This document shows positions 1 to 64,000 of a DNA stretch of 64,000 nucleotides, piece by piece. Origin of the DNA: Bacteroidales bacterium (GTDB lineage Bacteria > Bacteroidota > Bacteroidia > Bacteroidales > UBA4417). The stretch lies in contig JADJGZ010000011.1 of the NCBI GenBank assembly GCA_016707785.1, positions 75,859 to 139,858 on the forward strand, read 5' to 3'. The notes below the pieces were generated by a model, which saw nothing but the letters and a program-made list of their open reading frames with translations, made no database searches and was not told the origin of the DNA. How positions within the stretch are numbered: position 1 is the first letter of the stretch; each line of letters opens with the position of its first letter. A program made the translations under genes and the position numbers.

Positions 1-1356
1 TCTCAAATAAAAAAATGAGGGGATAGGAAAATAAGGTGAGTAATGCACTCATCCCAAAAAGTACGAAATTCTGCCGTTCAAGATCCTTGAAGCTTCCTTC
101 CTGCAATAAGGTCATTCCGACATAAATCAGGGAATAGGAAATGAATATCATGAGTGAAGCAAAAAAGAACTGTGACCTCCTGATCAGTGATACCACAGAA
201 ATGATAGCAATGATCCCGGTTATAAGTTGCATGTACAGAAATTCAAAACTATTTGGCACGAGAAAACCAAGAATGATAATTGTAATGATATGTACAAACA
301 GTGCCAGCCTTGTATCATAAAAAGTCCTTACAATGATGGGCACCAGGCATAAGGGAACAGCATTGAGATAGGAGACATTATGGTTAATCACCAGGGTAGT
401 TGATGTAACCATGATAGTGATCAGCATCAGTAAAAGCACAATATTCCTGTTTTCATTGAAGATATCATGGCGGAAGGTGATCATGAATAAAGCAAAAACC
501 ATCAGTGAAATTGCCACCAGCAGCACCCTCCCGGCAAATATCATGGGATAACTGGAGGTCTGCCCTATCCTTTCTTCATAATCCTTTTTGAATGAAATCA
601 ACACCTGGTATTTAGAATCTGTTACCACTTCTCCTTTGGCGATAATTTTTTCACCCTTTTGCATCATCCCCCTGGTAGCTGAAACATTCTTTAAGGTTTG
701 TTCCCTTTGGACAAGTGAAAAAGACTCATCATAGATTACATTGTGTACAATAGACTGTTGTAAAAGAGGCAATAAAAATGACTGATCGGCTCCTGCATAC
801 ATCGCAGCAGTTTTCACAAGGAAATCATTGGCTGAACGTACATTGAATAAGCTACTCATTTCGCGTATCTCAGCAACATTTTCCTTAAGTATTGCGATTC
901 GGTTGCCCTCCTTGAGCGATGTAACTGAAGGTGTATTTTCAATTACACCCCTTTTAAACAAGCTATCAAGAATAAAAAGTCCGGCATTTAGTGTTGTCAG
1001 TTCCCGGGGTTTCATCTCTGGAGATTCCCCCTTTGTTTGTTTCCATTTTTCTTCGAAGCGGATTTTGAACTGATCAACTGACGTTTTTACAATCACTGAA
1101 TCGTAACGGAAGTATGCAAATGTTTCGGTAAGTGCCTCTTTTTGTTCTTTCAATAGTTCTGCATTAGTTTTATGTATTGCAAAATCGAAAGGTGCTATAA
1201 GATCTTCATGCTGCCATGGCTTTCCACGATGGAATTCATATTTAAACTGTCCTTCTCTTGGGAAAAGGCTCACCAGGATGAACAGGACTAATACAAAATA
1301 AATCCCTTTGTTGATATTATAATAATGCTTCCAGAACCCAATAAAGCGACGTCTCA
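1..1356 (-). CDS. 7TM-receptor/HD-hydrolase family membrane protein (HDIG/PgpH-like), N-terminal part; runs off the left edge
   Basis: Absent from the ORF track because no stop lies inside the window. My translation from the ATG at 1356 gives MRRRFIGFWKHYYNINKGIYFVLVLFILVSLFPREGQFKYEFHRGKPWQHEDLIAPFDFAI.... This is followed by a soluble region and then a long hydrophobic multi-helix stretch toward coordinate 1. The HD domain itself would lie outside the window. Confidence 0.55.
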
Positions 1357-1474
1357 TACAGGTACTATTATTTTACGAATATAATAAAATTTGCCGGTAA
1401 GGACTCAATTGATAACTTTGCAGCAGTACAATTAACAAGCATCATCCTGTAAATTATTGTTTATTACCTTAGAT

Positions 1475-2251
1475 ATGACTGGTATTTGTAATTTGAGCAT
1501 TATTCCTATCAGGCTCCAACCTTCTGACAAATCAGAAATGGTGAGCCAGTTATTATTTGGAGAAACCTACAGTATCCTTGATGATTTAAATAACTGGGTT
1601 CTCATCAGAAGCGACTATGATCATTACGAAGGGTGGGTTGACGAAAAAGTTGTACATAAGGCCGAAGACTCATTTTTACAGTCTTTACAATCTGCAAAGA
1701 CAATAATGCTTGAAGATATTTCAGCATTGGCAATCAACCAGGGGAATTCCCAATCATTGAATTTGGTCAGAGGCAGTATATTACCTGTTTACCAGGATGG
1801 CAAATTCAGAATCAATGACGATGTATACGGGTTAACTGCTAATGTCTGTGCAATTCCGGATTCTCCTGAACCCGGCAGCATTCTTGAAAAAGCCATGAAA
1901 TATTTGAATTCTCCCTATCTGTGGGGAGGGAAATCACCATTCGGACTGGATTGTTCCGGATTTGTCCAGATGGTTTACAAATCAGCGGGTTATACTTTGC
2001 CAAGAGATGCACATCAGCAATCTCTAGTGGGAGAAGGCATCAGTTTTATCAGTGAAGCACAACCCGGCGATCTTGCTTACTTCGAGAATGGCTCAGGAAA
2101 TATAATACATGTCGGCATACTGCTTGGCACCGACAGGATTATTCATGCCTCCGGTTCGGTGAGGATTGATTCCATTGATCATCATGGTATTTTTAACCAG
2201 CAATTGGGTCGTTATACCCACACCTTGAGAATTATCAAAAAAATGACTTAG
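1475..2251 (+). CDS. NlpC/P60 (C40) cell-wall peptidase with N-terminal SH3-like domain
   Basis: ORF 1457..2251. Catalytic-Cys context YLWGGKSPFGLDCSGFVQMVY, and downstream IIHVGILL / IIHAS His motifs. The ATG at 1475 is the likelier start. Confidence 0.85.
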   Translation: MTGICNLSIIPIRLQPSDKSEMVSQLLFGETYSILDDLNNWVLIRSDYDHYEGWVDEKVVHKAEDSFLQSLQSAKTIMLEDISALAINQGNSQSLNLVRGSILPVYQDGKFRINDDVYGLTANVCAIPDSPEPGSILEKAMKYLNSPYLWGGKSPFGLDCSGFVQMVYKSAGYTLPRDAHQQSLVGEGISFISEAQPGDLAYFENGSGNIIHVGILLGTDRIIHASGSVRIDSIDHHGIFNQQLGRYTHTLRIIKKMT

Positions 2252-2458
2252 TATCTTTTTATAAAGTATTAAATTATAGATATAGCATCAATCAGTCATT
2301 TTATGAATAAGCTTCTGTTAAGTTTATGATACATGTTAATAAGTATAATTTTTTGTTAACAAATAGCATTTAATTTTGGAGGTCTAAACAGATATACCTT
2401 GCTAACTTGACATGCCTCAATAATAAACCAATATCTAACCACAAACAAATCGAAATCA

Positions 2459-5400
2459 ATGAAAATCAGGAATTTTCTGTGCTTTCTACTCTTGATAGCT
2501 GTGAGCTATCTTCAGGCGCAGGTGACTACTTCAGGAATGAATGGGAAAGTCACCGTTGCGAACAATGAATCTCTTCCAGGTGCAACTGTGATGGCCATTC
2601 ACGTTCCATCAGGTACACAGTATGGCACCATCACCGATCCGGATGGTTATTTTAATTTTTCCAATATGCGGGTAGGTGGACCCTATACATTAAAAGTCTC
2701 TTTTGTTGGGTTCAAAACAACTGAGTTGAATGATATTACCCTCAACCTGGGGCAGACACAAGGTATTAATGTGAACCTTGTACAGGAATCTTCGCAAATT
2801 GCCGGCGTTGTTGTAGTCGCTGTTAAAAATGAACTGATCAATGGTAACAGGACCGGTGCTTCTACCAATGTAAGTACCCGGCAGATTGAGTCACTTCCTT
2901 CCATTAACAGGAGTATCAATGACTTTACAAGGATGAGTCCTCAATCCAACGGGAATAGTTTTGCCGGCAGGGATGGGCGTTATAACAACATAACTATTGA
3001 TGGTGCTAACTTCAATAACAATTTTGGATTGAGCTCAAAATCACTTCCCGGAGGAGATGCTCAGCCTATCAGTCTGGATGCAATCGAAGAAATTAGCGTC
3101 AATATTGCTCCTTATGATATTCGCCAGTCAAATTTTACCGGGGCCAATGTTAATGCGGTAACCCGTTCAGGTGATAATCAATGGAAAGGATCGATCTATG
3201 GGTATTATCGCGATAAATCCTTTAATGGTTCAAAGGTTGAAGATCAGACCCTTACTTTAACTGACCAGACTACTTCCACTTATGGAGCCAGGTTTGGTGG
3301 CCCTATCATTAAAAATAAGCTTTTCATCTTTGCCAATGCCGAGAAAGAAAAATCCTCTTACCCGGGCATTGCCTGGAAACCCAGCACAGATGGAGTAGGT
3401 GATGCCGCCGCCAGTATTTCAAGAACCTCCGAAACGGATCTTGAGGCCATGCGCACTCATCTTATGTCTAACTATAGTTATGATCCGGGAACCTACAAGG
3501 ATTTTGGAAATTTTGCTTCCGAAAACTATAAAATATTAGCCAGGATTGACTGGAATATTACCAAGAAACATCGTTTCACTTTCAGGTACAACTACGTAGA
3601 ATCAACCAATGACCAGCAGGTGAATGCAACCAGTGCCCCCGGGACACGCTCTACATTCGGTCGTATCGGAGAGAAATCTATGTCCTTTACCAATGCAAAT
3701 TATGGCTTCCTGAATACTGTCAGTTCAATAACCGCAGAGTTGAACTCTGTTCTGAATAAATCCTCTAATAAGCTTCTCTTTACCTACACTAAAATACGGG
3801 ATACCAGGAGCAGCAATAGTTCCTTATTCCCATTTGTTGATATTTACAAGGATGGTGATCCCTATATGAGTTTCGGGTACGAATTATTCAGCAAGGACAA
3901 TGATGTGAAGAATAATGTTCTTACCATTACCGATAACTTCAATTTTTACCTTGGTAAACATACCCTGACTGTAGGTGCCGCCTTTGATAAACTGTACTTC
4001 GGAAATAGTTATAAACGCTATGGTACCAGCTATTATCGTTTTGCTTCCATGGAAGATTTTATTAATAAAGCAGCACCCACTACATTCGGTATCACCTATC
4101 CATATAGTGGCGATGGTTATGCTGAATTAAACTTTGGTTATGGAAGTATATATGTTCAGGATGAGTACAGGATGACTGACAACCTGAAACTCACCGCCGG
4201 TTTAAGGTATGAAATGCCGGTATATATGGACGATCCTACTGCAAACCCGGCTATTGAAGCTCTAACTTTCAAGGATCTTGACGGAAATGATCTTTCAATT
4301 AATGTTGGTAGCTGGCCAAAAGCAAAGGGAACCATTTCCCCGCGTATCAGTTTCAATTGGGATGCCAAGGGTGATAAATCTCTGCAGGTCAGAGGAGGTA
4401 CCGGTGTATTCACAGGCCGTCTGCCTTTTGTATGGTTCACCAACCAGCCAACCAATAGTGGTGTTTTGCAGAATACAGTAGAAATCACCAAGAATTACCA
4501 GCTGAGTGCACTTACCTTTAATCCTGATCCTTTCTATTATGTTAGCGGAGCTCACCAGATAGACTCCCTCTTCTCTTCTACTCCTTCTTCAAAAGCTCCG
4601 GGTTCCATTGCCGTTGTGGATAAAAACTTCAAAATGCCCCAGGTATGGAGAACCAATATAGCTGCCGACTTTGAACTTCCATGGTATGACCTCGTGTTTA
4701 CGATTGAAGGCATTTATTCAAAAGACGTTAATGCCATTGTTCAATACAATGCCAATGTAAAAGCCACTGATACCACTTTCCAGGGTGCTGATAACCGCCC
4801 AAGATACTTATCCTCAAAAATAAATTCTGCTATATCTTCAGCAATGGTTCTCACCAATGCCAAGGGTGAAGGATTTACTTATTCTTTGACAGCCCAAATT
4901 GCAAAACCATTCACAAAGGGCTTCTCAGGATTCCTTGCTTACACTTATACGGGAGCAAAGGACCTTACAGCTAATCCAGGTTCTGCTGCTCAGTCGGCAT
5001 GGTCCAGCAATCCATCAGTTCAAAACCAGAACACTCCCGGACTTAGTTATTCACAGTTTGCAGTTCCCAGCAGGTTACTTGCCTCCTTATCATACCATAA
5101 AGAATATCTCAAGCATCTCGGAACTACCGTTTCTGTTTACTTCCAGGGAAGCAGCCAGGGTCGCCTCGATTACATCTATTCAAATGATATGAATGGAGAT
5201 GGTAATGCTGCTGACCTCATGTACATTCCTAAGGATGAAACAGAAATTGTTTTTGCTGATATCACTAAGAAAGATAATGAAGGAAATACCGTAGTAGTAT
5301 TCTCTGCTGCTGATCAGGCAACTGCCTTCTGGAAATATGTTGATCAGGATGACTACCTCTCAGAACACAAAGGGGAATATGCCGAAAGATATGGCGTGGT

Positions 5401-5722
5401 TATGCCTTGGCTAAACCGCTGGGATATTAAGATCATGCAGGATATCTTTACCAAATTCGGTCCTACCAAACACACTCTGCAGATCAGTCTCGACCTGCTG
5501 AATGTCGGTAATTTAATCAATTCTGACTGGGGTGTTTCAAAAAGGCAGACCCTTGGAACCTATGACATCACTTTATTAAAATACAGCAAAACTGGTAGCG
5601 ATGGCATACCCGTTTATCAATTAAACTACTCAGGTTCAGCTTTACCTACTACTACTTATGTACCGGTGCTGTCTACACTCAGCACATGGGGAGCACAGTT
5701 AGGAATCAGGTATACTTTTTAA
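2459..5722 (+). CDS. TonB-dependent outer-membrane receptor with carboxypeptidase-regulatory-like N-domain
   Basis: 1087 aa. Signal peptide (MKIRNFLCFLLLIAVSYLQAQ), a CarbopepD_reg-like segment (GKVTVANNESLPGATVMAI...GYFNFSNMRVGGPYTLKVSFVGF), a plug-like region, a beta-barrel, and an aromatic C-terminus (GIRYTF). Confidence 0.85.
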   Translation: MKIRNFLCFLLLIAVSYLQAQVTTSGMNGKVTVANNESLPGATVMAIHVPSGTQYGTITDPDGYFNFSNMRVGGPYTLKVSFVGFKTTELNDITLNLGQTQGINVNLVQESSQIAGVVVVAVKNELINGNRTGASTNVSTRQIESLPSINRSINDFTRMSPQSNGNSFAGRDGRYNNITIDGANFNNNFGLSSKSLPGGDAQPISLDAIEEISVNIAPYDIRQSNFTGANVNAVTRSGDNQWKGSIYGYYRDKSFNGSKVEDQTLTLTDQTTSTYGARFGGPIIKNKLFIFANAEKEKSSYPGIAWKPSTDGVGDAAASISRTSETDLEAMRTHLMSNYSYDPGTYKDFGNFASENYKILARIDWNITKKHRFTFRYNYVESTNDQQVNATSAPGTRSTFGRIGEKSMSFTNANYGFLNTVSSITAELNSVLNKSSNKLLFTYTKIRDTRSSNSSLFPFVDIYKDGDPYMSFGYELFSKDNDVKNNVLTITDNFNFYLGKHTLTVGAAFDKLYFGNSYKRYGTSYYRFASMEDFINKAAPTTFGITYPYSGDGYAELNFGYGSIYVQDEYRMTDNLKLTAGLRYEMPVYMDDPTANPAIEALTFKDLDGNDLSINVGSWPKAKGTISPRISFNWDAKGDKSLQVRGGTGVFTGRLPFVWFTNQPTNSGVLQNTVEITKNYQLSALTFNPDPFYYVSGAHQIDSLFSSTPSSKAPGSIAVVDKNFKMPQVWRTNIAADFELPWYDLVFTIEGIYSKDVNAIVQYNANVKATDTTFQGADNRPRYLSSKINSAISSAMVLTNAKGEGFTYSLTAQIAKPFTKGFSGFLAYTYTGAKDLTANPGSAAQSAWSSNPSVQNQNTPGLSYSQFAVPSRLLASLSYHKEYLKHLGTTVSVYFQGSSQGRLDYIYSNDMNGDGNAADLMYIPKDETEIVFADITKKDNEGNTVVVFSAADQATAFWKYVDQDDYLSEHKGEYAERYGVVMPWLNRWDIKIMQDIFTKFGPTKHTLQISLDLLNVGNLINSDWGVSKRQTLGTYDITLLKYSKTGSDGIPVYQLNYSGSALPTTTYVPVLSTLSTWGAQLGIRYTF

Positions 5723-5742
5723 TCGAACAAACTTCCTTACAG

Positions 5743-5780
5743 AAAAGGCTGCCAAAATCAGGCAGCCTTTTCCATTTTTC
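5743..5780. terminator. Bidirectional rho-independent terminator between convergent genes
   Basis: Hairpin aaaaggctgcc-aaaatca-ggcagcctttt, flanked by A and T runs. It lies between the receptor stop (5722) and the MFS stop (5795). Confidence 0.6.
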
Positions 5781-5794
5781 GGAAAAGTGTGATT

Positions 5795-7174
5795 TTATAT
5801 ATTGGGCCTTGAAGCGTTCTGAATTTCTTCTTTTCTTCCTTTAAGCAGGAAACTCAGTAACATTGCAGCATAAGCCATCATGGCGATTAAAAGGAATGAA
5901 CTGTCATATCCCTTTAACCTGTTTACAGCTGCGGCAACAATAATTCCTATCAAAGTAGCTCCTGTCATCTGGCCCACACTTGTAAAAAGTGTAATAAGTC
6001 CTTGTCCCATTGCACGATCAGAAGACTGAACTTCATTCAACATGATGTATCTCATCGAGGATCCTTGCAACATAGATGTTCCCAACCCTATCAGGATCCC
6101 TCCGGCATAAAACCAGGGTAATGAGTGCGAAGCAAAGAACAAGACCAACAAACCGGTTGCTGATGAAAAAAGCCCGGCTATTACAATCACCCTTGAACCA
6201 ACCTTATCAATCAACCTCCCAGAAACAGGCGCTCCAACTGCAACTGCCAGTACAAAAGGGATCAGCATGAAAGCAGCATCTGAAGAAGATACCTGGAAAA
6301 GATTCACAGCCATTTCAGGAACAAAAATGGTTACAGATTGAAGCAAACCGGCTCCAACTGCAACAATACCCACAATTCTTATCTGCTTTACATCAAAGAG
6401 CTCAATTTTCATGACAGGTGCGAAAGCTTTCTTCTCAAAGAAAATGAAAAGTATAAATGAGATCACCGAGATCACAAAAAAGGGCCAGACCTCAATAGAG
6501 ACCAGGCTGCTTAATCCCCTAGCAACATCAATCGAGTTGATTCCATAAACGAAGGAGGCCAGCAATATTGCAATCAGGAGCATACCCGGCCAGTCAAAAT
6601 TCACCGCACTGCTTTTATGAGAGGGAAGCATCCTTAAACTAAAGTAAATAACCACTATCGCAATTGGAATATTGATGAGGAAAAGGGAATTCCAACTGAA
6701 AAACCTGAGCATGACTCCAGCCATTAATGGCCCGATCAGAAATGCCATTCCGAATACTGCGCCGATCATTCCTAAGGCTTTACCCCGCTTTTCAGGCGGG
6801 AAAATATCTCCAATAACAGCCGATGCAACCGGGAATATTCCACTCGCACCAAATCCCTGGACAGCACGCCCTGAAAGTAGCAAAGTCATATTTCCTGAAA
6901 ATGCCACCATGGCTGAACCTATTGCGAATACAGCCACAGAAAAAACATAGATTGACTTCCTGCCGTATAAATCTGACAGTCGTGCCAATAATGAGACTCC
7001 TATTAGATTGAACAAGACATAGATACTGAAAATCCAGGCCAAGGATTTGTGATCCACCTGAATACTCTTTTCAATAGATGGAATTGCCGGACCTACAATC
7101 GAGATATCAAGGGCTCCCATGAGCACCCCTGTAAATAAGAGAATCAGAATTTTGCCGTTTCTGTGTTTATCCAT
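5795..7174 (-). CDS. MFS transporter, 14-TM drug:H+ antiporter (DHA2/EmrB-like)
   Basis: ORF 5795..7207. Many TM helices. MFS signature region LSDLYGRKSIYVFSVAVFAIGS...GRAVQGFGASG. Likely start MDKHRNGK at 7174. Confidence 0.85.
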   Translation of the reverse strand: MDKHRNGKILILLFTGVLMGALDISIVGPAIPSIEKSIQVDHKSLAWIFSIYVLFNLIGVSLLARLSDLYGRKSIYVFSVAVFAIGSAMVAFSGNMTLLLSGRAVQGFGASGIFPVASAVIGDIFPPEKRGKALGMIGAVFGMAFLIGPLMAGVMLRFFSWNSLFLINIPIAIVVIYFSLRMLPSHKSSAVNFDWPGMLLIAILLASFVYGINSIDVARGLSSLVSIEVWPFFVISVISFILFIFFEKKAFAPVMKIELFDVKQIRIVGIVAVGAGLLQSVTIFVPEMAVNLFQVSSSDAAFMLIPFVLAVAVGAPVSGRLIDKVGSRVIVIAGLFSSATGLLVLFFASHSLPWFYAGGILIGLGTSMLQGSSMRYIMLNEVQSSDRAMGQGLITLFTSVGQMTGATLIGIIVAAAVNRLKGYDSSFLLIAMMAYAAMLLSFLLKGRKEEIQNASRPNI

Positions 7175-7317
7175 ACCAACAAATAAGATTGGCAAAGATA
7201 GCAGCAAAAGGAAATGGGTAACCGTGCAGCCTAAATGAAATTAGAAAAGCTCAAAGTCTCTAAACTTTCATCTTCTGCCAATCAAATCATCAATCGTAAT
7301 TATTCAGCTTGGATATC

Positions 7318-8958
7318 TTACTGGCACCTGTCTTTTTTCATGAAAGGGTACCTGTAATCTGTTGGAGGCATCAGGGTTTCCTTAATGGTTCTGGGATTTG
7401 TCCAACGAACCAGGTTAAGGTGGCTGCCGGATTTGTCATTTGTCCCTGACTGCCTGGACCCTCCGAAGGGCTGTTGACCAACAACTGCCCCGGTAGGTTT
7501 ATCGTTAAAATAAAGATTACCTGCCGCATATTTTAGCTTATCAGCTGCATAACTGAGCACATATCGGTCAGAAGCAAAAATAGAACCTGTAAGTCCGTAT
7601 GGGGAGGTTTCATCCACAAGTTTCAAGGTTTCATCAAAATCCTTATCCTTATAAACAAATATCGAAAGCACCGGACCAAAGATCTCTTCTTCCATGGTAA
7701 CATAATGAGGATCTTTCACTTTAATCACAGTGGGTTCAATAAAATATCCGGTAGTTTTATCAGAATTTCCACCAAAAACAATTTCAGCATCCGTTGAACT
7801 CTTTACTTGAGAGATATACCCGGAAATATTATCAAAAGAATTTTCATCAATAACAGCATTCATAAAGTTCCCAAAGTCCCTTACATCGCCCATTTTAGCT
7901 TCGGCTAGCATATCACCCATTAGTTCTTTGACTTTCGGCCATAGAGATTCAGGTATATAAGCCCTGGAAGCAGCTGAGCATTTTTGACCCTGGTATTCAA
8001 ATGCACCTCTTACCAATGCAGTTGCCACTTCGTCACTATTGGCAGAAGAGTGCACCAGTACGAAATCCTTACCACCTGTTTCCCCAACTATTCTGGGATA
8101 GGATCGATAGCTTGACAGATTCTGGGCTGCCATAAGCCAGAGTTTATTAAATGTAGCGTTAGATCCTGTAAAATGTAAACCAGCAAATGAAGGATGGTCG
8201 AAAATGGTTTTCCCTATCACGCCCCCGGATCCCGGAATGAAATTAATTACCCCGGCAGGCAATCCTGCTTCCCTGAAAATATCCATCAGGATGTAGTTGG
8301 AAAGTACCGCAGTAGATGCCGGTTTCCAAAGCGTAACATTTCCCATTAAAGCAGGTGCCATATTCAGATTGGATGCAATAGCCGTAAAGTTGAAAGGACT
8401 GAGTGAAAACACAAATCCTTCCAAAGGCCTATACTCCAGCCTGTTGATGATTCCCGGATCGGAATGAGGCTGTTCGTGGTATATATCTGAAATATAATGT
8501 GCATTGAATCTCAGGAAATCAATTACTTCACATGCCGCATCTATTTCAGCCTGGTATGCGCTCTTACCCTGGCCCAGCATGGTTGCTGCATTGATCCGGT
8601 TACGGTACTTTTTTGAAATGAGTTCAGCAGCTTTCAGGGTAATCGATGCCCTCTCAAACCAGGATAGTCCTTCCCATTCATTATGCGCCTTCATGGCAGC
8701 ATCAATAGCCATTCCCACTTCAGTTGCCCCTGCCTTGTGATACCTGGCAATTACATGCCGGTGATCATGAGGCATCCTGACTTCTTCAATATTCCCGGTA
8801 CGAACTTCCTTACCGCCAATGATCAATGGAATGTCAAGGATCTCAGAGGACATGGAATCAAGTTCAGCCATGAGATCTTTTCTTTCTTTTGTCCCGGGGG
8901 CATAACTGTGAACCTGCTCATTCGATGGATAGTCAAAAATAAAAACTGAATTATGCAT
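7318..8958 (-). CDS. pruA: L-glutamate gamma-semialdehyde (1-pyrroline-5-carboxylate) dehydrogenase
   Basis: 546 aa. Aldehyde-dehydrogenase motifs GETGGKDF and FEYQGQKCSAASR (catalytic Cys). The length and the N-terminal FDYPSNEQVHSYAPGTKERK match the long PruA type. Confidence 0.85.
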   Translation of the reverse strand: MHNSVFIFDYPSNEQVHSYAPGTKERKDLMAELDSMSSEILDIPLIIGGKEVRTGNIEEVRMPHDHRHVIARYHKAGATEVGMAIDAAMKAHNEWEGLSWFERASITLKAAELISKKYRNRINAATMLGQGKSAYQAEIDAACEVIDFLRFNAHYISDIYHEQPHSDPGIINRLEYRPLEGFVFSLSPFNFTAIASNLNMAPALMGNVTLWKPASTAVLSNYILMDIFREAGLPAGVINFIPGSGGVIGKTIFDHPSFAGLHFTGSNATFNKLWLMAAQNLSSYRSYPRIVGETGGKDFVLVHSSANSDEVATALVRGAFEYQGQKCSAASRAYIPESLWPKVKELMGDMLAEAKMGDVRDFGNFMNAVIDENSFDNISGYISQVKSSTDAEIVFGGNSDKTTGYFIEPTVIKVKDPHYVTMEEEIFGPVLSIFVYKDKDFDETLKLVDETSPYGLTGSIFASDRYVLSYAADKLKYAAGNLYFNDKPTGAVVGQQPFGGSRQSGTNDKSGSHLNLVRWTNPRTIKETLMPPTDYRYPFMKKDRCQ

Positions 8959-9130
8959 CTATAAATTAATCTAAGTTAAAGGATTCGTTTACTGTAATAA
9001 ACAACATTTAATCAGCTTGTTTGTTCACGTATTAGGCACGAATGAAAGCAGCCTTTTACAATAACCTTCATGCAATCTGGCAGGTTTCTGAAGCTTTAAA
9101 ATGTATTAATTTTACACAAAGTTTATTCAG

Positions 9131-9904
9131 ATGGATTATTATATCATAACCGGTGTTTCAAGGGGAATTGGCGAAGCTATAGCCAGGAATCTGCTTTACA
9201 AAGGAAACACCCTTTTTTGCACTTCCCGAACCATGAATGAAGACCTTGTTGAAACAGCTTCATCAATGGAAGTTCCACTTTTCTATTATGAAGCCGATCT
9301 CACTCATAAAGGTACAGCTGAAAAGTTCATGGATGAGGTTTTTTCAAGGATTATTCCAGACAGTTCTACCCGGATTGCATTAATCAACAATGCAGGTATG
9401 TTGGAGCCCATCTCCCGGATAGAGAATGCTGATCCAATATTAATGGAAGAACACCTGAAACTGAACTTACTGGCTCCGGCATTGCTGAGTGCAGGCTTTA
9501 TCAAGCATTCAGGAAACCTGCCCATCGTTAAAGTAATTCTGAATATATCATCCGGGGCATCTGCTTACCCGTATGCTGCCTGGGCAATGTATTGCGCATC
9601 AAAGGCAGGTCTTGATATGCTTACGCGTACTATTGGCCTGGAACAATCATCATCATTAAATCCTGTTAAAACGATAGCGCTTGCTCCGGGAATTGTAGAT
9701 ACTGCAATGCAAACACACATCCGAAAATCAGATGCTGAGCAGTTCACCGAGAAAGAAAAGTTTGTTAAGCTTCATGAAGAAGGCAAATTAAGTGATCCTG
9801 CGAGTGTTGCCGGCATAATTATTAAAGCAATATTCAATCCTGACATTCCTCAAGGGGAAATTCTGAATATTGATCAAATGAAATCCTATTCAAAAGAGCA
9901 CTAA
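9131..9904 (+). CDS. Short-chain dehydrogenase/reductase (sepiapterin-reductase-like SDR)
   Basis: TGVSRGIGEAIA cofactor-binding motif, NNAG, and the catalytic YCASKAG (YxxxK). Confidence 0.8.
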   Translation: MDYYIITGVSRGIGEAIARNLLYKGNTLFCTSRTMNEDLVETASSMEVPLFYYEADLTHKGTAEKFMDEVFSRIIPDSSTRIALINNAGMLEPISRIENADPILMEEHLKLNLLAPALLSAGFIKHSGNLPIVKVILNISSGASAYPYAAWAMYCASKAGLDMLTRTIGLEQSSSLNPVKTIALAPGIVDTAMQTHIRKSDAEQFTEKEKFVKLHEEGKLSDPASVAGIIIKAIFNPDIPQGEILNIDQMKSYSKEH

Positions 9905-9957
9905 CTTTGATGCAGCAACCGAATTTAGATTAATGGCGGTAAAAAACACGATTCCGA

Positions 9958-10554
9958 ATGATTGATGCATTAAAAGAACTGGATACCCGTTTCCTGCTTT
10001 TTCTGAATAGTTTCCATAACTCTTTTTTCGATCAGCTTATGTGGCTGGTTAGTGACAAATTCACATGGGTGCCCTTATATATATGGTTCATATGGCTCCT
10101 CTATAAAAAATATAAGAGTAAGTTCTGGATGGTATTGGTGATGATCACACTAATGATTGTATTGAGTGATCAGATGGCTAACCTATTCAAAAATGGATTT
10201 ATGCGCTTACGACCTTCTAATGAACCGGCCATCCGTCACCTGATTCACATTGTGAATGGTTACACCGGCGGACCTTATGGTTTTTATTCGGGACATGCTG
10301 CTAATGCCTTTGCAGTTGCGACATTCGTCATACTTATGTTAGGAAAAGAGATGAAATACCTGGTTTGGATATGCCTTTCATATGCGACCCTTGTTTCCTA
10401 TAGCAGGATTTACCTGGGGGTTCATTACCCTCTGGATGTTCTCACCGGAGCTATCGCAGGAATATTGACCGGAGGTTTAATGGTATGGGGCCTGGAGAAA
10501 TGGATGAAAAGTGGTATGCTTCAAAAAGCTGTCACTAGGATTGAGAATGAGTAG
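9958..10554 (+). CDS. PAP2-family membrane phosphatase (undecaprenyl-diphosphatase-like)
   Basis: Acid-phosphatase motifs KNGFMRLRPS, YSGHAA and SRIYLGVHYPLDV, with several TM helices. Confidence 0.75.
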   Translation: MIDALKELDTRFLLFLNSFHNSFFDQLMWLVSDKFTWVPLYIWFIWLLYKKYKSKFWMVLVMITLMIVLSDQMANLFKNGFMRLRPSNEPAIRHLIHIVNGYTGGPYGFYSGHAANAFAVATFVILMLGKEMKYLVWICLSYATLVSYSRIYLGVHYPLDVLTGAIAGILTGGLMVWGLEKWMKSGMLQKAVTRIENE

Positions 10555-10578
10555 AAATTATGGAATTGATGATTCCTT

Positions 10579-11046
10579 TTACTTCACGTACCCGAAAATT
10601 TTTCCGGAAAATCTTTTTACAACTATTTTAAATGTGCAGACCTCCCTTACAGAGGGGTCATTATAAGTAAACTCCCTATCCGAATAATTCTTCATAATCA
10701 TATTCAAAATCCGGATTTTTTCTTCCTTGTCATCAACAAACTCAATTTCCCCGAAGGCTTGTACACTCCTGTAGTGCATTGAATAACTGCAGGCGACCTG
10801 CTCGCTTTGAGCATGCAAAAGGTGATCAGCACTGAATACAATGCAAACCTGGGGATGCTTTTTTAAGATTTCAATTTTTTTACCTTTTTTTGAGGAATGG
10901 AGATAGATAACTCCATCTTCATATCCGAAGTTAAAGGGAACCACATAGGGTGTGTTATCAACATCCATCATTCCCACATAACAGACATTGCACTTTAGGA
11001 TAATTTCATCAATATCCCTTTGCTGTTGAATGAATTTAGCGCGCAT
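10579..11046 (-). CDS. Pyridoxamine 5'-phosphate oxidase family (FMN-binding split-barrel) protein
   Basis: 155 aa. Pattern CNVCYVGMMDVDNTPYVVPFNFGYEDGVIYLHSSKKGKKIEILKK is typical of the general-stress/PNPOx-like family. Confidence 0.6.
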   Translation of the reverse strand: MRAKFIQQQRDIDEIILKCNVCYVGMMDVDNTPYVVPFNFGYEDGVIYLHSSKKGKKIEILKKHPQVCIVFSADHLLHAQSEQVACSYSMHYRSVQAFGEIEFVDDKEEKIRILNMIMKNYSDREFTYNDPSVREVCTFKIVVKRFSGKIFGYVK

Positions 11047-11067
11047 CCGGGTTAATTAAGGCATTAT

Positions 11068-11445
11068 TCAAGACTGTGGATCCTTTGAATTCCAGGGTTC
11101 TGATTTCTTGGGTTTTGCCAGCGCTTCGAGAAACGCTGTAGCAAGTGAAACAATAATACTAAACAGTAGGGCTGACCAGAAACCATTCACCGAGAAACCC
11201 TCCAGAACAGAGTCGGTGATCATAATCATGAAAGCATTAATTACCAAAAGGAACAGCCCAAAAGTGATCATTGTAACCGGAATAGTAAGCACAATCAGCA
11301 AAGGTTTCAGAAATGCGTTCAGTGCACCTAAAATCAAGGCTACAACCATTGCAGACGGAAAACCATCAAGGTAAACACCTGGCAATATATAAGCAGAAAA
11401 AAAGACAGCCAAGGACGAAACAAGTAATTTGAGTAATATCTTCAT
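11068..11445 (-). CDS. Small 4-TM membrane protein (phage-holin-4/DUF360-like)
   Basis: 125 aa, almost entirely hydrophobic helices, with a polar tail. Confidence 0.55.
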   Translation of the reverse strand: MKILLKLLVSSLAVFFSAYILPGVYLDGFPSAMVVALILGALNAFLKPLLIVLTIPVTMITFGLFLLVINAFMIMITDSVLEGFSVNGFWSALLFSIIVSLATAFLEALAKPKKSEPWNSKDPQS

Positions 11446-11457
11446 GACAGGTGAAAA

Positions 11458-14349
11458 TTAGATCGACAAATTTATCGAAAATAGCATATCAGCGAAGGCT
11501 TTTTTATCCTCGAAACGATATCCCATTCTCCAGCCCAGGTCAAAAGGCAATAAGAACCGAAGTATATGCATGTCAGTGGAAATCTCAACACCTGTTGAAT
11601 TCAGGAATGAAGACTGGCCTGCTTCTTTATAAACAAAATGATCATAAAAAAGATTTGCTTTAAATCGTTTAAAATAGAATAAGGGCCCAATGGCCAGATC
11701 TGGATATAGAAATGGAAACTTGTAATTAATCCCAAAACTCAACGCCTGACTATTAACAACAGGATGATAGCCCCTGGGAATATTTATCAGATCAGCGTAG
11801 AAATAGTCTTTTTTCTCTTTTTGTTGTACCCCGGCATAACACCTGATACTGTGGTGCCTCATCAGTCCGGGAAAGAGCAGAATCGCTTCTGCAGATCCGA
11901 TGTAACCATAAGAACGATCACCTAAAGGAGAATGCCTGAAATTAAAATCGAGTACCTGGCCCCATCCGGGATAAAGATCTTTCTGGCCCTGTTTGAGGAA
12001 ATTAGATAAATAGATCCGGTAGTCGAGTGAATGTATATTCCCTTCAAAACCTATGGTATCAGTCCGGGTGTTATTTGATACTCCTAAATAAGAAGTATGA
12101 GCCAAAAGCTGTATTCCGGAATAAAACCTGCCATGATTAAAAAGCAAGGGAATCTTTAATCCACCACTTATCCGGGTTTCATTCCAGGTATAGCGTGTCT
12201 CGGTACCTTCATCTTCAGTATGATATCCAGCACCTTTTCCATATGAGGCATCCACATCGAGAACAGGATACCAGCCTTCCCATTTAAAGCTAACATTATA
12301 TTTCCCGGTCTTATCAGCCAGGTCCCATTCATATCCAATAATTGTGGTAGCTGTGCTCAATAGATTCTGCGACATAAATGATACACCGGTATTTGACTCG
12401 GATGTCATATAATTGAAATAAGCAGGTGCCCAACTATGGAAATTAAACAAATGACTGCCTTTGTGATAAGCTTTTGATTCATAGGTTTTACCCGAATAGG
12501 CTGTTGAATCGACCATTCCGGTTTCTTCTTTCACAATTGCATTGTAAACCGAATGCGAATTATCCTTTATATTTTCAAGGGATATCCACCGGGCAGGGTC
12601 AAAATCGGTTTCTACCAAACTATAACCATTTGCATCATACTCAGAATACACCAATTTTCTCCGGTTATGATTATACTGTCCATTACACGAACCAAAGGCT
12701 GAGGAAGTAACCTGAAAGACTCCTGATCCCGTAGTATCTAGTGCATAAATATTCTCAATTCCAGAATATGATCCATTAAAAAGAATGTAATTGCCGGCAA
12801 AAGTTGGGTTGGAAATCTCAGAAAATGTAGGTGGCAGCACTGTTTTTCTTTCCAGAGTTATTGTGTTTATTAGTTGAATTTGTTTCCCATGTTGATTCAG
12901 AAGCATGAAAACAATCCACTCACCTGAAGGTGACCAGGAAGGGTTCATAATGAAATCCTTGCCTGATTCGAATAATACCCTGATTTCCTTACCGGTATTA
13001 AAATCAAGTTCAATAAGAGATGCTTTATCCTGCAGATCCACACTGACTGCAACCAATGTTTTTCCGGAAGGAGAAAGCGCCGGTGCGAAGTATCTGCTCT
13101 TATGCGTCAACTTCCTGATTTTGCCTGTATTGTATTCAAAAACCTTTATAACGGAGTAATTACGATTTTGCCATCGGGGATCAGCATCCCTTTCCGTCCA
13201 TGTCATATAGCTTTCAGATAACGAAAAACAATCTACCGCAGAAGAGCCGGGTTTGTTTGAAGATGTTGATGAACCGGAATTTACAGAAAAATTTTCTGAT
13301 GAAAAAAATCCAGGAGTGAACAGGATTTTTTCGTTACCCGACTTATCAATAATTACAAACCTGCTGATATCATTCAAACCTGTGCGTTCAGCAATCCACA
13401 GAGAGTCGTTTAGATAATGAGGGAATTTATACCTTGTATATTCGTTTCCTTTAACCCTGGTGATTCTTGTGAAAGGGCTCAGAATCGTTTTTGAAGCTTG
13501 TTCTTTCCAGAGGCTGTCCAATTCTTTGAGAGATGATTTATAGAGCTCGTTTTTATTCATTCCGGTGACTTTTTTAAGGCCCACGTTAAAAGGATTGATC
13601 AGAAACGGTTTACGTCCGACAACATCCATAGCAGATATCCATGACTTGTAGCCAAAATTCTTCCAGGTTAAGGAAACTATTTGGTAACCTAATGAATATT
13701 GGTCCGGAATAAAATCCCTGTATGATCCAAAAACAGCCTTATCATAACTGTAAATACCTTTCTGAATAACCTGCGCCCTCAAATCCATTTCAAAGGAGGG
13801 CACCCTTCCTCTACCAGAATGACTTAAAGCAGTTTCTGTGCAAACAGCATCTCCCTCCATAAACCACATTGGTACGAACAACCCGGAAACTGCAGCTGTT
13901 GCGTGTTCACCAAAGACCCAGGTGAGGCCCTTTGTAAAACCCTTATTCAACATATCCATTTGAACGGCATGGCGAAATTCATGAATCACCAATTGTTCCA
14001 TCCAGTTTTGAGAATATGTATTCTGAGGAGTGCAGGTATATAATTCAAGTCGCTTGGGGGTCCAGACAGAATAGGCATTAGGGATAATATCAGAGGTATG
14101 GATTACGACAGGAACAAAACGAGGCTGATGTCCAAGGGTCTTGGTTCCATGAATATATACGTATTCAAAAAGCCCTGTTAATTCCTGGGCTTTTTTTTCA
14201 TACGCTTCAGGATAAATGAGTCTGAAATTGTCAGTTTTGATCGTCCGCCAATGCACAGAAGCCGGATCCTGGCCCAGGTTATAATATTGGGAGAAGACCG
14301 GTAAAGAGCAAAATAAAGCCCATAATAATGATAAGCTTCGATTGATCAA
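11458..14349 (-). CDS. Large secreted protein: HExxH region + TolB-like beta-propeller repeats + beta-rich C-terminal region
   Basis: 963 aa. Signal peptide, HEFRH motif (LVIHEFRHAVQMD), a PSWSPSGEWIVF-type propeller repeat, and an alternating-pattern C-terminal third. Confidence 0.65.
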   Translation of the reverse strand: MINRSLSLLWALFCSLPVFSQYYNLGQDPASVHWRTIKTDNFRLIYPEAYEKKAQELTGLFEYVYIHGTKTLGHQPRFVPVVIHTSDIIPNAYSVWTPKRLELYTCTPQNTYSQNWMEQLVIHEFRHAVQMDMLNKGFTKGLTWVFGEHATAAVSGLFVPMWFMEGDAVCTETALSHSGRGRVPSFEMDLRAQVIQKGIYSYDKAVFGSYRDFIPDQYSLGYQIVSLTWKNFGYKSWISAMDVVGRKPFLINPFNVGLKKVTGMNKNELYKSSLKELDSLWKEQASKTILSPFTRITRVKGNEYTRYKFPHYLNDSLWIAERTGLNDISRFVIIDKSGNEKILFTPGFFSSENFSVNSGSSTSSNKPGSSAVDCFSLSESYMTWTERDADPRWQNRNYSVIKVFEYNTGKIRKLTHKSRYFAPALSPSGKTLVAVSVDLQDKASLIELDFNTGKEIRVLFESGKDFIMNPSWSPSGEWIVFMLLNQHGKQIQLINTITLERKTVLPPTFSEISNPTFAGNYILFNGSYSGIENIYALDTTGSGVFQVTSSAFGSCNGQYNHNRRKLVYSEYDANGYSLVETDFDPARWISLENIKDNSHSVYNAIVKEETGMVDSTAYSGKTYESKAYHKGSHLFNFHSWAPAYFNYMTSESNTGVSFMSQNLLSTATTIIGYEWDLADKTGKYNVSFKWEGWYPVLDVDASYGKGAGYHTEDEGTETRYTWNETRISGGLKIPLLFNHGRFYSGIQLLAHTSYLGVSNNTRTDTIGFEGNIHSLDYRIYLSNFLKQGQKDLYPGWGQVLDFNFRHSPLGDRSYGYIGSAEAILLFPGLMRHHSIRCYAGVQQKEKKDYFYADLINIPRGYHPVVNSQALSFGINYKFPFLYPDLAIGPLFYFKRFKANLFYDHFVYKEAGQSSFLNSTGVEISTDMHILRFLLPFDLGWRMGYRFEDKKAFADMLFSINLSI

Positions 14350-14493
14350 GCAGATGTTTTTTTACCGAAAGAAAAAAAATGATCATTCGGAGTATTTGTT
14401 CAAAATTACCTAAAAATGCTATAAAAAAAGAAAATATTGATAACGCAAAGGTTATAGTAAAACCTAAACTATTGAAGCAAAGCAGAATGTAGA

Positions 14494-14868
14494 TTAAACA
14501 AGATTAAACTGGTAGAATAAAGAATTGAACTCTTCAAAGCTAAAGGGTTTTTGCGCATATCCATCCACGCCGGCTTCAATACATTCTTCTTTATTAGGAT
14601 TGGTAGTGATGGCTATGATAGTCGTATGACCGCTTTTCCTGTAATCTTCTTCGATTTTTCGAATTTCTTTTACAGCTTGCAGTCCATCCAGTTCCGGCAT
14701 TTGTATATCCATGAGGATAAGGTCATACTGCCTGTTCTTGAACATACTAACAGCCTCATTTCCATTTCTGGCAACATCCACATCGTGACCTATCCTTCTC
14801 AGGTAGAACGATGTGATCTTTTCAATCATCTCATCATCCTCAGCTAACAAAATATTCAATTTTTTCAT
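14494..14868 (-). CDS. Stand-alone response-regulator receiver domain
   Basis: ILLAEDDEM...DLILMDIQMPELDG...IIAITT...DGYAQKPF. Start taken at MKKLNILL (14868). An alternative ATG lies at 14880, and the ORF track extends to 14955. Confidence 0.85.
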   Translation of the reverse strand: MKKLNILLAEDDEMIEKITSFYLRRIGHDVDVARNGNEAVSMFKNRQYDLILMDIQMPELDGLQAVKEIRKIEEDYRKSGHTTIIAITTNPNKEECIEAGVDGYAQKPFSFEEFNSLFYQFNLV

Positions 14869-14929
14869 GTTCTCAGGCATATATGTTTTAAATTCCTTTA
14901 GTTTATCGACGGGGTTGGCAGATACATAA

Positions 14930-17062
14930 TTACTCTGCGATAAGTTTTTTAGCATGGCTAGTAGTTTTAGAGGTTACCTTGACAATAAAAATACCATGTC
15001 CGGTAAAAGGAATTAGAAGTTCTGATTGACCTGAACCCTCATATTGAAGGAGTTGCTTACCTTCAAGGGAGAAGACTTCAACCAGACTGTTCTGATGTTC
15101 CAAACCGGTGATCTTAATATTGCCTTGTGTGAGTATGATATTTGGTATCTGAGTATTAACTTCATCATTTCCTGCAACCAAATCGAAGTGAAGAACGAAT
15201 CTCATTGGGTCGTTCAGCATGGAATGGTTAAAAACATAAACAGAATCCTTCCTGAGATCGGTAAATGTTTTAGTGGATTTATCCTCGAGTGTAATAGGAT
15301 AACGGAATTCGAAATTTGAATTTCCTGTTACCGTAAGCTTAAATTCTTCTTCAGCACTGGCTAAAAAACCAATTGGAATTTCCATAGAGGAAGAAAGGGA
15401 TGGCATTGTATTCACAGCCAACTTTGTTCCATCAGTCAGATTGGTAAAGATCGACGGGGCATCTGTTGAACCGGATATCTTATAAGCATCATAGTCATCA
15501 TCAAAGTCAAAACTTGACGAAGAGTTAAATCGGATAATGGATTCATCACTTCTGCCATTTCCTTCTACTTTGAACTTTAATGAGGATTGACCAAGATCGA
15601 TGGTTGAGTTTTCATTAATTGAAGCAACGGCGTTCTTATTCACCTTCACAGTGCCAGTTTGTCCTTGTTGCCTGGCTTTCACGAAGAATCCCTGCATTGG
15701 GGCAATATACCTGCTACCATTATTGATTGATATAAGATCACTCCCAGGAAGATAAACTGAATAATTTCCTGAACCTGAAGGATCCGGGTAATAGATCGCT
15801 TTTGCAATACAATTCCGCTGCCATCCAAGAGCTGAAGGATCGTCCTGTTGCCAGTCGAGATAGCATGGATAAGGATTTCCAATCAGGTTCCAACCTTCAT
15901 TGAGCGCTGTAATTGATTGTACGACTTCACCTTGAACAGGATTACCCTCGAAAACACGGGTTGCTGAATAAGGAGAAAGCAATTCATAACCTTTCATGGA
16001 TTGCAGGCTAACATTGGTAGGAATGATGTATTCACCCCAGTTACCAGTTTGTTCGCTGTATTCACGCAGATACATATTCATGAATACTCCGGAAAGGGCA
16101 TCATTAAGTGGAGATGATACCAGAATGGGTTGATTAGCGGGAATCTGGATTTCAGATTTAACAGAACCGATAACATCCCCCATGGTGATCAGTGAAGAGT
16201 GTTGTGTGTAGGTATTTGTTAGAAAAACTTCAGCTCCTTCGCTGATGGTTAAGTTACCTTCAACTTTAAGTGTTGCTGAAAGATTAACTAATAGCTTAGA
16301 ACCGGGGCTTACTACGAGGTTGTTGCAAAATCCAGTTTCATTGAGTTCAGGTTGAACATTTACTGAAAGAATGGCTACATTATTAATAGAGGTGGGAACT
16401 TCACCATTCGACCAGTTTTGAGCATCCTGCCATTTATTACTGTATGTTCCAATCCAGTTGATTTCTGATAATATAGAACCGGCCGGTATTGAGGAAGATG
16501 TTATCCCCATAATGGTTCCATTACCGGAGCAGGTATTGGTTGTAAATGTACCGGTGCCTGTAATTGTTGAAAGTGAAGTAATATCCAGATTGCCGGCGAT
16601 GATCATACTTCCAGCAATTATTTGTGAAGCAGCAGATGAATGAGTTAAATCAGAATAAATTTTCATTTTCCCATTAACTCCGATAAGTATAGAAGCATAT
16701 CCGGTAACAGAACAGTTGTTCAGTTGTATTTCACCATTACAAATCATGGATGAATTATCATTCAGGAACATGTTAAAGGAGCTGCCCCTGAGTAAGCCGG
16801 ACTGACCCACTTCAATCATACCTGATGCTGAAAGGGTAAAGTCATTATTAAGTATGATACGGGTATTAATAATCAAAGTATCATTTCCCTGGGGAGTTAC
16901 TCCGGCAGACATTCCACCAGGCTCATTTGACCAGGAACCGGTGTTCGTCCAGGCAACATTATTTCCAATGGAGAAAAGTTTTTTTCCTTCCCTGCCATAA
17001 ACCATAACTCCTGTAAGCAGGATCAGGCTTAAAAGTGCAGAATTGAGAAGGAATCTTTTCAT
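14930..17062 (-). CDS. T9SS C-terminal-domain secreted protein, function unknown
   Basis: 710 aa. Signal peptide, Thr/Ser/Asn-rich beta-helix-like N-half, and a C-terminal ~80 aa typical of Por/T9SS sorting domains (...GIFIVKVTSKTTSHAKKLIAE). Confidence 0.7.
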   Translation of the reverse strand: MKRFLLNSALLSLILLTGVMVYGREGKKLFSIGNNVAWTNTGSWSNEPGGMSAGVTPQGNDTLIINTRIILNNDFTLSASGMIEVGQSGLLRGSSFNMFLNDNSSMICNGEIQLNNCSVTGYASILIGVNGKMKIYSDLTHSSAASQIIAGSMIIAGNLDITSLSTITGTGTFTTNTCSGNGTIMGITSSSIPAGSILSEINWIGTYSNKWQDAQNWSNGEVPTSINNVAILSVNVQPELNETGFCNNLVVSPGSKLLVNLSATLKVEGNLTISEGAEVFLTNTYTQHSSLITMGDVIGSVKSEIQIPANQPILVSSPLNDALSGVFMNMYLREYSEQTGNWGEYIIPTNVSLQSMKGYELLSPYSATRVFEGNPVQGEVVQSITALNEGWNLIGNPYPCYLDWQQDDPSALGWQRNCIAKAIYYPDPSGSGNYSVYLPGSDLISINNGSRYIAPMQGFFVKARQQGQTGTVKVNKNAVASINENSTIDLGQSSLKFKVEGNGRSDESIIRFNSSSSFDFDDDYDAYKISGSTDAPSIFTNLTDGTKLAVNTMPSLSSSMEIPIGFLASAEEEFKLTVTGNSNFEFRYPITLEDKSTKTFTDLRKDSVYVFNHSMLNDPMRFVLHFDLVAGNDEVNTQIPNIILTQGNIKITGLEHQNSLVEVFSLEGKQLLQYEGSGQSELLIPFTGHGIFIVKVTSKTTSHAKKLIAE

Positions 17063-17425
17063 TGGTTCATTATTGTTTTGTGGATAGTACTGTTTTGGGA
17101 ATCAACTGTTAACCTTGAGAGAAACTTTACTAAAAAACTAACAACCTGATTTTAAGATGAATAATTCAAGACTGCTAGACAAGGCTTTAACAATGAATTC
17201 TTCCAGATAAATTGTTGCTCTCCAATAAACAAAATACATGCCTCAAATAGCTAATCATTGAATATCAAACAATTGTCTGAGGACTATGAAAATCTAGTTT
17301 TTAAAATTTGTCCGTTTTTGGGAATGAACTTAGAAATTTTATCTATTTTGGAACAATCAACTCAAATACATTGAAATGATGTAATAATTAAATTTTTATT
17401 AACATTCATTGTTTATAATTAAATC

Positions 17426-18148
17426 TCACAGGATATCACAAAAATAATTCCAAACCGGGTCAGAAGGTGGTTTAGCGATGCAAATAACAGGTTCTTTTTT
17501 TACCGGGTGGATGAATTCAATTTTTCTTGCATGCAGATGAATTGAGGCATCCTGGTTAGATCTTGGAAAACCATATTTCAGGTCCCCTTTGATAGGACAA
17601 CCTATTTCTGCTAATTGTGTCCTGATCTGGTGGTGACGCCCGGTCATCAGATCAATTTCAAGGAGATAATACTGATCACTTTTCCCTATTAACTTATAGG
17701 TGAGTTCTGCTCGCTGCGCTTTACTATTTCCCGGTTTGACAACAAATGACTTATTCTTGGATTCATTTCTTAAGAGGTAATGAATTAACCTGTCTTCAAT
17801 ATGAGGTGGCTCATTCTTTACAACGGCCCAATAGGTTTTCTGAATTTCCCTGCTTTTAAGCATTTCATTGAGACGGCTTAAGGATTTACTAGTCCTTGCA
17901 AAAATGGTAACACCACTAACAGGCCTGTCAAGCCGATGCACCACTCCCAGGAAAACGTCCCCGGGTTTGGCGTATTTATGTTTAATATAAATTTTCAGCA
18001 AATCGACGAGTGGCTTATCCCCACTTTTGTCACCCTGCACTATTTGGGAAGGTTTTTTGTTAACCACTAATAAATGGTTATCCTCAAATAGCACCTGGGA
18101 TTCAAGTTCAGCCAGTAATTCCCTGATATCAGTACTGCTCTCGTTCAT
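17426..18148 (-). CDS. RluA-family RNA pseudouridine synthase
   Basis: Motifs HRLDRPVSG (catalytic Asp) and GRHHQIR. Likely start MNESSTD at 18148, overlapping the panB end by ~20 nt. Confidence 0.85.
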
Positions 18149-18941
18149 TGGGAAAATCGAGGCTTTTAATATCTGAAATATACCTTCCCACAGAGTCAAC
18201 AATGTCTTCACTCAGGTTCATATATCTTCTTAAAAACCTGGGAGAAAACTCTGTGGTAATTCCAAGCATGTCGTGTAAAACCAAAACCTGTCCATCAACT
18301 TTGCCGCCGGCTCCAATACCAATCACCGGAATTTTAGCATTCCTGGCAACAGTTTCACCCAGGCGAGCAGGAATTTTTTCAAGAACAAGGCTGAAACAAC
18401 CTGCCTTTTCGAGTAAACCGGCATCAGTAATAAGTTTATTAGCTTCTGACTCGTCAGTTGCTCTTACAACATAAGTTCCGAATTTATGAATCGACTGAGG
18501 TGTAAGGCCGAGGTGACCCATTACAGGGATTCCGGCAGATAATATTCTTTCAACCGATTCGATCACTTCTACACCTCCTTCGAGTTTAACAGCATCTGCG
18601 CCCGATTCCTTCATAATTCGTATCGCGGATTGCAAAGCTTCCTTCCAGTTTCCCTGGTAGGTACCGAAAGGCATATCAACAACCACAAAAGCCCTGCTGA
18701 CGCCTCTTACAACAGAAGAAGCATGGTAAATCATCTGGTCCAGGGTAATAGGCAGGGTACTTGAATGGCCTGCCATAACATTGGAGGCTGAGTCTCCAAC
18801 AAGGATCACATCAATGCCTGCTTTGTCAAGTAATCGGGCCATTGAGAAATCATAGGCTGTTAACATGGCAATTTTGACACCTTTCAATTTCATCTCCTGC
18901 AAAACATGTGTCGTTACTTTTGATATGGTTCCGGCCTTCAT
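18129..18941 (-). CDS. panB: 3-methyl-2-oxobutanoate hydroxymethyltransferase
   Basis: 270 aa. [24 protein letters not shown]...[10 protein letters not shown]...AVKLEGG...GHLGLTPQS is the canonical PanB pattern. Confidence 0.9.
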
Positions 18942-19147
18942 GATAATAGACTATTAGTTAGGTGAAAGACGTGAAAGACTTATAATTCAGATTCCAAAAA
19001 AGCTGTTAAACATTGCATGCTTTCTTCAGGAATCAGGGGTGCAAAGCTACAAATAAATGGAAAAGATCATCAATATATGTTGGCCACAGTCATAATACAA
19101 CCACAATAATGGTTATTTTTGCAACGTTCCATTCAGAAATGACATTC

Positions 19148-20161
19148 ATGAAATTCAACTCATTGCTTCTTCTTGTCCTTCCTTTACTGATTCTTACTTC
19201 GTCATGCGAAACGGATTTTGATGTTACCGCTGATTATAAGGAGATAGCAATTGTTTATGGGCTGTTGAGTCAGAATGATACCGTACATTATTTAAGGATT
19301 AACAAAGCTTACCTGGGTGACGGGAATGCACTTATCTATGCAGCGAATCATGATTCCAGCTCATTTGGGACCAGCATTGAGGTAATTGTGACAGAGACAA
19401 ATCCGAGTGGAATTCAGAAAACCATAGTTTTTGATACTACTACCATTCATGATAAAGAGGCTGGTATCTTTTATTCACCAGATCAACTCATGTACAAGGC
19501 AACTGCCATCCTGAATCCGCTTAGCACCTATACATTGAAAGTAAAAAACAAGACCAGCGGTAATGAAGTAACCTCAGTGACTAACCTGATTCAGGATTTC
19601 AGCATCTCAAAACCCGCTAAAAATGCTGCAGGCATCAGGAGATTTGATTTTAAAAGGGATACCATTTCAATGCAAAAAATTGAATGGAGTTCTGCTGTTA
19701 ATGGCAGGCTATATCAACCGATTCTTAGATTCTATTTTAAAGAAATCAACTTTACCGGGGATACCATTACCCGTGAAATTGAATGGAAATTCGCCAGCTA
19801 TAAATCCAGCTCACTGGAAGGCGGGGAAAAACTTTCAGTTGATTTTAAGAGTGAAGAATTCTACAAATTATGTGAAGATAATATTCCATATGCTGATATT
19901 CAGCTGGAAGAAGATGTCAGTTCAAGGCTTGTGGATCATTTCGTGATAGATTTTACCGTCGTCGGGGATGAATTCAGTACTTATCTTGATGTTAATGGTC
20001 CTACAACCGGGCTACTCCTTGAGAAACCCTCCTACTCCAATATTACAAATGGCCTTGGATTATTTTCCAGTATTTATAAGTTAAAAGTCAATGCCCAGGT
20101 TGGAGATAAGATCAAAGCAGATCTGCAGGTAAAGACTGACCTGCATTTCTTCGCCAACTAA
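19148..20161 (+). CDS. Lipoprotein of unknown function
   Basis: ORF 19013..20161. The internal ATG at 19148 gives MKFNSLLLLVLPLLILTSSC, a lipobox. Confidence 0.6.
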   Translation: MKFNSLLLLVLPLLILTSSCETDFDVTADYKEIAIVYGLLSQNDTVHYLRINKAYLGDGNALIYAANHDSSSFGTSIEVIVTETNPSGIQKTIVFDTTTIHDKEAGIFYSPDQLMYKATAILNPLSTYTLKVKNKTSGNEVTSVTNLIQDFSISKPAKNAAGIRRFDFKRDTISMQKIEWSSAVNGRLYQPILRFYFKEINFTGDTITREIEWKFASYKSSSLEGGEKLSVDFKSEEFYKLCEDNIPYADIQLEEDVSSRLVDHFVIDFTVVGDEFSTYLDVNGPTTGLLLEKPSYSNITNGLGLFSSIYKLKVNAQVGDKIKADLQVKTDLHFFAN

Positions 20162-20452
20162 CCTTCGTCTCCTATCACTTTCCGTCACACCTGATTCAGG
20201 GATTTCTGCCGTTTTGTCACAATTTGTCCAGGAAAGACTGTTTGCTGACAGTTGTATATATGCTATTTCCTAAATCATGATAAATTTCATAATTAATTGT
20301 TATAGTGACCATTATAAGCGAATAATAATCAAAATATTTCTTAGCAATGATCAGGAACATTGAATAGGAAGGATACAGGGTGAGCTTGGCATAATGATTG
20401 ACAACCCCTACTTGTTAAATTGATTTTAATCTACAAAACATATCATAATCAA

Positions 20453-22363
20453 ATGGGAAAAATCATCGGTATCGACTTAGGAACTACCAATTCATGTGTT
20501 GCCGTTATGGAAGGCAATGAACCAGTTGTAATTCCCAACAGTGAAGGCAGGCGTACAACCCCTTCAATTGTTGCTTTTACTGAAAACGGAGAACGGAAAG
20601 TAGGTGACCCTGCCAAGAGACAGGCGATCACCAATCCAACAAAAACAGTCTATTCTATTAAAAGGTTCATGGGTGAAACCTTCGACCGCGTATCTGCGGA
20701 AGTGGGCCGGGTTCCATTTGCTGTAATCAAAGGGGATAATAATACTCCTCGTGTAAAAATAGATGATCGCAATTATACACCACAGGAAATTTCAGCCATG
20801 GTGCTTCAGAAGATGAAGAAAACTGCTGAAGATTACCTGGGTCAAACAGTTACAGAAGCCGTTATAACAGTGCCGGCTTATTTCAGTGATTCACAGCGTC
20901 AGGCAACCAAGGAAGCAGGGGAAATTGCAGGTCTCACTGTTAAACGTATTATTAATGAACCTACTGCAGCAGCGCTTGCTTATGGACTCGACAAGAAACA
21001 CAGAGACATCAAAGTAGCTGTTTATGACCTTGGAGGAGGAACTTTTGATATTTCTATCCTGGAACTTGGAGAAGGCGTTTTTGAAGTTAAATCCACCAAT
21101 GGGAATACCCATCTGGGTGGTGATGATTTCGATCAACGTATCATTGATTGGCTTGCAGAAGAGTTCAAAAAAGATGAAGGCATTGATCTGAAAAGGGATC
21201 CGATGGCATTACAACGTCTGAAAGAAGCCGCTGAAAAAGCAAAAATTGAACTATCAAGCTCCTCTTCTACAGAGATTAATCTACCTTATATTATGCCGGT
21301 GGATGGTATCCCCAAGCATTTAGTCAGGACCTTGTCGCGTGCGAAATTCGAACAACTCATTGATGACCTGGTTCGTTCCACTATCGACCCTTGTAAGAAT
21401 GCTATGCGTGATGCAGGACTTTCACCTTCTGATATCAACGAAGTAATCCTGGTAGGAGGATCAACACGTATTCCGATTATCCAGAAAACAGTAGAGGAAT
21501 TCTTCGGAAAAGCACCTTCTAAAGGGGTTAATCCTGATGAAGTAGTTGCAGTAGGTGCAGCTATCCAGGGTGGTGTTCTCACCGGTGAAGTAAAAGATGT
21601 TCTTTTACTGGATGTTACTCCTCTTTCCCTGGGAATTGAAACTCTGGGAGGAGTAATGACAAAATTGATCGAATCAAATACTACGATCCCAACCCGTAAA
21701 TCGGAAACCTTCTCAACAGCTTCTGATAGTCAGCCTACTGTTGAAATCCATATCCTTCAGGGAGAAAGGTCGATGGCGACAGGAAACAAAAGCATTGGCC
21801 GTTTCCACCTCGATGGTATCCCTCCTGCCCCTCGTGGAGTTCCTCAGATTGAAGTGACCTTCGATATTGATGCAAACGGCATCCTTCATGTTTCAGCAAA
21901 AGACAAAGGAACCGGCAAAATGCAGCAAATCAGGATTGAAGCATCTTCAGGACTTACAGAAGCTGAGATTAAAAAGATGAAGGAAGAAGCTGAATTAAAC
22001 GCTGAGTCCGATCGTAAAATGAAGGAAGAAGTGGATAAATTTAATAGTGCAGATGCCCTCATTTTCCAAACCGAAAAACAATTGAAGGAATTTGGCGAGA
22101 AATTACCTGCTGACAAAAAGGCCCCTATTGAGCAAGCTCTTACTGAATTAAAAGAAGCCCATAAAAACAGGGATCTTGCACAAATTGATGCTGCAATGGC
22201 CAGTTTAAATACCGCCTGGCAGGCAGCCAGTGAAGAGATGTACAAAGCTACCCAGCAAGCTCCTCCTCCGGGTGCAGAGCAACCTGGTGGAAACCCTGGA
22301 AATGAAGAAGCTAAAAAATCTGACCAGGAAGTAACCGATGTTGACTTTGAAGAAGTAAAATAA
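20453..22363 (+). CDS. dnaK: Molecular chaperone DnaK (Hsp70)
   Basis: [18 protein letters not shown]..., [19 protein letters not shown], and an acidic C-terminus. Start at the ATG at 20453. Confidence 0.97.
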
Positions 22364-22381
22364 TCTCTGGTGTTTTAGAGC

Positions 22382-22413
22382 AAAAAGTGGGACGATTGTC
22401 CCACTTTTTTTTT
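22382..22413 (+). terminator. Rho-independent terminator of dnaK
   Basis: aaaaagtgggac-gatt-gtcccac followed by a T9 run. Confidence 0.7.
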
Positions 22414-22574
22414 CCATTTTATTCACAATTCGTTAATAAATAATTCTGATAAAGGCCATATACAAATTGTCAGAAAATTATATCAAGCAATAGAAAAATT
22501 GTATCTTTGTTGGACAATCCAGACCTTGCCCAGTTGGCAAAACAAGAACCAAAATCAATCAAACAATCTATACA

Positions 22575-24191
22575 ATGAAGAAAAAACTTACTCTAACCGT
22601 ACTAACCTGCCTCTTTCTTTTTTCAGGCACAGTACTATTTGCTCAAGGATTGGAGACTTTTGCCAATTACCCTGAAAACACAAATGCTTATCATGATGGC
22701 ACATTTCTCGGACTCGATGGTTCTACATGGAGTTACTTCCAAAGCCGTGGTGACTCAATGATTACAGCACCAACTCCCACGCTTGGGAAAAACAGAACAC
22801 CGACCGCAGAAGTTCGTTCTGGAGCACTTGTGAATGGTGTTGGAACCTTAAGTTTTGATTACCGCCAGGTTTTTTCAACAGATGTTGCGCTTAATGTGCT
22901 TGTGAATGATATTCTTATCACCACGGTAACAACGGTAGGCCAACAGGGCATTACATTGAATTCAGGAGCCATAGCCGTGAATGTATCCGGCAGTGTAACC
23001 CTGAAATTCATCCAGGCCAGCACTGCTGCCGGACAAGTGGCAATTGATAATATCACCTGGACGGCTTTTGGAGGTGGAACACCTGATCCTGAACCTACCA
23101 ATTATCCTTCAGCATTTGCTGCATCCGGAGATGGCCTTAAAATAAAAGCTACCTGGACTGATGCAACCGGCGCTCAACTTCCAGCCTCCTATCTTGTCAG
23201 GATTTCAACCTCCGACAATATCACCGCTCCTGTAGATGGAACTTATGTAGGTGACGACCTTGATATCAGCGATGGTAGCGGTTCAAAATCTGTTGCCCAG
23301 GGAAACCAGCAATACATTTTCGATGGACTGGAAGCTTCAAAAAATTATTTTCTGAAGATCTACCCATTCTCCAATTCAGGTTCTATTGTTGATTATAAAA
23401 CTGACGGAACTGCACCTTCAGCTAGTGCTCGCACACAGGCAATTCTGCTCAAAACAGATTTTCAGGATGGATTATTAGCCCCATGGACTGAATTTAGTGT
23501 TACCGGTGATGAAAAATGGATTACTGATACCATTTCAGGAAATATTTTCATGCGTATGTCAGGATATGTTGGAGGAACCTCCTTCCTGAACCAGGACTGG
23601 TTAATCTCACCTTCATTAACCCTTGCTGCCGGCAGTTCCCCAAAACTTGAATTCAAGACAGCGATGAAATTCGGAACAGTAGCTGATAAATTTTATCTGA
23701 TGGTTTCCACCGATTATTCAACTGGTGATCCCTCAGCTTCTACCTGGACTGATCTCTCCGGACAGGCTACTTTCTCAACAGGTAACTACACATGGGTGTC
23801 ATCGGGATCAATAAATCTGACAGCCTATGAAGGCGCTAATACCCATATCGCTTTCAAATATGATTGTGGAACTGATAATGTGCCTACATGGGAAGTTGAT
23901 GATGTATATGTAACTTATAATTCCGGTGTTGGATTTAATGAAACCCCGGAAGCCAATCAGGTTGGAATTTATCCTAACCCTTGTACTACAGGCTTCCAGG
24001 CCCGGATAGAAGGAAATGACAGTTATCTTCTCAGGATTTTCAGTACTTCAGGTGCCATATTGCTTGAAAAGAAAATTGAAAAAACTGATTCGTTTGTATC
24101 CACCCGACAGTTATCTAATGGTGTATATGTAGTAGAAATGACAAATCTTACTTCTCTGGGTAAAACCACTCAGAAACTGATTGTGAAATAA
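22575..24191 (+). CDS. Choice-of-anchor-J-like secreted protein with T9SS C-terminal domain
   Basis: Signal peptide, NQDWLISPSL motif, and a C-terminal IYPNPC...GVYVVEMTNLTSLGKTTQKLIVK sorting domain. Confidence 0.65.
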   Translation: MKKKLTLTVLTCLFLFSGTVLFAQGLETFANYPENTNAYHDGTFLGLDGSTWSYFQSRGDSMITAPTPTLGKNRTPTAEVRSGALVNGVGTLSFDYRQVFSTDVALNVLVNDILITTVTTVGQQGITLNSGAIAVNVSGSVTLKFIQASTAAGQVAIDNITWTAFGGGTPDPEPTNYPSAFAASGDGLKIKATWTDATGAQLPASYLVRISTSDNITAPVDGTYVGDDLDISDGSGSKSVAQGNQQYIFDGLEASKNYFLKIYPFSNSGSIVDYKTDGTAPSASARTQAILLKTDFQDGLLAPWTEFSVTGDEKWITDTISGNIFMRMSGYVGGTSFLNQDWLISPSLTLAAGSSPKLEFKTAMKFGTVADKFYLMVSTDYSTGDPSASTWTDLSGQATFSTGNYTWVSSGSINLTAYEGANTHIAFKYDCGTDNVPTWEVDDVYVTYNSGVGFNETPEANQVGIYPNPCTTGFQARIEGNDSYLLRIFSTSGAILLEKKIEKTDSFVSTRQLSNGVYVVEMTNLTSLGKTTQKLIVK

Positions 24192-24210
24192 CACCTCAAT
24201 CAATATTCTA

Positions 24211-24270
24211 AAAGAGGCTGCTTTTTGGGTGGACATAAGGTTCCGCTTAATTCAAGCAGCCTCTTTTATT
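24211..24270 (+). terminator. Possible terminator (long-loop hairpin)
   Basis: aaagaggctgc ... gcagcctcttt with a ~34-nt loop, then a T-rich stretch. Confidence 0.4.
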
Positions 24271-24337
24271 TATCCACATACTTTTTCCGACATTTATTTG
24301 TTATATTTTTGGAATCCATTCATGATTTCCTTTGCAT

Positions 24338-25972
24338 ATGAATAACTTTTGGAAAACCTTGATTTTACTGGTTGCATTGTTACCCATGGTCTCACTGGCG
24401 CAATCAGGACAGCCGATCAGAGTAGAAATACCTGTGAGGGCAGGAACTAACCCGTTTAACTATGTTCCTTTCGGAGAAAATGGAATATGTATGTTTTATC
24501 CCACAATTAATGATGCGGGAAAAGACAGTATCAGCTGGTCATTTGTAATGCTCGACAGGAACCTTAAGGAAGAATGGAAAAAGCTATTGCCATTGCATGA
24601 AGATGTGAACTACCTTAAGGGTTTTAGTCAGAATGGTGTTATTTACCTGCTGTTTCATGATACTCGCAGGAATAAGGAAGGTAATATATATGTTTTCTTC
24701 ATTATTCCTCCAAAACAAATCATCACTATTCATAAAAGTGACATTCCGGAAAAAGCAGAAGTTGTCGATTTTGAGATCTTTAACGAATTTGCATTAGTAG
24801 GATATAATCAAAGAAAAGGCAAACCAGGTTTATTGGGATTCTCACTTATCAATGGTGAAAAACGCAACTTCGACTTCCCTGAAACAGAAAATTCCTTACT
24901 GCTGGATATTGCAGTCGATACAATTTACAAGGATATCGCTGCAGTTTATAAGGTTCAACCCAGTTCCACCAGGAACCAGTTAATGGTAAACCTTTACAAC
25001 GGCTCATCAGCCCTGAGAAGAACGGTTACCTTTGAAAACATCCAGGAAAAAAGGATCTTCAATTCCGCAGGTTTTGTATTTACAGGGGAAAACAGGGGTT
25101 TTGTATTGGGCACCTTTGGATCAGGAGCCAGGAATAAAAGGAATTACGACTATTACAATGATTATTACAATTACTATTATTATAACAGTTTCTACCGTCG
25201 TCCCAGCACTTATGATCAAAACCAGGATAATACCCCTATTTCAGATGGCTATTATTCAGCTACAATTGGACCCGATGGACCAGGGAATATGAATTATTAT
25301 CATTTCATAGATTTTTCCAATGCATATAAGTATATCAATAGTCCGGAAGCGCTAAGGACTAAAAGAAAAGCCGATAAAAAGAATTCAGAAAAAGATGATC
25401 CCGGCGGAAATAACAAGAAGTTTTCTCTCGATTATCGGTTGCTGATTCATCCGGTAAAATACTCAGGTGGTTCTTACCTGATGTTATCCGAAGCCTATCT
25501 TCCTGAATACCATACCATGACACAAATGGTCTATGACTATTATGGCAGGGCTATTCCATCGACTTATTCAGTTTTTGATGGTTACAGATATACCAATGCT
25601 TTCCTTGCATCCTTCGATTCAAGTGGTCAAATGCAATGGAATAATGGAATGGAAATGAGAGATATTCTTACTACCTATCTGAACCGGAAACTCAATATTT
25701 ACCAGGAGAAAGATGAAACCAATCTTTTTTATAATGCCAATGCCAAAATTGCTTTCAAAACCATCAATAAAAGTGACATTGTTGAAGGTACAGCATTTAC
25801 ACCGGTAGCACCAAAACGTGCCACCGACCAATATATCAGTGAGTACCTGGGGTCAATAGAGTACTGGTATGGCGACTACTTCCTGGTTACAGGGTATGAA
25901 TCACTAAGGAATAATAACCTTGATGAAAATAAACGGAATGTATTCTATTTGAGCAAAATGGCGTTCAGATAA
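24338..25972 (+). CDS. Secreted hypothetical protein with Tyr/Asn-rich low-complexity insert
   Basis: Signal peptide (FWKTLILLVALLPMVSLAQ). No motif recognised. Contains a YDYYNDYYNYYYYNSFY tract. Confidence 0.6.
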   Translation: MNNFWKTLILLVALLPMVSLAQSGQPIRVEIPVRAGTNPFNYVPFGENGICMFYPTINDAGKDSISWSFVMLDRNLKEEWKKLLPLHEDVNYLKGFSQNGVIYLLFHDTRRNKEGNIYVFFIIPPKQIITIHKSDIPEKAEVVDFEIFNEFALVGYNQRKGKPGLLGFSLINGEKRNFDFPETENSLLLDIAVDTIYKDIAAVYKVQPSSTRNQLMVNLYNGSSALRRTVTFENIQEKRIFNSAGFVFTGENRGFVLGTFGSGARNKRNYDYYNDYYNYYYYNSFYRRPSTYDQNQDNTPISDGYYSATIGPDGPGNMNYYHFIDFSNAYKYINSPEALRTKRKADKKNSEKDDPGGNNKKFSLDYRLLIHPVKYSGGSYLMLSEAYLPEYHTMTQMVYDYYGRAIPSTYSVFDGYRYTNAFLASFDSSGQMQWNNGMEMRDILTTYLNRKLNIYQEKDETNLFYNANAKIAFKTINKSDIVEGTAFTPVAPKRATDQYISEYLGSIEYWYGDYFLVTGYESLRNNNLDENKRNVFYLSKMAFR

Positions 25973-26023
25973 TGGCAGGAAAAGCCTGATTATCTTTATT
26001 TTCAACCATTTACAAGCAAGGTT

Positions 26024-27532
26024 TTATTTGATGGATTTGATCTCAACCCTTCTGTTGAGTTTCATCCCTTCCGCGGTAGCATTATCGGCAACAGGTTGTG
26101 TTTCACCAAAGAACCCCTTAACAATCCTGGAAGCATCAATTCCTCTTTTTGTGAAGAATTCAATGACATAATCAGCCCTGTTTTCTGATAGTTTTAAATT
26201 ATAATTCTTGCTTTCCCTGCTATCAGTGTGGCCTTCAACAGAAATCCTGATTCCCGGATTATCTTTGAGCGTTTCAGCAACTTTATTGAGTAACTGATTA
26301 TACTGAGCCAAAACTATATATTGATCAGTATTGAAATAGACGACCTCATTTACCAATACCCCTGACTCTTCGGGGCATCCATTATTAGCTGCAACACCAG
26401 CCACTTCCGGACATTTATCCAATTGATCGGCTATGCCATCATTATCTTTATCAGCACATCCTCCAAGCGATTTTAAACCGGCAATATCAGGACATTTATC
26501 TTCATTGTCAGCAATTCCGTCTCCATCACGGTCAGGGCAACCATTTAGTTCTTTCTTGCCAGCCATATCCGGACATTTATCATCCTTATCTGCAATACCG
26601 TCAGTATCTTTATCAGGGCAGCCTTTTAAATCCCTGGTACCGGCTTCAGTTGGGCAAGTATCATCCTTGTCAGGAATACCATCATTATCAGAATCTGGGC
26701 AACCCTTGAATTCAAGTTTTCCGGCATCTTTCGGACAAGCATCGTCATCATCGGAAATCCCGTCACCATCAGCATCAGGGCAGCCGAAAAGTTCAACTTT
26801 CCCAGCCCTGTCCGGACAGTTATCTTCTTTATCCTTAATACCATCATTATCCTGATCTTTTGGTCCACCAAATTTGAAAGTGAGCCCTGCCGATGCATAA
26901 CTGTAATGATCTCTTGCTTTAACGGCTTCGTAGAAGTCAAGTGTTGCATCTTTAAAGGTAAGATGATCACCATACTCAATATTTAATGACACCCTTTTGG
27001 CAAGCCTGAATTCAGCGCCCAAGCCTAGTGGAACAAAAATCTCATTCTGCCTGGAATCACTTTTCTGCAACTGTGTACCCGTTGTAAAATCAGTGGTTGT
27101 TGAACTGAATGAAGTTAAACCGGCTCCGCCAAAGAAATAAAAATTAACCACTCTTTCCGGATTATAATCAGCAAATATTTCATTGATGTTCACCGTGACA
27201 TTCAAAGCAGCGTCCCAGAAATCTGTATTCAGTTTCAATCCTTTATCTTCCCTTTCACTGGCTAGTTTTCCGGCTACAAATTGTCCTCTCAATCCAAAAA
27301 CCGGAGAAAGCTGGTATCCCAAGGCACCACCAAATCCAAGTTTTGGAGTTTTGTTGAAAAAATCTTCTTTATTTAAATCTCCAAAGTATTCAGTAACTCC
27401 ACCATTCACCTGGAGTGTCCAATGGCTTTTAAATAAAGCAGGTTTAACATCAACAGATGCATCCTGAGCGGTGAGGAATATTGGCAATGCGATGATTACC
27501 ATTAAAGTGAAAATGCGAATAGAAACTTTCAT
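26024..27532 (-). CDS. OmpA-family outer-membrane protein with thrombospondin type-3 (Ca-binding) repeats
   Basis: N-terminal beta-barrel, about 8 DxDxDGxxDxxDxCP repeats, and a C-terminal OmpA domain (NLKLSENRADYV...NRRVEI). Start MKVSIRIF, calculated from the ORF track. Confidence 0.85.
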   Translation of the reverse strand: MKVSIRIFTLMVIIALPIFLTAQDASVDVKPALFKSHWTLQVNGGVTEYFGDLNKEDFFNKTPKLGFGGALGYQLSPVFGLRGQFVAGKLASEREDKGLKLNTDFWDAALNVTVNINEIFADYNPERVVNFYFFGGAGLTSFSSTTTDFTTGTQLQKSDSRQNEIFVPLGLGAEFRLAKRVSLNIEYGDHLTFKDATLDFYEAVKARDHYSYASAGLTFKFGGPKDQDNDGIKDKEDNCPDRAGKVELFGCPDADGDGISDDDDACPKDAGKLEFKGCPDSDNDGIPDKDDTCPTEAGTRDLKGCPDKDTDGIADKDDKCPDMAGKKELNGCPDRDGDGIADNEDKCPDIAGLKSLGGCADKDNDGIADQLDKCPEVAGVAANNGCPEESGVLVNEVVYFNTDQYIVLAQYNQLLNKVAETLKDNPGIRISVEGHTDSRESKNYNLKLSENRADYVIEFFTKRGIDASRIVKGFFGETQPVADNATAEGMKLNRRVEIKSIK

Positions 27533-27693
27533 GTTAACTAAATTTAGTTCCGATATACCCTTTAAACTTCTATAGTCCAAGGGGTGAATTAATGCAAATA
27601 TAAGCTAAAACGAGTGAAATACAGCCACTTCACAGGATATAGCCCTGTTTTCAGCTGCTCCCCGACACTAAATATTTGCAGGATACTATTATA

Positions 27694-28221
27694 TTATCTG
27701 AATTTACTGAAAAGGTAATACAAAACGATTCCGGCTGTAACAGAAACATTCAGAGAATGTTTAGTCCCCATCTGTGGGATTTCGATGCAGGAATCCACTT
27801 CTTGCATCACTGTATCATCCACCCCCATTACCTCATTTCCGAAGATAAATGCATACTTTTTATCAGCTTCCGGGGAAAATTCCCAAAGGGCTACACTATC
27901 CTCAGCCTGTTCTACTGCAACAAGGATATATCCTTCAGATTTTAATTGTATTACTATCTCCCTGGTATCATTCGCATATTGCCATGGGACTGATTCAGTT
28001 GCACCCAATGCAGTTTTACTGATCTCCCTGTTAGGTGGCACAGCAGTAATACCGCATAAGTATAACCGCCCGATACCAAAAGCATCTGCGGTGCGAAAAA
28101 TGGAACCAATATTATGCTGACTACGGATATTATCAAGAATGCAAACAAAAGGCAACTTTTCCATCTCGTGATATTCATCAACACTGAGACGATTCAGTTC
28201 CTCCATACTAAGTTTCCGCAT
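27694..28221 (-). CDS. SpoU/TrmH-family RNA 2'-O-methyltransferase
   Basis: NIGSIFRTADAFG...FIFGNEVMGV...IEIPQMGTKHSLNVSVTAGIVLY. Start MRKLSMEEL. Confidence 0.8.
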   Translation of the reverse strand: MRKLSMEELNRLSVDEYHEMEKLPFVCILDNIRSQHNIGSIFRTADAFGIGRLYLCGITAVPPNREISKTALGATESVPWQYANDTREIVIQLKSEGYILVAVEQAEDSVALWEFSPEADKKYAFIFGNEVMGVDDTVMQEVDSCIEIPQMGTKHSLNVSVTAGIVLYYLFSKFR

Positions 28222-28328
28222 GGTAAGCCGTTTAGGAACCACAAAGGTAAAAATTATCAACACAACCCAAAGGGAGTGAGGAAGATCAGGAGATAATCCT
28301 AAATTTGCGGTAATCAGAATTTACAAAG

Positions 28329-30965
28329 GTGAGTAAAGAAAAGGAACAAAAGGAGGTTGCATTAACTCCTCTCATGAAGCAATACAATGCAATAAAGGCT
28401 AAATATCCTGATGCTTTGTTATTGTTCAGGGTTGGAGACTTTTATGAAACATTTGGTGAAGATGCTATCAAAGCCTCGGAAATACTTGGTATTATCCTGA
28501 CGCGGCGTGCCAATGGCTCAGCTCAATATATCGAACTTGCCGGTTTTCCACATCATTCTCTCGATACCTACCTTCCAAAATTGGTTAGAGCAGGATACAG
28601 GGTTGCCATATGTGACCAGCTGGAAGACCCGAAAATGACCAAAACCATCGTCAAAAGAGGAGTTACTGAATTGGTCACACCCGGTGTTTCCTATAATGAT
28701 AAGATCCTTGAAAACAAGGAAAACAATTTCCTGGCTGCTATACACTTCCTTCCAAAATCGTCAGGCATCTCCTTTCTTGATATTTCAACAGGGGAATTCC
28801 TTCTGGCACAGGGATCCAATGACTACATCGATAAATTACTTCAAACATTTCGTCCTTCAGAAGTGATTGTTCAGAAGAATAAACGTCAATCATTCACAGA
28901 AACTTTTGGAAGCCAGTTTTATCTCTCCTATTTTGAAGATTGGGTCTTCACCCATGATTTCACCCATGATCTGCTGATTAAACATTTTGGCACTACCTCC
29001 TTAAAAGGATTTGGAGTTACAGAACTTGAGAATGGCATCATTGCATCCGGAGTAGCCATGCATTACCTTTCGGAGACACAGCATGATAAAGTTCAGCACA
29101 TCTGTAAATTGTCAAGAATCGAAGAGGATCATTATGTCTGGCTGGATAAATTCACCGTCCGTAACCTTGAACTGATCCAATCTCCCAATGAAAATGCAAG
29201 CACCCTTTTTTCGGTGCTGGATAAAACCATCTCTCCTATGGGATCAAGGTTAATGAGGCGTTGGCTGCTGCTGCCCCTCAAGGACAGAAAACCTGTGGTG
29301 GAAAGGCATGAAACAGTGGAGTACCTGAATAATCACCCGGAATTAACCGCAGTTCTTGATCAAAATCTTAGGATCATCGGAGATCTTGAGAGACTTATCT
29401 CAAAAGTAGCCGTTGGAAGAGTTACCCCAAGGGAAATCCTGCAAATCAGGCGGGCGCTTCTGGCTTTGGTTCCAATAAAACAAGCCTGTGCTTCCACCCG
29501 TCATGAAGCAATGCAACTGATTGCCGAACAAATAAATCCCTGTGAATTAATTGCCGATCAGATAGGCAAGACTATAAAGCCAGACCCTCCTGCCCTGGTT
29601 TCCAAAGGGATGGTAATTGAGGATGGAATTTCACCCGAACTTGATGAATTAAGAAAACTGGCATTTTCAGGGAAAGATTACCTGGTTCAAATGCAACAAC
29701 GGGAAATCGAAAATACAGGTATTACCTCATTAAAAGTTGGCTTCAATAACGTTTTCGGGTATTATCTTGAAGTAACCAACGCTCATAAGGAAAAAGTGCC
29801 GGCAGAATGGATGAGGAAACAGACCCTGGTGAATGCCGAACGATATATCACTGAAGAGCTGAAAGAGTACGAACAAAAAATCCTGGGTGCTGAAGAAAAA
29901 ATCCTGGATCTTGAGAATAAATTATTTAATGAATTGGTTTTACATCTGGCTGAATACGTGCAGCCTGTTCAACTGAATGCCCAGTTAATTGCCCGGATTG
30001 ATTGTCTTGTTTCTTTTGCCCGCGTATCCATCGAAAACCATTATGTGAGGCCTGAAATAACCGATTCCTTTTCAATAAACATCGAACAAGGCAGGCATCC
30101 TGTCATTGAGAAACACCTCGCCACTGGGGAAGAGTATATTGCCAACGATGTTTTTCTTGATAATGAAAAGCAACAGATCATTATGCTGACGGGTCCTAAT
30201 ATGTCGGGGAAATCTGCCTTGCTGCGACAGACAGCCCTGATTGTGCTCATGGCACAGGTTGGAAGTTTTGTGCCTGCAAAAGCAGCCACCATTGGATTGG
30301 TTGATAAAATATTCACACGTGTCGGGGCTTCTGATAATATCACCTCAGGAGAATCCACATTCATGGTGGAGATGAATGAGACTGCCAGTATCCTGAATAA
30401 TATTTCCAACCGAAGCCTGATTCTGCTGGATGAAATTGGCCGGGGCACCAGCACTTACGATGGAATCTCCATTGCCTGGGCAATTGCTGAATACCTTCAT
30501 GATCATCCGCTATATAAGGCTAAGGTTTTGTTTGCCACCCATTATCATGAGCTGAATGAGATGGCAATGACGAAAAACAGGATCAAAAATTTCCATATTG
30601 CTGTCAAAGAGATCGGCAAGAAAGTAATATTCCTTCGGAAACTTACCCCTGGTGGCAGTGAACATAGTTTTGGAATCCATGTTGCAAGGATGGCCGGGAT
30701 GCCCGGAAGCCTCATTCAACGGGCAGAAGATCTGCTAATTCAATTAGAAAAGAAGCGTAGCAGTGCGGAATTAAATCCCGGAAAAGTTTCCGGAAAGCAG
30801 GTTCAGAAATCCCAGGATCAGTTTCAGTTAAGCTTTTTTCAATTGGACGACCCCCTGCTGGAGAGTATTCGGGATGATATCCAACACCTGGATATTAATA
30901 CTTTAACACCTGTTGAAGCCTTGATGAAGCTGAATGAAATCAAAAAAAAGTTGCAGAAATATTAA
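28329..30965 (+). CDS. mutS: DNA mismatch repair protein MutS
   Basis: 878 aa. [30 protein letters not shown], Walker [21 protein letters not shown]. Apparent GTG start. Confidence 0.95.
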
Positions 30966-30973
30966 TAGGATGT

Positions 30974-31077
30974 GACAATTTGACGATTCGCCGATTTGAC
31001 GATTCGCCGATTTTACGATTCGACAATTTGACAATTTGACAATTTGACGATTCGACAATTTGAAACTTTGGCAATTT
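30974..31077. repeat. Tandem array of ~13 degenerate octamers (GACRATTY)
   Basis: gacaattt gacgattc gccgattt gacgattc gccgattt tacgattc gacaattt x3 gacgattc gacaattt gaaacttt ggcaattt. Begins 9 nt after the mutS stop. Confidence 0.85.
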
Positions 31078-31204
31078 AAAAAAGGGAAGCCTTCGGCTTG
31101 AAAATGCGACAAGGTCGATATAATTACGAGGTTGACATAATAAATATCAATGGCTTATTATTCTTCCTTGAGTTTTATTGTCTTAGTGCCGGAAAATTAT
31201 AACA

Positions 31205-31335
31205 ACTCAGCACAGAGCCACTGACTCCCCTTCGGGCACTCAGCACCCAGAGCCAAAGGCTCCCCTTCGGGGCACCCAGCACCAGCACTCAGCACTCAGC
31301 ACCCAGAGCCAATGGCTCCCCTATGGGGCACTCTC
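31205..31335. repeat. Three copies of a ~28-29 nt double-hairpin unit interleaved with CAGCAC(T/C) heptamers
   Basis: cagagccactgactccccttcgggcac / cagagccaaaggctccccttcggggcac / cagagccaatggctcccctatggggcac, joined by tcagcac-type repeats. Confidence 0.8.
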
Positions 31336-31388
31336 CAAAAAAAAATGTTGAAATTTTATTTCTGGAAATTGTAATTTAAAAAAAATTG

Positions 31389-31396
31389 TATATTTG
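31389..31396 (+). promoter_or_regulatory. Candidate Bacteroidota -7 promoter box (TAnnTTTG) for tRNA-Gly
   Basis: TATATTTG ends 11 nt upstream of the tRNA 5' end. Confidence 0.4.
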
Positions 31397-31406
31397 CACT
31401 CCCAAT

Positions 31407-31479
<73 letters not shown>

Positions 31480-31485
31480 CAGAAT

Positions 31486-31522
31486 AAAAAAAACTCTTGG
31501 TGGAAAACCAAGAGTTTTTTTT
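31486..31522. terminator. Bidirectional-looking terminator hairpin after tRNA-Gly
   Basis: A8-aactcttgg-tggaaaa-ccaagagtt-T8. Confidence 0.65.
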
Positions 31523-31589
31523 GCCCATATCTTTTTATCTTTGCAATGAATTTTAAGTTCTTTGCAAAAGAGTTTAAGATACATCCAGT

Positions 31590-31674
31590 GCCCGAATGGT
31601 GAAACTGGTAGACACGAAGGACTTAAAATCCTTTGGCCATTGCGGCCATGCCGGTTCGATTCCGGCTTCGGGTA
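31590..31674 (+). tRNA. tRNA-Leu (anticodon TAA), long variable arm; CCA encoded at 31675..31677
   Basis: GCCCGAATGGTGAAACTGGTAGACACG..., anticodon stem AAGGA/TCCTT with loop CTTAAAA, variable arm GGCCATTGCGGCCATGCC, T-arm GGTTCGATTCC. Confidence 0.9.
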
Positions 31675-31682
31675 CCACGAGA

Positions 31683-31731
31683 ATGCAAAATGCAGAATGC
31701 AAAACGCAAAATGCAAATTGCAAATTGCAAA
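31683..31731. repeat. Tandem array of 7 heptamers (ATGCAAA family) immediately after tRNA-Leu
   Basis: atgcaaa atgcaga atgcaaa acgcaaa atgcaaa ttgcaaa ttgcaaa. Confidence 0.8.
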
Positions 31732-31737
31732 AAAAAT

Positions 31738-31777
31738 GCAAAGTGTAAAGTTTACATGCTTTATACTTTGCATTTTT
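31738..31777 (+). terminator. Rho-independent terminator after tRNA-Leu
   Basis: 13-bp stem gcaaagtgtaaag / ctttatactttgc (one mismatch), loop tttacatg, then a T5 run. Confidence 0.65.
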
Positions 31778-31941
31778 AATTAGAACATGCCACTCTATTT
31801 CTGTGTATTATCCGGCTATACTCAATAGAATGAATTCTATTATTAAAGAAATTGCATAATATTATAATGACTGCCTGAGTTGTATCGGACTCCTTAGTCA
31901 TTGAATAGACTTACCTTTGTGATGTTACAAAGAAATATCTG

Positions 31942-33246
31942 ATGATACAAAGAGCGCTGGAGAACCTGAAAATTGCAGAACTCAACGAAATGCAATTAGC
32001 TTCACTGGAAGCGAATAAAACAGGAGGAGATATTGTATTGCTGTCCCCAACAGGATCAGGCAAAACACTTGCATTTCTATTACCAATATTAAAACTGATT
32101 GATGAAACAATTCCCGGTGTTCAGGTTCTCATCCTGGCTCCTTCAAGGGAACTGGCATTGCAGATAGAACAGGTATTCCGATCCATGGGTACCGAATTTA
32201 AGGTGAACTGCTGTTATGGCGGACATCCGATGAAAGTTGAAATCAATAATCTGAAACACCCACCAGCCGTCCTGGTAGGCACACCCGGAAGAGTGGCTGA
32301 TCATATTCGAAGAAATACTTTCGATACCACTTCTGTCAAAACCATTATCCTTGACGAATTTGACAAGTCTCTGGAATTCGGATTTAAGGATGAAATGTCT
32401 TATATCATCAGTGAACTACAATATTTAAAAAAGCGTTTTTTAACTTCGGCTTCCGAAGCTATTGCTATACCTGATTTTGCCGGGGTATCTTCACCGGTCA
32501 GGTTGAATTTTCTTTCTGACAAGCATCCTGCAGGGCTCCAGCTAAAAGCTGTTGTAAGTGAAGGACGAGACAAACTTGATGCTTTGTTTTCTCTCATTTG
32601 CAAACTAGGGAATAAAACTACCCTGGTATTTTGCAATCACCGTGAGGCAGTTGAACGGATCAGCGAATTGCTTGATGATAAAGGACTTGTTCATGGCATT
32701 TATCATGGCGGCCTGGAGCAGGAAGAAAGGGAGCGCGCCCTGATCAAATTCCGTAATGGAAGTCATCGGATTTTAATCACCACCGACCTGGCTTCCAGGG
32801 GACTGGATATTCCGGAAATTGAAAATGTTATTCATTATCAGTTTCCAGCCACTGCAGATGCTTTCATGCATCGAAACGGACGCACTGCCCGGATGCATGC
32901 TGAAGGCACTTCATACCTCATTATGGGTGAAGGTGATCATTTACCCTCATTCCTCAAAGAAAAACCAGAATATGTTGATTTACCTGCAAATCCGCGTTTA
33001 CCAGACAATTCAGCATGGGATACACTCTTTGTAGCTGCCGGAAAGAAAGACAAAATCAATAAAACGGATATTGTAGGTTTGTTAATCCAGAAAGGGAAGC
33101 TTCATAAAGAGGAGATCGGGCTGATTGAAGTATTGGATTATTCCTCATTTGTTGCAGTGAAACGTGATAAAATCGACAAAGTAGTTCAATTGCTTCGTTT
33201 CGAAAAAATTAAAAAGAAATCGGTAAAGATTGAAGTTTCTATATAA
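31942..33246 (+). CDS. DEAD-box ATP-dependent RNA helicase with DbpA-like C-terminal RNA-binding domain
   Basis: SPTGSGKT (motif I), LDEFD (a DEAD variant), TSAS, and HRNGRTAR (motif VI). C-terminal DIVGLLIQKGKL...IGLIEVLDYSSFVAVKRD. Confidence 0.85.
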   Translation: MIQRALENLKIAELNEMQLASLEANKTGGDIVLLSPTGSGKTLAFLLPILKLIDETIPGVQVLILAPSRELALQIEQVFRSMGTEFKVNCCYGGHPMKVEINNLKHPPAVLVGTPGRVADHIRRNTFDTTSVKTIILDEFDKSLEFGFKDEMSYIISELQYLKKRFLTSASEAIAIPDFAGVSSPVRLNFLSDKHPAGLQLKAVVSEGRDKLDALFSLICKLGNKTTLVFCNHREAVERISELLDDKGLVHGIYHGGLEQEERERALIKFRNGSHRILITTDLASRGLDIPEIENVIHYQFPATADAFMHRNGRTARMHAEGTSYLIMGEGDHLPSFLKEKPEYVDLPANPRLPDNSAWDTLFVAAGKKDKINKTDIVGLLIQKGKLHKEEIGLIEVLDYSSFVAVKRDKIDKVVQLLRFEKIKKKSVKIEVSI

Positions 33247-33437
33247 CTGTTGTGTTGTTTGCAAACTTATTTTTAATGTCGGAATCCAAATTGAATCCAC
33301 ACACTAAATAGTTTGATATTCCCTTGCTCCTATCAGAATTAAAACATCACAAGATGCAGAGTGGATAATCCTGTTGGGCCAATATTTCCTCAGAAAAATT
33401 TAGAATATTACAATACTTTTGTACAAAAGCGAGTGAC

Positions 33438-34025
33438 ATGTCCGATTTATTGGCATCGTATGAAAAAATTCTGATCGGAAAGCTAATCAACGATGACCAG
33501 GTAGCCTTCACCATTATTTTTACCAGGTACTATGAGGACCTGGTTCATTTTTCATTTGGGATTACGCACAATTCAGATGCTTCGGAGGAAGTAGTGCAGG
33601 ATGTATTCCTCAAACTTTGGGAAAACCGTTCAAAATTGGATATTCATACTTCGCTCAAATCATTCCTGTTAAAATCTGTTCAGAACAAAAGTATTGACAG
33701 CTTGCGACACATTAGCATTACCAACAAATATGCTTCAGTTGTGCTTGAACATCCTATGCTTTTGGAAAATGATACCGAGAATTACCTCCTGTTTTCAGAA
33801 CTAGAGAATAATTTTGCCCAGGCTCTTGGGAAGTTACCGGTTCAGAATGCTGAAGTATTCCGGATGAGTCGGATAGAGTCATTTAATTACCAGGAAATTG
33901 CTTCAAAACTTGGGATTTCAGTCCGGACAGTAGAAGTCCGTATGAGCAAAGCCATTTCTTTACTCAGGGAAGAACTGAAAGATTTTCTGATCCTCTTTCT
34001 TATTTTTTATCTGCTTATCCTTTAG
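33438..34025 (+). CDS. ECF-type RNA polymerase sigma-70 factor
   Basis: 195 aa. Region 2 (EEVVQDVFLKLWENR) and region 4 HTH (FNYQEIASKLGISVRTVEVRMSKA). A TACTTTTG box lies ~20 nt upstream. Confidence 0.85.
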   Translation: MSDLLASYEKILIGKLINDDQVAFTIIFTRYYEDLVHFSFGITHNSDASEEVVQDVFLKLWENRSKLDIHTSLKSFLLKSVQNKSIDSLRHISITNKYASVVLEHPMLLENDTENYLLFSELENNFAQALGKLPVQNAEVFRMSRIESFNYQEIASKLGISVRTVEVRMSKAISLLREELKDFLILFLIFYLLIL

Positions 34026-34204
34026 GATTGCTATTTCATTATGAGGTTATGAGTGCTAAGTCATAAGTACATCTGCATGTAAAATCCAAAATATCATCGA
34101 GGCACAGAGTATTATAAATTCTCAATTCATTAATCCAGTCATTTTTATTTTTTTTAATAAAAATGCAGGAGTATGATGTGGAAAATGATTTTTAAATCGT
34201 CGTT

Positions 34205-35263
34205 ATGTTGAGAAAAGAAACTATGAGTACAGAAGATTTCGATCGCGTTGACCAATTAATTGCCAAATACCTGGGTAGTAATGCTACAACTGATGAAATC
34301 CGGTTGCTTGAAACCTGGATCAGCGAATCGGATGAAAATCGAAGATATTTCAGGCAATTCAAAAACATATGGGAATCAGCTGCCGAATTACCTGTTTCCA
34401 CTGATAAGGCTTTACACAAAGTCTTGAATCATATCAATCGTGGACCAAAAAGAATGACCTTTTGGCAGATTTTTCAGAGAATAGCTGCATTTGTGTTTAT
34501 TCCTTTGCTCATTGCAGTGATGTGGATGGGATTTGGGAAAGGTTTCGGAAAAGAAAACCAATCCATTTCATACCATAAGGTAGTTGCTGCATTTGGAACC
34601 TATTCTTTACTTGAATTACCCGATGGATCGAAAGTCTGGCTAAATTCAGGCAGTACATTGCGGTATCCTGAAAAATTCGGCAATGATAATCGTATCGTTG
34701 AACTGGTTGGAGAAGGCTACTTTGAAGTTCATGCAGATGAGGAAGTACCTTTCCTGGTTAACACTCCATATTTTACAGTAAAGGCAACAGGCACAAAGTT
34801 CAATATCAGGGCTGAGAAAAATTTCCGATCACCCTCAGTCACCTTAGTTGAAGGTAAAGTTTCAGTTCAAAAAAGAAAATCTGCTGAAGCAGGGGATCTT
34901 ATATCTTACCTGCAACCCAACCAGCATATGATTTATGATACCCTGAACGGTCAATTCAGCATTCAAACCGAAGATATTTACAAACATTTTGCCTGGAAAG
35001 ATGGTAAACTTGTTTTCCGAAATGACAATATCAGCGAAGTTGCCAGGAGAATCTCCTTACAATACAATGTTGACATAGAGATTAAAGGCACAGAAATTAA
35101 AAAATACAGGTATAGGGCCACTTTTGAAAGTGAGCCACTGGGCGAATTACTGAGACTGTTGAAGATCTCATCCCCCATCGATTATACTGAAGTCAAACCT
35201 AAAGCATTGCCTGACGGTACTTTTTCCAGAAGGAAAATCATCATATTTTCATCAAGTAACTAA
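34205..35263 (+). CDS. FecR-family anti-sigma factor
   Basis: N-terminal anti-sigma segment, a single TM (FWQIFQRIAAFVFIPLLIAVMWMGF), and a FecR periplasmic domain (LPDGSKVWLNSGSTLRYP...VELVGEGYFEV). An alternative start lies at 34223. Confidence 0.85.
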   Translation: MLRKETMSTEDFDRVDQLIAKYLGSNATTDEIRLLETWISESDENRRYFRQFKNIWESAAELPVSTDKALHKVLNHINRGPKRMTFWQIFQRIAAFVFIPLLIAVMWMGFGKGFGKENQSISYHKVVAAFGTYSLLELPDGSKVWLNSGSTLRYPEKFGNDNRIVELVGEGYFEVHADEEVPFLVNTPYFTVKATGTKFNIRAEKNFRSPSVTLVEGKVSVQKRKSAEAGDLISYLQPNQHMIYDTLNGQFSIQTEDIYKHFAWKDGKLVFRNDNISEVARRISLQYNVDIEIKGTEIKKYRYRATFESEPLGELLRLLKISSPIDYTEVKPKALPDGTFSRRKIIIFSSSN

Positions 35264-35480
35264 TTTCCAGAGTTATATACCTCCAACCATGTTCAGAAAA
35301 GATAATCGTCCGGTAGAATAGAGTAATATTTTCGGGAATTATCTGCCTCATACCTGGTTTCCTTCATCCACTCGCATCTGCTTCACTTTTCTTAAGTGTA
35401 AGCTAGAAATTCTCAATAACTGGAAATCCCGGTCAATATTGGTCTTTTCATAATTTATCATACCCTAAAACAAACAGAAT

Positions 35481-38400
35481 ATGAGATTACTTTTACTTTT
35501 TGGACTGTTTATTTTTCTCTTTTCAGTGCCTGTCCGGCTGGAAGCACAATCAACTAAAATTACATTAAACCTCGTTAATGTACCTCTGAATGATGTGCTG
35601 AATGAAATCGAGAAAAAGAGTGATTATACTTTCTTGGTCAATGAGGAAGTTGTAGATGTAACCCGCAAAGTAGATGCCGTTTATGTTAATACATCCATAA
35701 AAGACATCCTTGATCAACTCTTTAAAGGTGATAAAGTCAAGTATGTGACAAGTGACCATCAGATTATTATAACACCAAATAAGGGTAATGGCGGGGATTT
35801 TCAATCAAAAAAAGTCACAGGAAGGGTAATTGATGCAAAAACCGGTGAAACACTTGTAGGTGTAGCTATCCAGGTGAAAGGGACAACATCAGGTACCACA
35901 ACTTCCATCGATGGCACCTACTCAATTGAATTTCAGTCAGAAAAAGCAATTCTTGTCTATTCTTATCTTGGGTATGAACCTAAAGAAATCACGGTTAGTG
36001 AAGCTACTGTTCTGAATGTAGTATTGAACCCTATAGCTACTCAACTTGAGAGCATTGTGGTTACGGCTCTGGGAATCAAACGTGAAGAAAAAGCCCTGGG
36101 TTATGCTGTTCAAAAGGTTGATGGAAAAGGATTACAGACTGTCAGGGCTGTAGATGTCGGAACCTCACTCACTGGTAAAGTAGCCGGTTTATCTGTATTA
36201 AACAGTACTGAATTTGGTGCAGCCCCGGAGCTCTATATACGTGGTGAGAAACCACTGTTAGTAATAGATGGTGTACCTTATGGTAATATGACACTCAGAG
36301 ATATTCCGGCTGATGATATTGAAAGCCTCAGTATTCTTAAAGGTGCAACTGCTTCAGCCCTTTATGGCTATCGTGGAGCAAGTGGTGCTATTATGGTTAC
36401 TACAAAGAAAGGAAGTGGCATTAATGGCATTTCAATCACATTGAACAGCAGCACAATGTTTGCCGCGGGTTACCTTGCGATACCAGAATCACAATCAACA
36501 TATGGCCGCGTTGTAAATACAGCGACCAATTCAGCAGTAACAAATGGTGATGGTGCCTGGGGGCCTCCATTGGAAGGACAGGAAGTCATCCAATGGGACC
36601 CGATTTCCCGAAGCATGAAACCAATGCCATGGCTTCCGGTAGGTAAAGACAATTTTCAAAATTTCCTTGAACCCGGATATGTACTTAATAATAACCTGAA
36701 TATAGTTCAGCAGGGTGAATATGGCAGTTTTAGGGCTTCAGCCAGTTGGGTAAAGAATAAAGGACAATATCCCAACTCCATGTTCGACAAATATTCCTAT
36801 TCGATTGGTGGTGATATGAAAGTGAAAAGACTAACCTTATCCTCCAGTATAGGTTATAATAAGCAATCGTCACCAAATATCGGATTTAGTGGTTATACCG
36901 GTTACGATCCCATGTATTCCATGTTAATCTGGTCGTCGCCCGACTGGAATGTACTTGACTACAAGAATTATTGGGTCGTACCTGATGAAACACAAAATAC
37001 CAGCTATACAGATACGAACAATAATCCTTTCTTTGATCGAAACGAAAGAACCCACAGTTTAAACAAGGACATTTTTAATGGATCACTTTCCTTGAATTAT
37101 GATCTGACTTCATGGCTTAAGGCAACCATACGATCAGGTTTCGACACTTATAGTAACCGACAGGTGATAAAGATTTCCAAAGGTTCTCTGGTGAGTGCCG
37201 GTTCCGCTACAGTAATTGAAAATGGAGATCAAGTTTGGGGTGAAAGTAAGTTAGGCTCATATAATCTGGGACTTGGCAGAGGATATAGTTTTAATAATGA
37301 TTTTCTTCTTTCCGGCAATAAGACTTTCAACAAATTTACTATAGATGGATTTGTTGGCGGAACCATTTTTTACCGTCAGGATGAAGGAACTGATTCAAGA
37401 ACACAAGGTGGGCTTTCCATCCCTGGGTTTTACTCTCTCAAAGCTTCTGTACTACCAGCATATGTTGTTTCCAGTTTAAGCAGGCAGCAGGTAAACAGCA
37501 TGTATGGGCGGCTGGCTCTATCATGGAATAGTTTGGTATATGCAGAAGGTACTTTGCGTAACGACTGGAGTTCTACCTTGTCAGAAGCTACCCGTTCTTA
37601 CCTTTATCCGTCAATATCAGGTAGTTTTATCGCATCTGAATTATTACCCGAAATGGGTTGGTTATCATTATGGAAATTGCGTGGTTCGTGGACATCGTCA
37701 AAAACACCTGCCGGAATATATGACATTAACCAGGTATTCAACATTACCAATAATGCATGGACCAATCTGACTTCAGCATCATTGCCTGCTACTATTTACA
37801 GCAGTGATGTATTCCCTGAATCATCATCAACCTGGGAAGTAGGAACAGCGGTTAACCTTTACAAAAACAGGGTTTCTTTTGATATTTCATATTACAATAA
37901 AAGGATGTTCGATTTCCTTCAGGAAGCTGATATCACACCGGCTACAGGTTATTATAATAGTTATGTCAATATTGATGAAGAGATTACACGAAAAGGCGTT
38001 GAAGTCACCTTGAATGGTACTCCTGTTAAGAATAGCGACTGGAAGTGGGATATCTCCGTAAACTGGTCGAAATATGCTAGATTCTATTCCAAATTAGATT
38101 CTACTTACTCTCCTGATAAGCCCTGGATTAAGGTAGGTGAACGAGCTGACCCCTATGTCCTTTATGATTTTCAATATGATCCTGATGGGAATATCATTCA
38201 TAAGAATGGGGTTCCACTTTACTCTGCTTATGCTTCAAAATTTGGCAACTATGACCCTGACTGGATATGGGGAGTAAATACCACTTTAAGGTATAAAAGT
38301 TTGAACTTTTTTATTTCAGTTGATGGACGGGTAGGAGGAATCGCTCAAACAACCACCGAAATGTATATGTGGCGGTCAGGTTCACACCCAAATTCAGTAA

Positions 38401-38846
38401 CTGAGGAACGATATCTTGATGCTACGGTTGACGGGTCCAAAAACTACACTGGTGATGGCGTAATGGTTGTTTCAGGATCCGCAACCTATGATACTTACGG
38501 CAATATTACAAGTGACGACAGGGTATATGCACCGAATGATGTCGCAGTGACCTATGAATCCTATATTAATACAATTCATAGTGGTACCGCCTGGGGTGGA
38601 TCACCCTCTCCACTGGAAGCATATAGCACTACATTTTTCAAAATCAGGGAAATGTCGCTAACTTATGATTTACCCAGAGAGATATGTTCAAAATTTAATT
38701 CTCAGGGAGTATCTGTTTCTGCTGTAGGCCAGAATATGTTTTTGTGGTCAAAGCAATTTAAATATTCCGACCCTGATGGTGGTTATGAAAATTTCAGTGA
38801 CCCATCCATTCGTTATGTCGGATTTAACTTGAAGTTCAATTTTTAA
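35481..38846 (+). CDS. SusC/RagA-type TonB-linked outer-membrane transporter with N-terminal STN signalling domain
   Basis: 1121 aa. STN-like segment (ITLNLVNVPLNDVLNEIEKKSDYTFLV), CarbopepD_reg (GRVIDAKTGETLVGVAIQVKGT...), TonB box/plug (SIVVTALGIKREEKALGYAV), and terminal ...VGFNLKFNF. Confidence 0.9.
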   Translation: MRLLLLFGLFIFLFSVPVRLEAQSTKITLNLVNVPLNDVLNEIEKKSDYTFLVNEEVVDVTRKVDAVYVNTSIKDILDQLFKGDKVKYVTSDHQIIITPNKGNGGDFQSKKVTGRVIDAKTGETLVGVAIQVKGTTSGTTTSIDGTYSIEFQSEKAILVYSYLGYEPKEITVSEATVLNVVLNPIATQLESIVVTALGIKREEKALGYAVQKVDGKGLQTVRAVDVGTSLTGKVAGLSVLNSTEFGAAPELYIRGEKPLLVIDGVPYGNMTLRDIPADDIESLSILKGATASALYGYRGASGAIMVTTKKGSGINGISITLNSSTMFAAGYLAIPESQSTYGRVVNTATNSAVTNGDGAWGPPLEGQEVIQWDPISRSMKPMPWLPVGKDNFQNFLEPGYVLNNNLNIVQQGEYGSFRASASWVKNKGQYPNSMFDKYSYSIGGDMKVKRLTLSSSIGYNKQSSPNIGFSGYTGYDPMYSMLIWSSPDWNVLDYKNYWVVPDETQNTSYTDTNNNPFFDRNERTHSLNKDIFNGSLSLNYDLTSWLKATIRSGFDTYSNRQVIKISKGSLVSAGSATVIENGDQVWGESKLGSYNLGLGRGYSFNNDFLLSGNKTFNKFTIDGFVGGTIFYRQDEGTDSRTQGGLSIPGFYSLKASVLPAYVVSSLSRQQVNSMYGRLALSWNSLVYAEGTLRNDWSSTLSEATRSYLYPSISGSFIASELLPEMGWLSLWKLRGSWTSSKTPAGIYDINQVFNITNNAWTNLTSASLPATIYSSDVFPESSSTWEVGTAVNLYKNRVSFDISYYNKRMFDFLQEADITPATGYYNSYVNIDEEITRKGVEVTLNGTPVKNSDWKWDISVNWSKYARFYSKLDSTYSPDKPWIKVGERADPYVLYDFQYDPDGNIIHKNGVPLYSAYASKFGNYDPDWIWGVNTTLRYKSLNFFISVDGRVGGIAQTTTEMYMWRSGSHPNSVTEERYLDATVDGSKNYTGDGVMVVSGSATYDTYGNITSDDRVYAPNDVAVTYESYINTIHSGTAWGGSPSPLEAYSTTFFKIREMSLTYDLPREICSKFNSQGVSVSAVGQNMFLWSKQFKYSDPDGGYENFSDPSIRYVGFNLKFNF

Positions 38847-38940
38847 TAAAACATGATTCATTATGCTTTTCCATCCGTGAAAAGCAGAATATCATGACAC
38901 TAAAATTTTGAGAACGAACTTTTTAATGAGATTAACCCCT

Positions 38941-40464
38941 ATGAAAAACACAAGAATATACATCAGAATAATAAGTGCATTGCTTGTAGTAACTCTTGTT
39001 AGTTGCAACAAATTTGAAGAAATCAATACCAACCCGGATACAACAACCCATGTGCCGGCGTCAATGGAATGCACTAATATCATCCTTGACATGCTTGAGC
39101 ATGGAGGCGATGCTATGGGCTTCATTTCTTCCAATGCCTTACCCAAGTATGTTGGATTCACCATCTTAGGCAAGAATAGCTCTCAATACAATAATACTGG
39201 CAGTGGTGGATTTGGTGCAATGACAATATTGCCAAATATCAATGCAATGCTCATAGCAGCGGAAGGCAGTGTAATGGAAGATTCATACAAAGGTGTGGGC
39301 AGTTTTGCCAAAGCTTATACCTTTTTTAATATGACAATGTGGATGGGTGACATTCCTTACAGTGAGGCTGGTAAAGGTGCAGAAGGGCTTTTAGAGCCAA
39401 AATATGATACGCAGGAAGAGATCCTGGTAAAAATCCTTGATGAGCTCAAAGCAGCTGATCAATACTTTGCAATTGGAAATAAATTTTCCGGTGATCCTAC
39501 ACCTTATAATGGCGATCCAGGAAAATGGAGAAAAGCAGTCAATGCATTCGCTTTGAAAGTGCTCATGAGTTTGAGCAAGAAGGAGGATGTTGCTTCACTG
39601 GATATTAAAAACCGCTTTGCAGAAATTGTAAATAGTGGAAATATTTTAGAGAAAGCTACGGGTTACTGGGGGTTGGCATATTCTACCCAAAACAAGCATC
39701 CACTCAGTGCAAGTACTATGTTTGCACCAAAGACCATTGTCAGTAAGCTGGTAACCGACAATTTAAAAATACTTAATGACAGGCGCCTATTTTATTATTG
39801 TGAACCCTCTGCTGCAAAAATTGCTGCCGGTAAACTGCAGACCGACACTGCAGCCTATGTTGGAGTGGATGTTTCTATGGATTATGATATCATGAACCAG
39901 GATTTTAAAGCTAATAAATTTTCAGCGATAAACCTTCGCTACCTAAAAGAAGATGCATGTGAACCAAACCTGATGATGACATTTGCTGAACAGCAGTTAA
40001 TTCTTGCAGAAGCAAGGGTGAGAGGCTGGATTTCCAGTGGATCGGCTCAATCCTATTATGAAGAGGGTGTAAAAGCAGCGCTGGCAGACATTATGGCGAC
40101 TAAAGCCAGTTATGCACACACTGTCCCTGTCGACCAGGCTTATATTGACGGATATTTTACCGGGGAAGCTGCATTCAAGGCTACAGCAGATGAACAATTG
40201 AAACAGATATGGATGCAGAGCTATTTACTCAGGTTTATGCAGGATGGGGATTTCAGCTATTTTGAGTACAGGAGAAATAAGTACCCTGAATTTCCTATCA
40301 ACCCGGCCTCCAGTCTGAATGAAAACAATACCAGTGCCATCCCAATGCGTTGCCTGTACCCTGGCTCTGAAACGAACTATAACCGCAAAAACCTTACGGA
40401 AGCACTTAATCGTCAATATGATGGTTATGATGAAATTAATAAAATAATGTGGATATTAAAATAA
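38941..40464 (+). CDS. SusD/RagB-family nutrient-binding lipoprotein
   Basis: The ATG at 38941 gives MKNTRIYIRIISALLVVTLVSC (lipobox). It lies directly downstream of SusC, and the alpha-helical TPR-like composition is typical of SusD-like proteins. Confidence 0.8.
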   Translation: MKNTRIYIRIISALLVVTLVSCNKFEEINTNPDTTTHVPASMECTNIILDMLEHGGDAMGFISSNALPKYVGFTILGKNSSQYNNTGSGGFGAMTILPNINAMLIAAEGSVMEDSYKGVGSFAKAYTFFNMTMWMGDIPYSEAGKGAEGLLEPKYDTQEEILVKILDELKAADQYFAIGNKFSGDPTPYNGDPGKWRKAVNAFALKVLMSLSKKEDVASLDIKNRFAEIVNSGNILEKATGYWGLAYSTQNKHPLSASTMFAPKTIVSKLVTDNLKILNDRRLFYYCEPSAAKIAAGKLQTDTAAYVGVDVSMDYDIMNQDFKANKFSAINLRYLKEDACEPNLMMTFAEQQLILAEARVRGWISSGSAQSYYEEGVKAALADIMATKASYAHTVPVDQAYIDGYFTGEAAFKATADEQLKQIWMQSYLLRFMQDGDFSYFEYRRNKYPEFPINPASSLNENNTSAIPMRCLYPGSETNYNRKNLTEALNRQYDGYDEINKIMWILK

Positions 40465-40616
40465 CCTTGCGTATCTTTAGGTAAGATGCTTTGAATAATG
40501 TATTTCGAAAGACAAAACTCATTCATGCTAACAAAGCGCATTTTACCATACAGATATTTGAACCAATATTAACAAGCAAACCCTTAATTCATTAACCTTA
40601 AAAAACCAATCAAATT

Positions 40617-43385
40617 ATGAAAAAAACTTTACTAAGTTTAGTCATAATACTAGCTTTTGCCAGTTTTTCAAGTGCCCAGGTGCCTGACAGAGCAGGCTGG
40701 TGGAAATTTGACGATGCTGCAGATATGTTAAAGGCTGAAACAGGTATGGCTTTAGCTTTAACCGGCACACAGGTTTCTGTCCCAGGTCCCGTTGCAGGAA
40801 ACCTGGCTACTCAAATTTCATTAGGAAGTTACCTTACCATGACGCATGGAATTTCCGCCAATGGTGGAGGTGACTCAGTAAATGAATACACTGTTCAAAT
40901 TGACTTTTCATTGCCTGAAGTAAGCATATGGCATGCATTTTTTCAAACCAACCCATCCAATAGTGGTGATGCTGACTTGTTTACAAGAGCCAGTGATAAT
41001 ACGATAGGGACAGCAGCCACAGGATACTCTGCAAATGCTGTAACTGCGGATACCTGGTACAGGATGATCATTTCAGTAAAAAATAGTGAATTCTTCAATG
41101 TCTATCTGAATGGTGAACTTTGGTTAACCGGCACACCTCAGGATATTGATGGAAGATGGGCCCTGGTAAGTGATCTGTTGATTTTTGCCGATGATGATGG
41201 TGATGATGCCACGATTAACTGCGCTGAATTAGGAATTTGGAATGTTGCCCTCAGTGCTGCACAGGCTTCAGAACTCGGAAACGCAACAACTGAACCTCTT
41301 GCAATGAGAAAAGGTTGGTGGAAGTTCGATGATGTAACCGACCTACTTAAAGCTGAGATTGGTTCACCCCTCACCTTAACCGGTTCTCATGCCTCGGTTT
41401 CAGGTCCTGCAGAAGGAAACCTGGCAACACAGGTACCTTTGGGAAGCTATTATTCCATGACGCATAATATTTCGGCTAATGGCGGAGGTGATTCAGTAAA
41501 TGAATACTCAGTTTTGATCGATTTTTCTGTCCCTGATATCGGAATATGGCATGCTTTCATCCAGACTAATCCTACAAATACCGGCGACGCAGATTTATTC
41601 ACCAAAGCCAGTGACAATACAATTGGCACATCAGCAACCGGGTATTCAACCAATTCAATTGGAAAAGATGCATGGTACCGTATGATTATTTCTGTCAAAA
41701 ACGGGGAATTTTTCAATGTATATCTTAACGGAGACCTGTGGTTAACAGGAACCCCGCAGGATGTTGATGGCAGATGGGCATTAGTAAACGAATTATTGAT
41801 TTTTGCCGATGATGATGGAGACGATGCACCGATCAACTGTGCAGAACTGGCCATCTGGGATGTAGCTTTAACTGCTGACGAAGCCCTTCAATTAGGTGGT
41901 TTTGCCGGGAACATCTTAGTCAGCCAGATTAATGTAACAGGTACCGGTGGTGCAAATGTAATCAACACTCAAAGCGGAACCCTGCAAATGCTTGCTGAGG
42001 TGCTGCCTGCAGATGCTACTGATAAAACCGTGACATGGTCTGTAACTAATGGCACCGGTGAAGGAACTATCAGTACCGATGGTTTACTCACAGCTGTTAA
42101 AAACGGAACTGTTACCGTTACTGCCACATCAAATGATGGAAGTAATATTACGGGAAGCATGGAAGTCACAATCTCAAATCAGGCAATTATTTTGGTAACC
42201 TCAATCACTGTAACCTCTGAGAGCGGCGCAACCACTATAAGTACCAAAGGTGGCACTCTCCAGATGATCGCTACAATCCTTCCTGAAAACGCTACGGAAA
42301 AAGACGTTACCTGGTCGGTTTCAAAGGTATCGGGTGATGCGACAATCACAACCGGCGGACTTCTTGCTGCCGTAGCTGATGGAACAGTAACTGTTATTGC
42401 CACTTCTACTGATGGCGGAAACATTATCGGAAGCCTGGGAATTACCATCTCTAACCAGACTACCATTCGCGAAAGAGTTGGATGGTGGAAATTTGATGAT
42501 GCGACTGATATGGTAAAAGCAACCATCGGTCAACCACTTGTGCTCACCGGTACTCAAACCTCAATAAATGGCCCTATAGCAGGTAACCTGGCTACAATGG
42601 TTCCTCTAGGCAGCTACCTTGACATGAACCACGGTATTGCCCCTAACGGTGGTGGATCACTTGTAAATGAATGGTCACTTCAGATTGACTTCTCAGTTCC
42701 AATGATTGATACATGGTATGCTTTTTTCCAGACACTGGATGGAGATGCCGATTTATTTGTTGCAAAAACCGAAGCTCCTGATATAGGCCGCGTTCCCAAT
42801 AGCATTGGCTGTGGATCCACCAGATATTCTGAAGCTATTATTTCAGATAATACCTGGTACAGGATGTTGGTTTCAGTACAGAATGATGTCTCCTTCAGAA
42901 TATATATTGATGGTGAACTATGGTTGGATGCAGCCCCTCAGCCTCTGGATGACAGGTATGGTTTAAGTCCGATACTTCAGATATTCCAGGATGATGATGG
43001 TGACGATGGTGACATTAATTGCTCTGAATTAGGAATCTGGAATGTTGCCTTAACTGAAGCTGAAGCGATTGCTTTAGGAAATGCTACAACTACTAACGGA
43101 ATAAATGACCTCAACAGTAGCAGATATAATGACTTGGGTCACAATTATCCTAACCCTTGTTCAACCCACACAACCTTCCCCTATAAAATGCAGGAAAATG
43201 GAAATGTCACATTCCATATCTTTGATCTGGCAGGGATTGAAATCGCTCAAATAAATGAAGGTGTAAAGTCACCGGGTGAATATAAACTTGAGATAAATAG
43301 CGGTAATCTTAAAAGTGGAGTTTATACAGTTACTATGATCACTAATGAGCGCACAAGTGTTCAGAAGATGATTGTTTTAAAATAA
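40617..43385 (+). CDS. T9SS cargo protein: LamG-like x2, Big_2 x2, LamG-like x1, C-terminal sorting domain
   Basis: 922 aa. There are three ~200-aa modules, each starting GWWKFDD and ending ...IFADDDGDD..INCAEL.IW.VAL. Two Ig-like group-2 domains (GTLQM.A.VLP..AT.K.VTWSV...). CTD NYPNPC...GVYTVTMITNERTSVQKMIVLK. Confidence 0.8.
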   Translation: MKKTLLSLVIILAFASFSSAQVPDRAGWWKFDDAADMLKAETGMALALTGTQVSVPGPVAGNLATQISLGSYLTMTHGISANGGGDSVNEYTVQIDFSLPEVSIWHAFFQTNPSNSGDADLFTRASDNTIGTAATGYSANAVTADTWYRMIISVKNSEFFNVYLNGELWLTGTPQDIDGRWALVSDLLIFADDDGDDATINCAELGIWNVALSAAQASELGNATTEPLAMRKGWWKFDDVTDLLKAEIGSPLTLTGSHASVSGPAEGNLATQVPLGSYYSMTHNISANGGGDSVNEYSVLIDFSVPDIGIWHAFIQTNPTNTGDADLFTKASDNTIGTSATGYSTNSIGKDAWYRMIISVKNGEFFNVYLNGDLWLTGTPQDVDGRWALVNELLIFADDDGDDAPINCAELAIWDVALTADEALQLGGFAGNILVSQINVTGTGGANVINTQSGTLQMLAEVLPADATDKTVTWSVTNGTGEGTISTDGLLTAVKNGTVTVTATSNDGSNITGSMEVTISNQAIILVTSITVTSESGATTISTKGGTLQMIATILPENATEKDVTWSVSKVSGDATITTGGLLAAVADGTVTVIATSTDGGNIIGSLGITISNQTTIRERVGWWKFDDATDMVKATIGQPLVLTGTQTSINGPIAGNLATMVPLGSYLDMNHGIAPNGGGSLVNEWSLQIDFSVPMIDTWYAFFQTLDGDADLFVAKTEAPDIGRVPNSIGCGSTRYSEAIISDNTWYRMLVSVQNDVSFRIYIDGELWLDAAPQPLDDRYGLSPILQIFQDDDGDDGDINCSELGIWNVALTEAEAIALGNATTTNGINDLNSSRYNDLGHNYPNPCSTHTTFPYKMQENGNVTFHIFDLAGIEIAQINEGVKSPGEYKLEINSGNLKSGVYTVTMITNERTSVQKMIVLK

Positions 43386-43410
43386 TTGAGGTGTAGTAAT
43401 TATTTATCTA

Positions 43411-43445
43411 AGAGGATGTTTCAGTAATTGAAGCATCCTCTTTTA
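43411..43445 (+). terminator. Rho-independent terminator
   Basis: agaggatgtttc-agtaatt-gaagcatcctct followed by TTTT. Confidence 0.65.
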
Positions 43446-43496
43446 ATAGCATTTCAAGGTTAACTTACTTGTATATCTCTTAGTCTGATTGACAGC

Positions 43497-46004
43497 ATGA
43501 TGAAAAGAAAATATTTCGCGGCCCTTATAATACTCCTGTTTGTTTTACAACAACACTCACAAGCATCAGTGCCTGAACGGAAAGGCTGGTGGAAATTTGA
43601 TGACCCGTCCAATCTGCAAAAAGCAGAAGCTGGCTTTGGAGTTGATCTTATTCTTACCGGGACACAAACTTTAGCCGCAGGTCCAGAAGCAGGTAACTCT
43701 GCAACTCGGATTGGTATAGGAAGTTATTATAAAATGCAGCACCAGATTCCGGCTAATGGAGGTGGAATCTATGTTAATGAGTATACTCTGCAGTATGATT
43801 TCAAAGTATCCGGCAATAGTGTCTGGCACTCCTTTTTCCAGACTGCCACGAGCAATAACAATGATGGAGATTTCTTTATTAATCCATCTGGTAATATTGG
43901 TGTAGCAGCAGTTGGTTACAGTGCCTACTCTATCACTCCTAATGAATGGTACCGCCTGGTGATATCTGTTAAAAATGGAAGTCACTTTAATTGCTTCCTG
44001 GATGGGCAACTTCTTATGATCGGGAATATTCAGGCTATTGATGACCGGTTTTCACTGGAGAATCTTCTTTTAATTTTCGCAGATGATGATTCAGAAGATG
44101 CAGAAATCTATTGCTCCGAACTTGCCATTTGGGACCAGGCCCTTAATACAGAGCAGGTGGCTGAGATTGGGGGATTCGGACATGAAACAGGCGTTTTTCT
44201 TATGACCAGGATTCCTTACTTGCAAAGCCCGGGAATGAATACTATGACGGTTTGCTGGCATGATATTGCATCAACCAATACGAAAGTAAAGTTCAGTGTG
44301 GATTCCTCCTTTAACAATGAAGCAACCGGGATTAGTGAACTAATCAGTGAACCATTCCGATGGCATTCAGTGAAATTAACCGGCTTACTTGCAAACACGC
44401 GTTATTATTACAAAGTATTCAGTGGTAGTGGCGAATCTGGAATATACTCCTTTAAAACATTGCCGGATGAAACCTATACAGGCAAATTACGCTTTGTACT
44501 GTTGAGTGATACCCATGCCACAGATACAACAATGGCGGGCAAGGTATTGAGAGCAGCCAGGGATAAAGTCACTGAATTATTCGGGCCGGACATTGAAAAT
44601 CATGTTAATGGAATACTTCATTCCGGAGATATAGTCGTGAGTGGATCAACTCCAAAACATTACTCCCTCCAGTATTTTCAGCCATTATCTGCATTGTCAG
44701 GTAATATACCGACTATGGTGGTAGCAGGAAATCACGAAGGTGAAAGCCCTTATTTTTATCAATACCTGAAAATCGATGATCTATCTGCATTCCCCCAGGT
44801 AACAGCATTAAATGAGAAAATCTGGCAGCTTAAAGTAGCCAATTCTTTGTTTATTGGACTGAATACAAATATTATTGATCAGTATGGTGAAACTCAGGCT
44901 AACTGGCTCGATACCAGGCTGAACGAAGCAGAGAATGATCCGGGTATTGATTTTGTGTTCGTTTTCTTTCATCATCCACCCATTTCCGAATTGTGGATTG
45001 TAGGAGGTACTGAATATGTAAAAGACAGGCTTCTACCTGTAATGAAAAAATATTCAAAGGTTCGTGAGATTCACTATGGACATACACATGGGTATGAAAG
45101 AGGGACTTCAACTTCTGAAGTAAATAATGGTGACATCAGGATGATTTGTACCGGTGGCGGTGGTGGCCCTCTTGACCCCTGGGCTGCAGGTGAGAACCTT
45201 GACTACGAGGACATTCATATCTGTATCAGTAATTATTTCTTCCAACTGCTTGAGATTGATGTTGCAAACCATTCTTACCAGAACTCAGTATATAGTCTTG
45301 GCACACTTACAAAACCAAAAAATTCAGAAGTGATTGATAAGTGGTACAAGGTTAAAAATCAATCCGCTCCGGCAACACCTTTGATTGAAAATATCTCAAA
45401 AACCGGGGAATTTATTCAGTTTACTACTTCCCACTTTTCTGGTACCGACTCCCTGATGTCGGTCAGATTCCAGGTTATTGACAGCACATTGACTTCGCCA
45501 GTAGTCATTGACTCAACCAGGCATTGGACCAATATCTATGGTATTGATCCATCTGCAGAGCCACTTGATCTAAATCTGAATATAAACCTGTATGAGAGCA
45601 GGATTAATAAAATCAACCTGTCCGAATCCAGGGAATACCTGTTCCGGGTCCGATACCGCGATCATAACCTGAAATGGAGCAACTGGTCTGAACCAACCCG
45701 GTTTAAAACGGTTGGGATAAACGAAAATCAAGATCTTCAGCAAGGTTATTTCCTTTACCAGAACTTTCCGAACCCCTTTCAGGAGCAAACCATCATTACC
45801 TATTGTATTCCGGTAACTGGCGATGTCAGCTTCCGAATTTATGATTGTAATCAAAAACTGATTGATGAAATAAACGAGGGTAAAAAAGATAAAGGGACCT
45901 ATCAATTTACCTATTCGAAAAAGAACCTGAGTAGTGATACTTACTTTTATGAAATGAATGTAAACAACTTTTCGGTTTCCAGAAAAATGCTGCACATAAA
46001 GTAA
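43497..46004 (+). CDS. T9SS cargo protein: LamG-like module + purple-acid-phosphatase-like metallophosphoesterase + sorting domain
   Basis: 835 aa. A fourth GWWKFDD module. PYLQSPGMNTMTVCWH (PAP N-domain). Phosphoesterase motifs LLSDTH, GDIVVSG, VAGNHE, FFHHPP, GHTHGYER. CTD NFPNPF...YFYEMNVNNFSVSRKMLHIK. Confidence 0.8.
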   Translation: MMKRKYFAALIILLFVLQQHSQASVPERKGWWKFDDPSNLQKAEAGFGVDLILTGTQTLAAGPEAGNSATRIGIGSYYKMQHQIPANGGGIYVNEYTLQYDFKVSGNSVWHSFFQTATSNNNDGDFFINPSGNIGVAAVGYSAYSITPNEWYRLVISVKNGSHFNCFLDGQLLMIGNIQAIDDRFSLENLLLIFADDDSEDAEIYCSELAIWDQALNTEQVAEIGGFGHETGVFLMTRIPYLQSPGMNTMTVCWHDIASTNTKVKFSVDSSFNNEATGISELISEPFRWHSVKLTGLLANTRYYYKVFSGSGESGIYSFKTLPDETYTGKLRFVLLSDTHATDTTMAGKVLRAARDKVTELFGPDIENHVNGILHSGDIVVSGSTPKHYSLQYFQPLSALSGNIPTMVVAGNHEGESPYFYQYLKIDDLSAFPQVTALNEKIWQLKVANSLFIGLNTNIIDQYGETQANWLDTRLNEAENDPGIDFVFVFFHHPPISELWIVGGTEYVKDRLLPVMKKYSKVREIHYGHTHGYERGTSTSEVNNGDIRMICTGGGGGPLDPWAAGENLDYEDIHICISNYFFQLLEIDVANHSYQNSVYSLGTLTKPKNSEVIDKWYKVKNQSAPATPLIENISKTGEFIQFTTSHFSGTDSLMSVRFQVIDSTLTSPVVIDSTRHWTNIYGIDPSAEPLDLNLNINLYESRINKINLSESREYLFRVRYRDHNLKWSNWSEPTRFKTVGINENQDLQQGYFLYQNFPNPFQEQTIITYCIPVTGDVSFRIYDCNQKLIDEINEGKKDKGTYQFTYSKKNLSSDTYFYEMNVNNFSVSRKMLHIK

Positions 46005-46196
46005 ATTTGTTACTACTAAACCTGGGAGGATTTTAAATAATTAATCGTACTTCCTGATTGTCAAACATTTCTCCGTGGTTATCTTGTATAAATTCACGAG
46101 GCTGTTGTAGATACTGGCAGTGCAAAAAATCAAAGAAGCTCATCCCTCAACACTATTTAAATTAATTACAGGTCTAAAAATTCAATCCCTACTCCA

Positions 46197-46961
46197 ATGA
46201 AACATACCAAAAATGCATTAATCATCGTATTCCTGTTCATCGGCTTAAGCCTGTTTTCACAATCAAAAGAGGGCTATTCGCTGGTGTGGGAGGACAACTT
46301 TAATGGGACTTCCCTTGATACCAGTGCCTGGAGTCATGAAACAGCAGAACCAGGTTGGGTAAATAACGAGTTACAACGATATACAACTGGCAACATTGAG
46401 TTTGCTGAAGGTAACCTGGTAATAATTTCAAAAAAAGAGAATGGGGAATATACCTCCGCTCGTCTGATTACAAAAGGGAAACGAACCTTTACCTACGGAT
46501 TATTTGAAATAAAAGCCAAAATACCCGAAGGTACTGGGACCTGGCCTGCATTGTGGATGCTTGGACAAAATATTGACCAGGTAGGATGGCCTGCCTGTGG
46601 TGAATTGGACATCATGGAACACGTGGGGAAACATCCAAATTTCATTCATTCTACGGTTCATAATCCATCAGGTTATGGTGCCACACCTTATACCGGAATC
46701 ATAGAAATTAACGACCCGTTTAACACCTACCATATTTACAGTATGGAATGGACTAAAGAATATGTGGATTTCTATACCGATGGAAAGTTGGTTTATCATT
46801 ATCAGCCGGAAGTGAAAAATGCTGAAAACTGGCCATTCGACAAGCCTTGCTACTTTATTTTCAATATTGCAATCGGAGGAAATTGGGGAGGCCCGGTGGT
46901 TGATGATACGCTCTTCCCTGCTACAATGACTGTAGATTGGATTAAAGCTTATCAGAAGTAG
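46197..46961 (+). CDS. Glycoside hydrolase family 16 (laminarinase/beta-glucanase type)
   Basis: Signal peptide, WPALWMLG, and the catalytic GELDIMEH (ExDxxE). Confidence 0.85.
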   Translation: MKHTKNALIIVFLFIGLSLFSQSKEGYSLVWEDNFNGTSLDTSAWSHETAEPGWVNNELQRYTTGNIEFAEGNLVIISKKENGEYTSARLITKGKRTFTYGLFEIKAKIPEGTGTWPALWMLGQNIDQVGWPACGELDIMEHVGKHPNFIHSTVHNPSGYGATPYTGIIEINDPFNTYHIYSMEWTKEYVDFYTDGKLVYHYQPEVKNAENWPFDKPCYFIFNIAIGGNWGGPVVDDTLFPATMTVDWIKAYQK

Positions 46962-46962
46962 A

Positions 46963-47202
46963 ATGTCTGATGTCGGATGTCTGATGTCGGATGTCTGATG
47001 TCTAATGTCTAATGTCGGATGCCCCGAAAGGAGCCTTTGGCTTCGGATGTTGGATTGCGGATTGCGGATTGCGGATTGCGGATTGCGGATTGCGGATTGC
47101 GGATTGGAGATTGGGAATTGTAGATGGTGGATGGGACTTGGTCCGCCGGCTGGCGGATGGGACTTGGTCCGCCAGCTGGCGGATGAGACTTGAGACTTGG
47201 GC
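46963..47202. repeat. Mosaic micro-repeat element: 25 heptads in one continuous register (ATGTCKG x8, a 28-nt hairpin unit, ATTGCGG x7, degenerate heptads), then 2 copies of a 26-nt double-hairpin unit
   Basis: Starts 2 nt after the GH16 stop. The register was counted by hand from 46963 to 47137. The units gggacttggtccgccRgctggcggat occur twice (47131..47185). Confidence 0.85.
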
Positions 47203-47457
47203 TTATATTTTTCTTGTAGTCCACTAATTTCCAAGATTCCGTGAGTTAACGAACGAAAGTATTAGTGCTGCATTCGTGCATTCGTGGCATTATATTTCGC
47301 CAGTAGCATTAACTTCCATCAGAATGTAAATACTTCAGGCAAAAAATCAGAACACAAATAGCTTAAATTATTCACAAATTGACACAAATAATTGAATCTT
47401 GCTTGCAGGTCATTTGCATTTATTTGTGTGGCATTTGTGTGATCTTCCCCCTTCAGG

Positions 47458-47574
47458 TACTCAGAGCCACAGGCTCCCCATCGGGGCACTCAGAGCCACA
47501 GGCTCCCCTTCGGGGCACTCGGCACTCAGCACTCAGCACTCAGCACTCAGCACTCAGCACTCAGCACTTAGCAC
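47458..47574. repeat. Two ~29-nt double-hairpin units followed by a (CAGCACT)n array with 6 perfect copies
   Basis: cagagccacaggctccccatcggggcact, cagagccacaggctccccttcggggcact, then cggcact, (cagcact)x6, tagcaca. Ends 33 nt before the next ATG. Confidence 0.85.
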
Positions 47575-47606
47575 AAATCATTAACGCAACACATTAACAA
47601 CGCAAT

Positions 47607-48710
47607 ATGAACGAACCTTCAGCCCGCTCCCCCCGCATTGCATCTATTGATGCCCTGAGAGGATTTGATATGCTGTTCATCATCTTTCTGGATCACTTTT
47701 TCAGCGCACTGAACGTAGGTGTAGGCTCACCTTTTACACAATCACTGGCTAAACAATTTGATCACCCTGAATGGTTCGGTTCTACAATTTATGATATTGT
47801 AATGCCTTTATTCCTGTTTATCGTCGGGGCAGCAATCCCTTTTTCCTTATCCAGACAAAAACAACAGGACTCAGGATTGTCAGCAATATACTTAAAGCTA
47901 ATTCGACGTTTTGTGATCCTTTTTATCCTGGGCTGGATTGTTCAAGGTCATTTACTTGAATTCAATATCGAAACTTTCAGCATTTTCAGCAATACCCTGC
48001 AAGCTATTGCAGTCGGATATCTATTTTCTGCCATTGCGTTTATTCATTTCAGCAGAAAGGTGCGGCTATGGATTTTTGCTTCTTCTCTCATTGTATATAT
48101 TCTGCTTTTAACCATTCCTTATGTGCCGGGTGCTGGCAGAGGTGTATTATTACCGGGAAGCAGCTTTGCCTGGTATGTCGATCAAATTGTTTTTGGACAA
48201 TTCCAGGATGGCACTCAATATACCTGGTTAATAAGTGGACTTGGTTTTATCGCCACCACGCTGACAGGCGTTTTTGCCGGAGAATTGATCAAATCAGACC
48301 TGCCCAGAAAAAAAGTAGCCTTATATCTGTTAATCTGCGGAATAGCAGGAGTACTGCTGGGATTGTTATTAGGAATCTGGCATCCGATCATTAAGAAACT
48401 TTGGACCAGCTCTTTCGTGCTGGCATCCTCTGGTGTTTGTTTTCTGCTGCTAAGTTTCTTCTACTGGATCATCGATGTCAAAGGAAAAGTAAAATGGGCC
48501 TTCCCACTCAGGGTGATCGGAATGAATGCTATAGTAGCTTATGTACTTTCACATGTTTTCAACTTTCACCTGATTGCTGAACAGGTTTTATATGGGTTAA
48601 AGCAATTTGTTGGCAATTTCAATTACCTCTTACTGACTATTGGCGGATTTGGCATTTTGTACCTGATTCTATGGTACATGCACAAAAACAAGACTTTTAT
48701 AAAAGTATAA
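47607..48710 (+). CDS. DUF5009/heparan-alpha-glucosaminide N-acetyltransferase-like polytopic membrane acyltransferase
   Basis: 367 aa. RIASIDALRGFDMLFIIFL... N-terminal signature, and about 10 TM helices. Confidence 0.7.
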   Translation: MNEPSARSPRIASIDALRGFDMLFIIFLDHFFSALNVGVGSPFTQSLAKQFDHPEWFGSTIYDIVMPLFLFIVGAAIPFSLSRQKQQDSGLSAIYLKLIRRFVILFILGWIVQGHLLEFNIETFSIFSNTLQAIAVGYLFSAIAFIHFSRKVRLWIFASSLIVYILLLTIPYVPGAGRGVLLPGSSFAWYVDQIVFGQFQDGTQYTWLISGLGFIATTLTGVFAGELIKSDLPRKKVALYLLICGIAGVLLGLLLGIWHPIIKKLWTSSFVLASSGVCFLLLSFFYWIIDVKGKVKWAFPLRVIGMNAIVAYVLSHVFNFHLIAEQVLYGLKQFVGNFNYLLLTIGGFGILYLILWYMHKNKTFIKV

Positions 48711-48827
48711 AATCAGTCTTAGCCTGATTCATCCCAAACTAGACCTGATCATGCTAAAATTATCCAATAGATGCGTAAGTATTCATCCCAACAGAATTAC
48801 AATCAACAATTTAAAATTTTAGTAACG

Positions 48828-49687
48828 ATGAAGAATTTGCTGCTTTCGTGTTTGACTTTCTTGCTTTTAACGAGCAGTATTGTTGCGCAGGAAGAAATTA
48901 AGCTCTACCCTAATGGCCCGGCAGAAGAAAGTGGAATAACCGCAAAAGAAACACAATACGGTACCTCCTGGGTAGTAGATGTCACTGAAGCAAGGATGTT
49001 TGCCTATATTGTCCCTAAAGAAAAAGCAAATGGAACAGCAGTTCTGATCTGCCCGGGAGGAGGATATGGAGGGCTTGCAATGGAACATGAAGGGACCATG
49101 GTTGCTCAATGGCTGAATTCTATAGGCATTTCCGCATTTGTACTATACTACCGTATGCCGAACCATCATCCGGAAATCCCTTTGAAAGATGCTCAGACTG
49201 CTATTGAACTCATCCGGAAAAACTCGAAAAAATGGAATATCGACAGGCACAAAGTTGGGATAGCAGGTTTTTCGGCCGGTGGACACCTGGCTTCAACTGT
49301 TGGAACTCAAAATAAGAGAAAAAACCGTCCGGATTTTATGATCCTGGTTTACCCTGTAATCACTATGACCAGAGGTGATGGAACTTGCGAAAACCTGCTT
49401 GGAAAAGATCCCTCAGACCCGCTGATTAATCGATTTTCAACTGACCTTCATGTAACTGAAAAGACGCCGCCAACTTTCTTAGTTGCAGCTGTGGATGATG
49501 ATGTAGTTTCGATTGAACATAGTTATAAATTCTACAAAGCTTTACAAGCCAGGAAAGTGCTATCTGAGATACATGCTTATAAAACCGGGGGCATAGTTTT
49601 GGAATGAAAAAAAAAGGTTTGGAGGTCGACAACTGGCCGGAACTTCTCTATAAATGGTTGCAATTATATTCAAAAGGTAAAGATTAA
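48828..49687 (+). pseudogene. Alpha/beta-hydrolase esterase (GFSAGGH nucleophile elbow), apparently frameshifted before the catalytic His
   Basis: The ORF ends at 49607 as ...HAYKTGGIVLE*. One nt further on, the next frame reads GHSFGMKKKGLEVDNWPELLYKWLQLYSKGKD* to 49687. This restores the expected GGH(G/S)FG catalytic-His motif. The shift sits at a ccggggg run near 49585. Confidence 0.65.
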
Positions 49688-49800
49688 AACATGCCTTTTC
49701 ACCCCTGATTTCTAATCTTATTAACCTACTTCGGACGAATTAAAATCAGTGCATGTATTAATTGGGTATATTCGTACTCTATTTCTTTGGTGGAAAAATT

Positions 49801-51177
49801 ATGTTCGTAGCAGAAGTTGTTTACAACCTTTTAGGGTTGCTGGCACTTAGTGTGCTCTCTGGATTCATATCATCAAGGTATGATAAGAAAAAACTTGTCG
49901 GCAAAATATTGCAGGGAATTATCTTCGGTTTTATCGCCGTTGCTGGCATGATGTTTCCATATGTCCTTAAAGCCGGATTAATTTTTGACGGAAGGTCAAT
50001 TGTAATCAGTCTGTGTACGCTCTTTTTCGGTCCATTACCTGGGTTTATTTCTACCTTCCTTGCATTAGGTTACCGAATTTACATCGGAGGTGCCGGTATT
50101 TTGATGGGGAGTAGTGTAATCGTAAGTTCATTTTTGATAGGATACCTGTTTTACTATTTAAGAAAAAACATGAGATTCAGGGTAACGACCCTGAATATCT
50201 ATTTTTTCGGCTTATTTGTTCATCTGGCAATGATGTTTTCTATGTTTTTACTCCCTCTGTCATTCAGAAGAGAAACTTTCAACTTGTTGACCTTTTCAAT
50301 TATGGGCATTTACCCATTTATTACTTTACTAATTGGAAAAATTCTTTTTGATCAGGAACAAAAACAGGTGGTTTTTACCCTGATCAAAAATAAAGAAGCC
50401 TCAATGCGTGCAACATTATATAGTATTGCTGATGCTGTCATCACAACGGATACTTTCGGAAGCATAATGCAGATGAATAAAGAAGCTGAAGAATTGACCG
50501 GTTGGAAGGAAGAAGAAGCCCAGGGAAAAGATCTGGATGATGTGTATCAAATTTATAATGAAGACACCGGAGACAGGCTTGAATCACCGAAATCGCGAAT
50601 TCAGACAAAAATTCCATCCATTTGGCAAAATGGACATTCATATTTAAAATCCAGAAATACAATTTTTAAACCAATAGCTGAAAGTATTTCTCCTATAATT
50701 GATGACTCAGGTGAAATTGTGGGGATGGTTATTGTATTCAGAGATCAGTCACTTGAACGAAAAAAAATCCAGGAATTGGAAGAGAGCAATCTTTTATTCT
50801 CAACCACTTTCCATTTTAGTCCGGTTCCAATGCTGCTGGTAGCAGTCGATGACGGAGTATTCCATGATGTAAACACGATGTTTTTGGATGAAACCGGGTA
50901 TACACGTGATGAGGTTATTGGACAAAACTCTGTCCAGCTCAACCTATACTTCGACCTTAATGATCGTATAAACATGATCGACAAGATAAGATCTGAAGGA
51001 AAAGCATATGGTTTACCCTTTATCTTGAGAATAAAAGATGGCTCATTAAAACACTGCCTCCTTTCTTCTAACATTATCAAGATTAATGGTCGTGAATTCT
51101 ACCTTACGACTATGTTAAACATAAGTCAGAAAAAAAGAGATGACCAAATCAGGCATATGCATTCAATCTTGCAATGA
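49801..51177 (+). CDS. Sensor module: 5TM LytS-type membrane domain + two PAS domains, with no kinase core
   Basis: Hydrophobic N-terminal ~200 aa, then PAS-like segments (ATLYSIADAVITTD...GWKEEEAQGKDL; FHFSPVPMLLVAV...TGYTRDEVIGQNS). Ends at a TGA that is in frame with the next ORF. Confidence 0.7.
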   Translation: MFVAEVVYNLLGLLALSVLSGFISSRYDKKKLVGKILQGIIFGFIAVAGMMFPYVLKAGLIFDGRSIVISLCTLFFGPLPGFISTFLALGYRIYIGGAGILMGSSVIVSSFLIGYLFYYLRKNMRFRVTTLNIYFFGLFVHLAMMFSMFLLPLSFRRETFNLLTFSIMGIYPFITLLIGKILFDQEQKQVVFTLIKNKEASMRATLYSIADAVITTDTFGSIMQMNKEAEELTGWKEEEAQGKDLDDVYQIYNEDTGDRLESPKSRIQTKIPSIWQNGHSYLKSRNTIFKPIAESISPIIDDSGEIVGMVIVFRDQSLERKKIQELEESNLLFSTTFHFSPVPMLLVAVDDGVFHDVNTMFLDETGYTRDEVIGQNSVQLNLYFDLNDRINMIDKIRSEGKAYGLPFILRIKDGSLKHCLLSSNIIKINGREFYLTTMLNISQKKRDDQIRHMHSILQ

Positions 51178-52998
51178 ATGATTTCATCTGCATCTATGGC
51201 TGATTTCTTTAAAGTTATGAAAAATGAATTGGGAGTATTGGTAGATACAACCAACTTCATATTCGCTTTATATGAAGAAAAGAATGATATGCTTACTGCC
51301 CCTTTTATGGAGGATGAGAAAGATGAAATTGCCCCAACCTGGTCGGCAGCAAGGTCCTTAACTGGCTATGTAGTGAAGCAGGGCAAAACTGTGCTGTTGA
51401 ATAAAGCTGAAATCTCTAAACTTGCAGCAGAAAGTATTATTGACATTATTGGAACCCCTGCAGAATGCTGGCTTGGGGTACCCCTGATCAGCAGTAAAAA
51501 AGTGCTTGGTGTGATTGTCATTCAGAGCTATTCCGATCAAAATGCATTCACTCAGCTCGGAATTGAAATTTTGGAAACCGTTGCAAAGCAATTCACCGTT
51601 TACATCGAGAAAAAACAGATAGAAGAAGAATCTCTCATACTTTCCAAAGCTGTAGTTCAAAGCCCGGTAACAATTGTTATTACAGATCTAAACGGATCAA
51701 TTGAATATGTGAATCCAAAATTTACAGAGCTAACCGGTTATACTCTTAAGGAAGCATTTGGCAAGAATCCGAGGATATTAAAATCCGGAGAACAGTCCTC
51801 AGATTTCTATAAAGAATTATGGGATACGATATCTTCAGGAAAAGAATGGCATGGAGAATTCCACAATAAGAAAAAGGATGGTGAGCTATTTTGGGAATCT
51901 GCAATCATAGCACCTATTATCGATTCCAATAATAAAATTACACATTATGTAGCTCTTAAAGAAGATGTTACCGAAAAGAAAAGATTACTTCTTGAGCTTA
52001 TTTCTGCAAAAGACAGGGCAGAGCATGCAGATAAACTGAAGACATCCTTCTTGCAGAATATGTCACATGAAATCCGCACCCCTTTAAACGGGATTCTCGG
52101 TTTTGCACATTTACTTAACAGGGAAAATATTACTACCGAAAATATCCGTCAATATGCACATGTGATTCAAACCAGTGGAAACAGGTTATTGGAACTTATA
52201 AATAATCTAATTGATATCTCCAAAATTGAATCAGGAACTTTAGAAGTCACCATGAAGGAATTTGAACTCAATAATTTAATTTATAGTGTTTCAGATCAAT
52301 TTAAACCTTTGTCGGCTTCAAAAGGAGTAATGCTGAAAGTTGCATTAGAACCAAGGTCTAAAGAGATCAATATTATTTCTGATGAATTAAAAATACATCA
52401 AATTTTAACCAACTTGATAAACAACGCATTCAAGTTTACAAAAGAAGGAAGCGTTGAAGTTGGATATTCACTGGTTGTGGATAAGATTTCATTTTATGTG
52501 AAAGACACAGGCCCAGGGATTTCTGAAGAAAATCAAACGAAAATATTTGAAAGATTCTTCCAGATAGATTCCTCCATGACCAGGGGATATGAAGGTTCAG
52601 GCCTGGGATTATCTATCTGTAAAGGCCTCGTCGAAATGCTCAAAGGAGAGATATGGGTGGAATCAGTCCTTAACCAGGGGACAATATTTCATTTCACAAT
52701 TCCTTTAATTGAAGGGAAACCTTTGGTAATTAGCGAAGCAAGCCCGGAAGTAAAACCGGTATTCAAATATAAAAGCATATTAATTGCTGAAGATGATGAA
52801 TATAGTTTCCTCTATTTACAGGAAATCTTCAACAACTTTAATGTTCTGATTACACGGGCAACTAACGGCCAGGATGCAGTCGATACATGTAAATCCAGAA
52901 AGGATATTGACCTGGTTATGATGGATATCAAGCAAAAATGGCGCATCGCCTCTGCCTCATCGCTCACTGCATCCACCAGAAACAAGCGCTGGAAGTAG
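51178..52998 (+). CDS. GAF-PAS-HisKA-HATPase_c hybrid histidine kinase with degraded C-terminal receiver
   Basis: H-box SHEIRTPLNGILGF, N-box LINNAFKFT, DTGPGI, GSGLGLSI. The receiver starts ILIAEDDEYS...DLVMMDIK and then loses similarity. No TM segment and no N-terminal sensor of its own. Confidence 0.8.
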   Translation: MISSASMADFFKVMKNELGVLVDTTNFIFALYEEKNDMLTAPFMEDEKDEIAPTWSAARSLTGYVVKQGKTVLLNKAEISKLAAESIIDIIGTPAECWLGVPLISSKKVLGVIVIQSYSDQNAFTQLGIEILETVAKQFTVYIEKKQIEEESLILSKAVVQSPVTIVITDLNGSIEYVNPKFTELTGYTLKEAFGKNPRILKSGEQSSDFYKELWDTISSGKEWHGEFHNKKKDGELFWESAIIAPIIDSNNKITHYVALKEDVTEKKRLLLELISAKDRAEHADKLKTSFLQNMSHEIRTPLNGILGFAHLLNRENITTENIRQYAHVIQTSGNRLLELINNLIDISKIESGTLEVTMKEFELNNLIYSVSDQFKPLSASKGVMLKVALEPRSKEINIISDELKIHQILTNLINNAFKFTKEGSVEVGYSLVVDKISFYVKDTGPGISEENQTKIFERFFQIDSSMTRGYEGSGLGLSICKGLVEMLKGEIWVESVLNQGTIFHFTIPLIEGKPLVISEASPEVKPVFKYKSILIAEDDEYSFLYLQEIFNNFNVLITRATNGQDAVDTCKSRKDIDLVMMDIKQKWRIASASSLTASTRNKRWK

Positions 52999-53322
52999 GG
53001 ACTACCTGAGTAAACCTTCGGACCTGCTTGATCCTAAACAAGTTGTTTAGGTTATTCTGGACGCATTTAATATATTTTATTGAAAATGAACACCTTTGCT
53101 TGAAATCCTTATTTGATAAGGCTACTGGGAATTAAAAAAAAACGATCACACTATGTAAATATTGACATATCTGTATAATTTGATAGAATAAAGATTCACC
53201 GAAAGTAAACTGAAGTGCAGAAATGAGCGCACTAAGCAAATTGCAGGAAACTGCAATTCATGTTTTGAAGGAATTAGAAAATGGAAAGGAACTTAAGCTC
53301 AAATAAGATGAGGATAAATCCA

Positions 53323-54078
53323 TCATTTTACTACAATGGCATCCTCAATCAATATCTTATAAAAATAACCAGAACCAAAGTCCTTATTCAACCTGACAAT
53401 TCCGGAGAAAACTACTGTACTGCCAATTGTCACACTGTCCTGGGTAGAAAGGGCAAGATCAAAATTCCCGGCAAATTCGCTCCCATCTTGAATGTGCACC
53501 CAGTTTTTACCCATTATTTGAGAACTGAAATGGGTTACCTGACCTTTGACCTTGATACTTTTCCCGGCATACCTGGGATGGAATTCGTATAATTCCGCAA
53601 TACTAACACCACCTTTTACCTTTTCAACCTGGATATCAGTCCTTCGGGTCTCTGGTTGTTTCCGAGGCGGAGTTGCCCCCTGTGGCATAGCGTTATCAGA
53701 CATAGATCCCGGTTGGGGCTTCCCAAGCATATCAGGGCTTTCACTTACCTGCTGGACAAAATAAACCTTGTCAAATGTTTTCCCCAACTCTTTACTTGCA
53801 AAATTCTTCATTTCCAAAGCATTGGAAAAATAGAGTGTGACTCCTTCAGAAATATCCTGTCTGGAAATAGCAATCCAATACTCCGACTTCCCCTCTTCAA
53901 CAAGCAGGTAAGTATACTTAGTAGTTTGTGTAACACTTTGTACTTCAACCTGATGGATTCCTTCAGCAAGAGGATCAGAAACAGTTAATTTTTTCCCTGT
54001 ATTCCAAAAAGGAATAGTAATCAGGAATATACCCGCCAGGATAAGAATGGCAAAAATTATATTTTTTTTATTTTTCAT
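53323..54078 (-). CDS. N-terminally anchored protein of unknown function, two beta-rich (OB-like?) halves joined by a Pro/Gln linker
   Basis: 251 aa. MKNKKNIIFAILILAGIFLITIPF anchor. Last gene of the cytochrome cluster, 10 nt after the barrel gene. Confidence 0.6.
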   Translation of the reverse strand: MKNKKNIIFAILILAGIFLITIPFWNTGKKLTVSDPLAEGIHQVEVQSVTQTTKYTYLLVEEGKSEYWIAISRQDISEGVTLYFSNALEMKNFASKELGKTFDKVYFVQQVSESPDMLGKPQPGSMSDNAMPQGATPPRKQPETRRTDIQVEKVKGGVSIAELYEFHPRYAGKSIKVKGQVTHFSSQIMGKNWVHIQDGSEFAGNFDLALSTQDSVTIGSTVVFSGIVRLNKDFGSGYFYKILIEDAIVVK

Positions 54079-54088
54079 CGATTCTGGT

Positions 54089-55705
54089 TTAAAAGCGCTG
54101 AGTCAGACTGAGATAAACCCTCTCATAATTCCTGCTTTTTTCAAATGTACCTTCAACGTTAACAGAGAAATTGAGTTTTTTCATCATCCTCCAGGTAAGA
54201 TTTAACTCAGCCATATTTTGAACCAAAGGTGTTTCAGCACTAAGGAACTTGTATTTTACCCATCGGTAATTCACGCCTCCATAAAGTTTACCTGGCAATA
54301 AATCTCTCGACAATCCGGCACTATAGATACTGCTTGAAAGATAACCTGTTTCAAGAAATGTCGCCGAAATTGTTGCGGCAGCTTTCAGCCAGGGCACATT
54401 ATTATAAGTTGCATAACCATACACATTTTTTGAGGGGTTTGGATCCTGTTTATTGGTCCTGTACCCTGCATTCACTCCAAAAGTCAGGTTCTTGAGAGGA
54501 CGATAATTGATTTGAGCCATATACCCCTGTGTACTTGCTTCTTCGAGTAATCTATCAATAATATCCTTATAGGTTTCATAATAGATGATGTTCTTCCTTG
54601 AACTATAGGAGAGTGACATTGAAACCTGTTTTGAAAACTTATAACGGGCCGTGAAGTACATATTTGATAACTTCAGTTTCTGATCAGCGGAATAGGAACT
54701 GTCCTGAGTATTCCTGGATTTGTTGAACAGGTCAGCTTCCAATGACCCGAAGAGAAAAAGTCCGGGTATAAGGTTGTTCGTGTGTTGAAAATAGGCAAAC
54801 CTTCGGTCAGTTAAACCTTTATTTTTCTGCTCAACAAGGGCAATTGAATTTTGCATGGTCTTATCACCAGAATGATAATCATGTGCCAGGTATCCGCCCA
54901 TTTGCAGTAAAGAGGGATTAAAACTGTAATTTATATAGTCTGGTCTTGATCCTCCTACCAACCCTGCACTGAATGATTTTAACTTTAACTCAACCTGGGC
55001 CCCATCGATAGCGCCAGCATTCGACAACCTGGCATTAATTTTACGTCCTACCCAAACTTTTACTTTCTTATTAAACTCGTAACTCAGTGCCAGGTTATAA
55101 ATCTTCAGTCCGTTGAAAACATCATTCTTTATCTCACCCCATTCATTTAATCGGTGCACAAAACTGATGTAGGTCTCGCCTGAAAGATTGGAACCACCAA
55201 TATTAACAGCATTCATGGAAAAATTATACCGCATTCGCTGTGAAAAGTCAGAAACATTGGAGAAATTGGAATAGGATGCCAATGCAATTCGTCCGCTTAT
55301 GCGCTGTGTGGGTTCAGTATTGATACTATCCTTTGCAGGAGTATTTGTTGTTTTGGCTACCGGTGTTGCAGGAGGTACGATGTTCTCTATTTTATTAACA
55401 GGGATATTATCACGTGTCACTTTCCCGGAAACCTTATCCCCGACAGAATATTTGTCACTTCCAACAGGAACACAAACACAGGAAATAGAGGATAACTCAC
55501 TAACAATCAATGCCGGAATAAAATTATTTGCTTTGATCCTGTAAAGGGTATCACCTGCTTTAATTCCATCGGTAGTTTCGAATTTTACATATATGTTCTG
55601 AGAAGTAGTATATGATATAACACCTTCAACAAAAGAAGACAACTCCTGGCCTGAAATGTTATTTCCAAGTATAAGTACAATAATTATAAGCAGTAATTTC
55701 TTCAT
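54089..55705 (-). CDS. Putative outer-membrane beta-barrel protein (porin-like partner of the multiheme cytochrome)
   Basis: 538 aa. Signal peptide MKKLLLIIIVLILGNNISGQ, a ~130-aa N-terminal soluble domain, then alternating-hydrophobic strands rich in Y/N/G/S, and a terminal ...LSLTQRF (C-terminal Phe). Starts 10 nt after the cytochrome frame ends. Confidence 0.6.
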   Translation of the reverse strand: MKKLLLIIIVLILGNNISGQELSSFVEGVISYTTSQNIYVKFETTDGIKAGDTLYRIKANNFIPALIVSELSSISCVCVPVGSDKYSVGDKVSGKVTRDNIPVNKIENIVPPATPVAKTTNTPAKDSINTEPTQRISGRIALASYSNFSNVSDFSQRMRYNFSMNAVNIGGSNLSGETYISFVHRLNEWGEIKNDVFNGLKIYNLALSYEFNKKVKVWVGRKINARLSNAGAIDGAQVELKLKSFSAGLVGGSRPDYINYSFNPSLLQMGGYLAHDYHSGDKTMQNSIALVEQKNKGLTDRRFAYFQHTNNLIPGLFLFGSLEADLFNKSRNTQDSSYSADQKLKLSNMYFTARYKFSKQVSMSLSYSSRKNIIYYETYKDIIDRLLEEASTQGYMAQINYRPLKNLTFGVNAGYRTNKQDPNPSKNVYGYATYNNVPWLKAAATISATFLETGYLSSSIYSAGLSRDLLPGKLYGGVNYRWVKYKFLSAETPLVQNMAELNLTWRMMKKLNFSVNVEGTFEKSRNYERVYLSLTQRF

Positions 55706-55715
55706 CTACTGATTA

Positions 55716-58700
55716 CTAGTTACTTCTAATGAAATTTCTGATCATTTGATCATTGCCATTTGGATGGCAATTCAAACAAGCAGCACTGTTGTATGAATAC
55801 CCGCTTACTCCCTGGTGGTCATTATTGGTTGAACTCTGAGGATGGCAGGAAGTGGTGCAAGTAAATACAGAGTAATTGGTTGAGTTGGGATGGCAATCAG
55901 AACAAGTGTTCCATTCTCCATTGTGATTTCCGGAATAGATAGGGAAATATTGGTCGTCGTGGTCAAAGGTAGATGGCTGCCATGCTGTTTGAGTGTGGCA
56001 ATCCTCACAGGTAGTTGGGAATTGAGCCGAAACATGGTTAGGGTCATTGGTCTGGTTGTATTCGTTAATATGACAACCGGAACAGGTGTTAGGAGTGTTT
56101 GTATAATTACCGTTATGGCAATCAGAACACTGATTCGCAATAGCAAGATGGGCACCCTTGAGTACATAATAGTTATTATGGATGGGGAAGGTGGCTGGAG
56201 CCCAGCCGGGGTTAGTGGTATGGCAGGTTGCACATTCATTGGGAATGGCCAATGAAACATGGTTAGGATTTGTCGCCTGGTTATAATTGTTCTGGTGACA
56301 TCCTTCGCAGGTATTCGGAGTATTACTGTAACCGTTGGCGTGACACTGCACACAATTGGTTGCAATGGTTGCATGTGCCCCGGTTAATGGATAGGTGGAA
56401 TTATGGTCAAAGGTTGAAGGAACCCATGCAGTCTGTGTATGGCAATCCTGGCAGGTTGTGGCAAATTGGGAAGCCACATGGTTAGGATTGGTTGTCTGGT
56501 TATAATTGTCAATATGACAACCGTCGCAGGTATTGGGAGTAGTGTTATAATTACCATTATGACAGGTGGCGCACTGATCTGCCAGAGGAATATGAGCCCC
56601 TTCCAGCACATAGTAATTATTATGAATTGGGAAACTGGCAGGCGCCCAACCTGGATTTGTCGTGTGACAGCTCGCACATTCATTGGGAATTGCCAGGGAT
56701 ACATGGTTGGGATTAGTAGCCTGCGTATAATTGTTCTGATGGCAACCCTCACAGGTGTTGGGGGTATTGTTATAGCCGTTGGAATGGCACTGCACACAAT
56801 TTGATGCGATCGTAGCATGCGCACCGGTCAAAGGATAGGTATTGTCATGATCGAACGTTGAAGGCACCCAGGCAGTCTGGGTATGGCAATCCTGGCAGGT
56901 GGTGGCAAATTGAGAAGTTACAGTTGCTGGGGGTGTGAAGCTACATGGTTCGGATTTGTGGTCTGGTTATAATTGTCAATATGGCATCCATCACAGGTAT
57001 TGGGGGTAGAATTATAATTCCCATTATGACAATCTGCACATTGTGAAGCTATGGCAACATGAGCACCTTGAAGTGCATAATAGTTGTTATGCACGCTGAA
57101 AGTAGCGGGAGCCCAACCCGGAGCGGTAGTATGACAGCTTGCACAGTCATTTGAGAGACTAAGTGAGGTATGGCTGGGGTTTGCTGACTGATTGTAGTCG
57201 TTGATATGGCAACTGGAACATTCGCTGGATGTACCTGCATATCCATTCGATGGCAGCTGGCACAATCAGTACCGGCATGACCTCCTGTTAAATGGAATGG
57301 AGAAGTATTGTGGTTGAAACTACCGGCTGAGTTCCCATCAGGATGGCAGGCAAGACAAGCTTCAGTTGTGTAAACATACCCCCCTACTCCCTGGTGTTCA
57401 TTGTTAGTGGAATTCTGCTGGTGACAGGAAGATGTACAGGTTACTACTTTATAATTACCTGGATTGGTATGACAGTCGGAACATTGATCCCATTCTCCCT
57501 GGTTTTGTCCTGAATAAATAGGGAAAATATTGTCCGTCATGGTTAAATGTTGCGGGTGTCCAGGATGCTTGCGAATGGCAATCAGCACAGGTAGTCGGGA
57601 ATTGAGCAGTAGAATGTGACGGATCATTCGTCTGGTTGTATTCATCAATATGACATCCTGAGCAGGTATTTGGAGTGTTGGTGTAGCTCCCCTGGTGACA
57701 GGAGGCACAATCATTTCCAATTCCAGCATGTGCACCTTCAAGTACATAATAATTACTATGTGTCGGGAAAGTAGCCGGCGACCAACCCGGACCCGTAGTA
57801 TGACATACCGCACAATCATTGGAGATTCCTATTCCGGTATGGTTAGGGTTGGTGGTCTGATTATAATTATTGGTATGACAACTGGCGCAAACTGTAGAAG
57901 TATTAGTATATTTGTTTGCATGACAGCTATTGCAATCGTCAACAGCATGCCCTCCGGTTAATGGAAATGCTGAAGTATTGTGGTCGAAACTGCCCTGTGA
58001 ATTACCTGCGGGATGGCATTCGAAACAGGCTATACTATTATACGCATATCCTCCAACCCCCTGGTGCTCGTCATCCATATCGGGTTGGTTGTGATCATGA
58101 CAATCAATGCAACTGAATACTTTAAAATTCCCTGGATTGGTATGGCATTCAGAGCAATCATTCCATTCACCCTGGTGACTTCCTGAATAAATAGGAAAAT
58201 ACTGTCCATCGTGATTGAAAGTTGAGGGCGTCCAGGCATTCACATTATGACAATCCTCACAGGTTGTCGGAAACTGGGCTGCAGCATGTGAAGGGTCGTT
58301 TGACTCATTATAATCAGCTGCATGGCATCCAAAACAAGTATTTGGTGTATTGGTATAATTCCCTTTATGACAGGAAAAACAATCATTCGCAATTGACTGA
58401 TGAGCTCCCAATAACGGATAAACTGTATTATGATTAGGAAAGATGCTGGTTTCCAATCAGGAAGAGTTGTAGGGCAGGTTCCACAATCATTTCCAATGCC
58501 GGATGCAATATGATTTGGATTGGTTGTTTGATTATAGGCATTGGTATGACAACTGGAGCAGGTGGTTGGTGTCCCAGCATACTGGAGGTATGACAACTTG
58601 AACAGTTAGTGGTTGTATGGGCTCCCGTTAATGGAAAGCTGGTAGAATTATGGTCAAAAGCGCCATCTCCTGAACCATTTGGATGACAGCCAAAACAAGC

Positions 58701-61309
58701 GATACTATTATAAGTGTAACCGCTAACTCCTTCATGTTCATCATCTGTATCCCCCTGGTTATGCTCATGGCAATTGGTGCAGGTAAATTGAGCATAATTG
58801 GAAGGATTTGTATGACAGTCGGAACAATTATCCCATTCTCCTTTATGAGTTCCTGAATAAATAGGGAAAGACTGGGAATCATGATCTTTATATTCTGCCG
58901 GACTCCATCCCGGATTAAGATTGTGACATTGCTTGCAATCGGTTGAAAATTGTAATGTAATGTGGTTAGGACTTGCTGCAGTATTATAATCCTGCTGATG
59001 ACAGGAAACACAAGCAGCATCAATGCTGGAATATGATCCTGAGGTATGACAGGTTTTACAGTCACTGATTTCATGGCCGCCCGTAAGTGGGAAGAAATTG
59101 TGATTGATACCGGCTCGGACCATTCGAAAGAGTTTTATATTATGACATTCTTCGCAATTTGTTGAATAACCGGCTGGGTGTGATTAGGGTTCGTTGTAGA
59201 CAGGTAGTTATCTTTATGACAATCAAAACATTCAACTCCCAGGGGATCAAAACGTAATGCAGAAGCTGTTCCTAAGCCATTCGCAGCCGGTGAAAGATTA
59301 ATATGACAATCGGAACAATTCGCCTGGGTATGAGGCCCGATTAAAGGGAAACGGCTCATTTGATGCAATTGGGTAGTATTGGTAACCACCCAGGAATTAG
59401 GCGTATGACATCGGGAGCAATCAGTCCCCACAGTTTGCTCATGAATATCGATATGACATTCATTGCAATCAGTGGGAGTCTTTACAAATTCAAGGGAGGT
59501 ATGGCAATCCTTGCAGGAAACAGATTGGTGCTGCCCTACCAATGGGAATTTCGTAACACTATGATCAAAGGCTAATTTGGCAAGGTCAATCTTCCAGCCA
59601 TCCGTAGTATGGCAATCCTTGCAACTGATGGCAAAACCAGTCCCATGGGGAGATTTCTGGGCAAAATACTCCCGAAAATGATCAGTGTGAAAGGATTATT
59701 GATGACAGTCTTCGCATTTGATTTTCTTTGTTTTATAAAGGATGAAAGTTGCTTCACCAATGGTGACAGGTTGGTGGCATTTTTCACAAGGGAGGCCTGA
59801 ATGTTTGCCATCCAATGGAAATTGTGATTTGTTGTGATCAAAAGAAGCTGTTGGTTTGAAAGCTATTGAATTATGGCATTTTTTACAATCTGTCTTTCCA
59901 TTCTCGTCAAACTGCTGCCGATGAATGTCGGTATGACAGTCACTACAATTCATGGATAAATCCTTAAAAGTCTGGTTGGCATGACCCTTCACTTCCTTGT
60001 TAAAATGGCAGTCTCTGCATGTTTTGGTTTCATGTGCACCTTCAAGAATAAACTGTGTGATTTTATGATCAAATTCAACCTGATTCCAACGGCTATTCGA
60101 ATGACAGTTTTCACAATTTTCTTCAGGATAGTATTTCTCTGATATCTTGCCTGTATGAATGTTCTCATGACAGTCTTTACAATTCTTCCCGATCTCTTTA
60201 AATTTCCATTTAGTCTCTTTCTTATGGCATGAAATACAAGGTGTTGCCAGATGTGCACCTTTCAATGGAAATCCTGATGAATTATGTTTCTCAATGGTAA
60301 AAGAAGAGCCTTTGAATCCTTGCACCGAATGGCATTCAGAACAATCAGGTGAAACACCGTTCTTAACAAATTGCTTTTCGTGATAATCCGTATGACAATC
60401 AGTGCAGTGCTTATGCAGCAATGGTGTAGTAAGTTTTATCTTGTGGCACGACTTACAACTCTACTGCCTGGTGCTTGCCTTCTAATTTGAAATCTGTTTT
60501 ACTATGATCAAAATTCTTTACCCACCAACGGCTGTAAAAGACTCAGTATTATGGCATTCAGAACATTTCTGCCCAAATTTGTTATTATGAGCATCTTCAT
60601 GACAATTCGTGCAATTGGCATATTTAACTCCCTTGAATTCCTGGAATTTTACTCCATTTCTCATGGATGTTTTATGACACTCAGCACAGGCAACATCCTG
60701 ATGCCTACCAGTTAGTTTGAAGCCGGATTTCTGATGACTAAATTTAGTGGCAGGCTTGAACTTTTCATTGTCATGACAATCGGCACAACTGCTGGAAAGA
60801 GATTTCTGATGATAATCGGTATGACATGATAAGCAATCTGTCCCCATCCCGAGAAAGGTGTATTTTTTTGCCTTTATCTTGGCATCCTTTATATACTGGG
60901 GTTTATGACAATCCTCACATTTCTTTTTATTGTGGGCTCCAAGGAGTTTATAGCCGGTAAGGGCATGATTGAACTTGGTTTTATCGAAGCGGATGATTTG
61001 AAAATTAACTCCGTGATGGTCACTATGGCAGGATGCACATTGTTTCCCTTTCACCTCAGCGGATGAGTGATATCCCTTATTACTGCTGATCCTGGTCTTC
61101 AGTTCAGTATGGCAGGCCAGACACTTATCATTCGAGACTTTTTCACCCAGGATGTGACATTTGGTGCAATTTGACATTCCCTCCAGATGTGAATGCACCT
61201 TGGCAAGATCTCCCGGAGATATCTGTGATTTAACCTCAACCAAAAAGCAAAGTTGAAACAGGAATAATCCTGTCAGAAGTACTTTAAAGAGGTTAGTAGG
61301 ATAAATCAT
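55716..61309 (-). pseudogene. Giant multiheme c-type cytochrome (~1860 codons, ~69 CXXCH + 2 CXXXCH) split into at least 9 frame segments
   Basis: ORF-track pieces 60518..61309, 59696..60421, 59135..59542, 58434..59123, 58240..58596, 57455..58456, 57049..57819, 56918..57265 and 55716..56867 are collinear. They continue each other's repeat pattern but sit in different frames. Only the first piece has a signal peptide (MIYPTNLFKVLLTGLFLFQLCFLVEVKSQ). Confidence 0.8.
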
Positions 61310-61335
61310 TTCTTCAATTAATTGGACAGTTTCTG

Positions 61336-62670
61336 TTAAGTGTGTTTCAAAATGGCTTCACCAAACTTTTGGTAATCATAATTCCAGCCTTTGTAAAAAC
61401 TGGATAGGTAATTCACCCCGGCAAAAATATATACGAATTGATTGACAATATGTATCTCCTTGTCCTCCTTCAAATCCTTTAGCAACACAGATTCCTTTAG
61501 TATTTCAACCGGTGAGGTATTAAAGAGTACCCTTACTTTGCCAGAAGATGAAGCCATACCAATTCTTTCGCTATTCATGGGTTTCAAACGGCTAAACGTA
61601 TCACCCCTGTATGATAAGGTTACATTATTATGGTCACAAAGAAGCAACGCTGATTCAATAGCAGAATCACCGCCTCCCACTACCATAATATCTTTACCAC
61701 TGATATCTTCGGGCTCTAATAATCTGTAGGCTACCTTTTCCAGCATTTCACCCGGAACCCCTAGCTTTCGTGGAGTACCTCTCCGGCCAATGGCGATTAA
61801 AACCGTTTTGGTTGAAAGTTTTTCGCCTGCCTGTGTTTCAACCAGAAAATGGTTATTCTCCTTATGAATGGCTTCCACTTTAGTATTTTCCCGGATAGTA
61901 AGCTGATTTTTCCCTAATGCGTTTTGCCATAAATCCAGGAGTTCGGTTTTACTGGTTTCAAATAGTTTGACCTTTCCAAAAAGTGGTAAGTCCATGGCTG
62001 AGGTCATTACAATTTTTTGCCTGGGAAAGGTATAAACTGTCCCTCCAAGTGTGTCCTGTTCCAGGGTCAGAAACTTTAAGTTGTGCTTTTTAGCTGTCAG
62101 GGAAGCTGAAATACCAGCCGGGCCTGCCCCGATTATAATCAAATCATAGGTAGCATCATGACTTCCCCTGAGTGTTCTGACCAGGTTGTCGACCGCCTGT
62201 TTGCCTTGTTCTACAGCATTCTTTATGAGTCCCATCCCTCCCAATTCACCGGCAATATAAATTCCATTGACATTGGTTTCAAAATTCTGATTGACATGGG
62301 GTAAATCAACACCCCGCGTTTCTGTACCAATAACTAACATGATGGCTTGTGTAGGACAGGCATGAAAGCATGCACCATGACCAATACATCTCGATGCATT
62401 AATCGTAGTGGCTTTCCCGTCTTTTATGCCAATAATGTCTTTTTCAGGACATGCAGCAACACAGGCACCGGTTTTGATACAGCTATTTGCATCAATAACC
62501 GGGTGCAGAGAGATAGGCTCAAATAATCCATCCTGTTTGGCCTTGATAATCTTCTCTTCTACTTTTTTAGATTCTCTTTTCTGCTTGCGCAGATAAATGA
62601 AAACCACGATCAGGCAGAATAATACTGCAACTGAATAAATTGCGACCTGTTCTATGAGTATTTCCATCAC
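61336..62670 (-). CDS. Membrane-anchored ferredoxin-domain + FAD/NAD(P)-binding oxidoreductase
   Basis: 444 aa. N-terminal TM helix, two Cys-rich motifs CIKTGACVAACP and CIGHGACFHACP, and dinucleotide folds DLIIIGAGPAGISA and DIMVVGGGDSAIESA. Confidence 0.8.
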   Translation of the reverse strand: MMEILIEQVAIYSVAVLFCLIVVFIYLRKQKRESKKVEEKIIKAKQDGLFEPISLHPVIDANSCIKTGACVAACPEKDIIGIKDGKATTINASRCIGHGACFHACPTQAIMLVIGTETRGVDLPHVNQNFETNVNGIYIAGELGGMGLIKNAVEQGKQAVDNLVRTLRGSHDATYDLIIIGAGPAGISASLTAKKHNLKFLTLEQDTLGGTVYTFPRQKIVMTSAMDLPLFGKVKLFETSKTELLDLWQNALGKNQLTIRENTKVEAIHKENNHFLVETQAGEKLSTKTVLIAIGRRGTPRKLGVPGEMLEKVAYRLLEPEDISGKDIMVVGGGDSAIESALLLCDHNNVTLSYRGDTFSRLKPMNSERIGMASSSGKVRVLFNTSPVEILKESVLLKDLKEDKEIHIVNQFVYIFAGVNYLSSFYKGWNYDYQKFGEAILKHT

Positions 62671-63535
62671 TCAGAATATCCATCTGTAACCAAAAACGAT
62701 AGTGACTCCGACATGAATCACCATAATCACCAGCATTACAAGAGCAAAAGGTAAATGTGCTACATGCCAGTATTTAAATAGGTTCTGCATGGTAACCAGG
62801 CGCTCTATGCGTCGGTTCAGGGAGATTTCATTGTTTACCAACCTGATTACTTGTTTACGTTCTGCTTTGGGTATCTTATTGCTTCTCAGCACATTTTTAC
62901 ACTACGTAGCGCTTTCTTATCCTGTATGTAACGTTTCAATGTACGTGAAAACACATTGCCCTGAAAACGACTGATCTTTGAACGGGTAGAGGCGACAATC
63001 AATTCAAAACTGCCTTCATCCAGCTGTACCGATTGATTTAAGGCTGCTCCAATATCCCCTTTCATATCTCTTATTTCATTCAGACTCAATTCCCGGCCTT
63101 CTATGCTCCTGGGAATTTGAATGTAAATAAATCTTCCGATGATTCCACTAAGAAAACAGCTACCATACTCCAGAAACTGATGGCAACAATACCACCGAAT
63201 TTGAAGGAGGTATGGAATAAAACCAGGATTGGACCTAATGTACATAAAAGATGTGAAATTCAAGCCAATGCTTCAAAAGGCCTAACCTTGAAAATATCCT
63301 GTACCTTTTTCGGGCCATATACAGAATGACTCAAAAATCATGAATAAAGAACCAATGATCCCGATTCCATGACCAAGAATGCCACTGGGTTTGAGTATGG
63401 AATGATCCGGATGGAAAGCTCTCTCTTCCATGCTGGTAATATAGTAAGCGTATCCCTTCATGAAAAGGGCAACCAGGCAACGATCACAATTAATGAAAGA
63501 GTTACCAGGTAGATTCTGTGAGCTGTTTTAGTCAT
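62671..63535 (-). pseudogene. His-rich polytopic membrane protein (possible heme-b/quinone-side module), multiply frameshifted
   Basis: Track pieces 62671..62892 and 62886..63263 are in different frames. My translation upstream needs about 3 further shifts to read MTKTAHRIYLVTLSLIVIVAWLPF / FMKGYAYYITSMEERAFHPDHSILKPSGILGHGIGIIGSLFMIF / VILYMARKRYRIFSRLGLLKHWLEFHIF / LCTLGPILVLFHTSFKFGGIVAISFWSMVAVF / SGIIGRFIYIQIPRS... / LRSNKIPKAERK...LFKYWHVAHLPFALVMLVIMVIHVGVTIVFGYRWIF. Confidence 0.6.
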
Positions 63536-63592
63536 CCAAAGTAATTAATTGTGTATCAAATAGTTGCTTTGTTTCCATTTGATTGAGAAAAT

Positions 63593-63600
63593 CAAATTTA
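63593..63600 (-). promoter_or_regulatory. Candidate -7 promoter box (TAAATTTG on the minus strand) for the cytochrome cluster
   Basis: The plus strand reads caaattta. It lies ~58 nt upstream of the ATG at 63535. Confidence 0.3.
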
Positions 63601-63634
63601 ATATAAATAACCAAGAAACTATTGCATTTATTTT

Positions 63635-63655
63635 AATTTAGAATTATTCTAAATT
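63635..63655. promoter_or_regulatory. Perfect 10-1-10 palindrome AATTTAGAAT-T-ATTCTAAATT upstream of the cytochrome cluster
   Basis: Inverted repeat read directly. It lies ~35-55 nt upstream of the candidate -7 box, in an AT-rich non-coding region. Confidence 0.4.
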
Positions 63656-63936
63656 GTCATTTTGGACTCATTCGAGACTAAATATCCAGGCCGAATCAAT
63701 ATATGATAATCCAGGAAAAGTAATCTTTTGAAATGGACAGAAAATACTGAATAATAGCTTGCTAAGTTCAATTAGCAATTATCCAGTTTCTTACAAATAC
63801 ATCTAAGTCATTATTAATAATATATTAATATTTATTTATTTATATATGTTGATATTACTTGATTATTATTTTTCATTTCTTATACTTATACTAAAAATAG
63901 CCTCTTGTACTAATAATGTACGTATTTAATAATTTT

Positions 63937-64000
63937 ATGCGAGGATTTCTGGAATTTAAAGATATGTACTTTTCTAATGGTACGAAGAATCCCTTGCCCC
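63937..64000 (+). CDS. Possible start of a plus-strand gene running off the right edge
   Basis: ATG at 63937 followed by an open frame MRGFLEFKDMYFSNGTKNPLP.... Too short to judge. Confidence 0.2.
   Translation, partial: MRGFLEFKDMYFSNGTKNPLP

Follow-up and report, generated by a model that had tools for sequence, protein, structure and literature searches.

What kind of element is a short hairpin-forming repeat that occurs at three loci and in both orientations within one stretch of a Bacteroidales genome, and by what route could it have spread? Short hairpin repeats scattered through the genome are a common feature of bacteria, and we know of no established mode of movement for most of them. 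The window analysed here is the whole stretch of 64,000 nucleotides (C11:75859-139858) of a 5.14-Mb, 61-contig genome with a GC content of 41%, referred to below as the source genome; feature coordinates are those of the window.

Copies of the repeat in the window

The original prediction described a unit of about 26-29 nt in six copies, and all six were present at the three loci. The conserved unit was shorter, as a genome-wide census set it at a 22-nt core, AGCC-RAA-GGCT/YCCC-TTY-GGGR (consensus AGCCRAAGGCTYCCCTTYGGGR), and the CAG and CAC on either side of it proved to be sequence of the surrounding heptamer arrays.

At 31.2-31.3 kb, three cores were found on the plus strand with CAGCACY heptamers between them: a decayed copy with four mismatches to the consensus (31216..31237, AGCCACTGACTCCCCTTCGGGC), a perfect core of type A with the DNA fold ((((...))))((((...)))) (31251..31272, AGCCAAAGGCTCCCCTTCGGGG) and a copy with three mismatches (31307..31328, AGCCAATGGCTCCCCTATGGGG). 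The CAGCACY array between the cores (31272..31306, plus strand) is a simple-sequence repeat of the host in which the cores are inserted. A decayed, inverted copy of type B was also detected on the minus strand at about 31077..31098, with hairpin 1 and the following TCCC intact (AGCCGAAGGCTTCCC) and the remainder degenerate; it adjoins a GACRATTY octamer array (30969..31077, plus strand), which belongs to the array family that hosts type B cores throughout the genome.

At 47.46-47.52 kb, two plus-strand cores stand in tandem one heptamer apart, the first with two mismatches (47465..47486) and the second with one (47494..47515), and the latter is followed in phase by eight CACTCAG units, corresponding to a GCACTCA array of 8.6 copies on the plus strand (47515..47574). 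The inverted copy (47021..47042, minus strand) carries a 1-nt deletion and lies between GACATCY and GCAATCC heptamer arrays, the surrounding arrays being read as ATGTCKG and GGATTGC on the plus strand, which is the G-rich one (46963..47106). Both core-bearing regions of the window are intergenic, one located between a long upstream ORF (28329-30965) and a tRNA-Gly, and the other in a spacer of 645 bp between a GH16 gene and an acyltransferase-like gene.

A second unit at 47.13-47.19 kb had been described as sharing the two-hairpin architecture with a different sequence. This region was found to hold two copies (47142-47157 and 47168-47183; span 47142..47183, no strand assigned) of a different element, a 16-nt palindrome (TCCGCCRGCYGGCGGA) set in GGGACTT heptamers. 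The palindrome is present in 44 exact copies, and its distribution among relatives differs from that of the twin-hairpin core.

Fold and covariation of the core

The core folds as two 4-bp stems closed by two 3-nt loops, RAA and then TTY. In the source genome the pair 12-22 was C-G in 91 copies and T-A in 37, and among 106 exact-pattern copies from other genomes it was T-A in 64, C-G in 39 and mismatched in 3 (p = 2e-25). As the variable loop bases, including those at loop positions 5 and 18, combine freely in the exact-pattern copies from other genomes, this covariation does not merely reflect the existence of two clones. A compensatory C-G was also found at pair 1-11 in one copy.

In an alignment of 81 distinct copies, the model of two stems with two triloops exceeded all 500 shuffles in both covariation and double changes, so the covariation of paired bases that had been anticipated was supported for the pair 12-22. 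The same pair corrects the predicted form of the second hairpin, for which a C(UUCG)G tetraloop had been proposed: covariation in the tetraloop register was no better than in shuffles, and the 12-22 pairing fits a 4-bp stem with a 3-nt loop instead. A single 7-bp hairpin, which is the thermodynamic optimum for the GAA/TTC variants, likewise showed covariation no better than shuffles.

The reverse complement of the core has the same architecture, with the RAA loop first and the TTY loop second. Therefore, both strands fold in the same way, which fits an element acting at the DNA level. The predicted stability was modest, -4.7 kcal/mol as DNA and -7.6 kcal/mol as RNA, and not better than that of shuffles. 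When Rfam 15 was searched, only the two tRNAs of the window were matched and nothing was found in seven other copy-bearing loci, and this absence of matches to the copies ruled out a known RNA family.

Copy number and association with tandem arrays

Further copies were expected elsewhere in the genome, and 153 were found within five mismatches of the core on more than 40 contigs, compared to one in the reversed genome used as a control, which ruled out chance or artefact as their source. All of these numerous copies were effectively intergenic once spurious ORFs running through the arrays were discounted, and many were decayed, with broken pairs. A generic scan of the source genome for twin hairpins with conserved structure and changed sequence detected the AGCC/YCCC family and one CGCC variant only, so that structure kept with sequence changed does not describe the repeats of this genome.

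The claim that the units are always flanked by heptamer arrays was accurate for 106 of the 153 copies (69%), which were within 30 nt of a tandem array of 7-8-nt units, and not for the remainder; the arrays (273 of period 7 and 130 of period 8) make up only 0.65% of the genome. The flanks of the core vary with the host array, including CACTCAG, CAAAATG, AATTGTCG, CATCCGA, CATCTCC and others, and the core was found in at least eight unrelated array families. Cores of type B were found in AATTGTCG and GAATCC arrays, and cores of type A in CACTCAG and CAAAATG arrays.

Arrays of this kind have precedents, as heptanucleotide repeats are known in the form of TAACTGA in Beggiatoaceae, Cyanobacteria and Bacteroidetes and of the cyanobacterial STRR (PMC4679880). 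These simple-sequence repeats match the array background described here, in which intergenic tandem repeats of 7-8 nt form many sequence families, but the arrays are the target and not the element: arrays of the same families were present in 38 of the 41 genomes of the genus, whereas the twin hairpin was present in two.

Distribution among relatives

At one mismatch or fewer, 86 copies were counted in the source genome, seven in one congener and none in 59 other relatives, 35 of them of the same genus. The congener is a bin labelled Cfx3-02, whose copies likewise interrupt short arrays, with G|CA or G|GA as the junction. In 12 relatives with a close orthologue of the acyltransferase-like gene (80-86% identity), the spacer upstream of this gene was short and free of repeats, and a GH16-like gene was kept directly upstream of it in nine of the 12. 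As the arrays are found across the genus and the repeats are missing from the orthologous spacers, the arrays are an old feature of the host and the twin hairpin arrived later. Therefore, the twin hairpin is a recent, lineage-specific invader of the source genome, and the arrays are older. A close strain with empty sites was searched for with a 34-nt anchor from the end of the GH16 gene, which had no match in metagenome contigs.

Insertion site and orientation of the core

A family of long-hairpin repeats of about 130 nt in the source genome was found in two states. In the empty state (five copies) the sequence reads ...CAAGAATCTTGCTTTG|CAAATTCATTGCG... (CTTTG|CAAATT), with the junction G|CA, and in the filled state (at least nine copies) 22 extra nucleotides are present at that junction and nothing else, without duplication of the target. 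The base at position -1 was a purine in 142 of the 153 copies of the source genome, and that at position +2 was A in 132. In other genomes, position -1 was a purine in 88 of 105 copies, with G|AA as the commonest junction. Therefore, insertion of the core is exact, leaves no duplication of the target site and occurs at the junction of a purine with (N)A.

Within the arrays, by far the most frequent offset between the units directly before and after the core was the one that keeps them in phase, and the AGCC...GGGR strand ran on into the C-rich array strand in 110 copies and into the other strand in 34. Independent insertions are fewer than copies, as many of the filled copies have diagnostic mutations or array contexts in common; a G2-to-A variant, for example, is present in all the filled long-hairpin copies.

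The absence of target-site duplication, together with two ends that are not inverted repeats of each other, distinguishes the core from a classical MITE. Both the lack of duplication and the strand-specific insertion are features of the IS200/IS605 type, and the core could accordingly be regarded as a REP-like repeat moved by a Y1 HUH transposase, either a RAYT or an IS200/IS605-type TnpA, with the mini-hairpins as left and right ends of a single-strand "peel and paste" reaction. The location of one hairpin at either end, the preference for unpaired DNA as target and a weak orientation bias against the local GC skew (90 copies versus 59, p = 0.014) are in agreement with such a mechanism, as are atypical REP structures reported for Bacteroidetes TnpA subclasses (PMC6006769) and the occurrence of Y1_Tnp genes both in the source genome and, in a sample of 16 core-bearing genomes of other phyla, in 15.

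The distribution of these genes nevertheless argues against it, since Y1_Tnp is encoded by 40 of 41 congeners and the element is missing from 39 of 41. None of the 22 Y1-transposase genes inspected adjoined a core: no copy was found within 1.5 kb on either side of 20 Y1_Tnp loci in core-bearing genomes, and the two Y1 genes of the source genome are flanked by other repeats, with no core within 5 kb. In addition, the core carries neither a GTAG nor a CGTC tag, no cognate TnpA was found, and no split master copy, in which hairpin 1 and hairpin 2 would enclose a gene, was detected. A RAYT partner was thus discarded as the leading idea, and movement by any Y1 transposase is considered distinctly unlikely.

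Occurrence across phyla and in the loops of other hairpins

The element is not restricted to Bacteroidota. In collections with one genome per species, the exact 22-mer pattern gave 105 matches in 59 assemblies, mostly of CPR, against a chance expectation of about 1 (9e-13 per site x 1.2e12 sites). All the assemblies are metagenome bins, some of whose taxon labels may be wrong; by label, about 33 are CPR/Patescibacteria and about 17 Bacteroidota, and the remaining ones are Gammaproteobacteria, Nitrospira, Akkermansiaceae, Terriglobales, Ignavibacteriota, Neomarinimicrobiota, Auribacterota or just "bacterium". No match to the core was found in viral contigs, which ruled out a phage vector as a lead.

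Outside the source genome, the core was found mostly in the loops of other hairpins. At least 11 copies are in GTCATYCCCGYG|...|AAGRCGGGRATCCAG hairpins resembling Ssn-related motifs, and such hairpins recur with their core as units in CPR genomes; several other copies are in D-loops or T-loops of tRNA fragments. The tRNA of locus L030, with a core in its D-loop, was considered as a working gene and rejected, as it is a fragment within a patch of tRNA debris. Another 15 copies from other genomes were within the R|AA triloop of a 4-bp mini-hairpin, and ten of these hosts were themselves twin hairpins with other stems; no copy in the mirror orientation was found in such loops among the copies from other genomes. 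Therefore, the target of the core is unpaired when single-stranded, being either the loop of another hairpin or the C/A-rich strand of a heptamer array, which is not self-complementary.

These contexts bear on the possibility that no dedicated enzyme is involved, and that rare insertions were followed by passive spread through gene conversion, slippage, oligonucleotide-like recombination between arrays of the same heptamer and amplification of core-carrying composite repeats. The correspondence between core subtypes and array families, the maintenance of the array phase in the flanks, the G2-to-A variant common to the filled long-hairpin copies and the recurrence of core-bearing Ssn-motif-like hairpins as units are all as expected from such a process. 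Homology-driven spread, however, does not account for cores in at least eight unrelated array families of the source genome, nor for the dozens of unrelated loop contexts elsewhere, always with a purine|NA junction and a single orientation, nor for the identity of the 22-mer across phyla. As a complete explanation, passive spread is therefore rather unlikely. Some of the spread was nonetheless probably passive, since the core subtypes track the array families and the core-carrying composite repeats have themselves multiplied.

Position relative to genes

The copies were present in 92 spacers, among which those between convergent genes were enriched (28 versus 13.5 expected) and those between divergent genes were depleted (p = 8e-5). 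A test for association with the 3' ends of genes had been suggested; the enrichment in convergent spacers agrees with such an association, but no clustering of copies near stop codons was detected in these spacers and the orientation relative to genes was unbiased (42 versus 31).

A structural signal selected by the host, such as a stabiliser of mRNA 3' ends, a terminator or a protein-binding site, would be consistent with the bias towards convergent spacers and with the maintenance of one base pair by covariation. An intrinsic terminator was not supported, as the bases from +1 to +7 are rich in C and A with no T-run after the core, the orientation is unbiased and the folding is weak, at -4.7 and -7.6 kcal/mol for DNA and RNA, and no better than in shuffles. 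The lack of any Rfam match, the decay of many copies with loss of pairing and the absence of the element from 35 of 36 congeners that have the same genes and arrays also argue against selection by the host, which is very unlikely to explain the repeat. Decay, spacer bias and lack of orientation bias suit junk that the host tolerates better than a signal kept by selection; any reading frame would be shifted by an insert of 22 nt.

Association with small GIY-YIG nucleases

An unbiased clustering of the ORFs at 105 core loci revealed a small GIY-YIG nuclease as the most recurrent family, with 11 ORFs in eight assemblies, four of them 0-27 nt from a core. In the loci labelled as Saccharibacteria, the order was a 5' fragment of tRNA-Ser, one or more twin hairpins, the remainder of the D-loop, the nuclease gene and an intact tRNA-Ser(GGA).

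Homologues of the nuclease were then used to collect 80 metagenome loci, in which 51 perfect twin hairpins were detected compared to 0.25 in shuffles, the latter being the control for generic twin hairpins since a reversed sequence preserves hairpins. Of these 51, 45 preceded the nuclease gene by 0-120 nt, and they were distributed over 38 of 78 loci. The nuclease-adjacent twin hairpins showed 11 different first stems and nine different second stems, with RAA/TTY loops in 34 of the 51, and their geometry and loops were identical to those of the cores in the source genome. The idea that structure is conserved while sequence changes, which had been proposed from the unrelated palindrome, thus failed for that example and holds for these twin hairpins.

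A tRNA was present in 34 of 40 loci checked, nearly always a tRNA-Ser and in most cases starting at the end of the nuclease gene, and the arrangement of a tRNA 5' fragment upstream and an intact tRNA downstream of the nuclease was found in loci L157-L196, L032, L071 and L084. A core of the AGCC type was located upstream of the nuclease gene in five loci (L172, L173, L201, L206 and L212), and one of these cores is inserted within a resident twin hairpin, in its A|AA loop. Therefore, the core belongs to a superfamily of twin hairpins that have the same geometry and loops and many different stems, located directly upstream of small UPF0213/SLX1-like GIY-YIG genes in 5' fragments of tRNA-Ser. The nearest solved structures to the nuclease are the UPF0213 proteins 1zg2 and 1ywl, followed by SLX1, and it had no NCBIfam match. 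The nuclease-adjacent cases are mostly of one locus type, associated with tRNA-Ser in Saccharibacteria-like genomes, and they may share ancestry.

The source genome encodes four small GIY-YIG genes, among them those at C42:56-328, C17:23105-23326 and C14:40273-40476, and the product of one of them, C42a, matches the profile of the associated nuclease with 99.3% probability. No core was found within 5 kb of any of these genes, contig C42 beginning 55 nt upstream of C42a. As the copies of the source genome are solo and located in arrays, they are relatives of the tRNA-borne GIY-YIG module and not members of a cassette. Genes similar to C42a were present in 23 of 41 congeners, most of which lack cores, and the nuclease is therefore not sufficient for the presence of the element; a phyletic link between both within the genus was not discriminating, with the gene in 23 of 41 genomes and the element in two. 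The association of the nuclease with the twin-hairpin superfamily is well supported, whereas its role as driver of the burst in the source genome is putative.

Comparison with known systems

No description of a bacterial double-hairpin element or of the core sequence was found in the literature searched, in agreement with the initial failure to recognise the unit as a described element. Its behaviour resembles that of REP/BIME mosaics, of Ssn-related motif (SRM) repeats and of double-hairpin elements of fungal mitochondria, but it departs from the first two in features that define them.

In REP/BIME and REPIN-RAYT systems, REPs are single imperfect palindromes of 20-40 nt with a GTAG or CGTC tag, and copies of them flank the RAYT gene (PMC3116915, PMC3733652). 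The likeness to REP/BIME mosaics that had been proposed is appropriate for a high-copy, intergenic and hairpin-forming repeat that is dispersed, builds mosaics with other short repeats and is enriched downstream of genes. It does not extend to the structure, which consists of two 4-bp hairpins without either tag and without an inverted pair of REPs, nor to the partner, as none of the 22 Y1-transposase genes had a copy beside it and no RAYT was flanked by cores. Moreover, the distribution of the core is patchy and crosses phyla, whereas REPs are vertically inherited.

The closest described analogue is the Ssn system, made up of the SRM/NTS hairpin repeats and of ssDNA nucleases with a single GIY-YIG domain (Ssn clade, CDD cd10448; Chenal et al. 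2025, PMC11893778). Both systems consist of a short hairpin repeat dispersed in tens to hundreds of copies, and twin hairpins related to the core are found directly beside a stand-alone GIY-YIG gene of about 90 aa; recognition of the repeat as ssDNA is plausible. In contrast, an SRM is one 7-8-bp hairpin with a CGTC tag, whereas the core has two 4-bp mini-hairpins and is itself found inside SRM-like loops. None of the 153 cores with 15-nt flanks on each side fitted the SRM pattern HGTCWY..YYVSBRH..WNVSBRG..RNCYNB, which showed no enrichment genome-wide either (11 matches, and 11 in a shuffle). Among solved structures, those closest to the associated nuclease are UPF0213 proteins and SLX1, and no copy flanks a nuclease gene in the source genome.

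The double-hairpin elements of Allomyces mitochondria, and the GC clusters and repetitive hairpin elements of other mitochondria, likewise comprise a pair of neighbouring GC-rich hairpins within a genome richer in AT, and are dispersed with presence or absence between close relatives. They are organellar and of unrelated sequence, whereas the 22-mer of the core spans bacterial phyla, and we know of no nuclease partner reported for them. In what PMC2800124 cites from Paquin et al. (2000), no flanking duplication is reported for the Allomyces elements. Miniature elements derived from IS200/IS605 (palindrome-associated transposable elements) resemble the core in the lack of target duplication, in strand-specific insertion and in a hairpin near each end, but the core is far smaller, at 22 nt, with no cognate TnpA found and a target that is just purine|NA.

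Putative mode of spread and its consequences

The reading that best fits these data, and which we consider fairly probable, is that the repeat is a solo, proliferating member of the twin-hairpin family, a non-coding insertion element of 22 nt with a putative mobilising enzyme. On this reading, the core would spread via single-stranded DNA, a small GIY-YIG nuclease would recognise the twin hairpin and nick unpaired targets, and gap repair, ligation or template switching by the host would install a copy of the core; homology between flanking repeats may aid its spread within arrays. GIY-YIG enzymes are DNA-hydrolysing and, as far as we know, do not join DNA, so the "paste" step would have no known catalyst. 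For the host, the core would probably be neutral junk, tolerated chiefly downstream of genes.

A more specific and tentative proposal, which we regard as possible though doubtful, is that the core is moved in trans as ssDNA by UPF0213/SLX1-like GIY-YIG nucleases that read both mini-hairpins and open unpaired purine|NA sites. To our knowledge, a twin hairpin moved in this way would rank among the smallest mobile DNAs.

If this proposal is correct, insertion would be guided by DNA structure, including nesting in the loops of sister elements, and one element could cross between CPR bacteria and Bacteroidota. If the link with the nuclease is causal, the widespread and uncharacterised UPF0213 family would gain a function, and the spread of repeats of less than 30 nt would become testable with oligonucleotides and one small protein. 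What is new here is the link between the core and the nuclease cassettes, together with the rule that governs the target, the nested insertions, the comparison of empty with filled sites and the finding that the arrays pre-date the element.

The core accounts for part of the repeat mosaics that break the assemblies of the source genome, and ORF calls running through core and array spacers should be treated with caution by annotators. The genes located between clustered copies were ordinary housekeeping genes.

Short-period arrays and the mini-repeats within them

Throughout the source genome (G000), 273 period-7 and 130 period-8 tandem arrays were detected, representing more than 90 sequence families, and one strand was C/A-rich in every array. 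These families recur in 38 of the 41 congeners, though at other loci. The border between two unlike array types was a frequent site of the twin-hairpin cores. Genome-wide, many arrays are crossed by stop-to-stop ORFs of 90–150 aa, ‘inside’ which 39 cores were counted; these ORFs arise artefactually from the periodicity of the repeats and do not warrant gene annotation.

Besides the twin hairpin, the heptamer arrays house another mini-repeat, TCCGCCRGCYGGCGGA. This 16-nt palindrome is flanked by ..TTGGT on one side and ATGG.. on the other and is present in the window at 47142–47157 and 47168–47183. Its distribution among relatives is patchy, with 44 copies in the whole G000 genome (all exact), 36 in G002 and 57 in G011, the latter genome being devoid of twin hairpins, and a range of 1–6 copies in each of four other families. 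A variant with a TGAG loop was also seen 40 nt upstream of a gene for a small GIY-YIG nuclease, at the start of contig C42.

Outside the window, G000 contains a repeat family of ~130 nt, TATACCGTTGCTGAATCATTTTGCGA...CGGTATAACTCAATCTGCAAGAATCTTGCTTTGCAAATTCATTGCGATTGAGTATAAA, which folds into a long hairpin and has no match in Rfam. Copies were located at C2:68857, C13:72652, C36:19010, C39:9987, C49:5019, C57:82856 and C61:36427, on C12 and C60, and at other positions; among them, all four combinations of presence or absence of the twin hairpin and of the CCGCC palindrome were found.

GIY-YIG nuclease genes with other motifs

Contig C42 (C42:1–60) begins 55 nt upstream of two GIY-YIG genes in tandem, and therefore a repeat upstream of the pair appears to have broken the assembly; this repeat is possibly a hairpin or a tRNA fragment. 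Within C17:22900–23620 (locus L114), the flanks of a 108-aa GIY-YIG gene carry TCCATTTCGACAGGCTCAATGTGACA in three direct copies as well as a GTCATGCTGAGCTTGTCGAAGCAT motif, a candidate for another nuclease–motif pair, distinct from that involving the twin hairpin. At C14:39800–40700 (locus L115), the GIY-YIG gene lies between copies of tRNA-Asp in which the anticodon region is replaced by the long hairpin CCCGTCTCGTCAC-CAG-TGACGAGACGGG. This design matches that of the tRNA-borne CPR nuclease cassettes of other genomes, whereas the hairpin differs from theirs.

Y1 transposase-like genes and their repeats

The Y1 transposase-like protein of 148 aa encoded at C6:56357–56701 (locus L116) carries a Y---Q--HH motif, as in subclass 1.2, which reportedly occurs in Cyanobacteria and Bacteroidetes with no accompanying REPs (PMC6006769). 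The same two phyla are common to this subclass and the heptamer arrays. The L116 gene is bordered by a 48-nt tandem array in which the mini-hairpins GACCC-TTC-GGGTC and AGGC-TTC-GCCT occur, and also by direct repeats of ~100 nt with two C-GAA-G hairpins. A second Y1_Tnp-like gene, at C4:68241–68453 (locus L117), has arrays of the 28-nt GC-rich unit GCGTGACTGCTGGCGCGCGTCTCCCGAC on either side, a layout that resembles REP/BIME.

Follow-up and report, generated by a model that had tools for sequence, protein, structure and literature searches.

The right-hand end of the window (the whole 64,000-nt stretch of DNA that was analysed) can be compared with three kinds of described system. With the indel errors of metagenome-assembled genomes (MAGs) built from Nanopore R9.4.1 reads it shares one-base changes that are moderately enriched in homopolymers, a dominance of deletions (in 56.9–63.5 kb), lesions private to one assembly, and assembly with CANU and medaka (r941) at about 15x; unlike in those cases, the sequence was polished with Illumina reads, contig interiors are clean, and the errors are found only in a terminal multi-haplotype stretch, where they are accompanied by multi-base garbling. 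As in unmerged strain bubbles or haplotigs, two contigs of the same bin overlap end to end at an identity of about 90%, near the CANU overlap error limit of 0.105, and similar duplicates between contigs make up 7% of the assembly; here, however, the copies differ by real divergence biased to third codon positions, and the alleles are mosaic across treatment plants. The pseudogene clusters of host-restricted bacterial pathogens likewise show multiple frameshifts in several adjacent genes, whereas common lesions, relaxed selection, nonsense substitutions and IS insertions are missing from the present locus, and its lesions enter unrelated flanking genes and track the distance to the contig end.

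The source is the activated-sludge MAG Damh_18-Q3-R51-60_MAXAC.084 (JADJGZ01; Lentimicrobiaceae, genus UBA4417), which was assembled with CANU (corMinCoverage=0, correctedErrorRate=0.105) from Nanopore R9.4.1 reads at about 15x coverage and polished with Racon, then medaka (r941), then Racon with Illumina reads (PMC8012365). Supplementary Data 3 of that study lists npcov 14.6 and ilmcov 15.4 for this MAG, and its polymorphic rate is 0.039 (3.9% of sites), compared with about 2% on average in the study (PMC8012365).

The window corresponds to positions 75859–139858 of contig C11 (141,289 nt) and ends 1431 nt short of the contig end; the first lesions lie 15.8 kb before that end. The last 9.9 kb of C11 overlap the end of a second contig of the same bin, C42 (from 51096 down to 41030), as a dovetail of about 90% identity. 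Over 8.4 kb of aligned tail the identity is 89.8% and 103 gaps are opened, fragmentation is greater in the C42 copy, and beyond the overlap C42 is clean (1 gap in 5.3 kb). With a probability of about 0.86 we regard the right-end lesions as errors of the consensus, made where a Nanopore metagenome contig runs out with poor support in a multi-strain locus. The original prediction, made without knowledge of the nearby contig end and of the second allele in the bin, had left the choice open between a local drop in quality and recent decay confined to this locus, hitting a respiratory module and a sensor kinase; contig position, private lesions, selection, the behaviour of other contig ends and provenance all speak strongly for the former, and the latter finds no such backing. 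Whereas contig geometry, private lesions, selection signature, genome-wide pattern and provenance are matters of observation, we infer that the errors arose directly from low depth and mixed haplotypes.

The features of the affected part are the following (window coordinates, strand):
48771..49690, +, alpha/beta-hydrolase (BD-FAE/Abhydrolase_3 esterase) gene, by Pfam match
49762..53064, +, hybrid sensor kinase (5TMR-LYT, PAS, GAF, PAS, HisKA, HATPase, REC), by Pfam matches
53323..55705, -, two genes intact by 5-way alignment and tblastn, for a 251-aa protein and a putative barrel protein of 538 aa
55548..64000, no strand, and on to the C11 end 1431 nt past the window, sequence found twice in the assembly (dovetail with the C42 end)
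55716..59726, -, large multiheme cytochrome of repetitive sequence, read-through length about 1335 aa, with 10 private indels
59696..61309, -, gene for a 537-aa multiheme cytochrome, in which two shifts (+1/-1 at 60461/60521) compensate each other
61336..62670, -, 4Fe-4S/FAD pyridine-nucleotide-disulfide oxidoreductase, by Pfam and 5-way alignment
62671..63544, -, membrane protein of about 290 aa with five private 1-nt deletions

The predicted confinement of frame breaks to the right-hand part is borne out by open reading frames and by a codon-usage Viterbi parse. No lesion was counted in the first 48.8 kb, where each long gene is a single ORF and the parse finds just two direct same-strand frame switches, both of them gene boundaries (PanB/RluA, and a REC protein next to a 710-aa protein, with Pfam matches covering the full models). 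Between 49.6 and 63.5 kb about 30 frame-disrupting indel events are present. The start of the predicted lesion zone (48,828–63,535) holds but its end does not, since at least 11 further lesions are found in the last 1.4 kb of C11, at a density of about 8 per kb, and they run on through the adjacent galactokinase gene as far as the contig goes. Lesion density thus rises toward the contig end, but the stretch from 53.1 to 56.9 kb is lesion-free and the drop in quality is therefore patchy rather than monotonic, a point against the artefact reading.

To tell which sequence had changed, lesions were compared with close alleles in other assemblies (L087, L088, L089 and L090); every lesion for which this could be decided occurs in this assembly alone. 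In the esterase, the single frameshift is a loss of one nucleotide in the G run at 49586–49588, which cuts off the GGH...C-terminus; the run is G5 in the window and G6 in L090, L088 has CCGGCGGGC, and the proteins of L090 and L088 are intact with 305 and 286 aa, respectively. The kinase is 96% identical to that of L090. Its apparent in-frame TGA, taken before as a lesion in its own right, results from a pair of deletions (-1 at 51160, -2 at 51174; net -3), while the scrambled 3′ end, the REC-encoding 52932–53064, looks like the sequence of the relative minus many small chunks; it adjoins a 3.4-kb structural difference. The kinase is missing from L088 and is also fragmented, at different sites, in L090, the sole other assembly that carries it, which could hint at real dispensability and counts against the artefact reading. 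A related-locus search with the kinase that covered genomes other than its own returned only relatives of at most 51% identity.

The large cytochrome carries nine 1-nt events (59691, 59662, 59174, 59133, 59115, 58584, 58433, 57521 and 57249) and a 23-nt insertion at 56914, thus ten indels where eight or nine frameshifts had been expected; a further apparent deletion at 57094 was rejected, since that gap comes from how the alignment places an extra base of L088. The predicted loss of a heme ligand is present in the assembled sequence, where the His codon CAT of a CxxCH motif reads CCT (58471–58473), a His-to-Pro change. The supposed in-frame TAA (59696–59698) is no lesion at all: it is the natural stop of the separate 537-aa cytochrome gene, and every relative has the same overlap with the next gene. 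None of the five available alleles has an unbroken large cytochrome, and the breaks lie at private sites that differ from allele to allele; in more distant relatives of the same genus it is a single ORF of 725–1188 aa. Neither the 251-aa gene nor that of the barrel protein contains a private indel in the 5-way alignment, and both give full-length tblastn matches to relatives, in agreement with their predicted intactness; an exact look-up of the barrel protein gave no match.

Three shifts had been suspected at the 3′ end of the oxidoreductase, and three 1-nt homopolymer deletions are indeed found there (T5 to T4, T4 to T3 and C5 to C4 at 61366, 61389 and 61415), which scramble about 17 codons before the frame is regained. 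The surrounding 115 nt show no substitution among the five alleles and are otherwise identical; a pattern scan of JGI metagenome contigs for this conserved 3′ end gave no match. In the membrane protein, the roughly five shifts anticipated correspond to 1-nt deletions at 62893, 63152, 63246, 63331 and 63475, and the protein is whole (292 codons) in L087, L088 and L089.

The original description of the lesions as single-nucleotide losses at homopolymers is correct as to losses (17 deletions to 3 insertions over 56.9–63.5 kb; insertions outnumber deletions in the last 1.4 kb of C11) and overstated as to homopolymers. Of 20 single-nucleotide events, nine fall in runs of at least 3 bases, where 20% would be expected (p=0.011), and 14 fall in runs of at least 2 (p=0.08), so that "nearly all" does not apply; six lie outside any run, and run lengths at the events range from 1 to 6 bases. 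This moderate enrichment counts against the artefact reading, as does the consideration that Illumina polishing should remove most homopolymer errors wherever short reads map uniquely.

In the 5-way alignment the window allele has 20–21 private indels, compared with 69 in C42, 61 in L089, 5 in L088 and 2 in L087; the two alleles with the most are both at contig ends. The substitutions between the C11 and C42 copies are biased to third codon positions, which indicates real allelic divergence and not one sequence assembled twice. The idea that the C42 copy is simply a chimera between L089 and the window allele was rejected: mosaic structure is common to all five alleles, also to those from other treatment plants, so that natural recombination explains the C42 copy better.

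The interval from the esterase to the 251-aa gene occurs in three real structural haplotypes, which implies a real deletion breakpoint at or near 52.93–53.07 kb. A mixed case, with most 1-nt indels being errors and a few lesions real strain-level changes, is nonetheless unlikely. Its candidates would be a truncation of the kinase receiver by a deletion that removed three L090 genes, the 23-nt insertion at 56914 and the His-to-Pro change; the latter two are unlike homopolymer-length errors and are a point against the artefact reading. A single deletion, however, would not leave the receiver remnant seen here, which has numerous micro-deletions and is nearly identical in the bases that are left; the last part of the 23-nt insert almost repeats the adjoining 8 nt in the spelling of another haplotype, as would be the case for a consensus stutter, and the His-to-Pro change stands beside 33 other private changes at codon positions 1 and 2 of the window allele, some of which may themselves be errors.

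The other contig ends of the assembly behave alike. Inter-contig duplicates of at least 84% identity amount to 370 kb (7% of the assembly), and 24 of the 58 segments touch contig ends. The median number of gap openings in these duplicates is 12.6 per kb where a partner lies at a contig end and 3.7 otherwise (p=3.5e-6), and the end copy of a pair usually has the shorter ORFs. All 11 SusC-family genes lie in contig interiors and are intact. ORF length and "non-coding fraction", which are crude measures, show a gradient toward contig ends; a hexamer-model Viterbi parser, too insensitive genome-wide and scoring Cys/His-rich cytochromes as non-coding, shows a weak one (2.15 versus 1.5 same-strand frame switches per 10 kb).

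The clustering of lesions in functionally linked genes, the differing gene content of the locus among strains and the fragmentation of the kinase and the large cytochrome in every close assembly might suggest that one coexisting strain recently lost the cytochrome conduit, the esterase and the sensor kinase by independent frameshifts. Such pseudogenisation is highly improbable. Comparison with the closest related genomes, named in the original prediction as a means of deciding, finds every lesion private and absent from the closest alleles: against four alleles of 90–94% identity, no frame-breaking lesion of the window is common to another allele, and the other assemblies are broken at different sites. 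Private substitutions of the window allele fall on codon positions 1, 2 and 3 in the ratio 14/19/102, with 5/8/46 in the "broken" cytochrome and 5/3/20 in the membrane protein; 76% of the substitutions on the window lineage are thus at third positions, which places the "broken" genes under purifying selection. The even spread over codon positions expected of relaxed selection in real decay is not seen, no stop codon occurs in the window allele when it is read in the frames of the relatives, and neither nonsense substitutions nor lesions common to relatives, as decay would leave, were found. About 30 indels without matching neutral or nonsense substitutions do not fit decay, nor do the continuation of the lesions through the galactokinase gene to the contig end and the same behaviour at other ends of the assembly. 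Programmed recoding or phase variation that switches the module on and off at short homopolymers has a negligible chance of being correct, for although several events lie in runs of 4–6 bases, the about 30 sites are spread over at least 6 genes and many lie in runs of 1–2 bases, no site is kept in the relatives, whose ORFs are uninterrupted, and compensated pairs tens of nucleotides apart are without precedent as switches.

Consensus error at a strain-polymorphic contig end could have come about as follows. The terminal ~16 kb would span a locus that is polymorphic in structure and alleles within the sampled population and carries a multiheme-cytochrome/barrel cluster together with a sensor kinase that is accessory. 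Three or more haplotypes of 90–93% mutual identity would co-occur in one metagenome and would have broken the assembly graph at this locus, C11 running into one haplotype and C42 into another, to leave the unmerged 9.9-kb dovetail. With few and mixed reads per branch, homopolymer-length errors and small compensated shifts would have stayed uncorrected, and the same low support may have left one 23-nt stutter and one collapsed stretch in the consensus. The cells themselves most likely carry intact copies of these genes.

Were some of the lesions real, they would show one of the coexisting UBA4417 strains of the Damhusåen plant in the course of losing its multiheme-cytochrome conduit and the adjacent sensor kinase, at a locus recombining between lineages, which we consider very unlikely. 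On the reading as consensus errors, the main value of the case is one of caution. The genome is a species representative, yet uncollapsed divergent duplicates with dense indel errors occupy the contig ends and about 7% of the sequence, and gene calls in these stretches are unreliable. Other frameshift-based findings near contig ends of this assembly are equally suspect, and the "decayed" electron-transfer module, the "split" kinase and the "lost" heme ligand are not to be taken as biology of this organism.

The window (C11:75859-139858) stops 1431 nt short of the end of contig C11, which at 141,289 nt is one of the 61 contigs of the 5.14-Mb assembly, so that the disrupted zone comprises the last ~16 kb of C11. 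The left part (0-48.8 kb) had been described as free of disruptions, and on this the ORF map and a codon-usage Viterbi parse concur; the parse contains just two direct same-strand frame switches there, both gene boundaries (PanB/RluA and a REC protein beside a 710-aa protein) with full-model Pfam matches. Right of 48.8 kb the genes found by Pfam, namely esterase, hybrid kinase, multiheme cytochromes and oxidoreductase, are fragmented as predicted. The galactokinase in the last 1.4 kb of C11, past the window, carries at least 11 further private indels, i.e. indels seen in one allele only.

Features of the right part of the window and their frame-disrupting events
Esterase: G run shortened by one base (G5; G6 in L090)
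Hybrid kinase (5TMR-LYT/PAS/GAF/HisKA/HATPase/REC): -1 at 51160 and -2 at 51174 relative to L090
53323-63544, conserved six-gene cluster, with the following members:
251-aa protein
538-aa putative barrel
Large repetitive cytochrome, ~1335 aa, several dozen CxxCH motifs: ten events, one of them a 23-nt insertion at 56914
537-aa cytochrome, about 20 hemes: compensated pair 60461/60521
FeS-flavoprotein (4Fe-4S/FAD oxidoreductase): events at 61366, 61389 and 61415 at the 3' end
Membrane protein: five events

Three further assemblies were reached via the 90% protein cluster of the oxidoreductase, namely GCA_963853285.1 (L087 and L090), JADJFO01 (L088, same species from another plant) and JADJHD01 (L089, MAXAC.107). 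Alignment of 53.3-63.95 kb with L087, L088, L089 and C42, a contig of the same bin with a second allele at its end, yields 21 private indels in the window, 69 in C42, 61 in L089, 5 in L088 and 2 in L087; the window event at 57094 proved to be an alignment side-effect, which leaves 20. The single esterase frameshift, the three hidden shifts suspected in the oxidoreductase and the about five in the membrane protein were all recovered. The in-frame TGA of the kinase is present as well, and arises from its -1 and -2 changes. The TAA at 59696-59698, taken for a cytochrome lesion, is instead the normal stop codon of the 537-aa gene, and two overlapping genes lie there in relatives; private deletions at 59691 and 59662 put the next gene in frame with it by chance. 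The heme ligand reported as lost is indeed a His-to-Pro change at a CxxCH motif (CCT vs. CAT in all four other alleles), and the association of indels with homopolymers is moderate rather than near-total. The kinase REC end (52932-53064) equals the relative's sequence minus many small chunks and adjoins a 3.4-kb structural difference.

Substitutions between window and C42 fall mostly on third codon positions (positions 1/2/3: oxidoreductase 1/6/43, cytochrome fragment 16/7/73), as do those private to the window (14/19/102 overall), including the broken cytochrome (5/8/46) and the broken membrane protein (5/3/20); the window allele lineage is under purifying selection. Beside about 30 frame-breaking indels there are neither matching neutral substitutions nor nonsense substitutions, and one 115-nt stretch is identical in the five alleles except for three homopolymer deletions. 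Private substitutions are flatter over codon positions in C42 (29/31/53) and L089 (64/59/86), which fits added substitution errors. The large cytochrome is interrupted in all five close alleles, at different private sites in each, and the number of breaks tracks nearness to the contig end. In same-genus genomes (about 68% DNA identity) the cluster consists of intact genes, in the order ~294-aa membrane protein, ~450-480-aa oxidoreductase, 537-aa cytochrome, 725-1188-aa cytochrome, ~550-aa barrel and ~250-aa protein.

From window position 55548 to its end C11 aligns to C42:51096-42824, continuing to 41030, with 89.8% identity, 667 mismatches and 103 gap openings over 8.4 kb. Both copies reach contig ends in dovetail orientation, and since L088 runs collinear first with the C11 tail and then with the remainder of C42, the two contigs are neighbours with unmerged ends. 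The C42 copy is broken into more pieces than that of the window; past the overlap C42 is clean (1 gap in 5.3 kb). L089, likewise error-rich and at a contig end, stems from the same metagenome, and therefore at least three haplotypes coexist in one sample.

The bin, Damh_18-Q3-R51-60_MAXAC.084 (JADJGZ000000000; Bacteroidales, Lentimicrobiaceae, g__UBA4417), has coverages of 15.4 (Illumina) and 14.6 (Nanopore), a strain heterogeneity of 33% and a polymorphic-site rate of 0.039 vs. a study mean of about 2%; it was assembled with CANU 1.8 (corMinCoverage=0, correctedErrorRate=0.105) and polished with Racon, twice with medaka (r941 model) and finally with Racon using Illumina reads (Singleton et al. 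2021, PMC8012365; the values for coverage, strain heterogeneity and polymorphic sites from Supplementary Data 3). The assembly graph would have split at this polymorphic, internally repetitive locus, each contig running on into one haplotype with small and mixed read support, and polishing may have been unable to repair the consensus. The dovetail may have stayed unmerged because the roughly 10% haplotype divergence sits near the CANU overlap limit.

The pattern extends across the assembly. Inter-contig duplicates at ≥84% identity cover 370 kb, 24 of 58 segments reaching contig ends, and median gap openings are 12.6/kb with a partner at a contig end vs. 3.7/kb otherwise (Mann-Whitney p=3.5e-6; rows not fully independent). 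Of the 27 rows in which exactly one partner is at an end, 16 show shorter ORFs in the copy at that end, for example 160 vs. 878 aa and 100 vs. 1871 aa; nine of the other 11 come from a single C22/C45 tandem-repeat pair that is matched repeatedly. All 11 SusC-family genes, each contig-interior, are full length. The small contigs C3, C54 and C59 as a whole and the ends of C58, C53, C4, C8, C29, C40 and C51 duplicate sequence found elsewhere in the assembly at 85-95% identity, with 10-33 gap openings/kb; redundant low-quality duplicate sequence amounts to about 7% of the assembly. The comparison assemblies carry errors of their own: in L088 a C run longer by one base breaks the DUF5009/NagX-like gene (matching window position 48502), and the L090 kinase (L090:4640-7120) lies in five pieces through about 20 private 1-2-nt deletions.

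The original prediction had left decay and artefact side by side; its observation of broken genes stands, and an assembly or consensus artefact is strongly favoured (probability roughly 0.86). A minority of the lesions could be real: the shortened REC end, which lies at a true structural breakpoint, the insertion of 23 nt, and the replacement of His by Pro.

Between esterase and 251-aa gene three structural haplotypes are found: esterase, kinase and three additional genes in L090 (4570-11130), esterase and kinase in the window (49660-53340), and the esterase only in L088 (19380-19480). In this species the sensor kinase belongs to the accessory genes. Intergenic heptamer/micro-repeat arrays upstream of the DUF5009 gene (47111-47200, 47544) also differ in copy number between window and L090, by 2-21 nt in length. 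The five alleles (55600-63900; L087, L088, L089; C42:42824-51096) are mosaics of one another, a pair being 0.4-2% apart in one 500-nt bin and 10-17% in the following one, across treatment plants and projects; such mosaic sequences suggest frequent homologous recombination at the surface-cytochrome locus. MAXAC.107 (L089, L091-L100), a sister-species MAG from the same metagenome, is 72-77% identical to the window at 28001-48000 vs. about 90% at 54700-63900, the cytochrome cluster, and the 33.7-kb contig of this MAG shares 93.6% identity with L087, a contig of another assembly. These identities suggest that either the cluster was transferred between species or the contig was placed in the wrong bin.

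No Pfam or NCBIfam family scores above threshold for the putative barrel, the membrane protein or the 251-aa protein. The broken genes at the right end of the window are most probably not a biological feature. The six-gene cluster resembles a porin-cytochrome electron conduit.

Follow-up and report, generated by a model that had tools for sequence, protein, structure and literature searches.

A conserved five-gene cluster of Bacteroidota as a possible NAD(P)H-fed electron conduit across the cell envelope

To our knowledge, the characterised routes of extracellular electron transfer (EET) begin at the quinone pool and are known mainly from the Proteobacteria and the Desulfuromonadota. With porin-cytochrome gene modules as an operational definition, 'novel PCCs' have been found by gene order, and putative novel porin-cytochrome clusters have been reported from Bacteroidetes MAGs (PMC6344600). 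The text of a further report describes a 'giant PCC cluster' in a Lentimicrobium MAG, composed of a porin and two adjacent multihaem cytochromes with 61 and 20 predicted haems (Nat Commun 2026, PMC13013709); matched by that description (a CytA constant at 20 haems and a variable CytB), it very probably belongs to the same cluster family as the locus analysed here. That text gives the cluster a few sentences, which contain no analysis of its distribution, of the fold of the barrel or of the genes for the oxidoreductase and the membrane protein further upstream. An earlier note on the present DNA did not recognise the combination as a described system; the gene cluster is uncharacterised, but a similar-sounding one has been noted in passing (PMC13013709; PMC6344600).

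The window analysed here is a stretch of 64,000 nucleotides from a Bacteroidales bacterium (assembly GCA_016707785.1, contig JADJGZ010000011.1), and the cluster lies tightly packed on its minus strand, every part falling within positions 53323-63535, where the earlier note had placed it. Compared with intact relatives, the conserved core comprises five genes, for a membrane protein, an oxidoreductase, two multihaem cytochromes (CytA and CytB) and an outer-membrane barrel. The closely packed, operon-like order proposed from the sequence is confirmed by junctions that range from a 22-nt overlap (cytA/cytB) to 26 nt (oxidoreductase to cytA), with ~3 nt from the stop of the membrane gene to the ATG of the oxidoreductase and 10 nt both between cytB and the barrel gene and between the barrel gene and a 251-aa gene. 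The five genes listed at first agree with the core in number, but that list merged the two cytochrome genes and counted the 251-aa gene (53323..54078, minus strand, intact ORF), which the gene neighbourhoods indicate is accessory, variable in position and outside the core. A homologue adjoins the cluster in some loci only, either 3' of the barrel or divergently upstream, and is absent from the inspected neighbourhoods of three loci (L002, L003 and L085). The 251-aa protein has a hydrophobic N-terminal anchor and two domains bridged by a Pro/Thr-rich linker, and had no match among the family models and solved structures of the PDB that were searched. The wider window also holds SusC/SusD and T9SS C-terminal-domain genes, in agreement with the T9SS/PUL-bearing genome context first ascribed to it.

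The 444-aa oxidoreductase (61336..62670, minus strand) is, from its Pfam domains and TM helix, a membrane-anchored Fe-S flavoprotein, in which an N-terminal TM helix is followed by a ferredoxin-like domain and a TrxR-like FAD/NAD(P)H domain (Pyr_redox_3, 1e-42, and Pyr_redox_2, with Fer4 families also passed). The anchor, the two Cys-cluster motifs and the FAD/NAD(P) folds initially read from this ORF were thus all recovered. Against the standard of a 2x[4Fe-4S] bacterial ferredoxin (two CxxCxxCxxxCP motifs, eight Cys ligands), the Fe-S motifs are atypical, CxxTxxCxxxCP and CxxHxxCxxxCP, with six Cys and His97 invariant. The closest solved structures are YpdA/Bdr and TrxR-type FNR, and the homologue alignment contains no conserved CxxC in the flavin part. 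Identity as a thioredoxin reductase (TIGR01292, 88.3 against 343 bits; no CxxC) or as a YpdA bacillithiol-disulfide reductase (TIGR04018, 143.4 against 339.9 bits) was rejected; by contrast, membership holds for the fold family Pyr_redox_3/2 only. At the 3' end, 1-nt deletions at 61419, 61392 and 61370 scramble ~18 C-terminal residues, and because these three deletions sum to one codon the length stays at 444 aa.

Directly upstream, the gene for a 289-aa membrane protein with 5 TM helices (62671..63535, minus strand) was delimited from its frame pieces and by comparison with the intact loci L004 and L084, relative to which five 1-nt deletions (63477, 63333, 63246, 63156 and ~62898) split it into four pieces. 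The conserved-His motifs in TM helices to which attention had first been drawn do exist, but are spread over different reading frames. In 101 representatives (27-58% identity) the most conserved positions are H95, H109, H262 and H276 (93-100%), and the four are invariant among 42 close homologues. They form two pairs, H95/H109 in TM3 and H262/H276 in TM5, each 14 residues apart and on parallel helices, with topology assigned by the positive-inside rule on the sequence and by the helices of the structure model. From this His pattern, the protein is predicted to be a dihaem b cytochrome. The structure model is only moderate (pLDDT 70), includes a cytoplasmic helical insert of ~115 residues and had no structural neighbour by Foldseek; a search of solved structures likewise gave none. 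DUF4405-type membrane proteins are described as binding haem b (PMC11334425); DUF4405 (PF14358) scored 15.5 and 13.5 bits here against a cut-off of 26.7 (E 0.025, last TM helix only), and membership was rejected on this sub-threshold score. When the intact 289-aa protein was scanned against Pfam, Ferric_reduct (PF01794) was not among the matches at E<=1.

Between positions 55716 and 61309, the ORF pieces of the window hold 69 CxxCH motifs, which had been read as one giant cytochrome of ~70 haems. This reading did not survive: the 5.6 kb consist of ~9 ORF pieces spread over three frames and correspond to two genes in intact relatives. The first, cytA (59696..61309, minus strand; defined by ORF pieces and alignment to locus L001), encodes a predicted periplasmic multihaem cytochrome of ~535-537 aa with a signal peptide and 20 CxxCH (9 + 11 by frame piece), and carries a compensating -1/+1 indel pair at ~60523 and ~60461. 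It is collinear with the CytA of L001 at 72% identity, and the haem number is 20 in 49 of 57 relative loci. The second, cytB (55716..59717, minus strand; defined by a tblastn chain and frame pieces), encodes a modular multihaem cytochrome with 49 readable CxxCH. It is broken by at least eight frame changes, including frameshifts at the start and in the signal peptide, and after repair would yield ~1330 aa, a collinear tblastn chain spanning residues 19-1327 of the closest intact relative, the L001 CytB (1327 aa, 50 haems). CytB is built from 75-aa trihaem modules with a spacing of 15/25/35 aa, part of the gene being a 444-nt tandem repeat (55960-56917), and across relatives it carries 13-85 haems, differing mostly in three-haem steps. 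Haem density in the cytochromes is ~26.5 aa/haem, with spare His sufficient for bis-His ligation; four pieces passed Cytochrome_C7 (PF14522; 54.0, 50.9, 49.9 and 39.0 bits against 24.8) and the best PDB match was GSU1996 (3ov0, E 7e-5). CytB has a type-I signal peptide and, when the sequence was read by eye, neither a lipobox nor a T9SS C-terminal domain.

Downstream of cytB, an intact ORF (54089..55705, minus strand) encodes a 538-aa outer-membrane protein with a signal peptide, an N-terminal beta domain (25-95) and a disordered linker (98-129), after which the AlphaFold2 model (pLDDT 78.8) forms an outer-membrane beta-barrel of ~22 strands. The signal peptide and barrel-like C-terminus ending in Phe that had been noted are in keeping with this model and with a terminal ...TQRF in which R537 and F538 are invariant among 48 homologues; the structure prediction, for which the earlier note had called, thus speaks for a barrel and not against one. 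All Foldseek matches were barrels of the outer membrane, namely ushers, porins, TonB-dependent transporters and MtrB. A total of 1582 homologues were found, of which the 120 listed have no Pfam domain, and the protein itself has no Pfam or NCBIfam match at E<=0.01. MtrB/PioB family identity was rejected, there being no family match and a low TM score to 6r2q_B (0.28-0.32, no better than to ushers, TonB-dependent transporters or porins).

Related loci with this arrangement belong to Bacteroidales, Saprospiraceae, Vicingus, Draconibacterium, Labilibaculum and others. In 83/83 loci, the gene immediately 5' of the oxidoreductase gene is that for the membrane protein. Wherever a barrel was detected (57 loci), it follows downstream; several loci are cut off too close to the oxidoreductase for the downstream genes to be scored. 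Exactly two cytochrome ORFs are present in 51 of these 57, and a search begun from the barrel recovers the same core. By the generic gene-order definition these are porin-cytochrome loci, with a predicted barrel adjacent to and co-oriented with signal-peptide multihaem cytochromes (20 + 49 CxxCH in the window) in 57 loci. Co-localisation elsewhere, without which the first reading would have failed, was thus observed, and the proposal that a porin-cytochrome logic is combined with a dedicated inner-membrane input module is supported by this comparison, two multihaem cytochrome genes and the barrel lying downstream of the pair in relatives. Nor was the oxidoreductase/membrane pair claimed by any curated family, as would be expected had it belonged to a well-characterised unrelated pathway, and all cluster components fall below the thresholds of the Mtr, NapC/NrfH, thioredoxin-reductase and YpdA models. 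What was overstated is the view that such a system is no textbook feature of Bacteroidota genomes of this kind, as the cluster is not rare in the phylum, a relative being encoded in 220 of 394 candidate stretches from the GTDB species-genome collection. Cultured carriers are Draconibacterium aestuarii Z1-6 and Labilibaculum sp. K2S. Mn oxide reduction during fermentation has been reported for Labilibaculum manganireducens (PMC5760507); a different Labilibaculum genome (L036) carries the cluster.

Upstream of the operon, a palindrome, TTTAGAATAATTCTAAA (63637..63653, minus strand), is kept in the window, L004, L084 and L001, and its conservation among loci makes it a candidate regulator-binding site. 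Of 78 loci, at least 14 have the pattern TTAGA-N6-TCTAA at a distance of -113 to -117 relative to the ATG, compared with 2.0 expected from shuffles, and it is placed 51-52 nt upstream of a TAnnTTTG box. TAnnTTTG is the consensus of the Bacteroidota -7 promoter element, and TAAATTTG (63593..63600, minus strand), which matches this pattern at the fixed distance from the palindrome, is a candidate for that element.

The window contains at least 18 single-base indels across the membrane gene, the 3' end of the oxidoreductase gene, cytA and cytB, which had been overlooked at first, and therefore none of these four genes reads through as written. It is possible, though unlikely, that the frameshifts are real and that the source genome holds a true pseudogene cluster, the conduit having been lost in this lineage. 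If the assembly were error-prone throughout, broken genes would be expected everywhere, and here all the indels fall within 56.8-63.5 kb; elsewhere the window is clean, and the genes for DnaK, MutS, the barrel, the 251-aa protein and the SusC/D pair are intact. However, dN/dS between the window and L004 is 0.04-0.07 in the three frameshifted genes compared, with just ~39 non-synonymous differences in all, while ten neutral indels are estimated to bring at least 40-150 neutral substitutions. Large deletions and nonsense mutations are absent, the seeming in-frame stop at 59696 being the natural end of cytA, and some of the indels are bunched in short frame-restoring stretches (three within 50 nt; a -1/+1 pair within 60 nt). 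Of the ten indels that fall in cytA and in the genes for the membrane protein and the oxidoreductase, nine remove a single nucleotide from the window sequence, several of them within homopolymers. Further, cytB is independently broken in three other MAGs: L004, whose contig carries a 'tig' name of long-read style, and L084 and L027, which resemble long-read MAG assemblies. Judged from these patterns, the indels are most likely long-read consensus errors, and so the organism probably has a working copy of the cluster. It seems that long-read MAGs often contain broken versions of repetitive cytochrome genes, and haem counts from such assemblies need frame repair.

On balance, we favour the reading that the locus encodes a conserved five-gene, trans-envelope conduit fed by cytoplasmic NAD(P)H and not by the quinone pool, of which this organism probably has a working copy. 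NAD(P)H would reduce the FAD of the membrane-anchored TrxR-like flavoprotein, from which electrons would pass via two ferredoxin-type Fe-S clusters, one probably His-ligated and one probably 3-Cys. The inner membrane would be crossed via two stacked b haems of the 289-aa protein, with H95 and H262 as putative ligands of the cytoplasmic-side haem and H109 and H276 of the periplasmic-side haem. The 20-haem CytA may then bridge the periplasm, and CytB, as a variable chain of c7-like trihaem modules, may pass electrons on, either inside the ~22-strand barrel or alongside it, to acceptors that are insoluble or lie outside the cell, for example Fe(III)/Mn(IV) oxides, humics, conductive particles or partner cells. 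Electron export of this kind would dissipate the membrane potential, not build it, and its likely benefit would be that of an electron sink, with re-oxidation of NAD(P)H by fermentative Bacteroidota.

The same module logic, an NAD(P)H flavoprotein with a dihaem membrane protein, is that of the ferric reductase family, and the cluster could instead serve an assimilatory ferric reductase that turns extracellular Fe(III) into soluble Fe(II) for uptake, like eukaryotic FRE/FRO, with no part in energy metabolism. The divergent neighbours of some relatives (CDF cation efflux, VIT1, a PF01292 cytochrome b, a TonB-dependent receptor, cytochrome c peroxidase) would suit such a role, which we nevertheless consider improbable, as these neighbours occur in a minority of loci and are missing from both L084 and L085, the upstream region showed no recognisable Fur-type box, and 33-108 c-type haems would be a heavy iron cost for iron uptake. 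A similarly small chance is given to a periplasmic electron store or reductase of soluble oxidants (O2, peroxide, nitrite, metalloids), in which the barrel is a mere channel or anchor and no electrons leave the cell. Multihaem cytochromes with low-potential bis-His haems are non-specific reductants of many soluble oxidants, isolate names point to wastewater plants, with their fluctuating redox, as the source of the nearest relatives, which are MAGs, and the surface location of CytB is a prediction only; against this, the barrel is strictly co-inherited with the cytochromes, in which no catalytic haem site is evident. A haem wire extends ~1 nm per haem, as in GSU1996, so that a CytB of 13-85 haems would far exceed the width of the periplasm, which fits an outward wire better than a periplasmic enzyme.

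The direction of flow bears on one more explanation, an inward conduit from Fe(II), cathodes, conductive particles or partner cells to NAD(P)+. The components are reversible in principle, and Fe(II) oxidisers use the porin-cytochrome systems MtoAB and PioAB for inward transfer. Nonetheless, with Fe(II) or humics as the donor, reduction of NAD(P)+ (about -320 mV) would be strongly uphill, inward electrons would oppose the inside-negative membrane potential, the cluster is without an energy-coupling subunit, and the hosts look like polysaccharide-degrading heterotrophs (PUL genes), all of which make this direction highly improbable.

Beyond the NAD(P)H-fed conduit favoured for this locus, we tentatively propose, with more doubt than belief, that the family as a whole represents a widespread, uncharacterised, quinone-bypassing EET chain of Bacteroidota, which is split-NADPH-oxidase-like: the anchored Fe-S flavoprotein and a new dihaem b family would deliver NAD(P)H electrons to the 20-haem periplasmic bridge, and a wire of 13-85 haems in one polypeptide would leave through a new ~22-strand barrel family. 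A conduit of this type would solve the inner-membrane step in another way and would let fermenters pass reducing power to minerals, humics, conductive particles or partner cells. If so, many polysaccharide-fermenting Bacteroidota of sludge, sediments and lakes would be electroactive, fermentative Mn/Fe reduction in Bacteroidota would be explained, and a very abundant phylum would join those with a potential for electroactivity and for the reduction of iron and manganese. The presence of the cluster in two cultured strains (Z1-6 and K2S) makes the idea directly testable. Additionally, CytA, constant at 20 haems, and the variable CytB offer a natural series on the maximum length of a single-protein haem wire.

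Among described systems, MtrCAB, MtoAB and PioAB share with the locus a barrel gene that adjoins signal-peptide multihaem cytochrome genes, with a presumed cytochrome-through-barrel logic, and MtrB (6r2q_B) is among the Foldseek matches of the 538-aa barrel. Sequence membership is lacking, the periplasmic (MtrA/DmsE-type, TIGR03508) and outer (OmcA/MtrC-type, TIGR03507) decahaem models scoring 24.1 and 15.7 bits against 192.2 and 209.3, and both types were rejected. Further, the Mtr barrel has 26 strands, compared with ~22 and an extra N-terminal beta domain here, and the Mtr complement of 10 + 10 haems differs from 20 + 13-85. Whereas Mtr is fed by the quinol dehydrogenase CymA, the cluster has no NapC/CymA homologue: NrfH reached just 20 against 134 bits (on a CytA piece), and no NapC/NirT model was among the matches returned for any cluster ORF. 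The OmaB-OmbB-OmcB and ExtABCD/EFG/HIJKL clusters of Geobacter are likewise gene modules of a porin with periplasmic and outer multihaem cytochromes, but homology and synteny to them were not detectable, the putative outer cytochrome here is apparently no lipoprotein, and in place of menaquinol feeding via ImcH, CbcL or CbcBA there is an NAD(P)H-type Fe-S flavoprotein with a His-rich membrane protein. CytA and CytB resemble the c7 'nanowires' of GSU1996 (TIGR04257; 3ov0) as chains of c7-like trihaem modules at ~26 aa/haem, with TIGR04257 itself below threshold (32.8 against 40 bits); GSU1996 is periplasmic and has 12 haems, in contrast to 20 and up to 85 haems in barrel-adjacent genes. In Hmc/Tmc/Qmo of sulfate reducers, a membrane subunit with b haem is likewise encoded together with a multihaem cytochrome of the periplasm and an Fe-S or flavo-Fe-S subunit on the cytoplasmic side. 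Unlike these complexes, the cluster is without a NarI/HdrE- or NrfD-type subunit, no CCG domain was seen, HmcA and QrcA scored 24 against 400 and 17 against 180 bits on cluster ORFs, and an outer-membrane barrel, which Hmc/Tmc/Qmo lack, is present. The inner-membrane step is closest, by design only, to NOX/FRE/STEAP, in which a pyridine-nucleotide flavoprotein passes electrons to two b haems in a quinone-free export from cytoplasm to outside, as is predicted here; the membrane protein shares the NOX-like pattern of two His pairs ~13-14 apart on two parallel TM helices with predicted stacked b haems. It differs in its 5 TM helices, its ~115-residue cytoplasmic insert and the missing Ferric_reduct match, and where NOX/FRE/STEAP have a fused FNR-fold domain, the flavoprotein here is a separate protein of TrxR fold that carries its own Fe-S domain.

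The observation in the earlier note of a five-gene operon at 53323–63535 (minus strand) is partly confirmed: the genes are real, but its gene model was wrong and a series of frameshifts went unnoticed. Based on an ORF listing and a three-frame map, the 251-aa ORF (53323–54078) and the 538-aa ORF (54089–55705) are intact and the 444-aa oxidoreductase ORF lies at 61336–62670, with the membrane-protein gene upstream of it (62671–63535) split into four frame pieces and the 5.6 kb multihaem cytochrome region (55716–61309) into about nine pieces over three frames, all on the minus strand. The cytochrome pieces carry a total of 69 CxxCH haem-binding motifs and Cytochrome_C7/c3-type Pfam domains, and the 444-aa protein matches the Pyr_redox_3/Pyr_redox_2 and 4Fe-4S ferredoxin families. 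Pfam returned no domain for the 538-aa protein, the 251-aa protein or the membrane-protein pieces, and no cluster protein falls in a curated NCBIfam family (the top match, YpdA, scores 143 bits where the cut-off is 340). Apart from a sub-threshold GW-domain match, the 251-aa protein has no match in Pfam, NCBIfam or the PDB. Rfam returned nothing near the operon, its sole matches in the window being two tRNA genes elsewhere (31407–31479 and 31590–31674, plus strand).

The cluster is widespread in the Bacteroidota and not peculiar to this genome. The oxidoreductase has thousands of close homologues (69–93% identity among the best 120), and the few of the 120 listed that bear an organism name belong to Bacteroidales or Bacteroidota MAGs. 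Contigs encoding these homologues share a neighborhood composed of a 289–298-aa protein without a Pfam domain, the oxidoreductase, a ~535-aa cytochrome, a second cytochrome of 727–1327 aa, and a ~540-aa protein without a Pfam domain, sometimes accompanied by a ~246-aa protein. With each GTDB species represented by a single genome, 220 of the 394 candidate stretches scanned encoded a relative, and the best 80 of the 220 were retained, representing Bacteroidales MAGs, Saprospiraceae, Vicingus, Mariniphaga, and Prolixibacteraceae and including two isolates, Draconibacterium aestuarii Z1-6 and Labilibaculum sp. K2S. The same genes occur together in related loci, with the membrane gene directly 5' of the oxidoreductase in all 83 loci used for gene-order counts. 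The barrel gene (the homologue of the 538-aa ORF) lies 2.6–9.2 kb downstream in 57 of the 83, several of the other loci ending within a few kb of the oxidoreductase and so not being scorable for it. A search begun instead at the barrel homologue of a Salinivirgaceae MAG finds the same five genes.

These comparisons also revise the composition of the cluster. Exactly two cytochrome ORFs separate the oxidoreductase from the barrel in 51 of the 57 loci, and what had been read as a single ~70-haem cytochrome is not one ORF and corresponds to two genes, cytA and cytB, in intact relatives. CytA has 20 CxxCH motifs in 49 of the 57 loci (16, 19, or 23 in the remainder), and CytB has 13, 16, 22, 25, 28, 31, 34, 37, 46, 50, 66, or 85. 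The 251-aa gene, previously counted as a core member, is accessory, since its homologue may sit downstream of the barrel or divergently upstream and is often absent.

The condition of the genes in the window was assessed against the two closest genomes, both Bacteroidales MAGs: L004 (JADJHD010000052; 95% protein and 89.6% nucleotide identity), a contig with a long-read-style ‘tig’ name, and L084 (JADJFO010000013; 93.8% nucleotide identity). The membrane, oxidoreductase, and cytA genes are intact in both. Relative to these, the membrane gene in the window has five 1-nt deletions and cytA has a −1/+1 indel pair 60 nt apart. The 3' end of the oxidoreductase has three 1-nt deletions within 50 nt that sum to one codon and scramble ~18 residues; as full length is kept, a plain C-terminal truncating frameshift was ruled out. 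The cytB gene is collinear with residues 19–1327 of the 1327-aa CytB of the intact relative L001, but in seven frame segments, and its signal peptide holds two further frame shifts. All 33 indel events relative to L084 fall within 63960–56805. The remaining 3.4 kb, which hold the end of cytB plus the barrel and 251-aa genes, are free of them, and the genes for DnaK, MutS, PanB, SusC/SusD, and others in the rest of the window (53 kb) are intact.

It is likely that the indels are residual long-read consensus errors rather than real decay. A dead operon in this genome is a reading we regard as improbable. Of the broken genes, three could be compared with L004, giving dN/dS values of 0.066, 0.044, and 0.053. 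Many of the indels lie in or beside homopolymer runs, nine of the ten in the membrane, oxidoreductase, and cytA genes are deletions in the window, and some are clustered such that the frame is restored. Further, the cytB genes of L004, L084, and a third relative, L027, are each broken up independently. An alternative genetic code or programmed recoding of the in-frame stops was ruled out, as cytA ends naturally at the 59696 stop and the remaining stops stem from ±1 indels relative to intact relatives. A bump in GC and GC skew at 56–58 kb, considered as a sign of horizontal transfer, was attributed to the repetitive coding composition of the cytochromes; the flanks are syntenic with L084.

The oxidoreductase has an N-terminal TM helix that holds an invariant Cys18; the residues after the helix are basic, and most of the protein is therefore placed on the cytoplasmic side. 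Two invariant motifs (C63xxT66xxC69xxxC73P and C94xxH97xxC100xxxC104P), atypical for Fe-S binding, lie in the ferredoxin-like domain and suggest one three-Cys cluster and one His-ligated cluster. The flavin domain possesses both dinucleotide-binding motifs and no CxxC, and the closest solved structures are YpdA/Bdr (E = 9e-24), thioredoxin reductases, and TrxR-type ferredoxin-NADP reductases. For these reasons the protein is a TrxR-fold flavoprotein whose most plausible role is electron transfer between NAD(P)H and the Fe-S clusters that it carries, and not disulfide reduction.

The intact membrane protein is 289 aa, with model helices suggesting five TM segments and a ~115-residue helical cytoplasmic insert between TM4 and TM5. 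Six histidines (H56, H95, H109, H259, H262, and H276) are invariant in 42 close homologues. Searched with a profile, 1.8 billion cluster representatives yielded 3045 families at E ≤ 1e-3 (320 at E ≤ 1e-30), and across 101 full-length representatives with 27–58% identity to the reference, H95 (99%), H109 (100%), H262 (93%), and H276 (95%) rank among the best-conserved residues, the other histidines being variable. The positive-inside rule predicts that TM3 and TM5 run in parallel from cytoplasm to periplasm, such that two bis-His sites would arise, H95 with H262 close to the cytoplasmic face and H109 with H276 close to the periplasmic face, an arrangement that occurs in cytochrome b and ferric-reductase domains. 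A weak sequence link to DUF4405 (15.5 bits, threshold 26.7) connects the protein to a family shown to bind haem b (PMC11334425). Foldseek against the PDB gave nothing below E = 0.2, and thus no structural neighbor, phmmer against the PDB gave no relevant match, and hhalign found no relation to the neighboring PF01292 cytochrome b of L001.

CytA and CytB each carry a type-I signal peptide. In L001, CytA has 20 CxxCH motifs and 23 further histidines and CytB has 50 and 56, both with ~26.5 aa per haem and few methionines, which is compatible with bis-His ligation throughout. The top solved relative of CytA is the dodecahaem ‘nanowire’ GSU1996 (3ov0, E = 7e-5); a CytB piece had no PDB match, and neither a lipobox nor a T9SS C-terminal domain was seen on reading the CytB sequence. 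Motif spacing in CytB repeats as 15/25/35 aa, a 75-aa trihaem module, and for this reason haem number among species (13–85) shifts mostly in steps of three, reaching 85 in the ~2140-aa CytB proteins of the Saprospiraceae loci L062 and L078. A 444-nt tandem repeat in the window at 55960–56917 (2.2 copies) matches this modular structure.

The AlphaFold2 model of the 538-aa protein (48 homologues; mean pLDDT 78.8) bears out the proposal that it is a barrel, with a signal peptide, a small beta domain (25–95), a disordered Pro/Thr-rich linker (98–129), and a ~22-strand barrel that spans residue 135 through the C-terminal Phe; homologues invariably have Arg537 and Phe538. Neither Pfam nor NCBIfam returned a family for it, MtrB/PioB included, and the few named proteins among 1582 detectable homologues are labeled hypothetical. 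Foldseek against the PDB matched outer-membrane barrels only (FimD/PapC ushers, TonB-dependent transporters, and porins, with MtrB at rank 22), and as the TM scores of 0.23–0.44 reflect a generic likeness, assignment to a specific known family was rejected and the model depicts an outer-membrane barrel of no described family.

Upstream of the operon, a palindrome (TTTAGAATAATTCTAAA) lies 51–52 nt 5' of a −7-like box (TAAATTTG) at 63593–63653 (minus strand). Of 78 related loci, at least 14 carry the same motif, TTAGA-N6-TCTAA, between −113 and −117 relative to the ATG, compared to 2 expected in shuffles, and it is probably the operator of a dedicated regulator. A scan for sigma-70 promoters and terminators was uninformative, with counts near those of shuffles and a promoter type wrong for Bacteroidota. 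In some relatives (L001–L005, L015, L018, and L021), the divergent neighbors upstream of the membrane gene hint at a link with iron handling. They include a ~100-aa ORF, a protein for CDF cation efflux, VIT1, and a PF01292 cytochrome b, and L002 also has a cytochrome c peroxidase and a TonB-dependent receptor. Neither L084 nor the related locus L085 has these neighbors. Beside the cluster in the window, as an insertion relative to syntenic L084, are two sensor ORFs (49762–52998, plus strand; 5TMR-LYT and PAS, 471 aa; GAF, PAS, HisKA, and HATPase, 606 aa) in one frame with a single stop codon between them, which may be one split sensor kinase. Elsewhere, a FecR-type anti-sigma gene precedes genes for SusC/SusD and for a Big_2 protein that carries a T9SS C-terminal domain (34205–43385). 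Together with a second T9SS-tailed protein, DUF5017 (22575–24191), and nearby GH16, DUF5009, and purple acid phosphatase genes, these are an ordinary Bacteroidales polysaccharide-utilisation context. Two large ORFs at 11458–17062 (minus strand; 963 and 710 aa) had no Pfam match at E ≤ 1e-6.

The genes are strictly co-inherited and tightly spaced, and they encode a cytoplasm-facing, membrane-anchored Fe-S flavoprotein of NAD(P)H type, a membrane protein bearing a signature for two stacked b haems, two secreted, very haem-rich cytochromes, and an outer-membrane barrel. These features lead us to propose a chain in which electrons would pass from NAD(P)H to FAD, Fe-S clusters, two b haems, CytA, CytB, and an external acceptor, with CytB running through or along the outer-membrane barrel. 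The constant size of CytA is in keeping with a fixed span such as that of the periplasm, and the variable length of CytB fits a wire reaching outward, given ~1 nm per haem as in GSU1996. The conduit interpretation of the earlier note is partly supported by conserved gene order, the barrel model, and the predicted His pattern. Since electron export from the cytoplasm consumes membrane potential, the system would act as a redox sink for fermenters and not as a coupling site. As supporting context, fermentative Mn(IV) reduction has been described in Labilibaculum (PMC5760507), and a Lentimicrobium MAG recovered only from conductive-carbon incubations has a porin cluster whose cytochromes carry 61 and 20 haems (PMC13013709). 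Rival readings would have the cluster serve as an assimilatory ferric reductase or in inward electron uptake, or would take the cytochromes as a reductase or a store of electrons within the periplasm.

Other authors have already caught sight of the cluster. Earlier work noted ‘putative novel PCCs’ (porin-cytochrome clusters) in Bacteroidetes MAGs (PMC6344600). In the literature, no account was found of an oxidoreductase/membrane module with multihaem cytochromes in Bacteroidota, nor of the fold of the barrel, the arrangement with two cytochromes, or how the cluster is distributed. A putative quinone-independent entry module combined with modular giant cytochromes would be of interest to specialists in extracellular electron transfer, and two cultured carrier strains make the cluster experimentally tractable. 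None of the known-family models returned for the cluster reaches its threshold, with scores far below it for the MtrA/DmsE, OmcA/MtrC, NrfH, HmcA, and QrcA models. Though homologous to neither, the inner-membrane module is alike in design to the NOX/FRE enzymes and in composition to the Hmc/Tmc/Qmo complexes, and the cluster as a whole would work like a porin-cytochrome conduit.

Follow-up and report, generated by a model that had tools for sequence, protein, structure and literature searches.

Two adjacent cytochromes, of 20 and 52 heme sites, belong to a conserved Bacteroidota gene cluster that resembles a trans-envelope electron conduit

The described system that comes closest to the locus reported here is PCC3, a porin-cytochrome cluster that has been defined bioinformatically (He et al. 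2017, PMC5566968; Gallionellaceae survey, PMC9900912). PCC3 comprises an outer-membrane barrel (22 strands in Leptothrix), a periplasmic cytochrome with ~21 hemes in ~66-aa repeats, a second cytochrome that is repetitive and very heme-rich, and an inner-membrane protein of ~300 aa with five transmembrane (TM) helices, an SGXXG motif in helix 4 and WX3HX13H motifs in helices 3 and 5 (PMC5566968). Besides, giant secreted cytochromes of Saprospiraceae were reported from activated-sludge MAGs and called undescribed, on the basis of motif counts only, with no analysis of gene cluster, units or partners (PMC11495043). Giant Bacteroidota cytochromes had thus already been noted in 2024 (PMC11495043), and the cluster layout matches that of PCC3 (PMC5566968).

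Here, we analysed a window of 64,000 nt from a Bacteroidales bacterium (GCA_016707785.1, JADJGZ010000011.1:75859-139858), with positions counted from its first letter. A six-gene cluster on the minus strand spans 53.3-63.5 kb, and the segment that an earlier note on this DNA had singled out, 55716-61309, corresponds to two of its genes. The minus strand of this segment is dense in heme-c motifs: a six-frame count over the region returned 70 CXXCH and 2 CX3CH, where ~0.1 CXXCH would be expected from the background rate; the remainder of the window holds ~8 CXXCH, all six frames summed. A frameshift-aware reconstruction of 1865 codons gave 69 CXXCH and 2 CX3CH (CTSSCH and CTTSCH), the very heme count put forward in the note. 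However, this reconstruction requires at least eight frameshifts (DP repair) and crosses an in-frame TAA, so the segment is not the one collinear frame it had been taken for. Taken together, the two cytochromes are separate secreted c-type proteins, and it is likely that the cluster, which is of the porin-cytochrome type, serves as an electron conduit and that its frame breaks are assembly errors.

The region encodes two adjacent cytochromes, with 20 and 52 heme sites, and not one 70-heme protein. The earlier note had proposed a single ~1860-residue protein with one N-terminal signal peptide, and had itself named intact orthologues organised as separate genes with their own signal peptides as the observation that would speak against it. 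Such orthologues were looked for and found. In the intact locus L001 (74% nucleotide identity), a 536-aa gene with 20 hemes precedes a 1327-aa gene with 50+2 hemes, and the heme positions of both are identical to those of the two genes in the window. The two cytochromes are separate genes in 67/67 related loci examined, namely L001-L006 and all 61 genome loci with enough upstream DNA (61/61 split); a polypeptide with ~70 hemes is therefore not encoded in this region. The TAA at 59696-59698 acts as a genuine stop: each orthologous locus keeps it as the end of a gene for 525-611 aa, and a second signal peptide follows. It is true that the pieces in the window all lie on the same strand, are collinear and look cytochrome-like, and that some distant relatives of 1.9-2.2 kaa align across 97% of the concatenated query. 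Yet these relatives themselves begin with a gene 2-type signal peptide and SPHG motif, and the long relatives in L003 and L004 have a separate upstream 20-heme gene, so that the 97% coverage reflects repeat similarity rather than fusion. A single ~5.6 kb collinear gene for a ~1860-residue, ~70-heme cytochrome with one signal peptide thus deserves next to no credence, and we rejected it as already refuted by the orthologues.

The upstream gene (gene 1; 59696-61309, minus strand) encodes a cytochrome c of ~537 aa with its own signal peptide and 20 CXXCH, while the downstream gene (gene 2; 55716-59717, minus strand) encodes the giant cytochrome c, ~1327 aa long judging from its orthologues. The ATG of gene 2 at 59717 lies within gene 1: over 22 nt (59696-59717, minus strand), the end of gene 1 (KCEDCHQ and stop) is read in another frame as MRRLSSI, so that the last CXXCH and the stop codon of gene 1 double as the start of gene 2, as can be read directly from the sequence. 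The same overlap occurs in L001, L002, L004, L005 and L006, and the ORF coordinates of the two cytochromes overlap in most of the 61 genome loci. Given this 22-nt coding overlap, gene 1 and gene 2 are probably translationally coupled. The type I signal peptide of gene 2 starts with MRRLSSII and ends in AQ, followed by KSPHG.

Gene 2 holds 52 heme sites (49 CXXCH, 2 CX3CH and one degenerate CXXCP, with H changed to P), arranged as one N-terminal heme and 17 tandem triheme units of ~75 aa each. The units fall into two subtypes, and all 17 align to one template. The repeat modules A and B recognised previously are real, A consisting of two a-type triheme units and B of one b-type unit (YFPIYSG), and their order, (divergent)-B-A-B-A-B-A-A-A-B, recurs unit for unit in L001. 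Next to its three CXXCH, each unit contains three more conserved histidines, which would fit bis-His electron-transfer hemes. The heme density of the L001 orthologues (25.5 aa/heme for 52 hemes in 1327 aa, and 26.8 aa/heme for the 20 hemes in 536 aa of gene 1) compares with a family median of 25 aa/heme.

Contrary to what had been supposed, cytochromes of this size are not rare: the search yielded over 275 relatives, and those listed are mostly full length, with 40-115 hemes. Saprospiraceae MAGs account for many of these proteins (64-103 hemes each), and the giant cytochrome family described here is probably the same as that noted in activated sludge (PMC11495043). The number of hemes obeys a 3n+1 rule in 101/107 full-length family members (range 40-115), and the gene 1 partner carries exactly 20 hemes in 58/61 genome loci. 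In evolution, the wire appears to lengthen and shorten as triheme units are added or lost (16 to 115 hemes, nearly always 3n+1); the 20-heme partner stays fixed while the length of the giant cytochrome varies.

Profile searches point to the class III (c3/c7) cytochrome c superfamily. On gene 2, Pfam identified Cytochrome_C7, Cytochrom_c3_2, Cytochrom_CIII and Mtrc-MtrF_II-IV; the class III models PF14522, PF14537 and PF02085, when run on the concatenated gene 1 and gene 2 protein, scored 209.7, 141.1 and 107.4 bits (thresholds 24.8, 25 and 22.9), and the same class III domains are listed in precomputed annotation for all relatives. No NCBIfam model reached its cut-off with the cytochromes, and no PDB sequence matched the whole protein. 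The notion that the NPNH/YFPIYSG module pair is undescribed therefore broadly holds, the class III Pfam domains that do match being generic. When the cytochrome modules were modelled with AF2, the result was of low confidence (pLDDT 64) and Foldseek gave no match for it.

A single polypeptide of tandem triheme units from the class III superfamily is also what characterises the Geobacter 'nanowire' protein GSU1996, which was the only PDB sequence match of gene 1 (3ov0, E 0.004). However, GSU1996 has 12 hemes as opposed to 20 and 52 here, and the corresponding NCBIfam model TIGR04257 (nanowire_3heme) scored 24.6 bits with gene 1, under its 40-bit cut-off, and did not match gene 2. In c7 cytochromes such as PpcA, the heme motifs are spaced ~24 and then ~14 residues apart. 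The units of gene 1, with spacings of (28,16) and (25,16) and a cycle of ~25-15-35, are c7-like, whereas the spacing in gene 2 cycles 15-25-35, its units (15,25) having the opposite order. With the gene 2 unit profile, c7 fitted less well than the c3-like domain found in Desulfovibrio nine-heme cytochrome c, which was the best PDB match (1duw, E 1.2e-5) and has the pattern H-x5-CxxCH-x10-CxxCH-x~22-CxxCH in common with the unit. However, Desulfovibrio 9HcA (nine hemes) and HmcA (16 hemes) are compact periplasmic proteins with tetraheme c3-like domains, no long triheme arrays and no barrel partner. A likeness to the filament cytochromes OmcS, OmcE and OmcZ was sought in sequence and fold and not found: the unit profile reached OmcS only at E 0.46, no PDB sequence matched the whole protein, and Foldseek returned nothing for the low-confidence model.

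The remaining genes provide the membrane components. Directly downstream of the giant cytochrome, in all loci, lies the gene of an outer-membrane beta-barrel protein (54089-55705, minus strand; 538 aa, intact), which is present in 277 species-level genomes. Behind its signal peptide come a small beta domain at the N-terminus, a disordered linker and the barrel, which ends in TQRF; the AF2 model (mean pLDDT 78) shows ~22 strands over residues 135 to 538. Against the PDB, Foldseek retrieved large outer-membrane barrels (FimD/PapC, TonB-dependent receptors and, at rank 9, MtrB, 6r2q_B) with TM-scores all between 0.3 and 0.45, the likeness to MtrB being generic (TM ~0.3). A multiheme cytochrome gene adjoining that of a large outer-membrane barrel is reminiscent of MtrCAB (Shewanella) and OmaB-OmbB-OmcB (Geobacter). 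In contrast to these systems, the present cluster has no lipoprotein outer cytochrome and its heme numbers are 2-5 times larger; MtrB has 26 strands, as compared to ~22 for the barrel here, and the cytochromes scored 42 and 47 bits with the MtrA/DmsE family model (TIGR03508), whose cut-off is 192. Further downstream lies the gene of a 251-aa protein (53323-54078, minus strand) whose N-terminus carries a TM or signal anchor. By synteny, it is conserved in the Bacteroidota loci (L001-L004 and L006), and it is missing from the Melioribacteraceae locus L005; its sole Pfam signal was a sub-threshold GW.

Upstream of gene 1, a membrane-anchored FeS-flavoprotein of 444 aa (61336-62670, minus strand; 84% identity to its L001 counterpart g444) has a TM helix at its N-terminus, followed by a 2x[4Fe-4S] ferredoxin domain (Fer4_10/Fer4_7 at 56-111) and an FAD/NAD(P)-binding domain (Pyr_redox_3/Pyr_redox_2 at 175-420). 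The nearest NCBIfam models, YpdA and TrxR, were both under cut-off, and the putative specificity for NAD(P)H follows from motifs only. Its neighbour, an inner-membrane protein and putative di-heme cytochrome b (62671-63535, minus strand), was assigned by synteny with 289-aa genes that are intact in L001-L006. A five-sequence alignment of this protein revealed five hydrophobic segments and invariant W91-x3-H95-x13-H109, S131-G-x-x-G135 and W258-x3-H262-x13-H276 motifs, and it is from these motifs only that the protein may be taken to bind heme b; matches to Pfam DUF4405 and cytochrome b561 were weak. Distant relatives of the inner-membrane protein form 2845 representative clusters, and its pairing with the FeS-flavoprotein is kept in a distant lineage, at 33% identity.

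As presented in the window, several of these genes are broken. There are ~12 frame breaks in the cytochrome segment, the at least eight from DP repair plus four more in gene 2 that emerged from comparison with L006, a 94%-identical Danish wastewater MAG and the closest relative of the window. Gene 1 has two compensating frameshifts (~60523 and ~60461) and gene 2 ~10 indels, with two frameshifts inside its signal peptide and a garbled ~23-nt stretch near 56922-56946; the FeS-flavoprotein gene shows three 1-nt homopolymer deletions near its 3' end and the inner-membrane protein gene at least five one-base indels. The indels are concentrated at 55.7-63.5 kb, with few in coding DNA elsewhere in the window, so uniform sequencing error alone is insufficient to account for them. 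It could be that the breaks are real and the cluster consists of decaying pseudogenes in this organism: ~30 indels fall within 8 kb as against long intact ORFs in the other 53 kb, one heme motif has lost its histidine to proline, the garbled stretch is a 23-nt insertion, and gene 2 of L006 is likewise broken. However, L006 breaks at other positions, and its inner-membrane protein gene (g289), g444 and gene 1 are undamaged; dN/dS relative to L006 (gene 2, 0.047; gene 1, 0.079; 0.05-0.08) equals that of intact neighbours such as the barrel gene (0.071). Nor is there a surplus of amino-acid changes in the lineage of the window (18 in gene 2, compared to 36 for L006). At least 20 neutral indels should bring many neutral substitutions, which are not observed. 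Single-nucleotide homopolymer indels are a typical signature of long-read error, and the 51 indel differences to L006 in 10.7 kb are mostly 1 nt, often at homopolymers, with the missing base usually on the side of the window. Decay hence appears improbable. Most likely, the breaks arose as errors of long-read assembly, so that the organism itself probably carries intact genes.

With the genes in place, the cluster matches PCC3 by layout, motifs, heme numbers and aa/heme ratio. Both encode an outer-membrane barrel, of ~22 strands here according to AF2, and combine a cytochrome of 20 hemes (~21 in PCC3) with a second, heme-rich repetitive one; the 289-aa inner-membrane protein has the SGXXG and two WX3HX13H motifs; and the ~25-27 aa/heme here compare with 22-39 in PCC3. 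On the other hand, PCC3 was reported mostly in Proteobacteria, while this cluster is in Bacteroidota and Ignavibacteria, and the heme number of the partner is fixed at 20, as opposed to 21/24/27. In addition, the large cytochrome here is built from 75-aa triheme units under the 3n+1 rule, the cytochrome genes overlap, and a TM-2[4Fe-4S]-FAD/NAD(P) protein is always present, of which the accessible PCC3 descriptions make no mention.

Judged by its gene content, this conserved Bacteroidota cluster resembles a conduit that carries electrons through the cell envelope. The FeS-flavoprotein, with its FAD/NAD(P)H and 2[4Fe-4S] domains facing the cytoplasm, would feed the five-helix di-heme-b membrane protein; through the latter, electrons would cross the inner membrane and reach the 20-heme cytochrome in the periplasm. 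From there, they might pass to the 52-heme wire, docked in or threaded through the ~22-strand barrel, which would link cell metabolism to extracellular acceptors or donors. The sequences of both cytochromes lack a lipobox and a T9SS C-terminal sorting domain, so that the giant one is only putatively exported past the outer membrane. The same absence would suit cytochromes that store electrons in the periplasm, like a capacitor, or that take electrons up, rather than respiring outwards through a conduit. Two reports have suggested that such proteins work as capacitors (PMC11495043, PMC9900912), and PCC3 itself was first proposed for Fe(II) oxidation (PMC5566968). In Sideroxydans ES-1, PCC3 genes were down-regulated on Fe(II), which counts against the conduit reading. 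Against storage or uptake stands the dedicated barrel gene that always accompanies the giant cytochrome. Besides, GSU1996 extends ~1 nm per heme, and by this analogy a 52-heme chain would exceed the width of the periplasm; an NAD(P)H-linked flavoprotein should also suit outward flow better thermodynamically. We thus regard a store or uptake route as rather unlikely and prefer the outward conduit.

Tentatively, and as a possible rather than a probable generalisation, the cluster could provide Bacteroidota and Ignavibacteria with a widespread electron outlet that does not depend on quinones. It would run from cytoplasmic NAD(P)H, oxidised by the FeS-flavoprotein, via the di-heme-b protein and a 20+52-heme wire through the barrel to extracellular acceptors, its reach being tuned in evolution by the number of triheme units (16 to 115 hemes). 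In that case, extracellular respiration by an as yet undescribed route would be within reach of many 'fermentative' Bacteroidota that live in sludge, lakes and sediments.

Between 55716 and 61309 on the minus strand of the window, the ORF list for 54-64 kb contains nine cytochrome-like ORFs spread over all three frames, and a six-frame count of this interval finds 70 CXXCH and two CX3CH motifs. This density is far above chance, since the rest of the 64-kb window holds only about eight CXXCH when every frame on both strands is counted. A dynamic-programming reconstruction that allowed frame changes recovered a path of 1865 codons with 69 CXXCH and 2 CX3CH, and the heme-motif count of an earlier, sequence-only note on this DNA was therefore correct. 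Its description of the region as one collinear frame did not hold: the reconstructed path takes eight frameshifts and runs through one in-frame TAA (59696-59698), and the junctions comprise, besides the stop codon, 1-nt indels, a CXXCP site and ∼23 nt of garbled sequence.

Orthologous loci indicate that the region encodes two cytochromes and refute the single giant protein of ∼1860 residues. The concatenated protein has more than 275 relatives (1000-2826 aa, 40-115 heme motifs; those listed are mostly full length), nearly all of which share the N-terminus M(R)RLSxII...AQ(S/K)PHGxxFxxxCxxCH. The closest of them (P0024; 1327 aa, 84% identity) spans no more than the C-terminal 71% of the concatenated query, and its mature N-terminus aligns with the window sequence immediately past the TAA. 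Its contig, L001, is intact and syntenic with the window, with genes for a 289-aa membrane protein, a 444-aa Fer4/Pyr_redox protein, a 536-aa cytochrome (20 CXXCH), a 1327-aa cytochrome (50 CXXCH and 2 CX3CH) and proteins of 539 and 246 aa, in this order; heme positions match those of the window one for one, with a single H-to-P site as the sole exception. Gene 2 of the window starts with an ATG at 59717, in a different frame from gene 1; the two genes overlap at 59696-59717 (minus strand), where gene 1 has its last CXXCH and its stop and gene 2 its start codon and first seven codons. The shared stretch, AAATGCGAAGACTGTCATCAATAA, reads KCEDCHQ* in gene 1 and MRRLSSI in gene 2. The same overlap is present in L001 and in the further loci L002, L004, L005 and L006, is conserved from Bacteroidales to Melioribacteraceae, and accounts for the conservation of MRRLS/MYKLS at the N-terminus of the giant cytochromes. 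Given their lengths and heme numbers, the holoproteins of genes 1 and 2 would weigh roughly 70 and 175 kDa. A separate cytochrome of 525-611 aa accompanies the giant one in L002-L006, and the two-gene split was found in all 61 species-level genome loci with enough upstream DNA; the first cytochrome carries exactly 20 hemes in 58 of these 61, and the second between 16 and 73. Separate genes in the orthologues are what the earlier note had itself named as speaking against a single protein. An alternative genetic code or programmed frameshifting was rejected because the orthologous ORFs are plain and uninterrupted, with a real stop.

As for the frame breaks, the closest relative of the window is L006 (GCA_016708515.1, a wastewater MAG), at 94-96% DNA identity. 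A comparison of 10.7 kb shows 51 indel differences between the two, the majority of 1 nt and many beside homopolymers, with the base usually missing on the window side. In L006, the genes for the 289-aa protein, the flavoprotein and the first cytochrome are intact, the CGTCP site of the window is CGTCH, and gene 2 is broken at sites other than those in the window. Between the two, gene 2 has a dN/dS of 0.047 and gene 1 one of 0.079, compared with 0.071 for the intact barrel gene and 0.026 for the flavoprotein gene, and with L001 as outgroup, gene 2 shows 18 lineage-specific amino acid changes in the window and 36 in L006, several in each being junction artefacts. Together with the differing break sites, these values imply that selection has not been relaxed, which argues against the cluster consisting of true pseudogenes with real frame breaks. 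We consider such decay improbable, although it would be favoured by the concentration of window indels at 55.7-63.5 kb, which assembly error leaves unexplained. On balance, the breaks are probably errors that arose separately in two error-prone assemblies. Only three of the indels at 43.3-49.7 kb fall within long ORFs. Isolated 1-nt indels relative to L006 were also seen outside the cluster at 48505 (GGG in the window, GGGG in L006), 49588 and 45922, in otherwise long ORFs, so that assembly errors are not limited to the cytochrome region and are merely far denser there. Polishing blocked by repeats is a weak explanation for this local density, because the repeats within gene 2 share only 61-77% DNA identity and non-repetitive neighbours are affected too. 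At the boundary of units 12 and 13 (56922-57011, minus strand), the window and L006 are both garbled, yet differently, the window having ∼23 nt more than L001 and ∼26 nt fewer than L006, so that the organism itself may have another number of modules here than the window shows.

The giant cytochrome is built of 17 units of 68-88 aa when cut after each third motif, with heme motifs spaced in a 35-15-25 cycle. All 17 fit the template W.P..F.H....FPL.G.H.....CxxCH-x9-CxxCH...YN...NP.H......CxxCH and thus hold three heme motifs and three further conserved histidines each. The modules described earlier, along with their order, were borne out, the six-heme module A corresponding to two a-type units and the three-heme module B to one b-type unit (YFPIYSG...EW); both CX3CH sites lie within b-type units and are conserved in L001. 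A count of 3n+1 motifs was found in 101 of 107 full-length family members (range 40-115, median 25 aa per heme) and also in the second cytochrome of the 61 genome loci, down to 16 hemes. For the cytochromes, Pfam returned nothing beyond generic class III domains, and NCBIfam had no model at cut-off for either cytochrome, the barrel, or the 246-aa and 289-aa proteins. A PDB sequence search with the whole gene 2 protein gave no match; a profile of its units matched the Desulfovibrio nine-heme cytochrome in its c3-like domain (E 1e-5), and reached an E of only about 0.1 with c7/PpcA. Gene 1 has c7-like spacing (28/16, 25/16) and GSU1996 as its sole PDB match. An AF2 model of the intact 383-aa C-terminal ORF (40-sequence alignment; pLDDT 64, pTM 0.36) was too poor for module structure, and Foldseek found no match with this low-confidence model.

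The 289-aa protein carries an invariant W-x3-H-x13-H on two hydrophobic segments and SGxxG on another. Classically, two b hemes are bound by two histidine pairs at a spacing of 14, as in cytochrome b and the ferric-reductase domain. PMC5566968 likewise gives the histidine pairs of the inner-membrane protein as b-heme ligands. Pfam matches to DUF4405 and cytochrome b561 were both weak, a profile search of the PDB gave noise only, and the family comprises 2845 representative clusters at E<=1e-3. In the 444-aa flavoprotein, basic residues follow a TM helix at the N-terminus, and a 2[4Fe-4S] domain and FAD and NAD(P) Rossmann motifs are present; by this arrangement the protein should face the cytoplasm. 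The two proteins also occur side by side in a lineage with a 33%-identical inner-membrane protein and other partners (L087 10001-12346, L088 3501-5846), where a distant relative of the 289-aa protein is immediately followed by a TM-2[4Fe-4S]-FAD/NAD(P) protein and the pair adjoins a 993-aa AMIN-domain protein instead of a barrel and giant cytochrome; the pair thus looks like a portable module.

For the 538-aa protein (54089-55705, minus strand), the AF2 model (pLDDT 78) predicts a signal peptide, then a small beta domain that a disordered linker joins to a ∼22-strand barrel ending in ...TQRF. Foldseek matched it to ushers, to TonB-dependent receptors and to MtrB, in every case at TM 0.3-0.45 and hence by generic barrel similarity. 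The separate N-terminal beta domain (residues 25-95; residues 97-130 form the linker) has a C-x-C motif in ...SSISCVC..., with C78 invariant and C76 at least 90% conserved, and may act in the periplasm as a docking or redox element. The barrel gene was found in 277 species-level genomes; in the genome-contig search, the best 80 matches were all MAGs.

The gene set, its motifs and their conservation are directly evident from the sequences. On the proposed path, electrons would pass from NAD(P)H to FAD and FeS in the flavoprotein, from there to two b hemes across the inner membrane in the 289-aa protein, on to the 20-heme periplasmic cytochrome, and finally along the 52-heme wire, which would thread through the barrel or be held by it, to an extracellular acceptor; the cofactors, flow direction, localisation and physiological role are all putative.

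In gene content and motifs, these genes belong to a widespread, uncharacterised Bacteroidota cluster resembling PCC3, the porin-cytochrome cluster defined from genomes by He et al. 2017 (PMC5566968). As described in that paper, PCC3 combines a porin, of 22 strands in Leptothrix, with a periplasmic multiheme cytochrome made of ∼66-aa repeats (21 hemes as the median), an extracellular multiheme cytochrome with a median of 34 hemes and a maximum of 85, and an inner-membrane protein of ∼300 aa with five helices, SGXXG and two WX3HX13H; each heme corresponds to 22-39 aa. The cluster's genes match all of these defining features by description, with localisation predicted; however, PCC3 was reported mostly in Proteobacteria, whereas the cluster here is in Bacteroidota and Ignavibacteria. 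A search of the available literature for a described Bacteroidota system gave passing mentions only (PMC11495043, PMC6344600). He et al. 2019 noted unnamed putative porin-cytochrome clusters in Bacteroidetes MAGs, and PMC11495043 "undescribed" Saprospiraceae cytochromes with very many hemes. As far as this literature shows, the features that appear to be new are a flavoprotein present throughout, a partner cytochrome fixed at 20 hemes, the overlap of the two cytochrome genes, the triheme unit of 75 aa and the 3n+1 rule.

Several neighbouring features were also observed. A fused ResB/CcsA gene, of the system II pathway for cytochrome c biogenesis, is found at the cluster end or close to it in the Saprospiraceae-type loci L003 (21953-22663) and L004 (16977-20099); none was seen beside the window's cluster. 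Adjoining the latter, ∼3.7 kb (49660-53341, plus strand) missing from the 94-96% identical L006 hold two abutting sensor genes (5TMR-LYT+PAS, 471 aa; GAF-PAS-HisKA-HATPase, 606 aa), which could be one error-split gene or a strain-specific regulator. Intergenic 7-nt tandem arrays (ATGTCTG, GGATTGC, GCACTCA; ∼8 copies each) and 26-/29-nt repeats at 46960-47575 differ in copy number between the window and L006.

For the window itself, the lesson is the more ordinary one that the "70-heme protein" is a product of reading across a true stop codon and probable assembly errors. As to the family, the fixed 20-heme partner, the 3n+1 rule, the overlapping start codon and the invariant pair of inner-membrane protein and flavoprotein give structural biology and genetics concrete points from which to study the assembly, length control and export of very long heme wires. 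Should the proposed function hold, electron exchange with minerals, humics or partner cells could be within reach of a large, ecologically dominant group, with Bacteroidales, Lentimicrobiaceae, Saprospiraceae and Ignavibacteria among its members.
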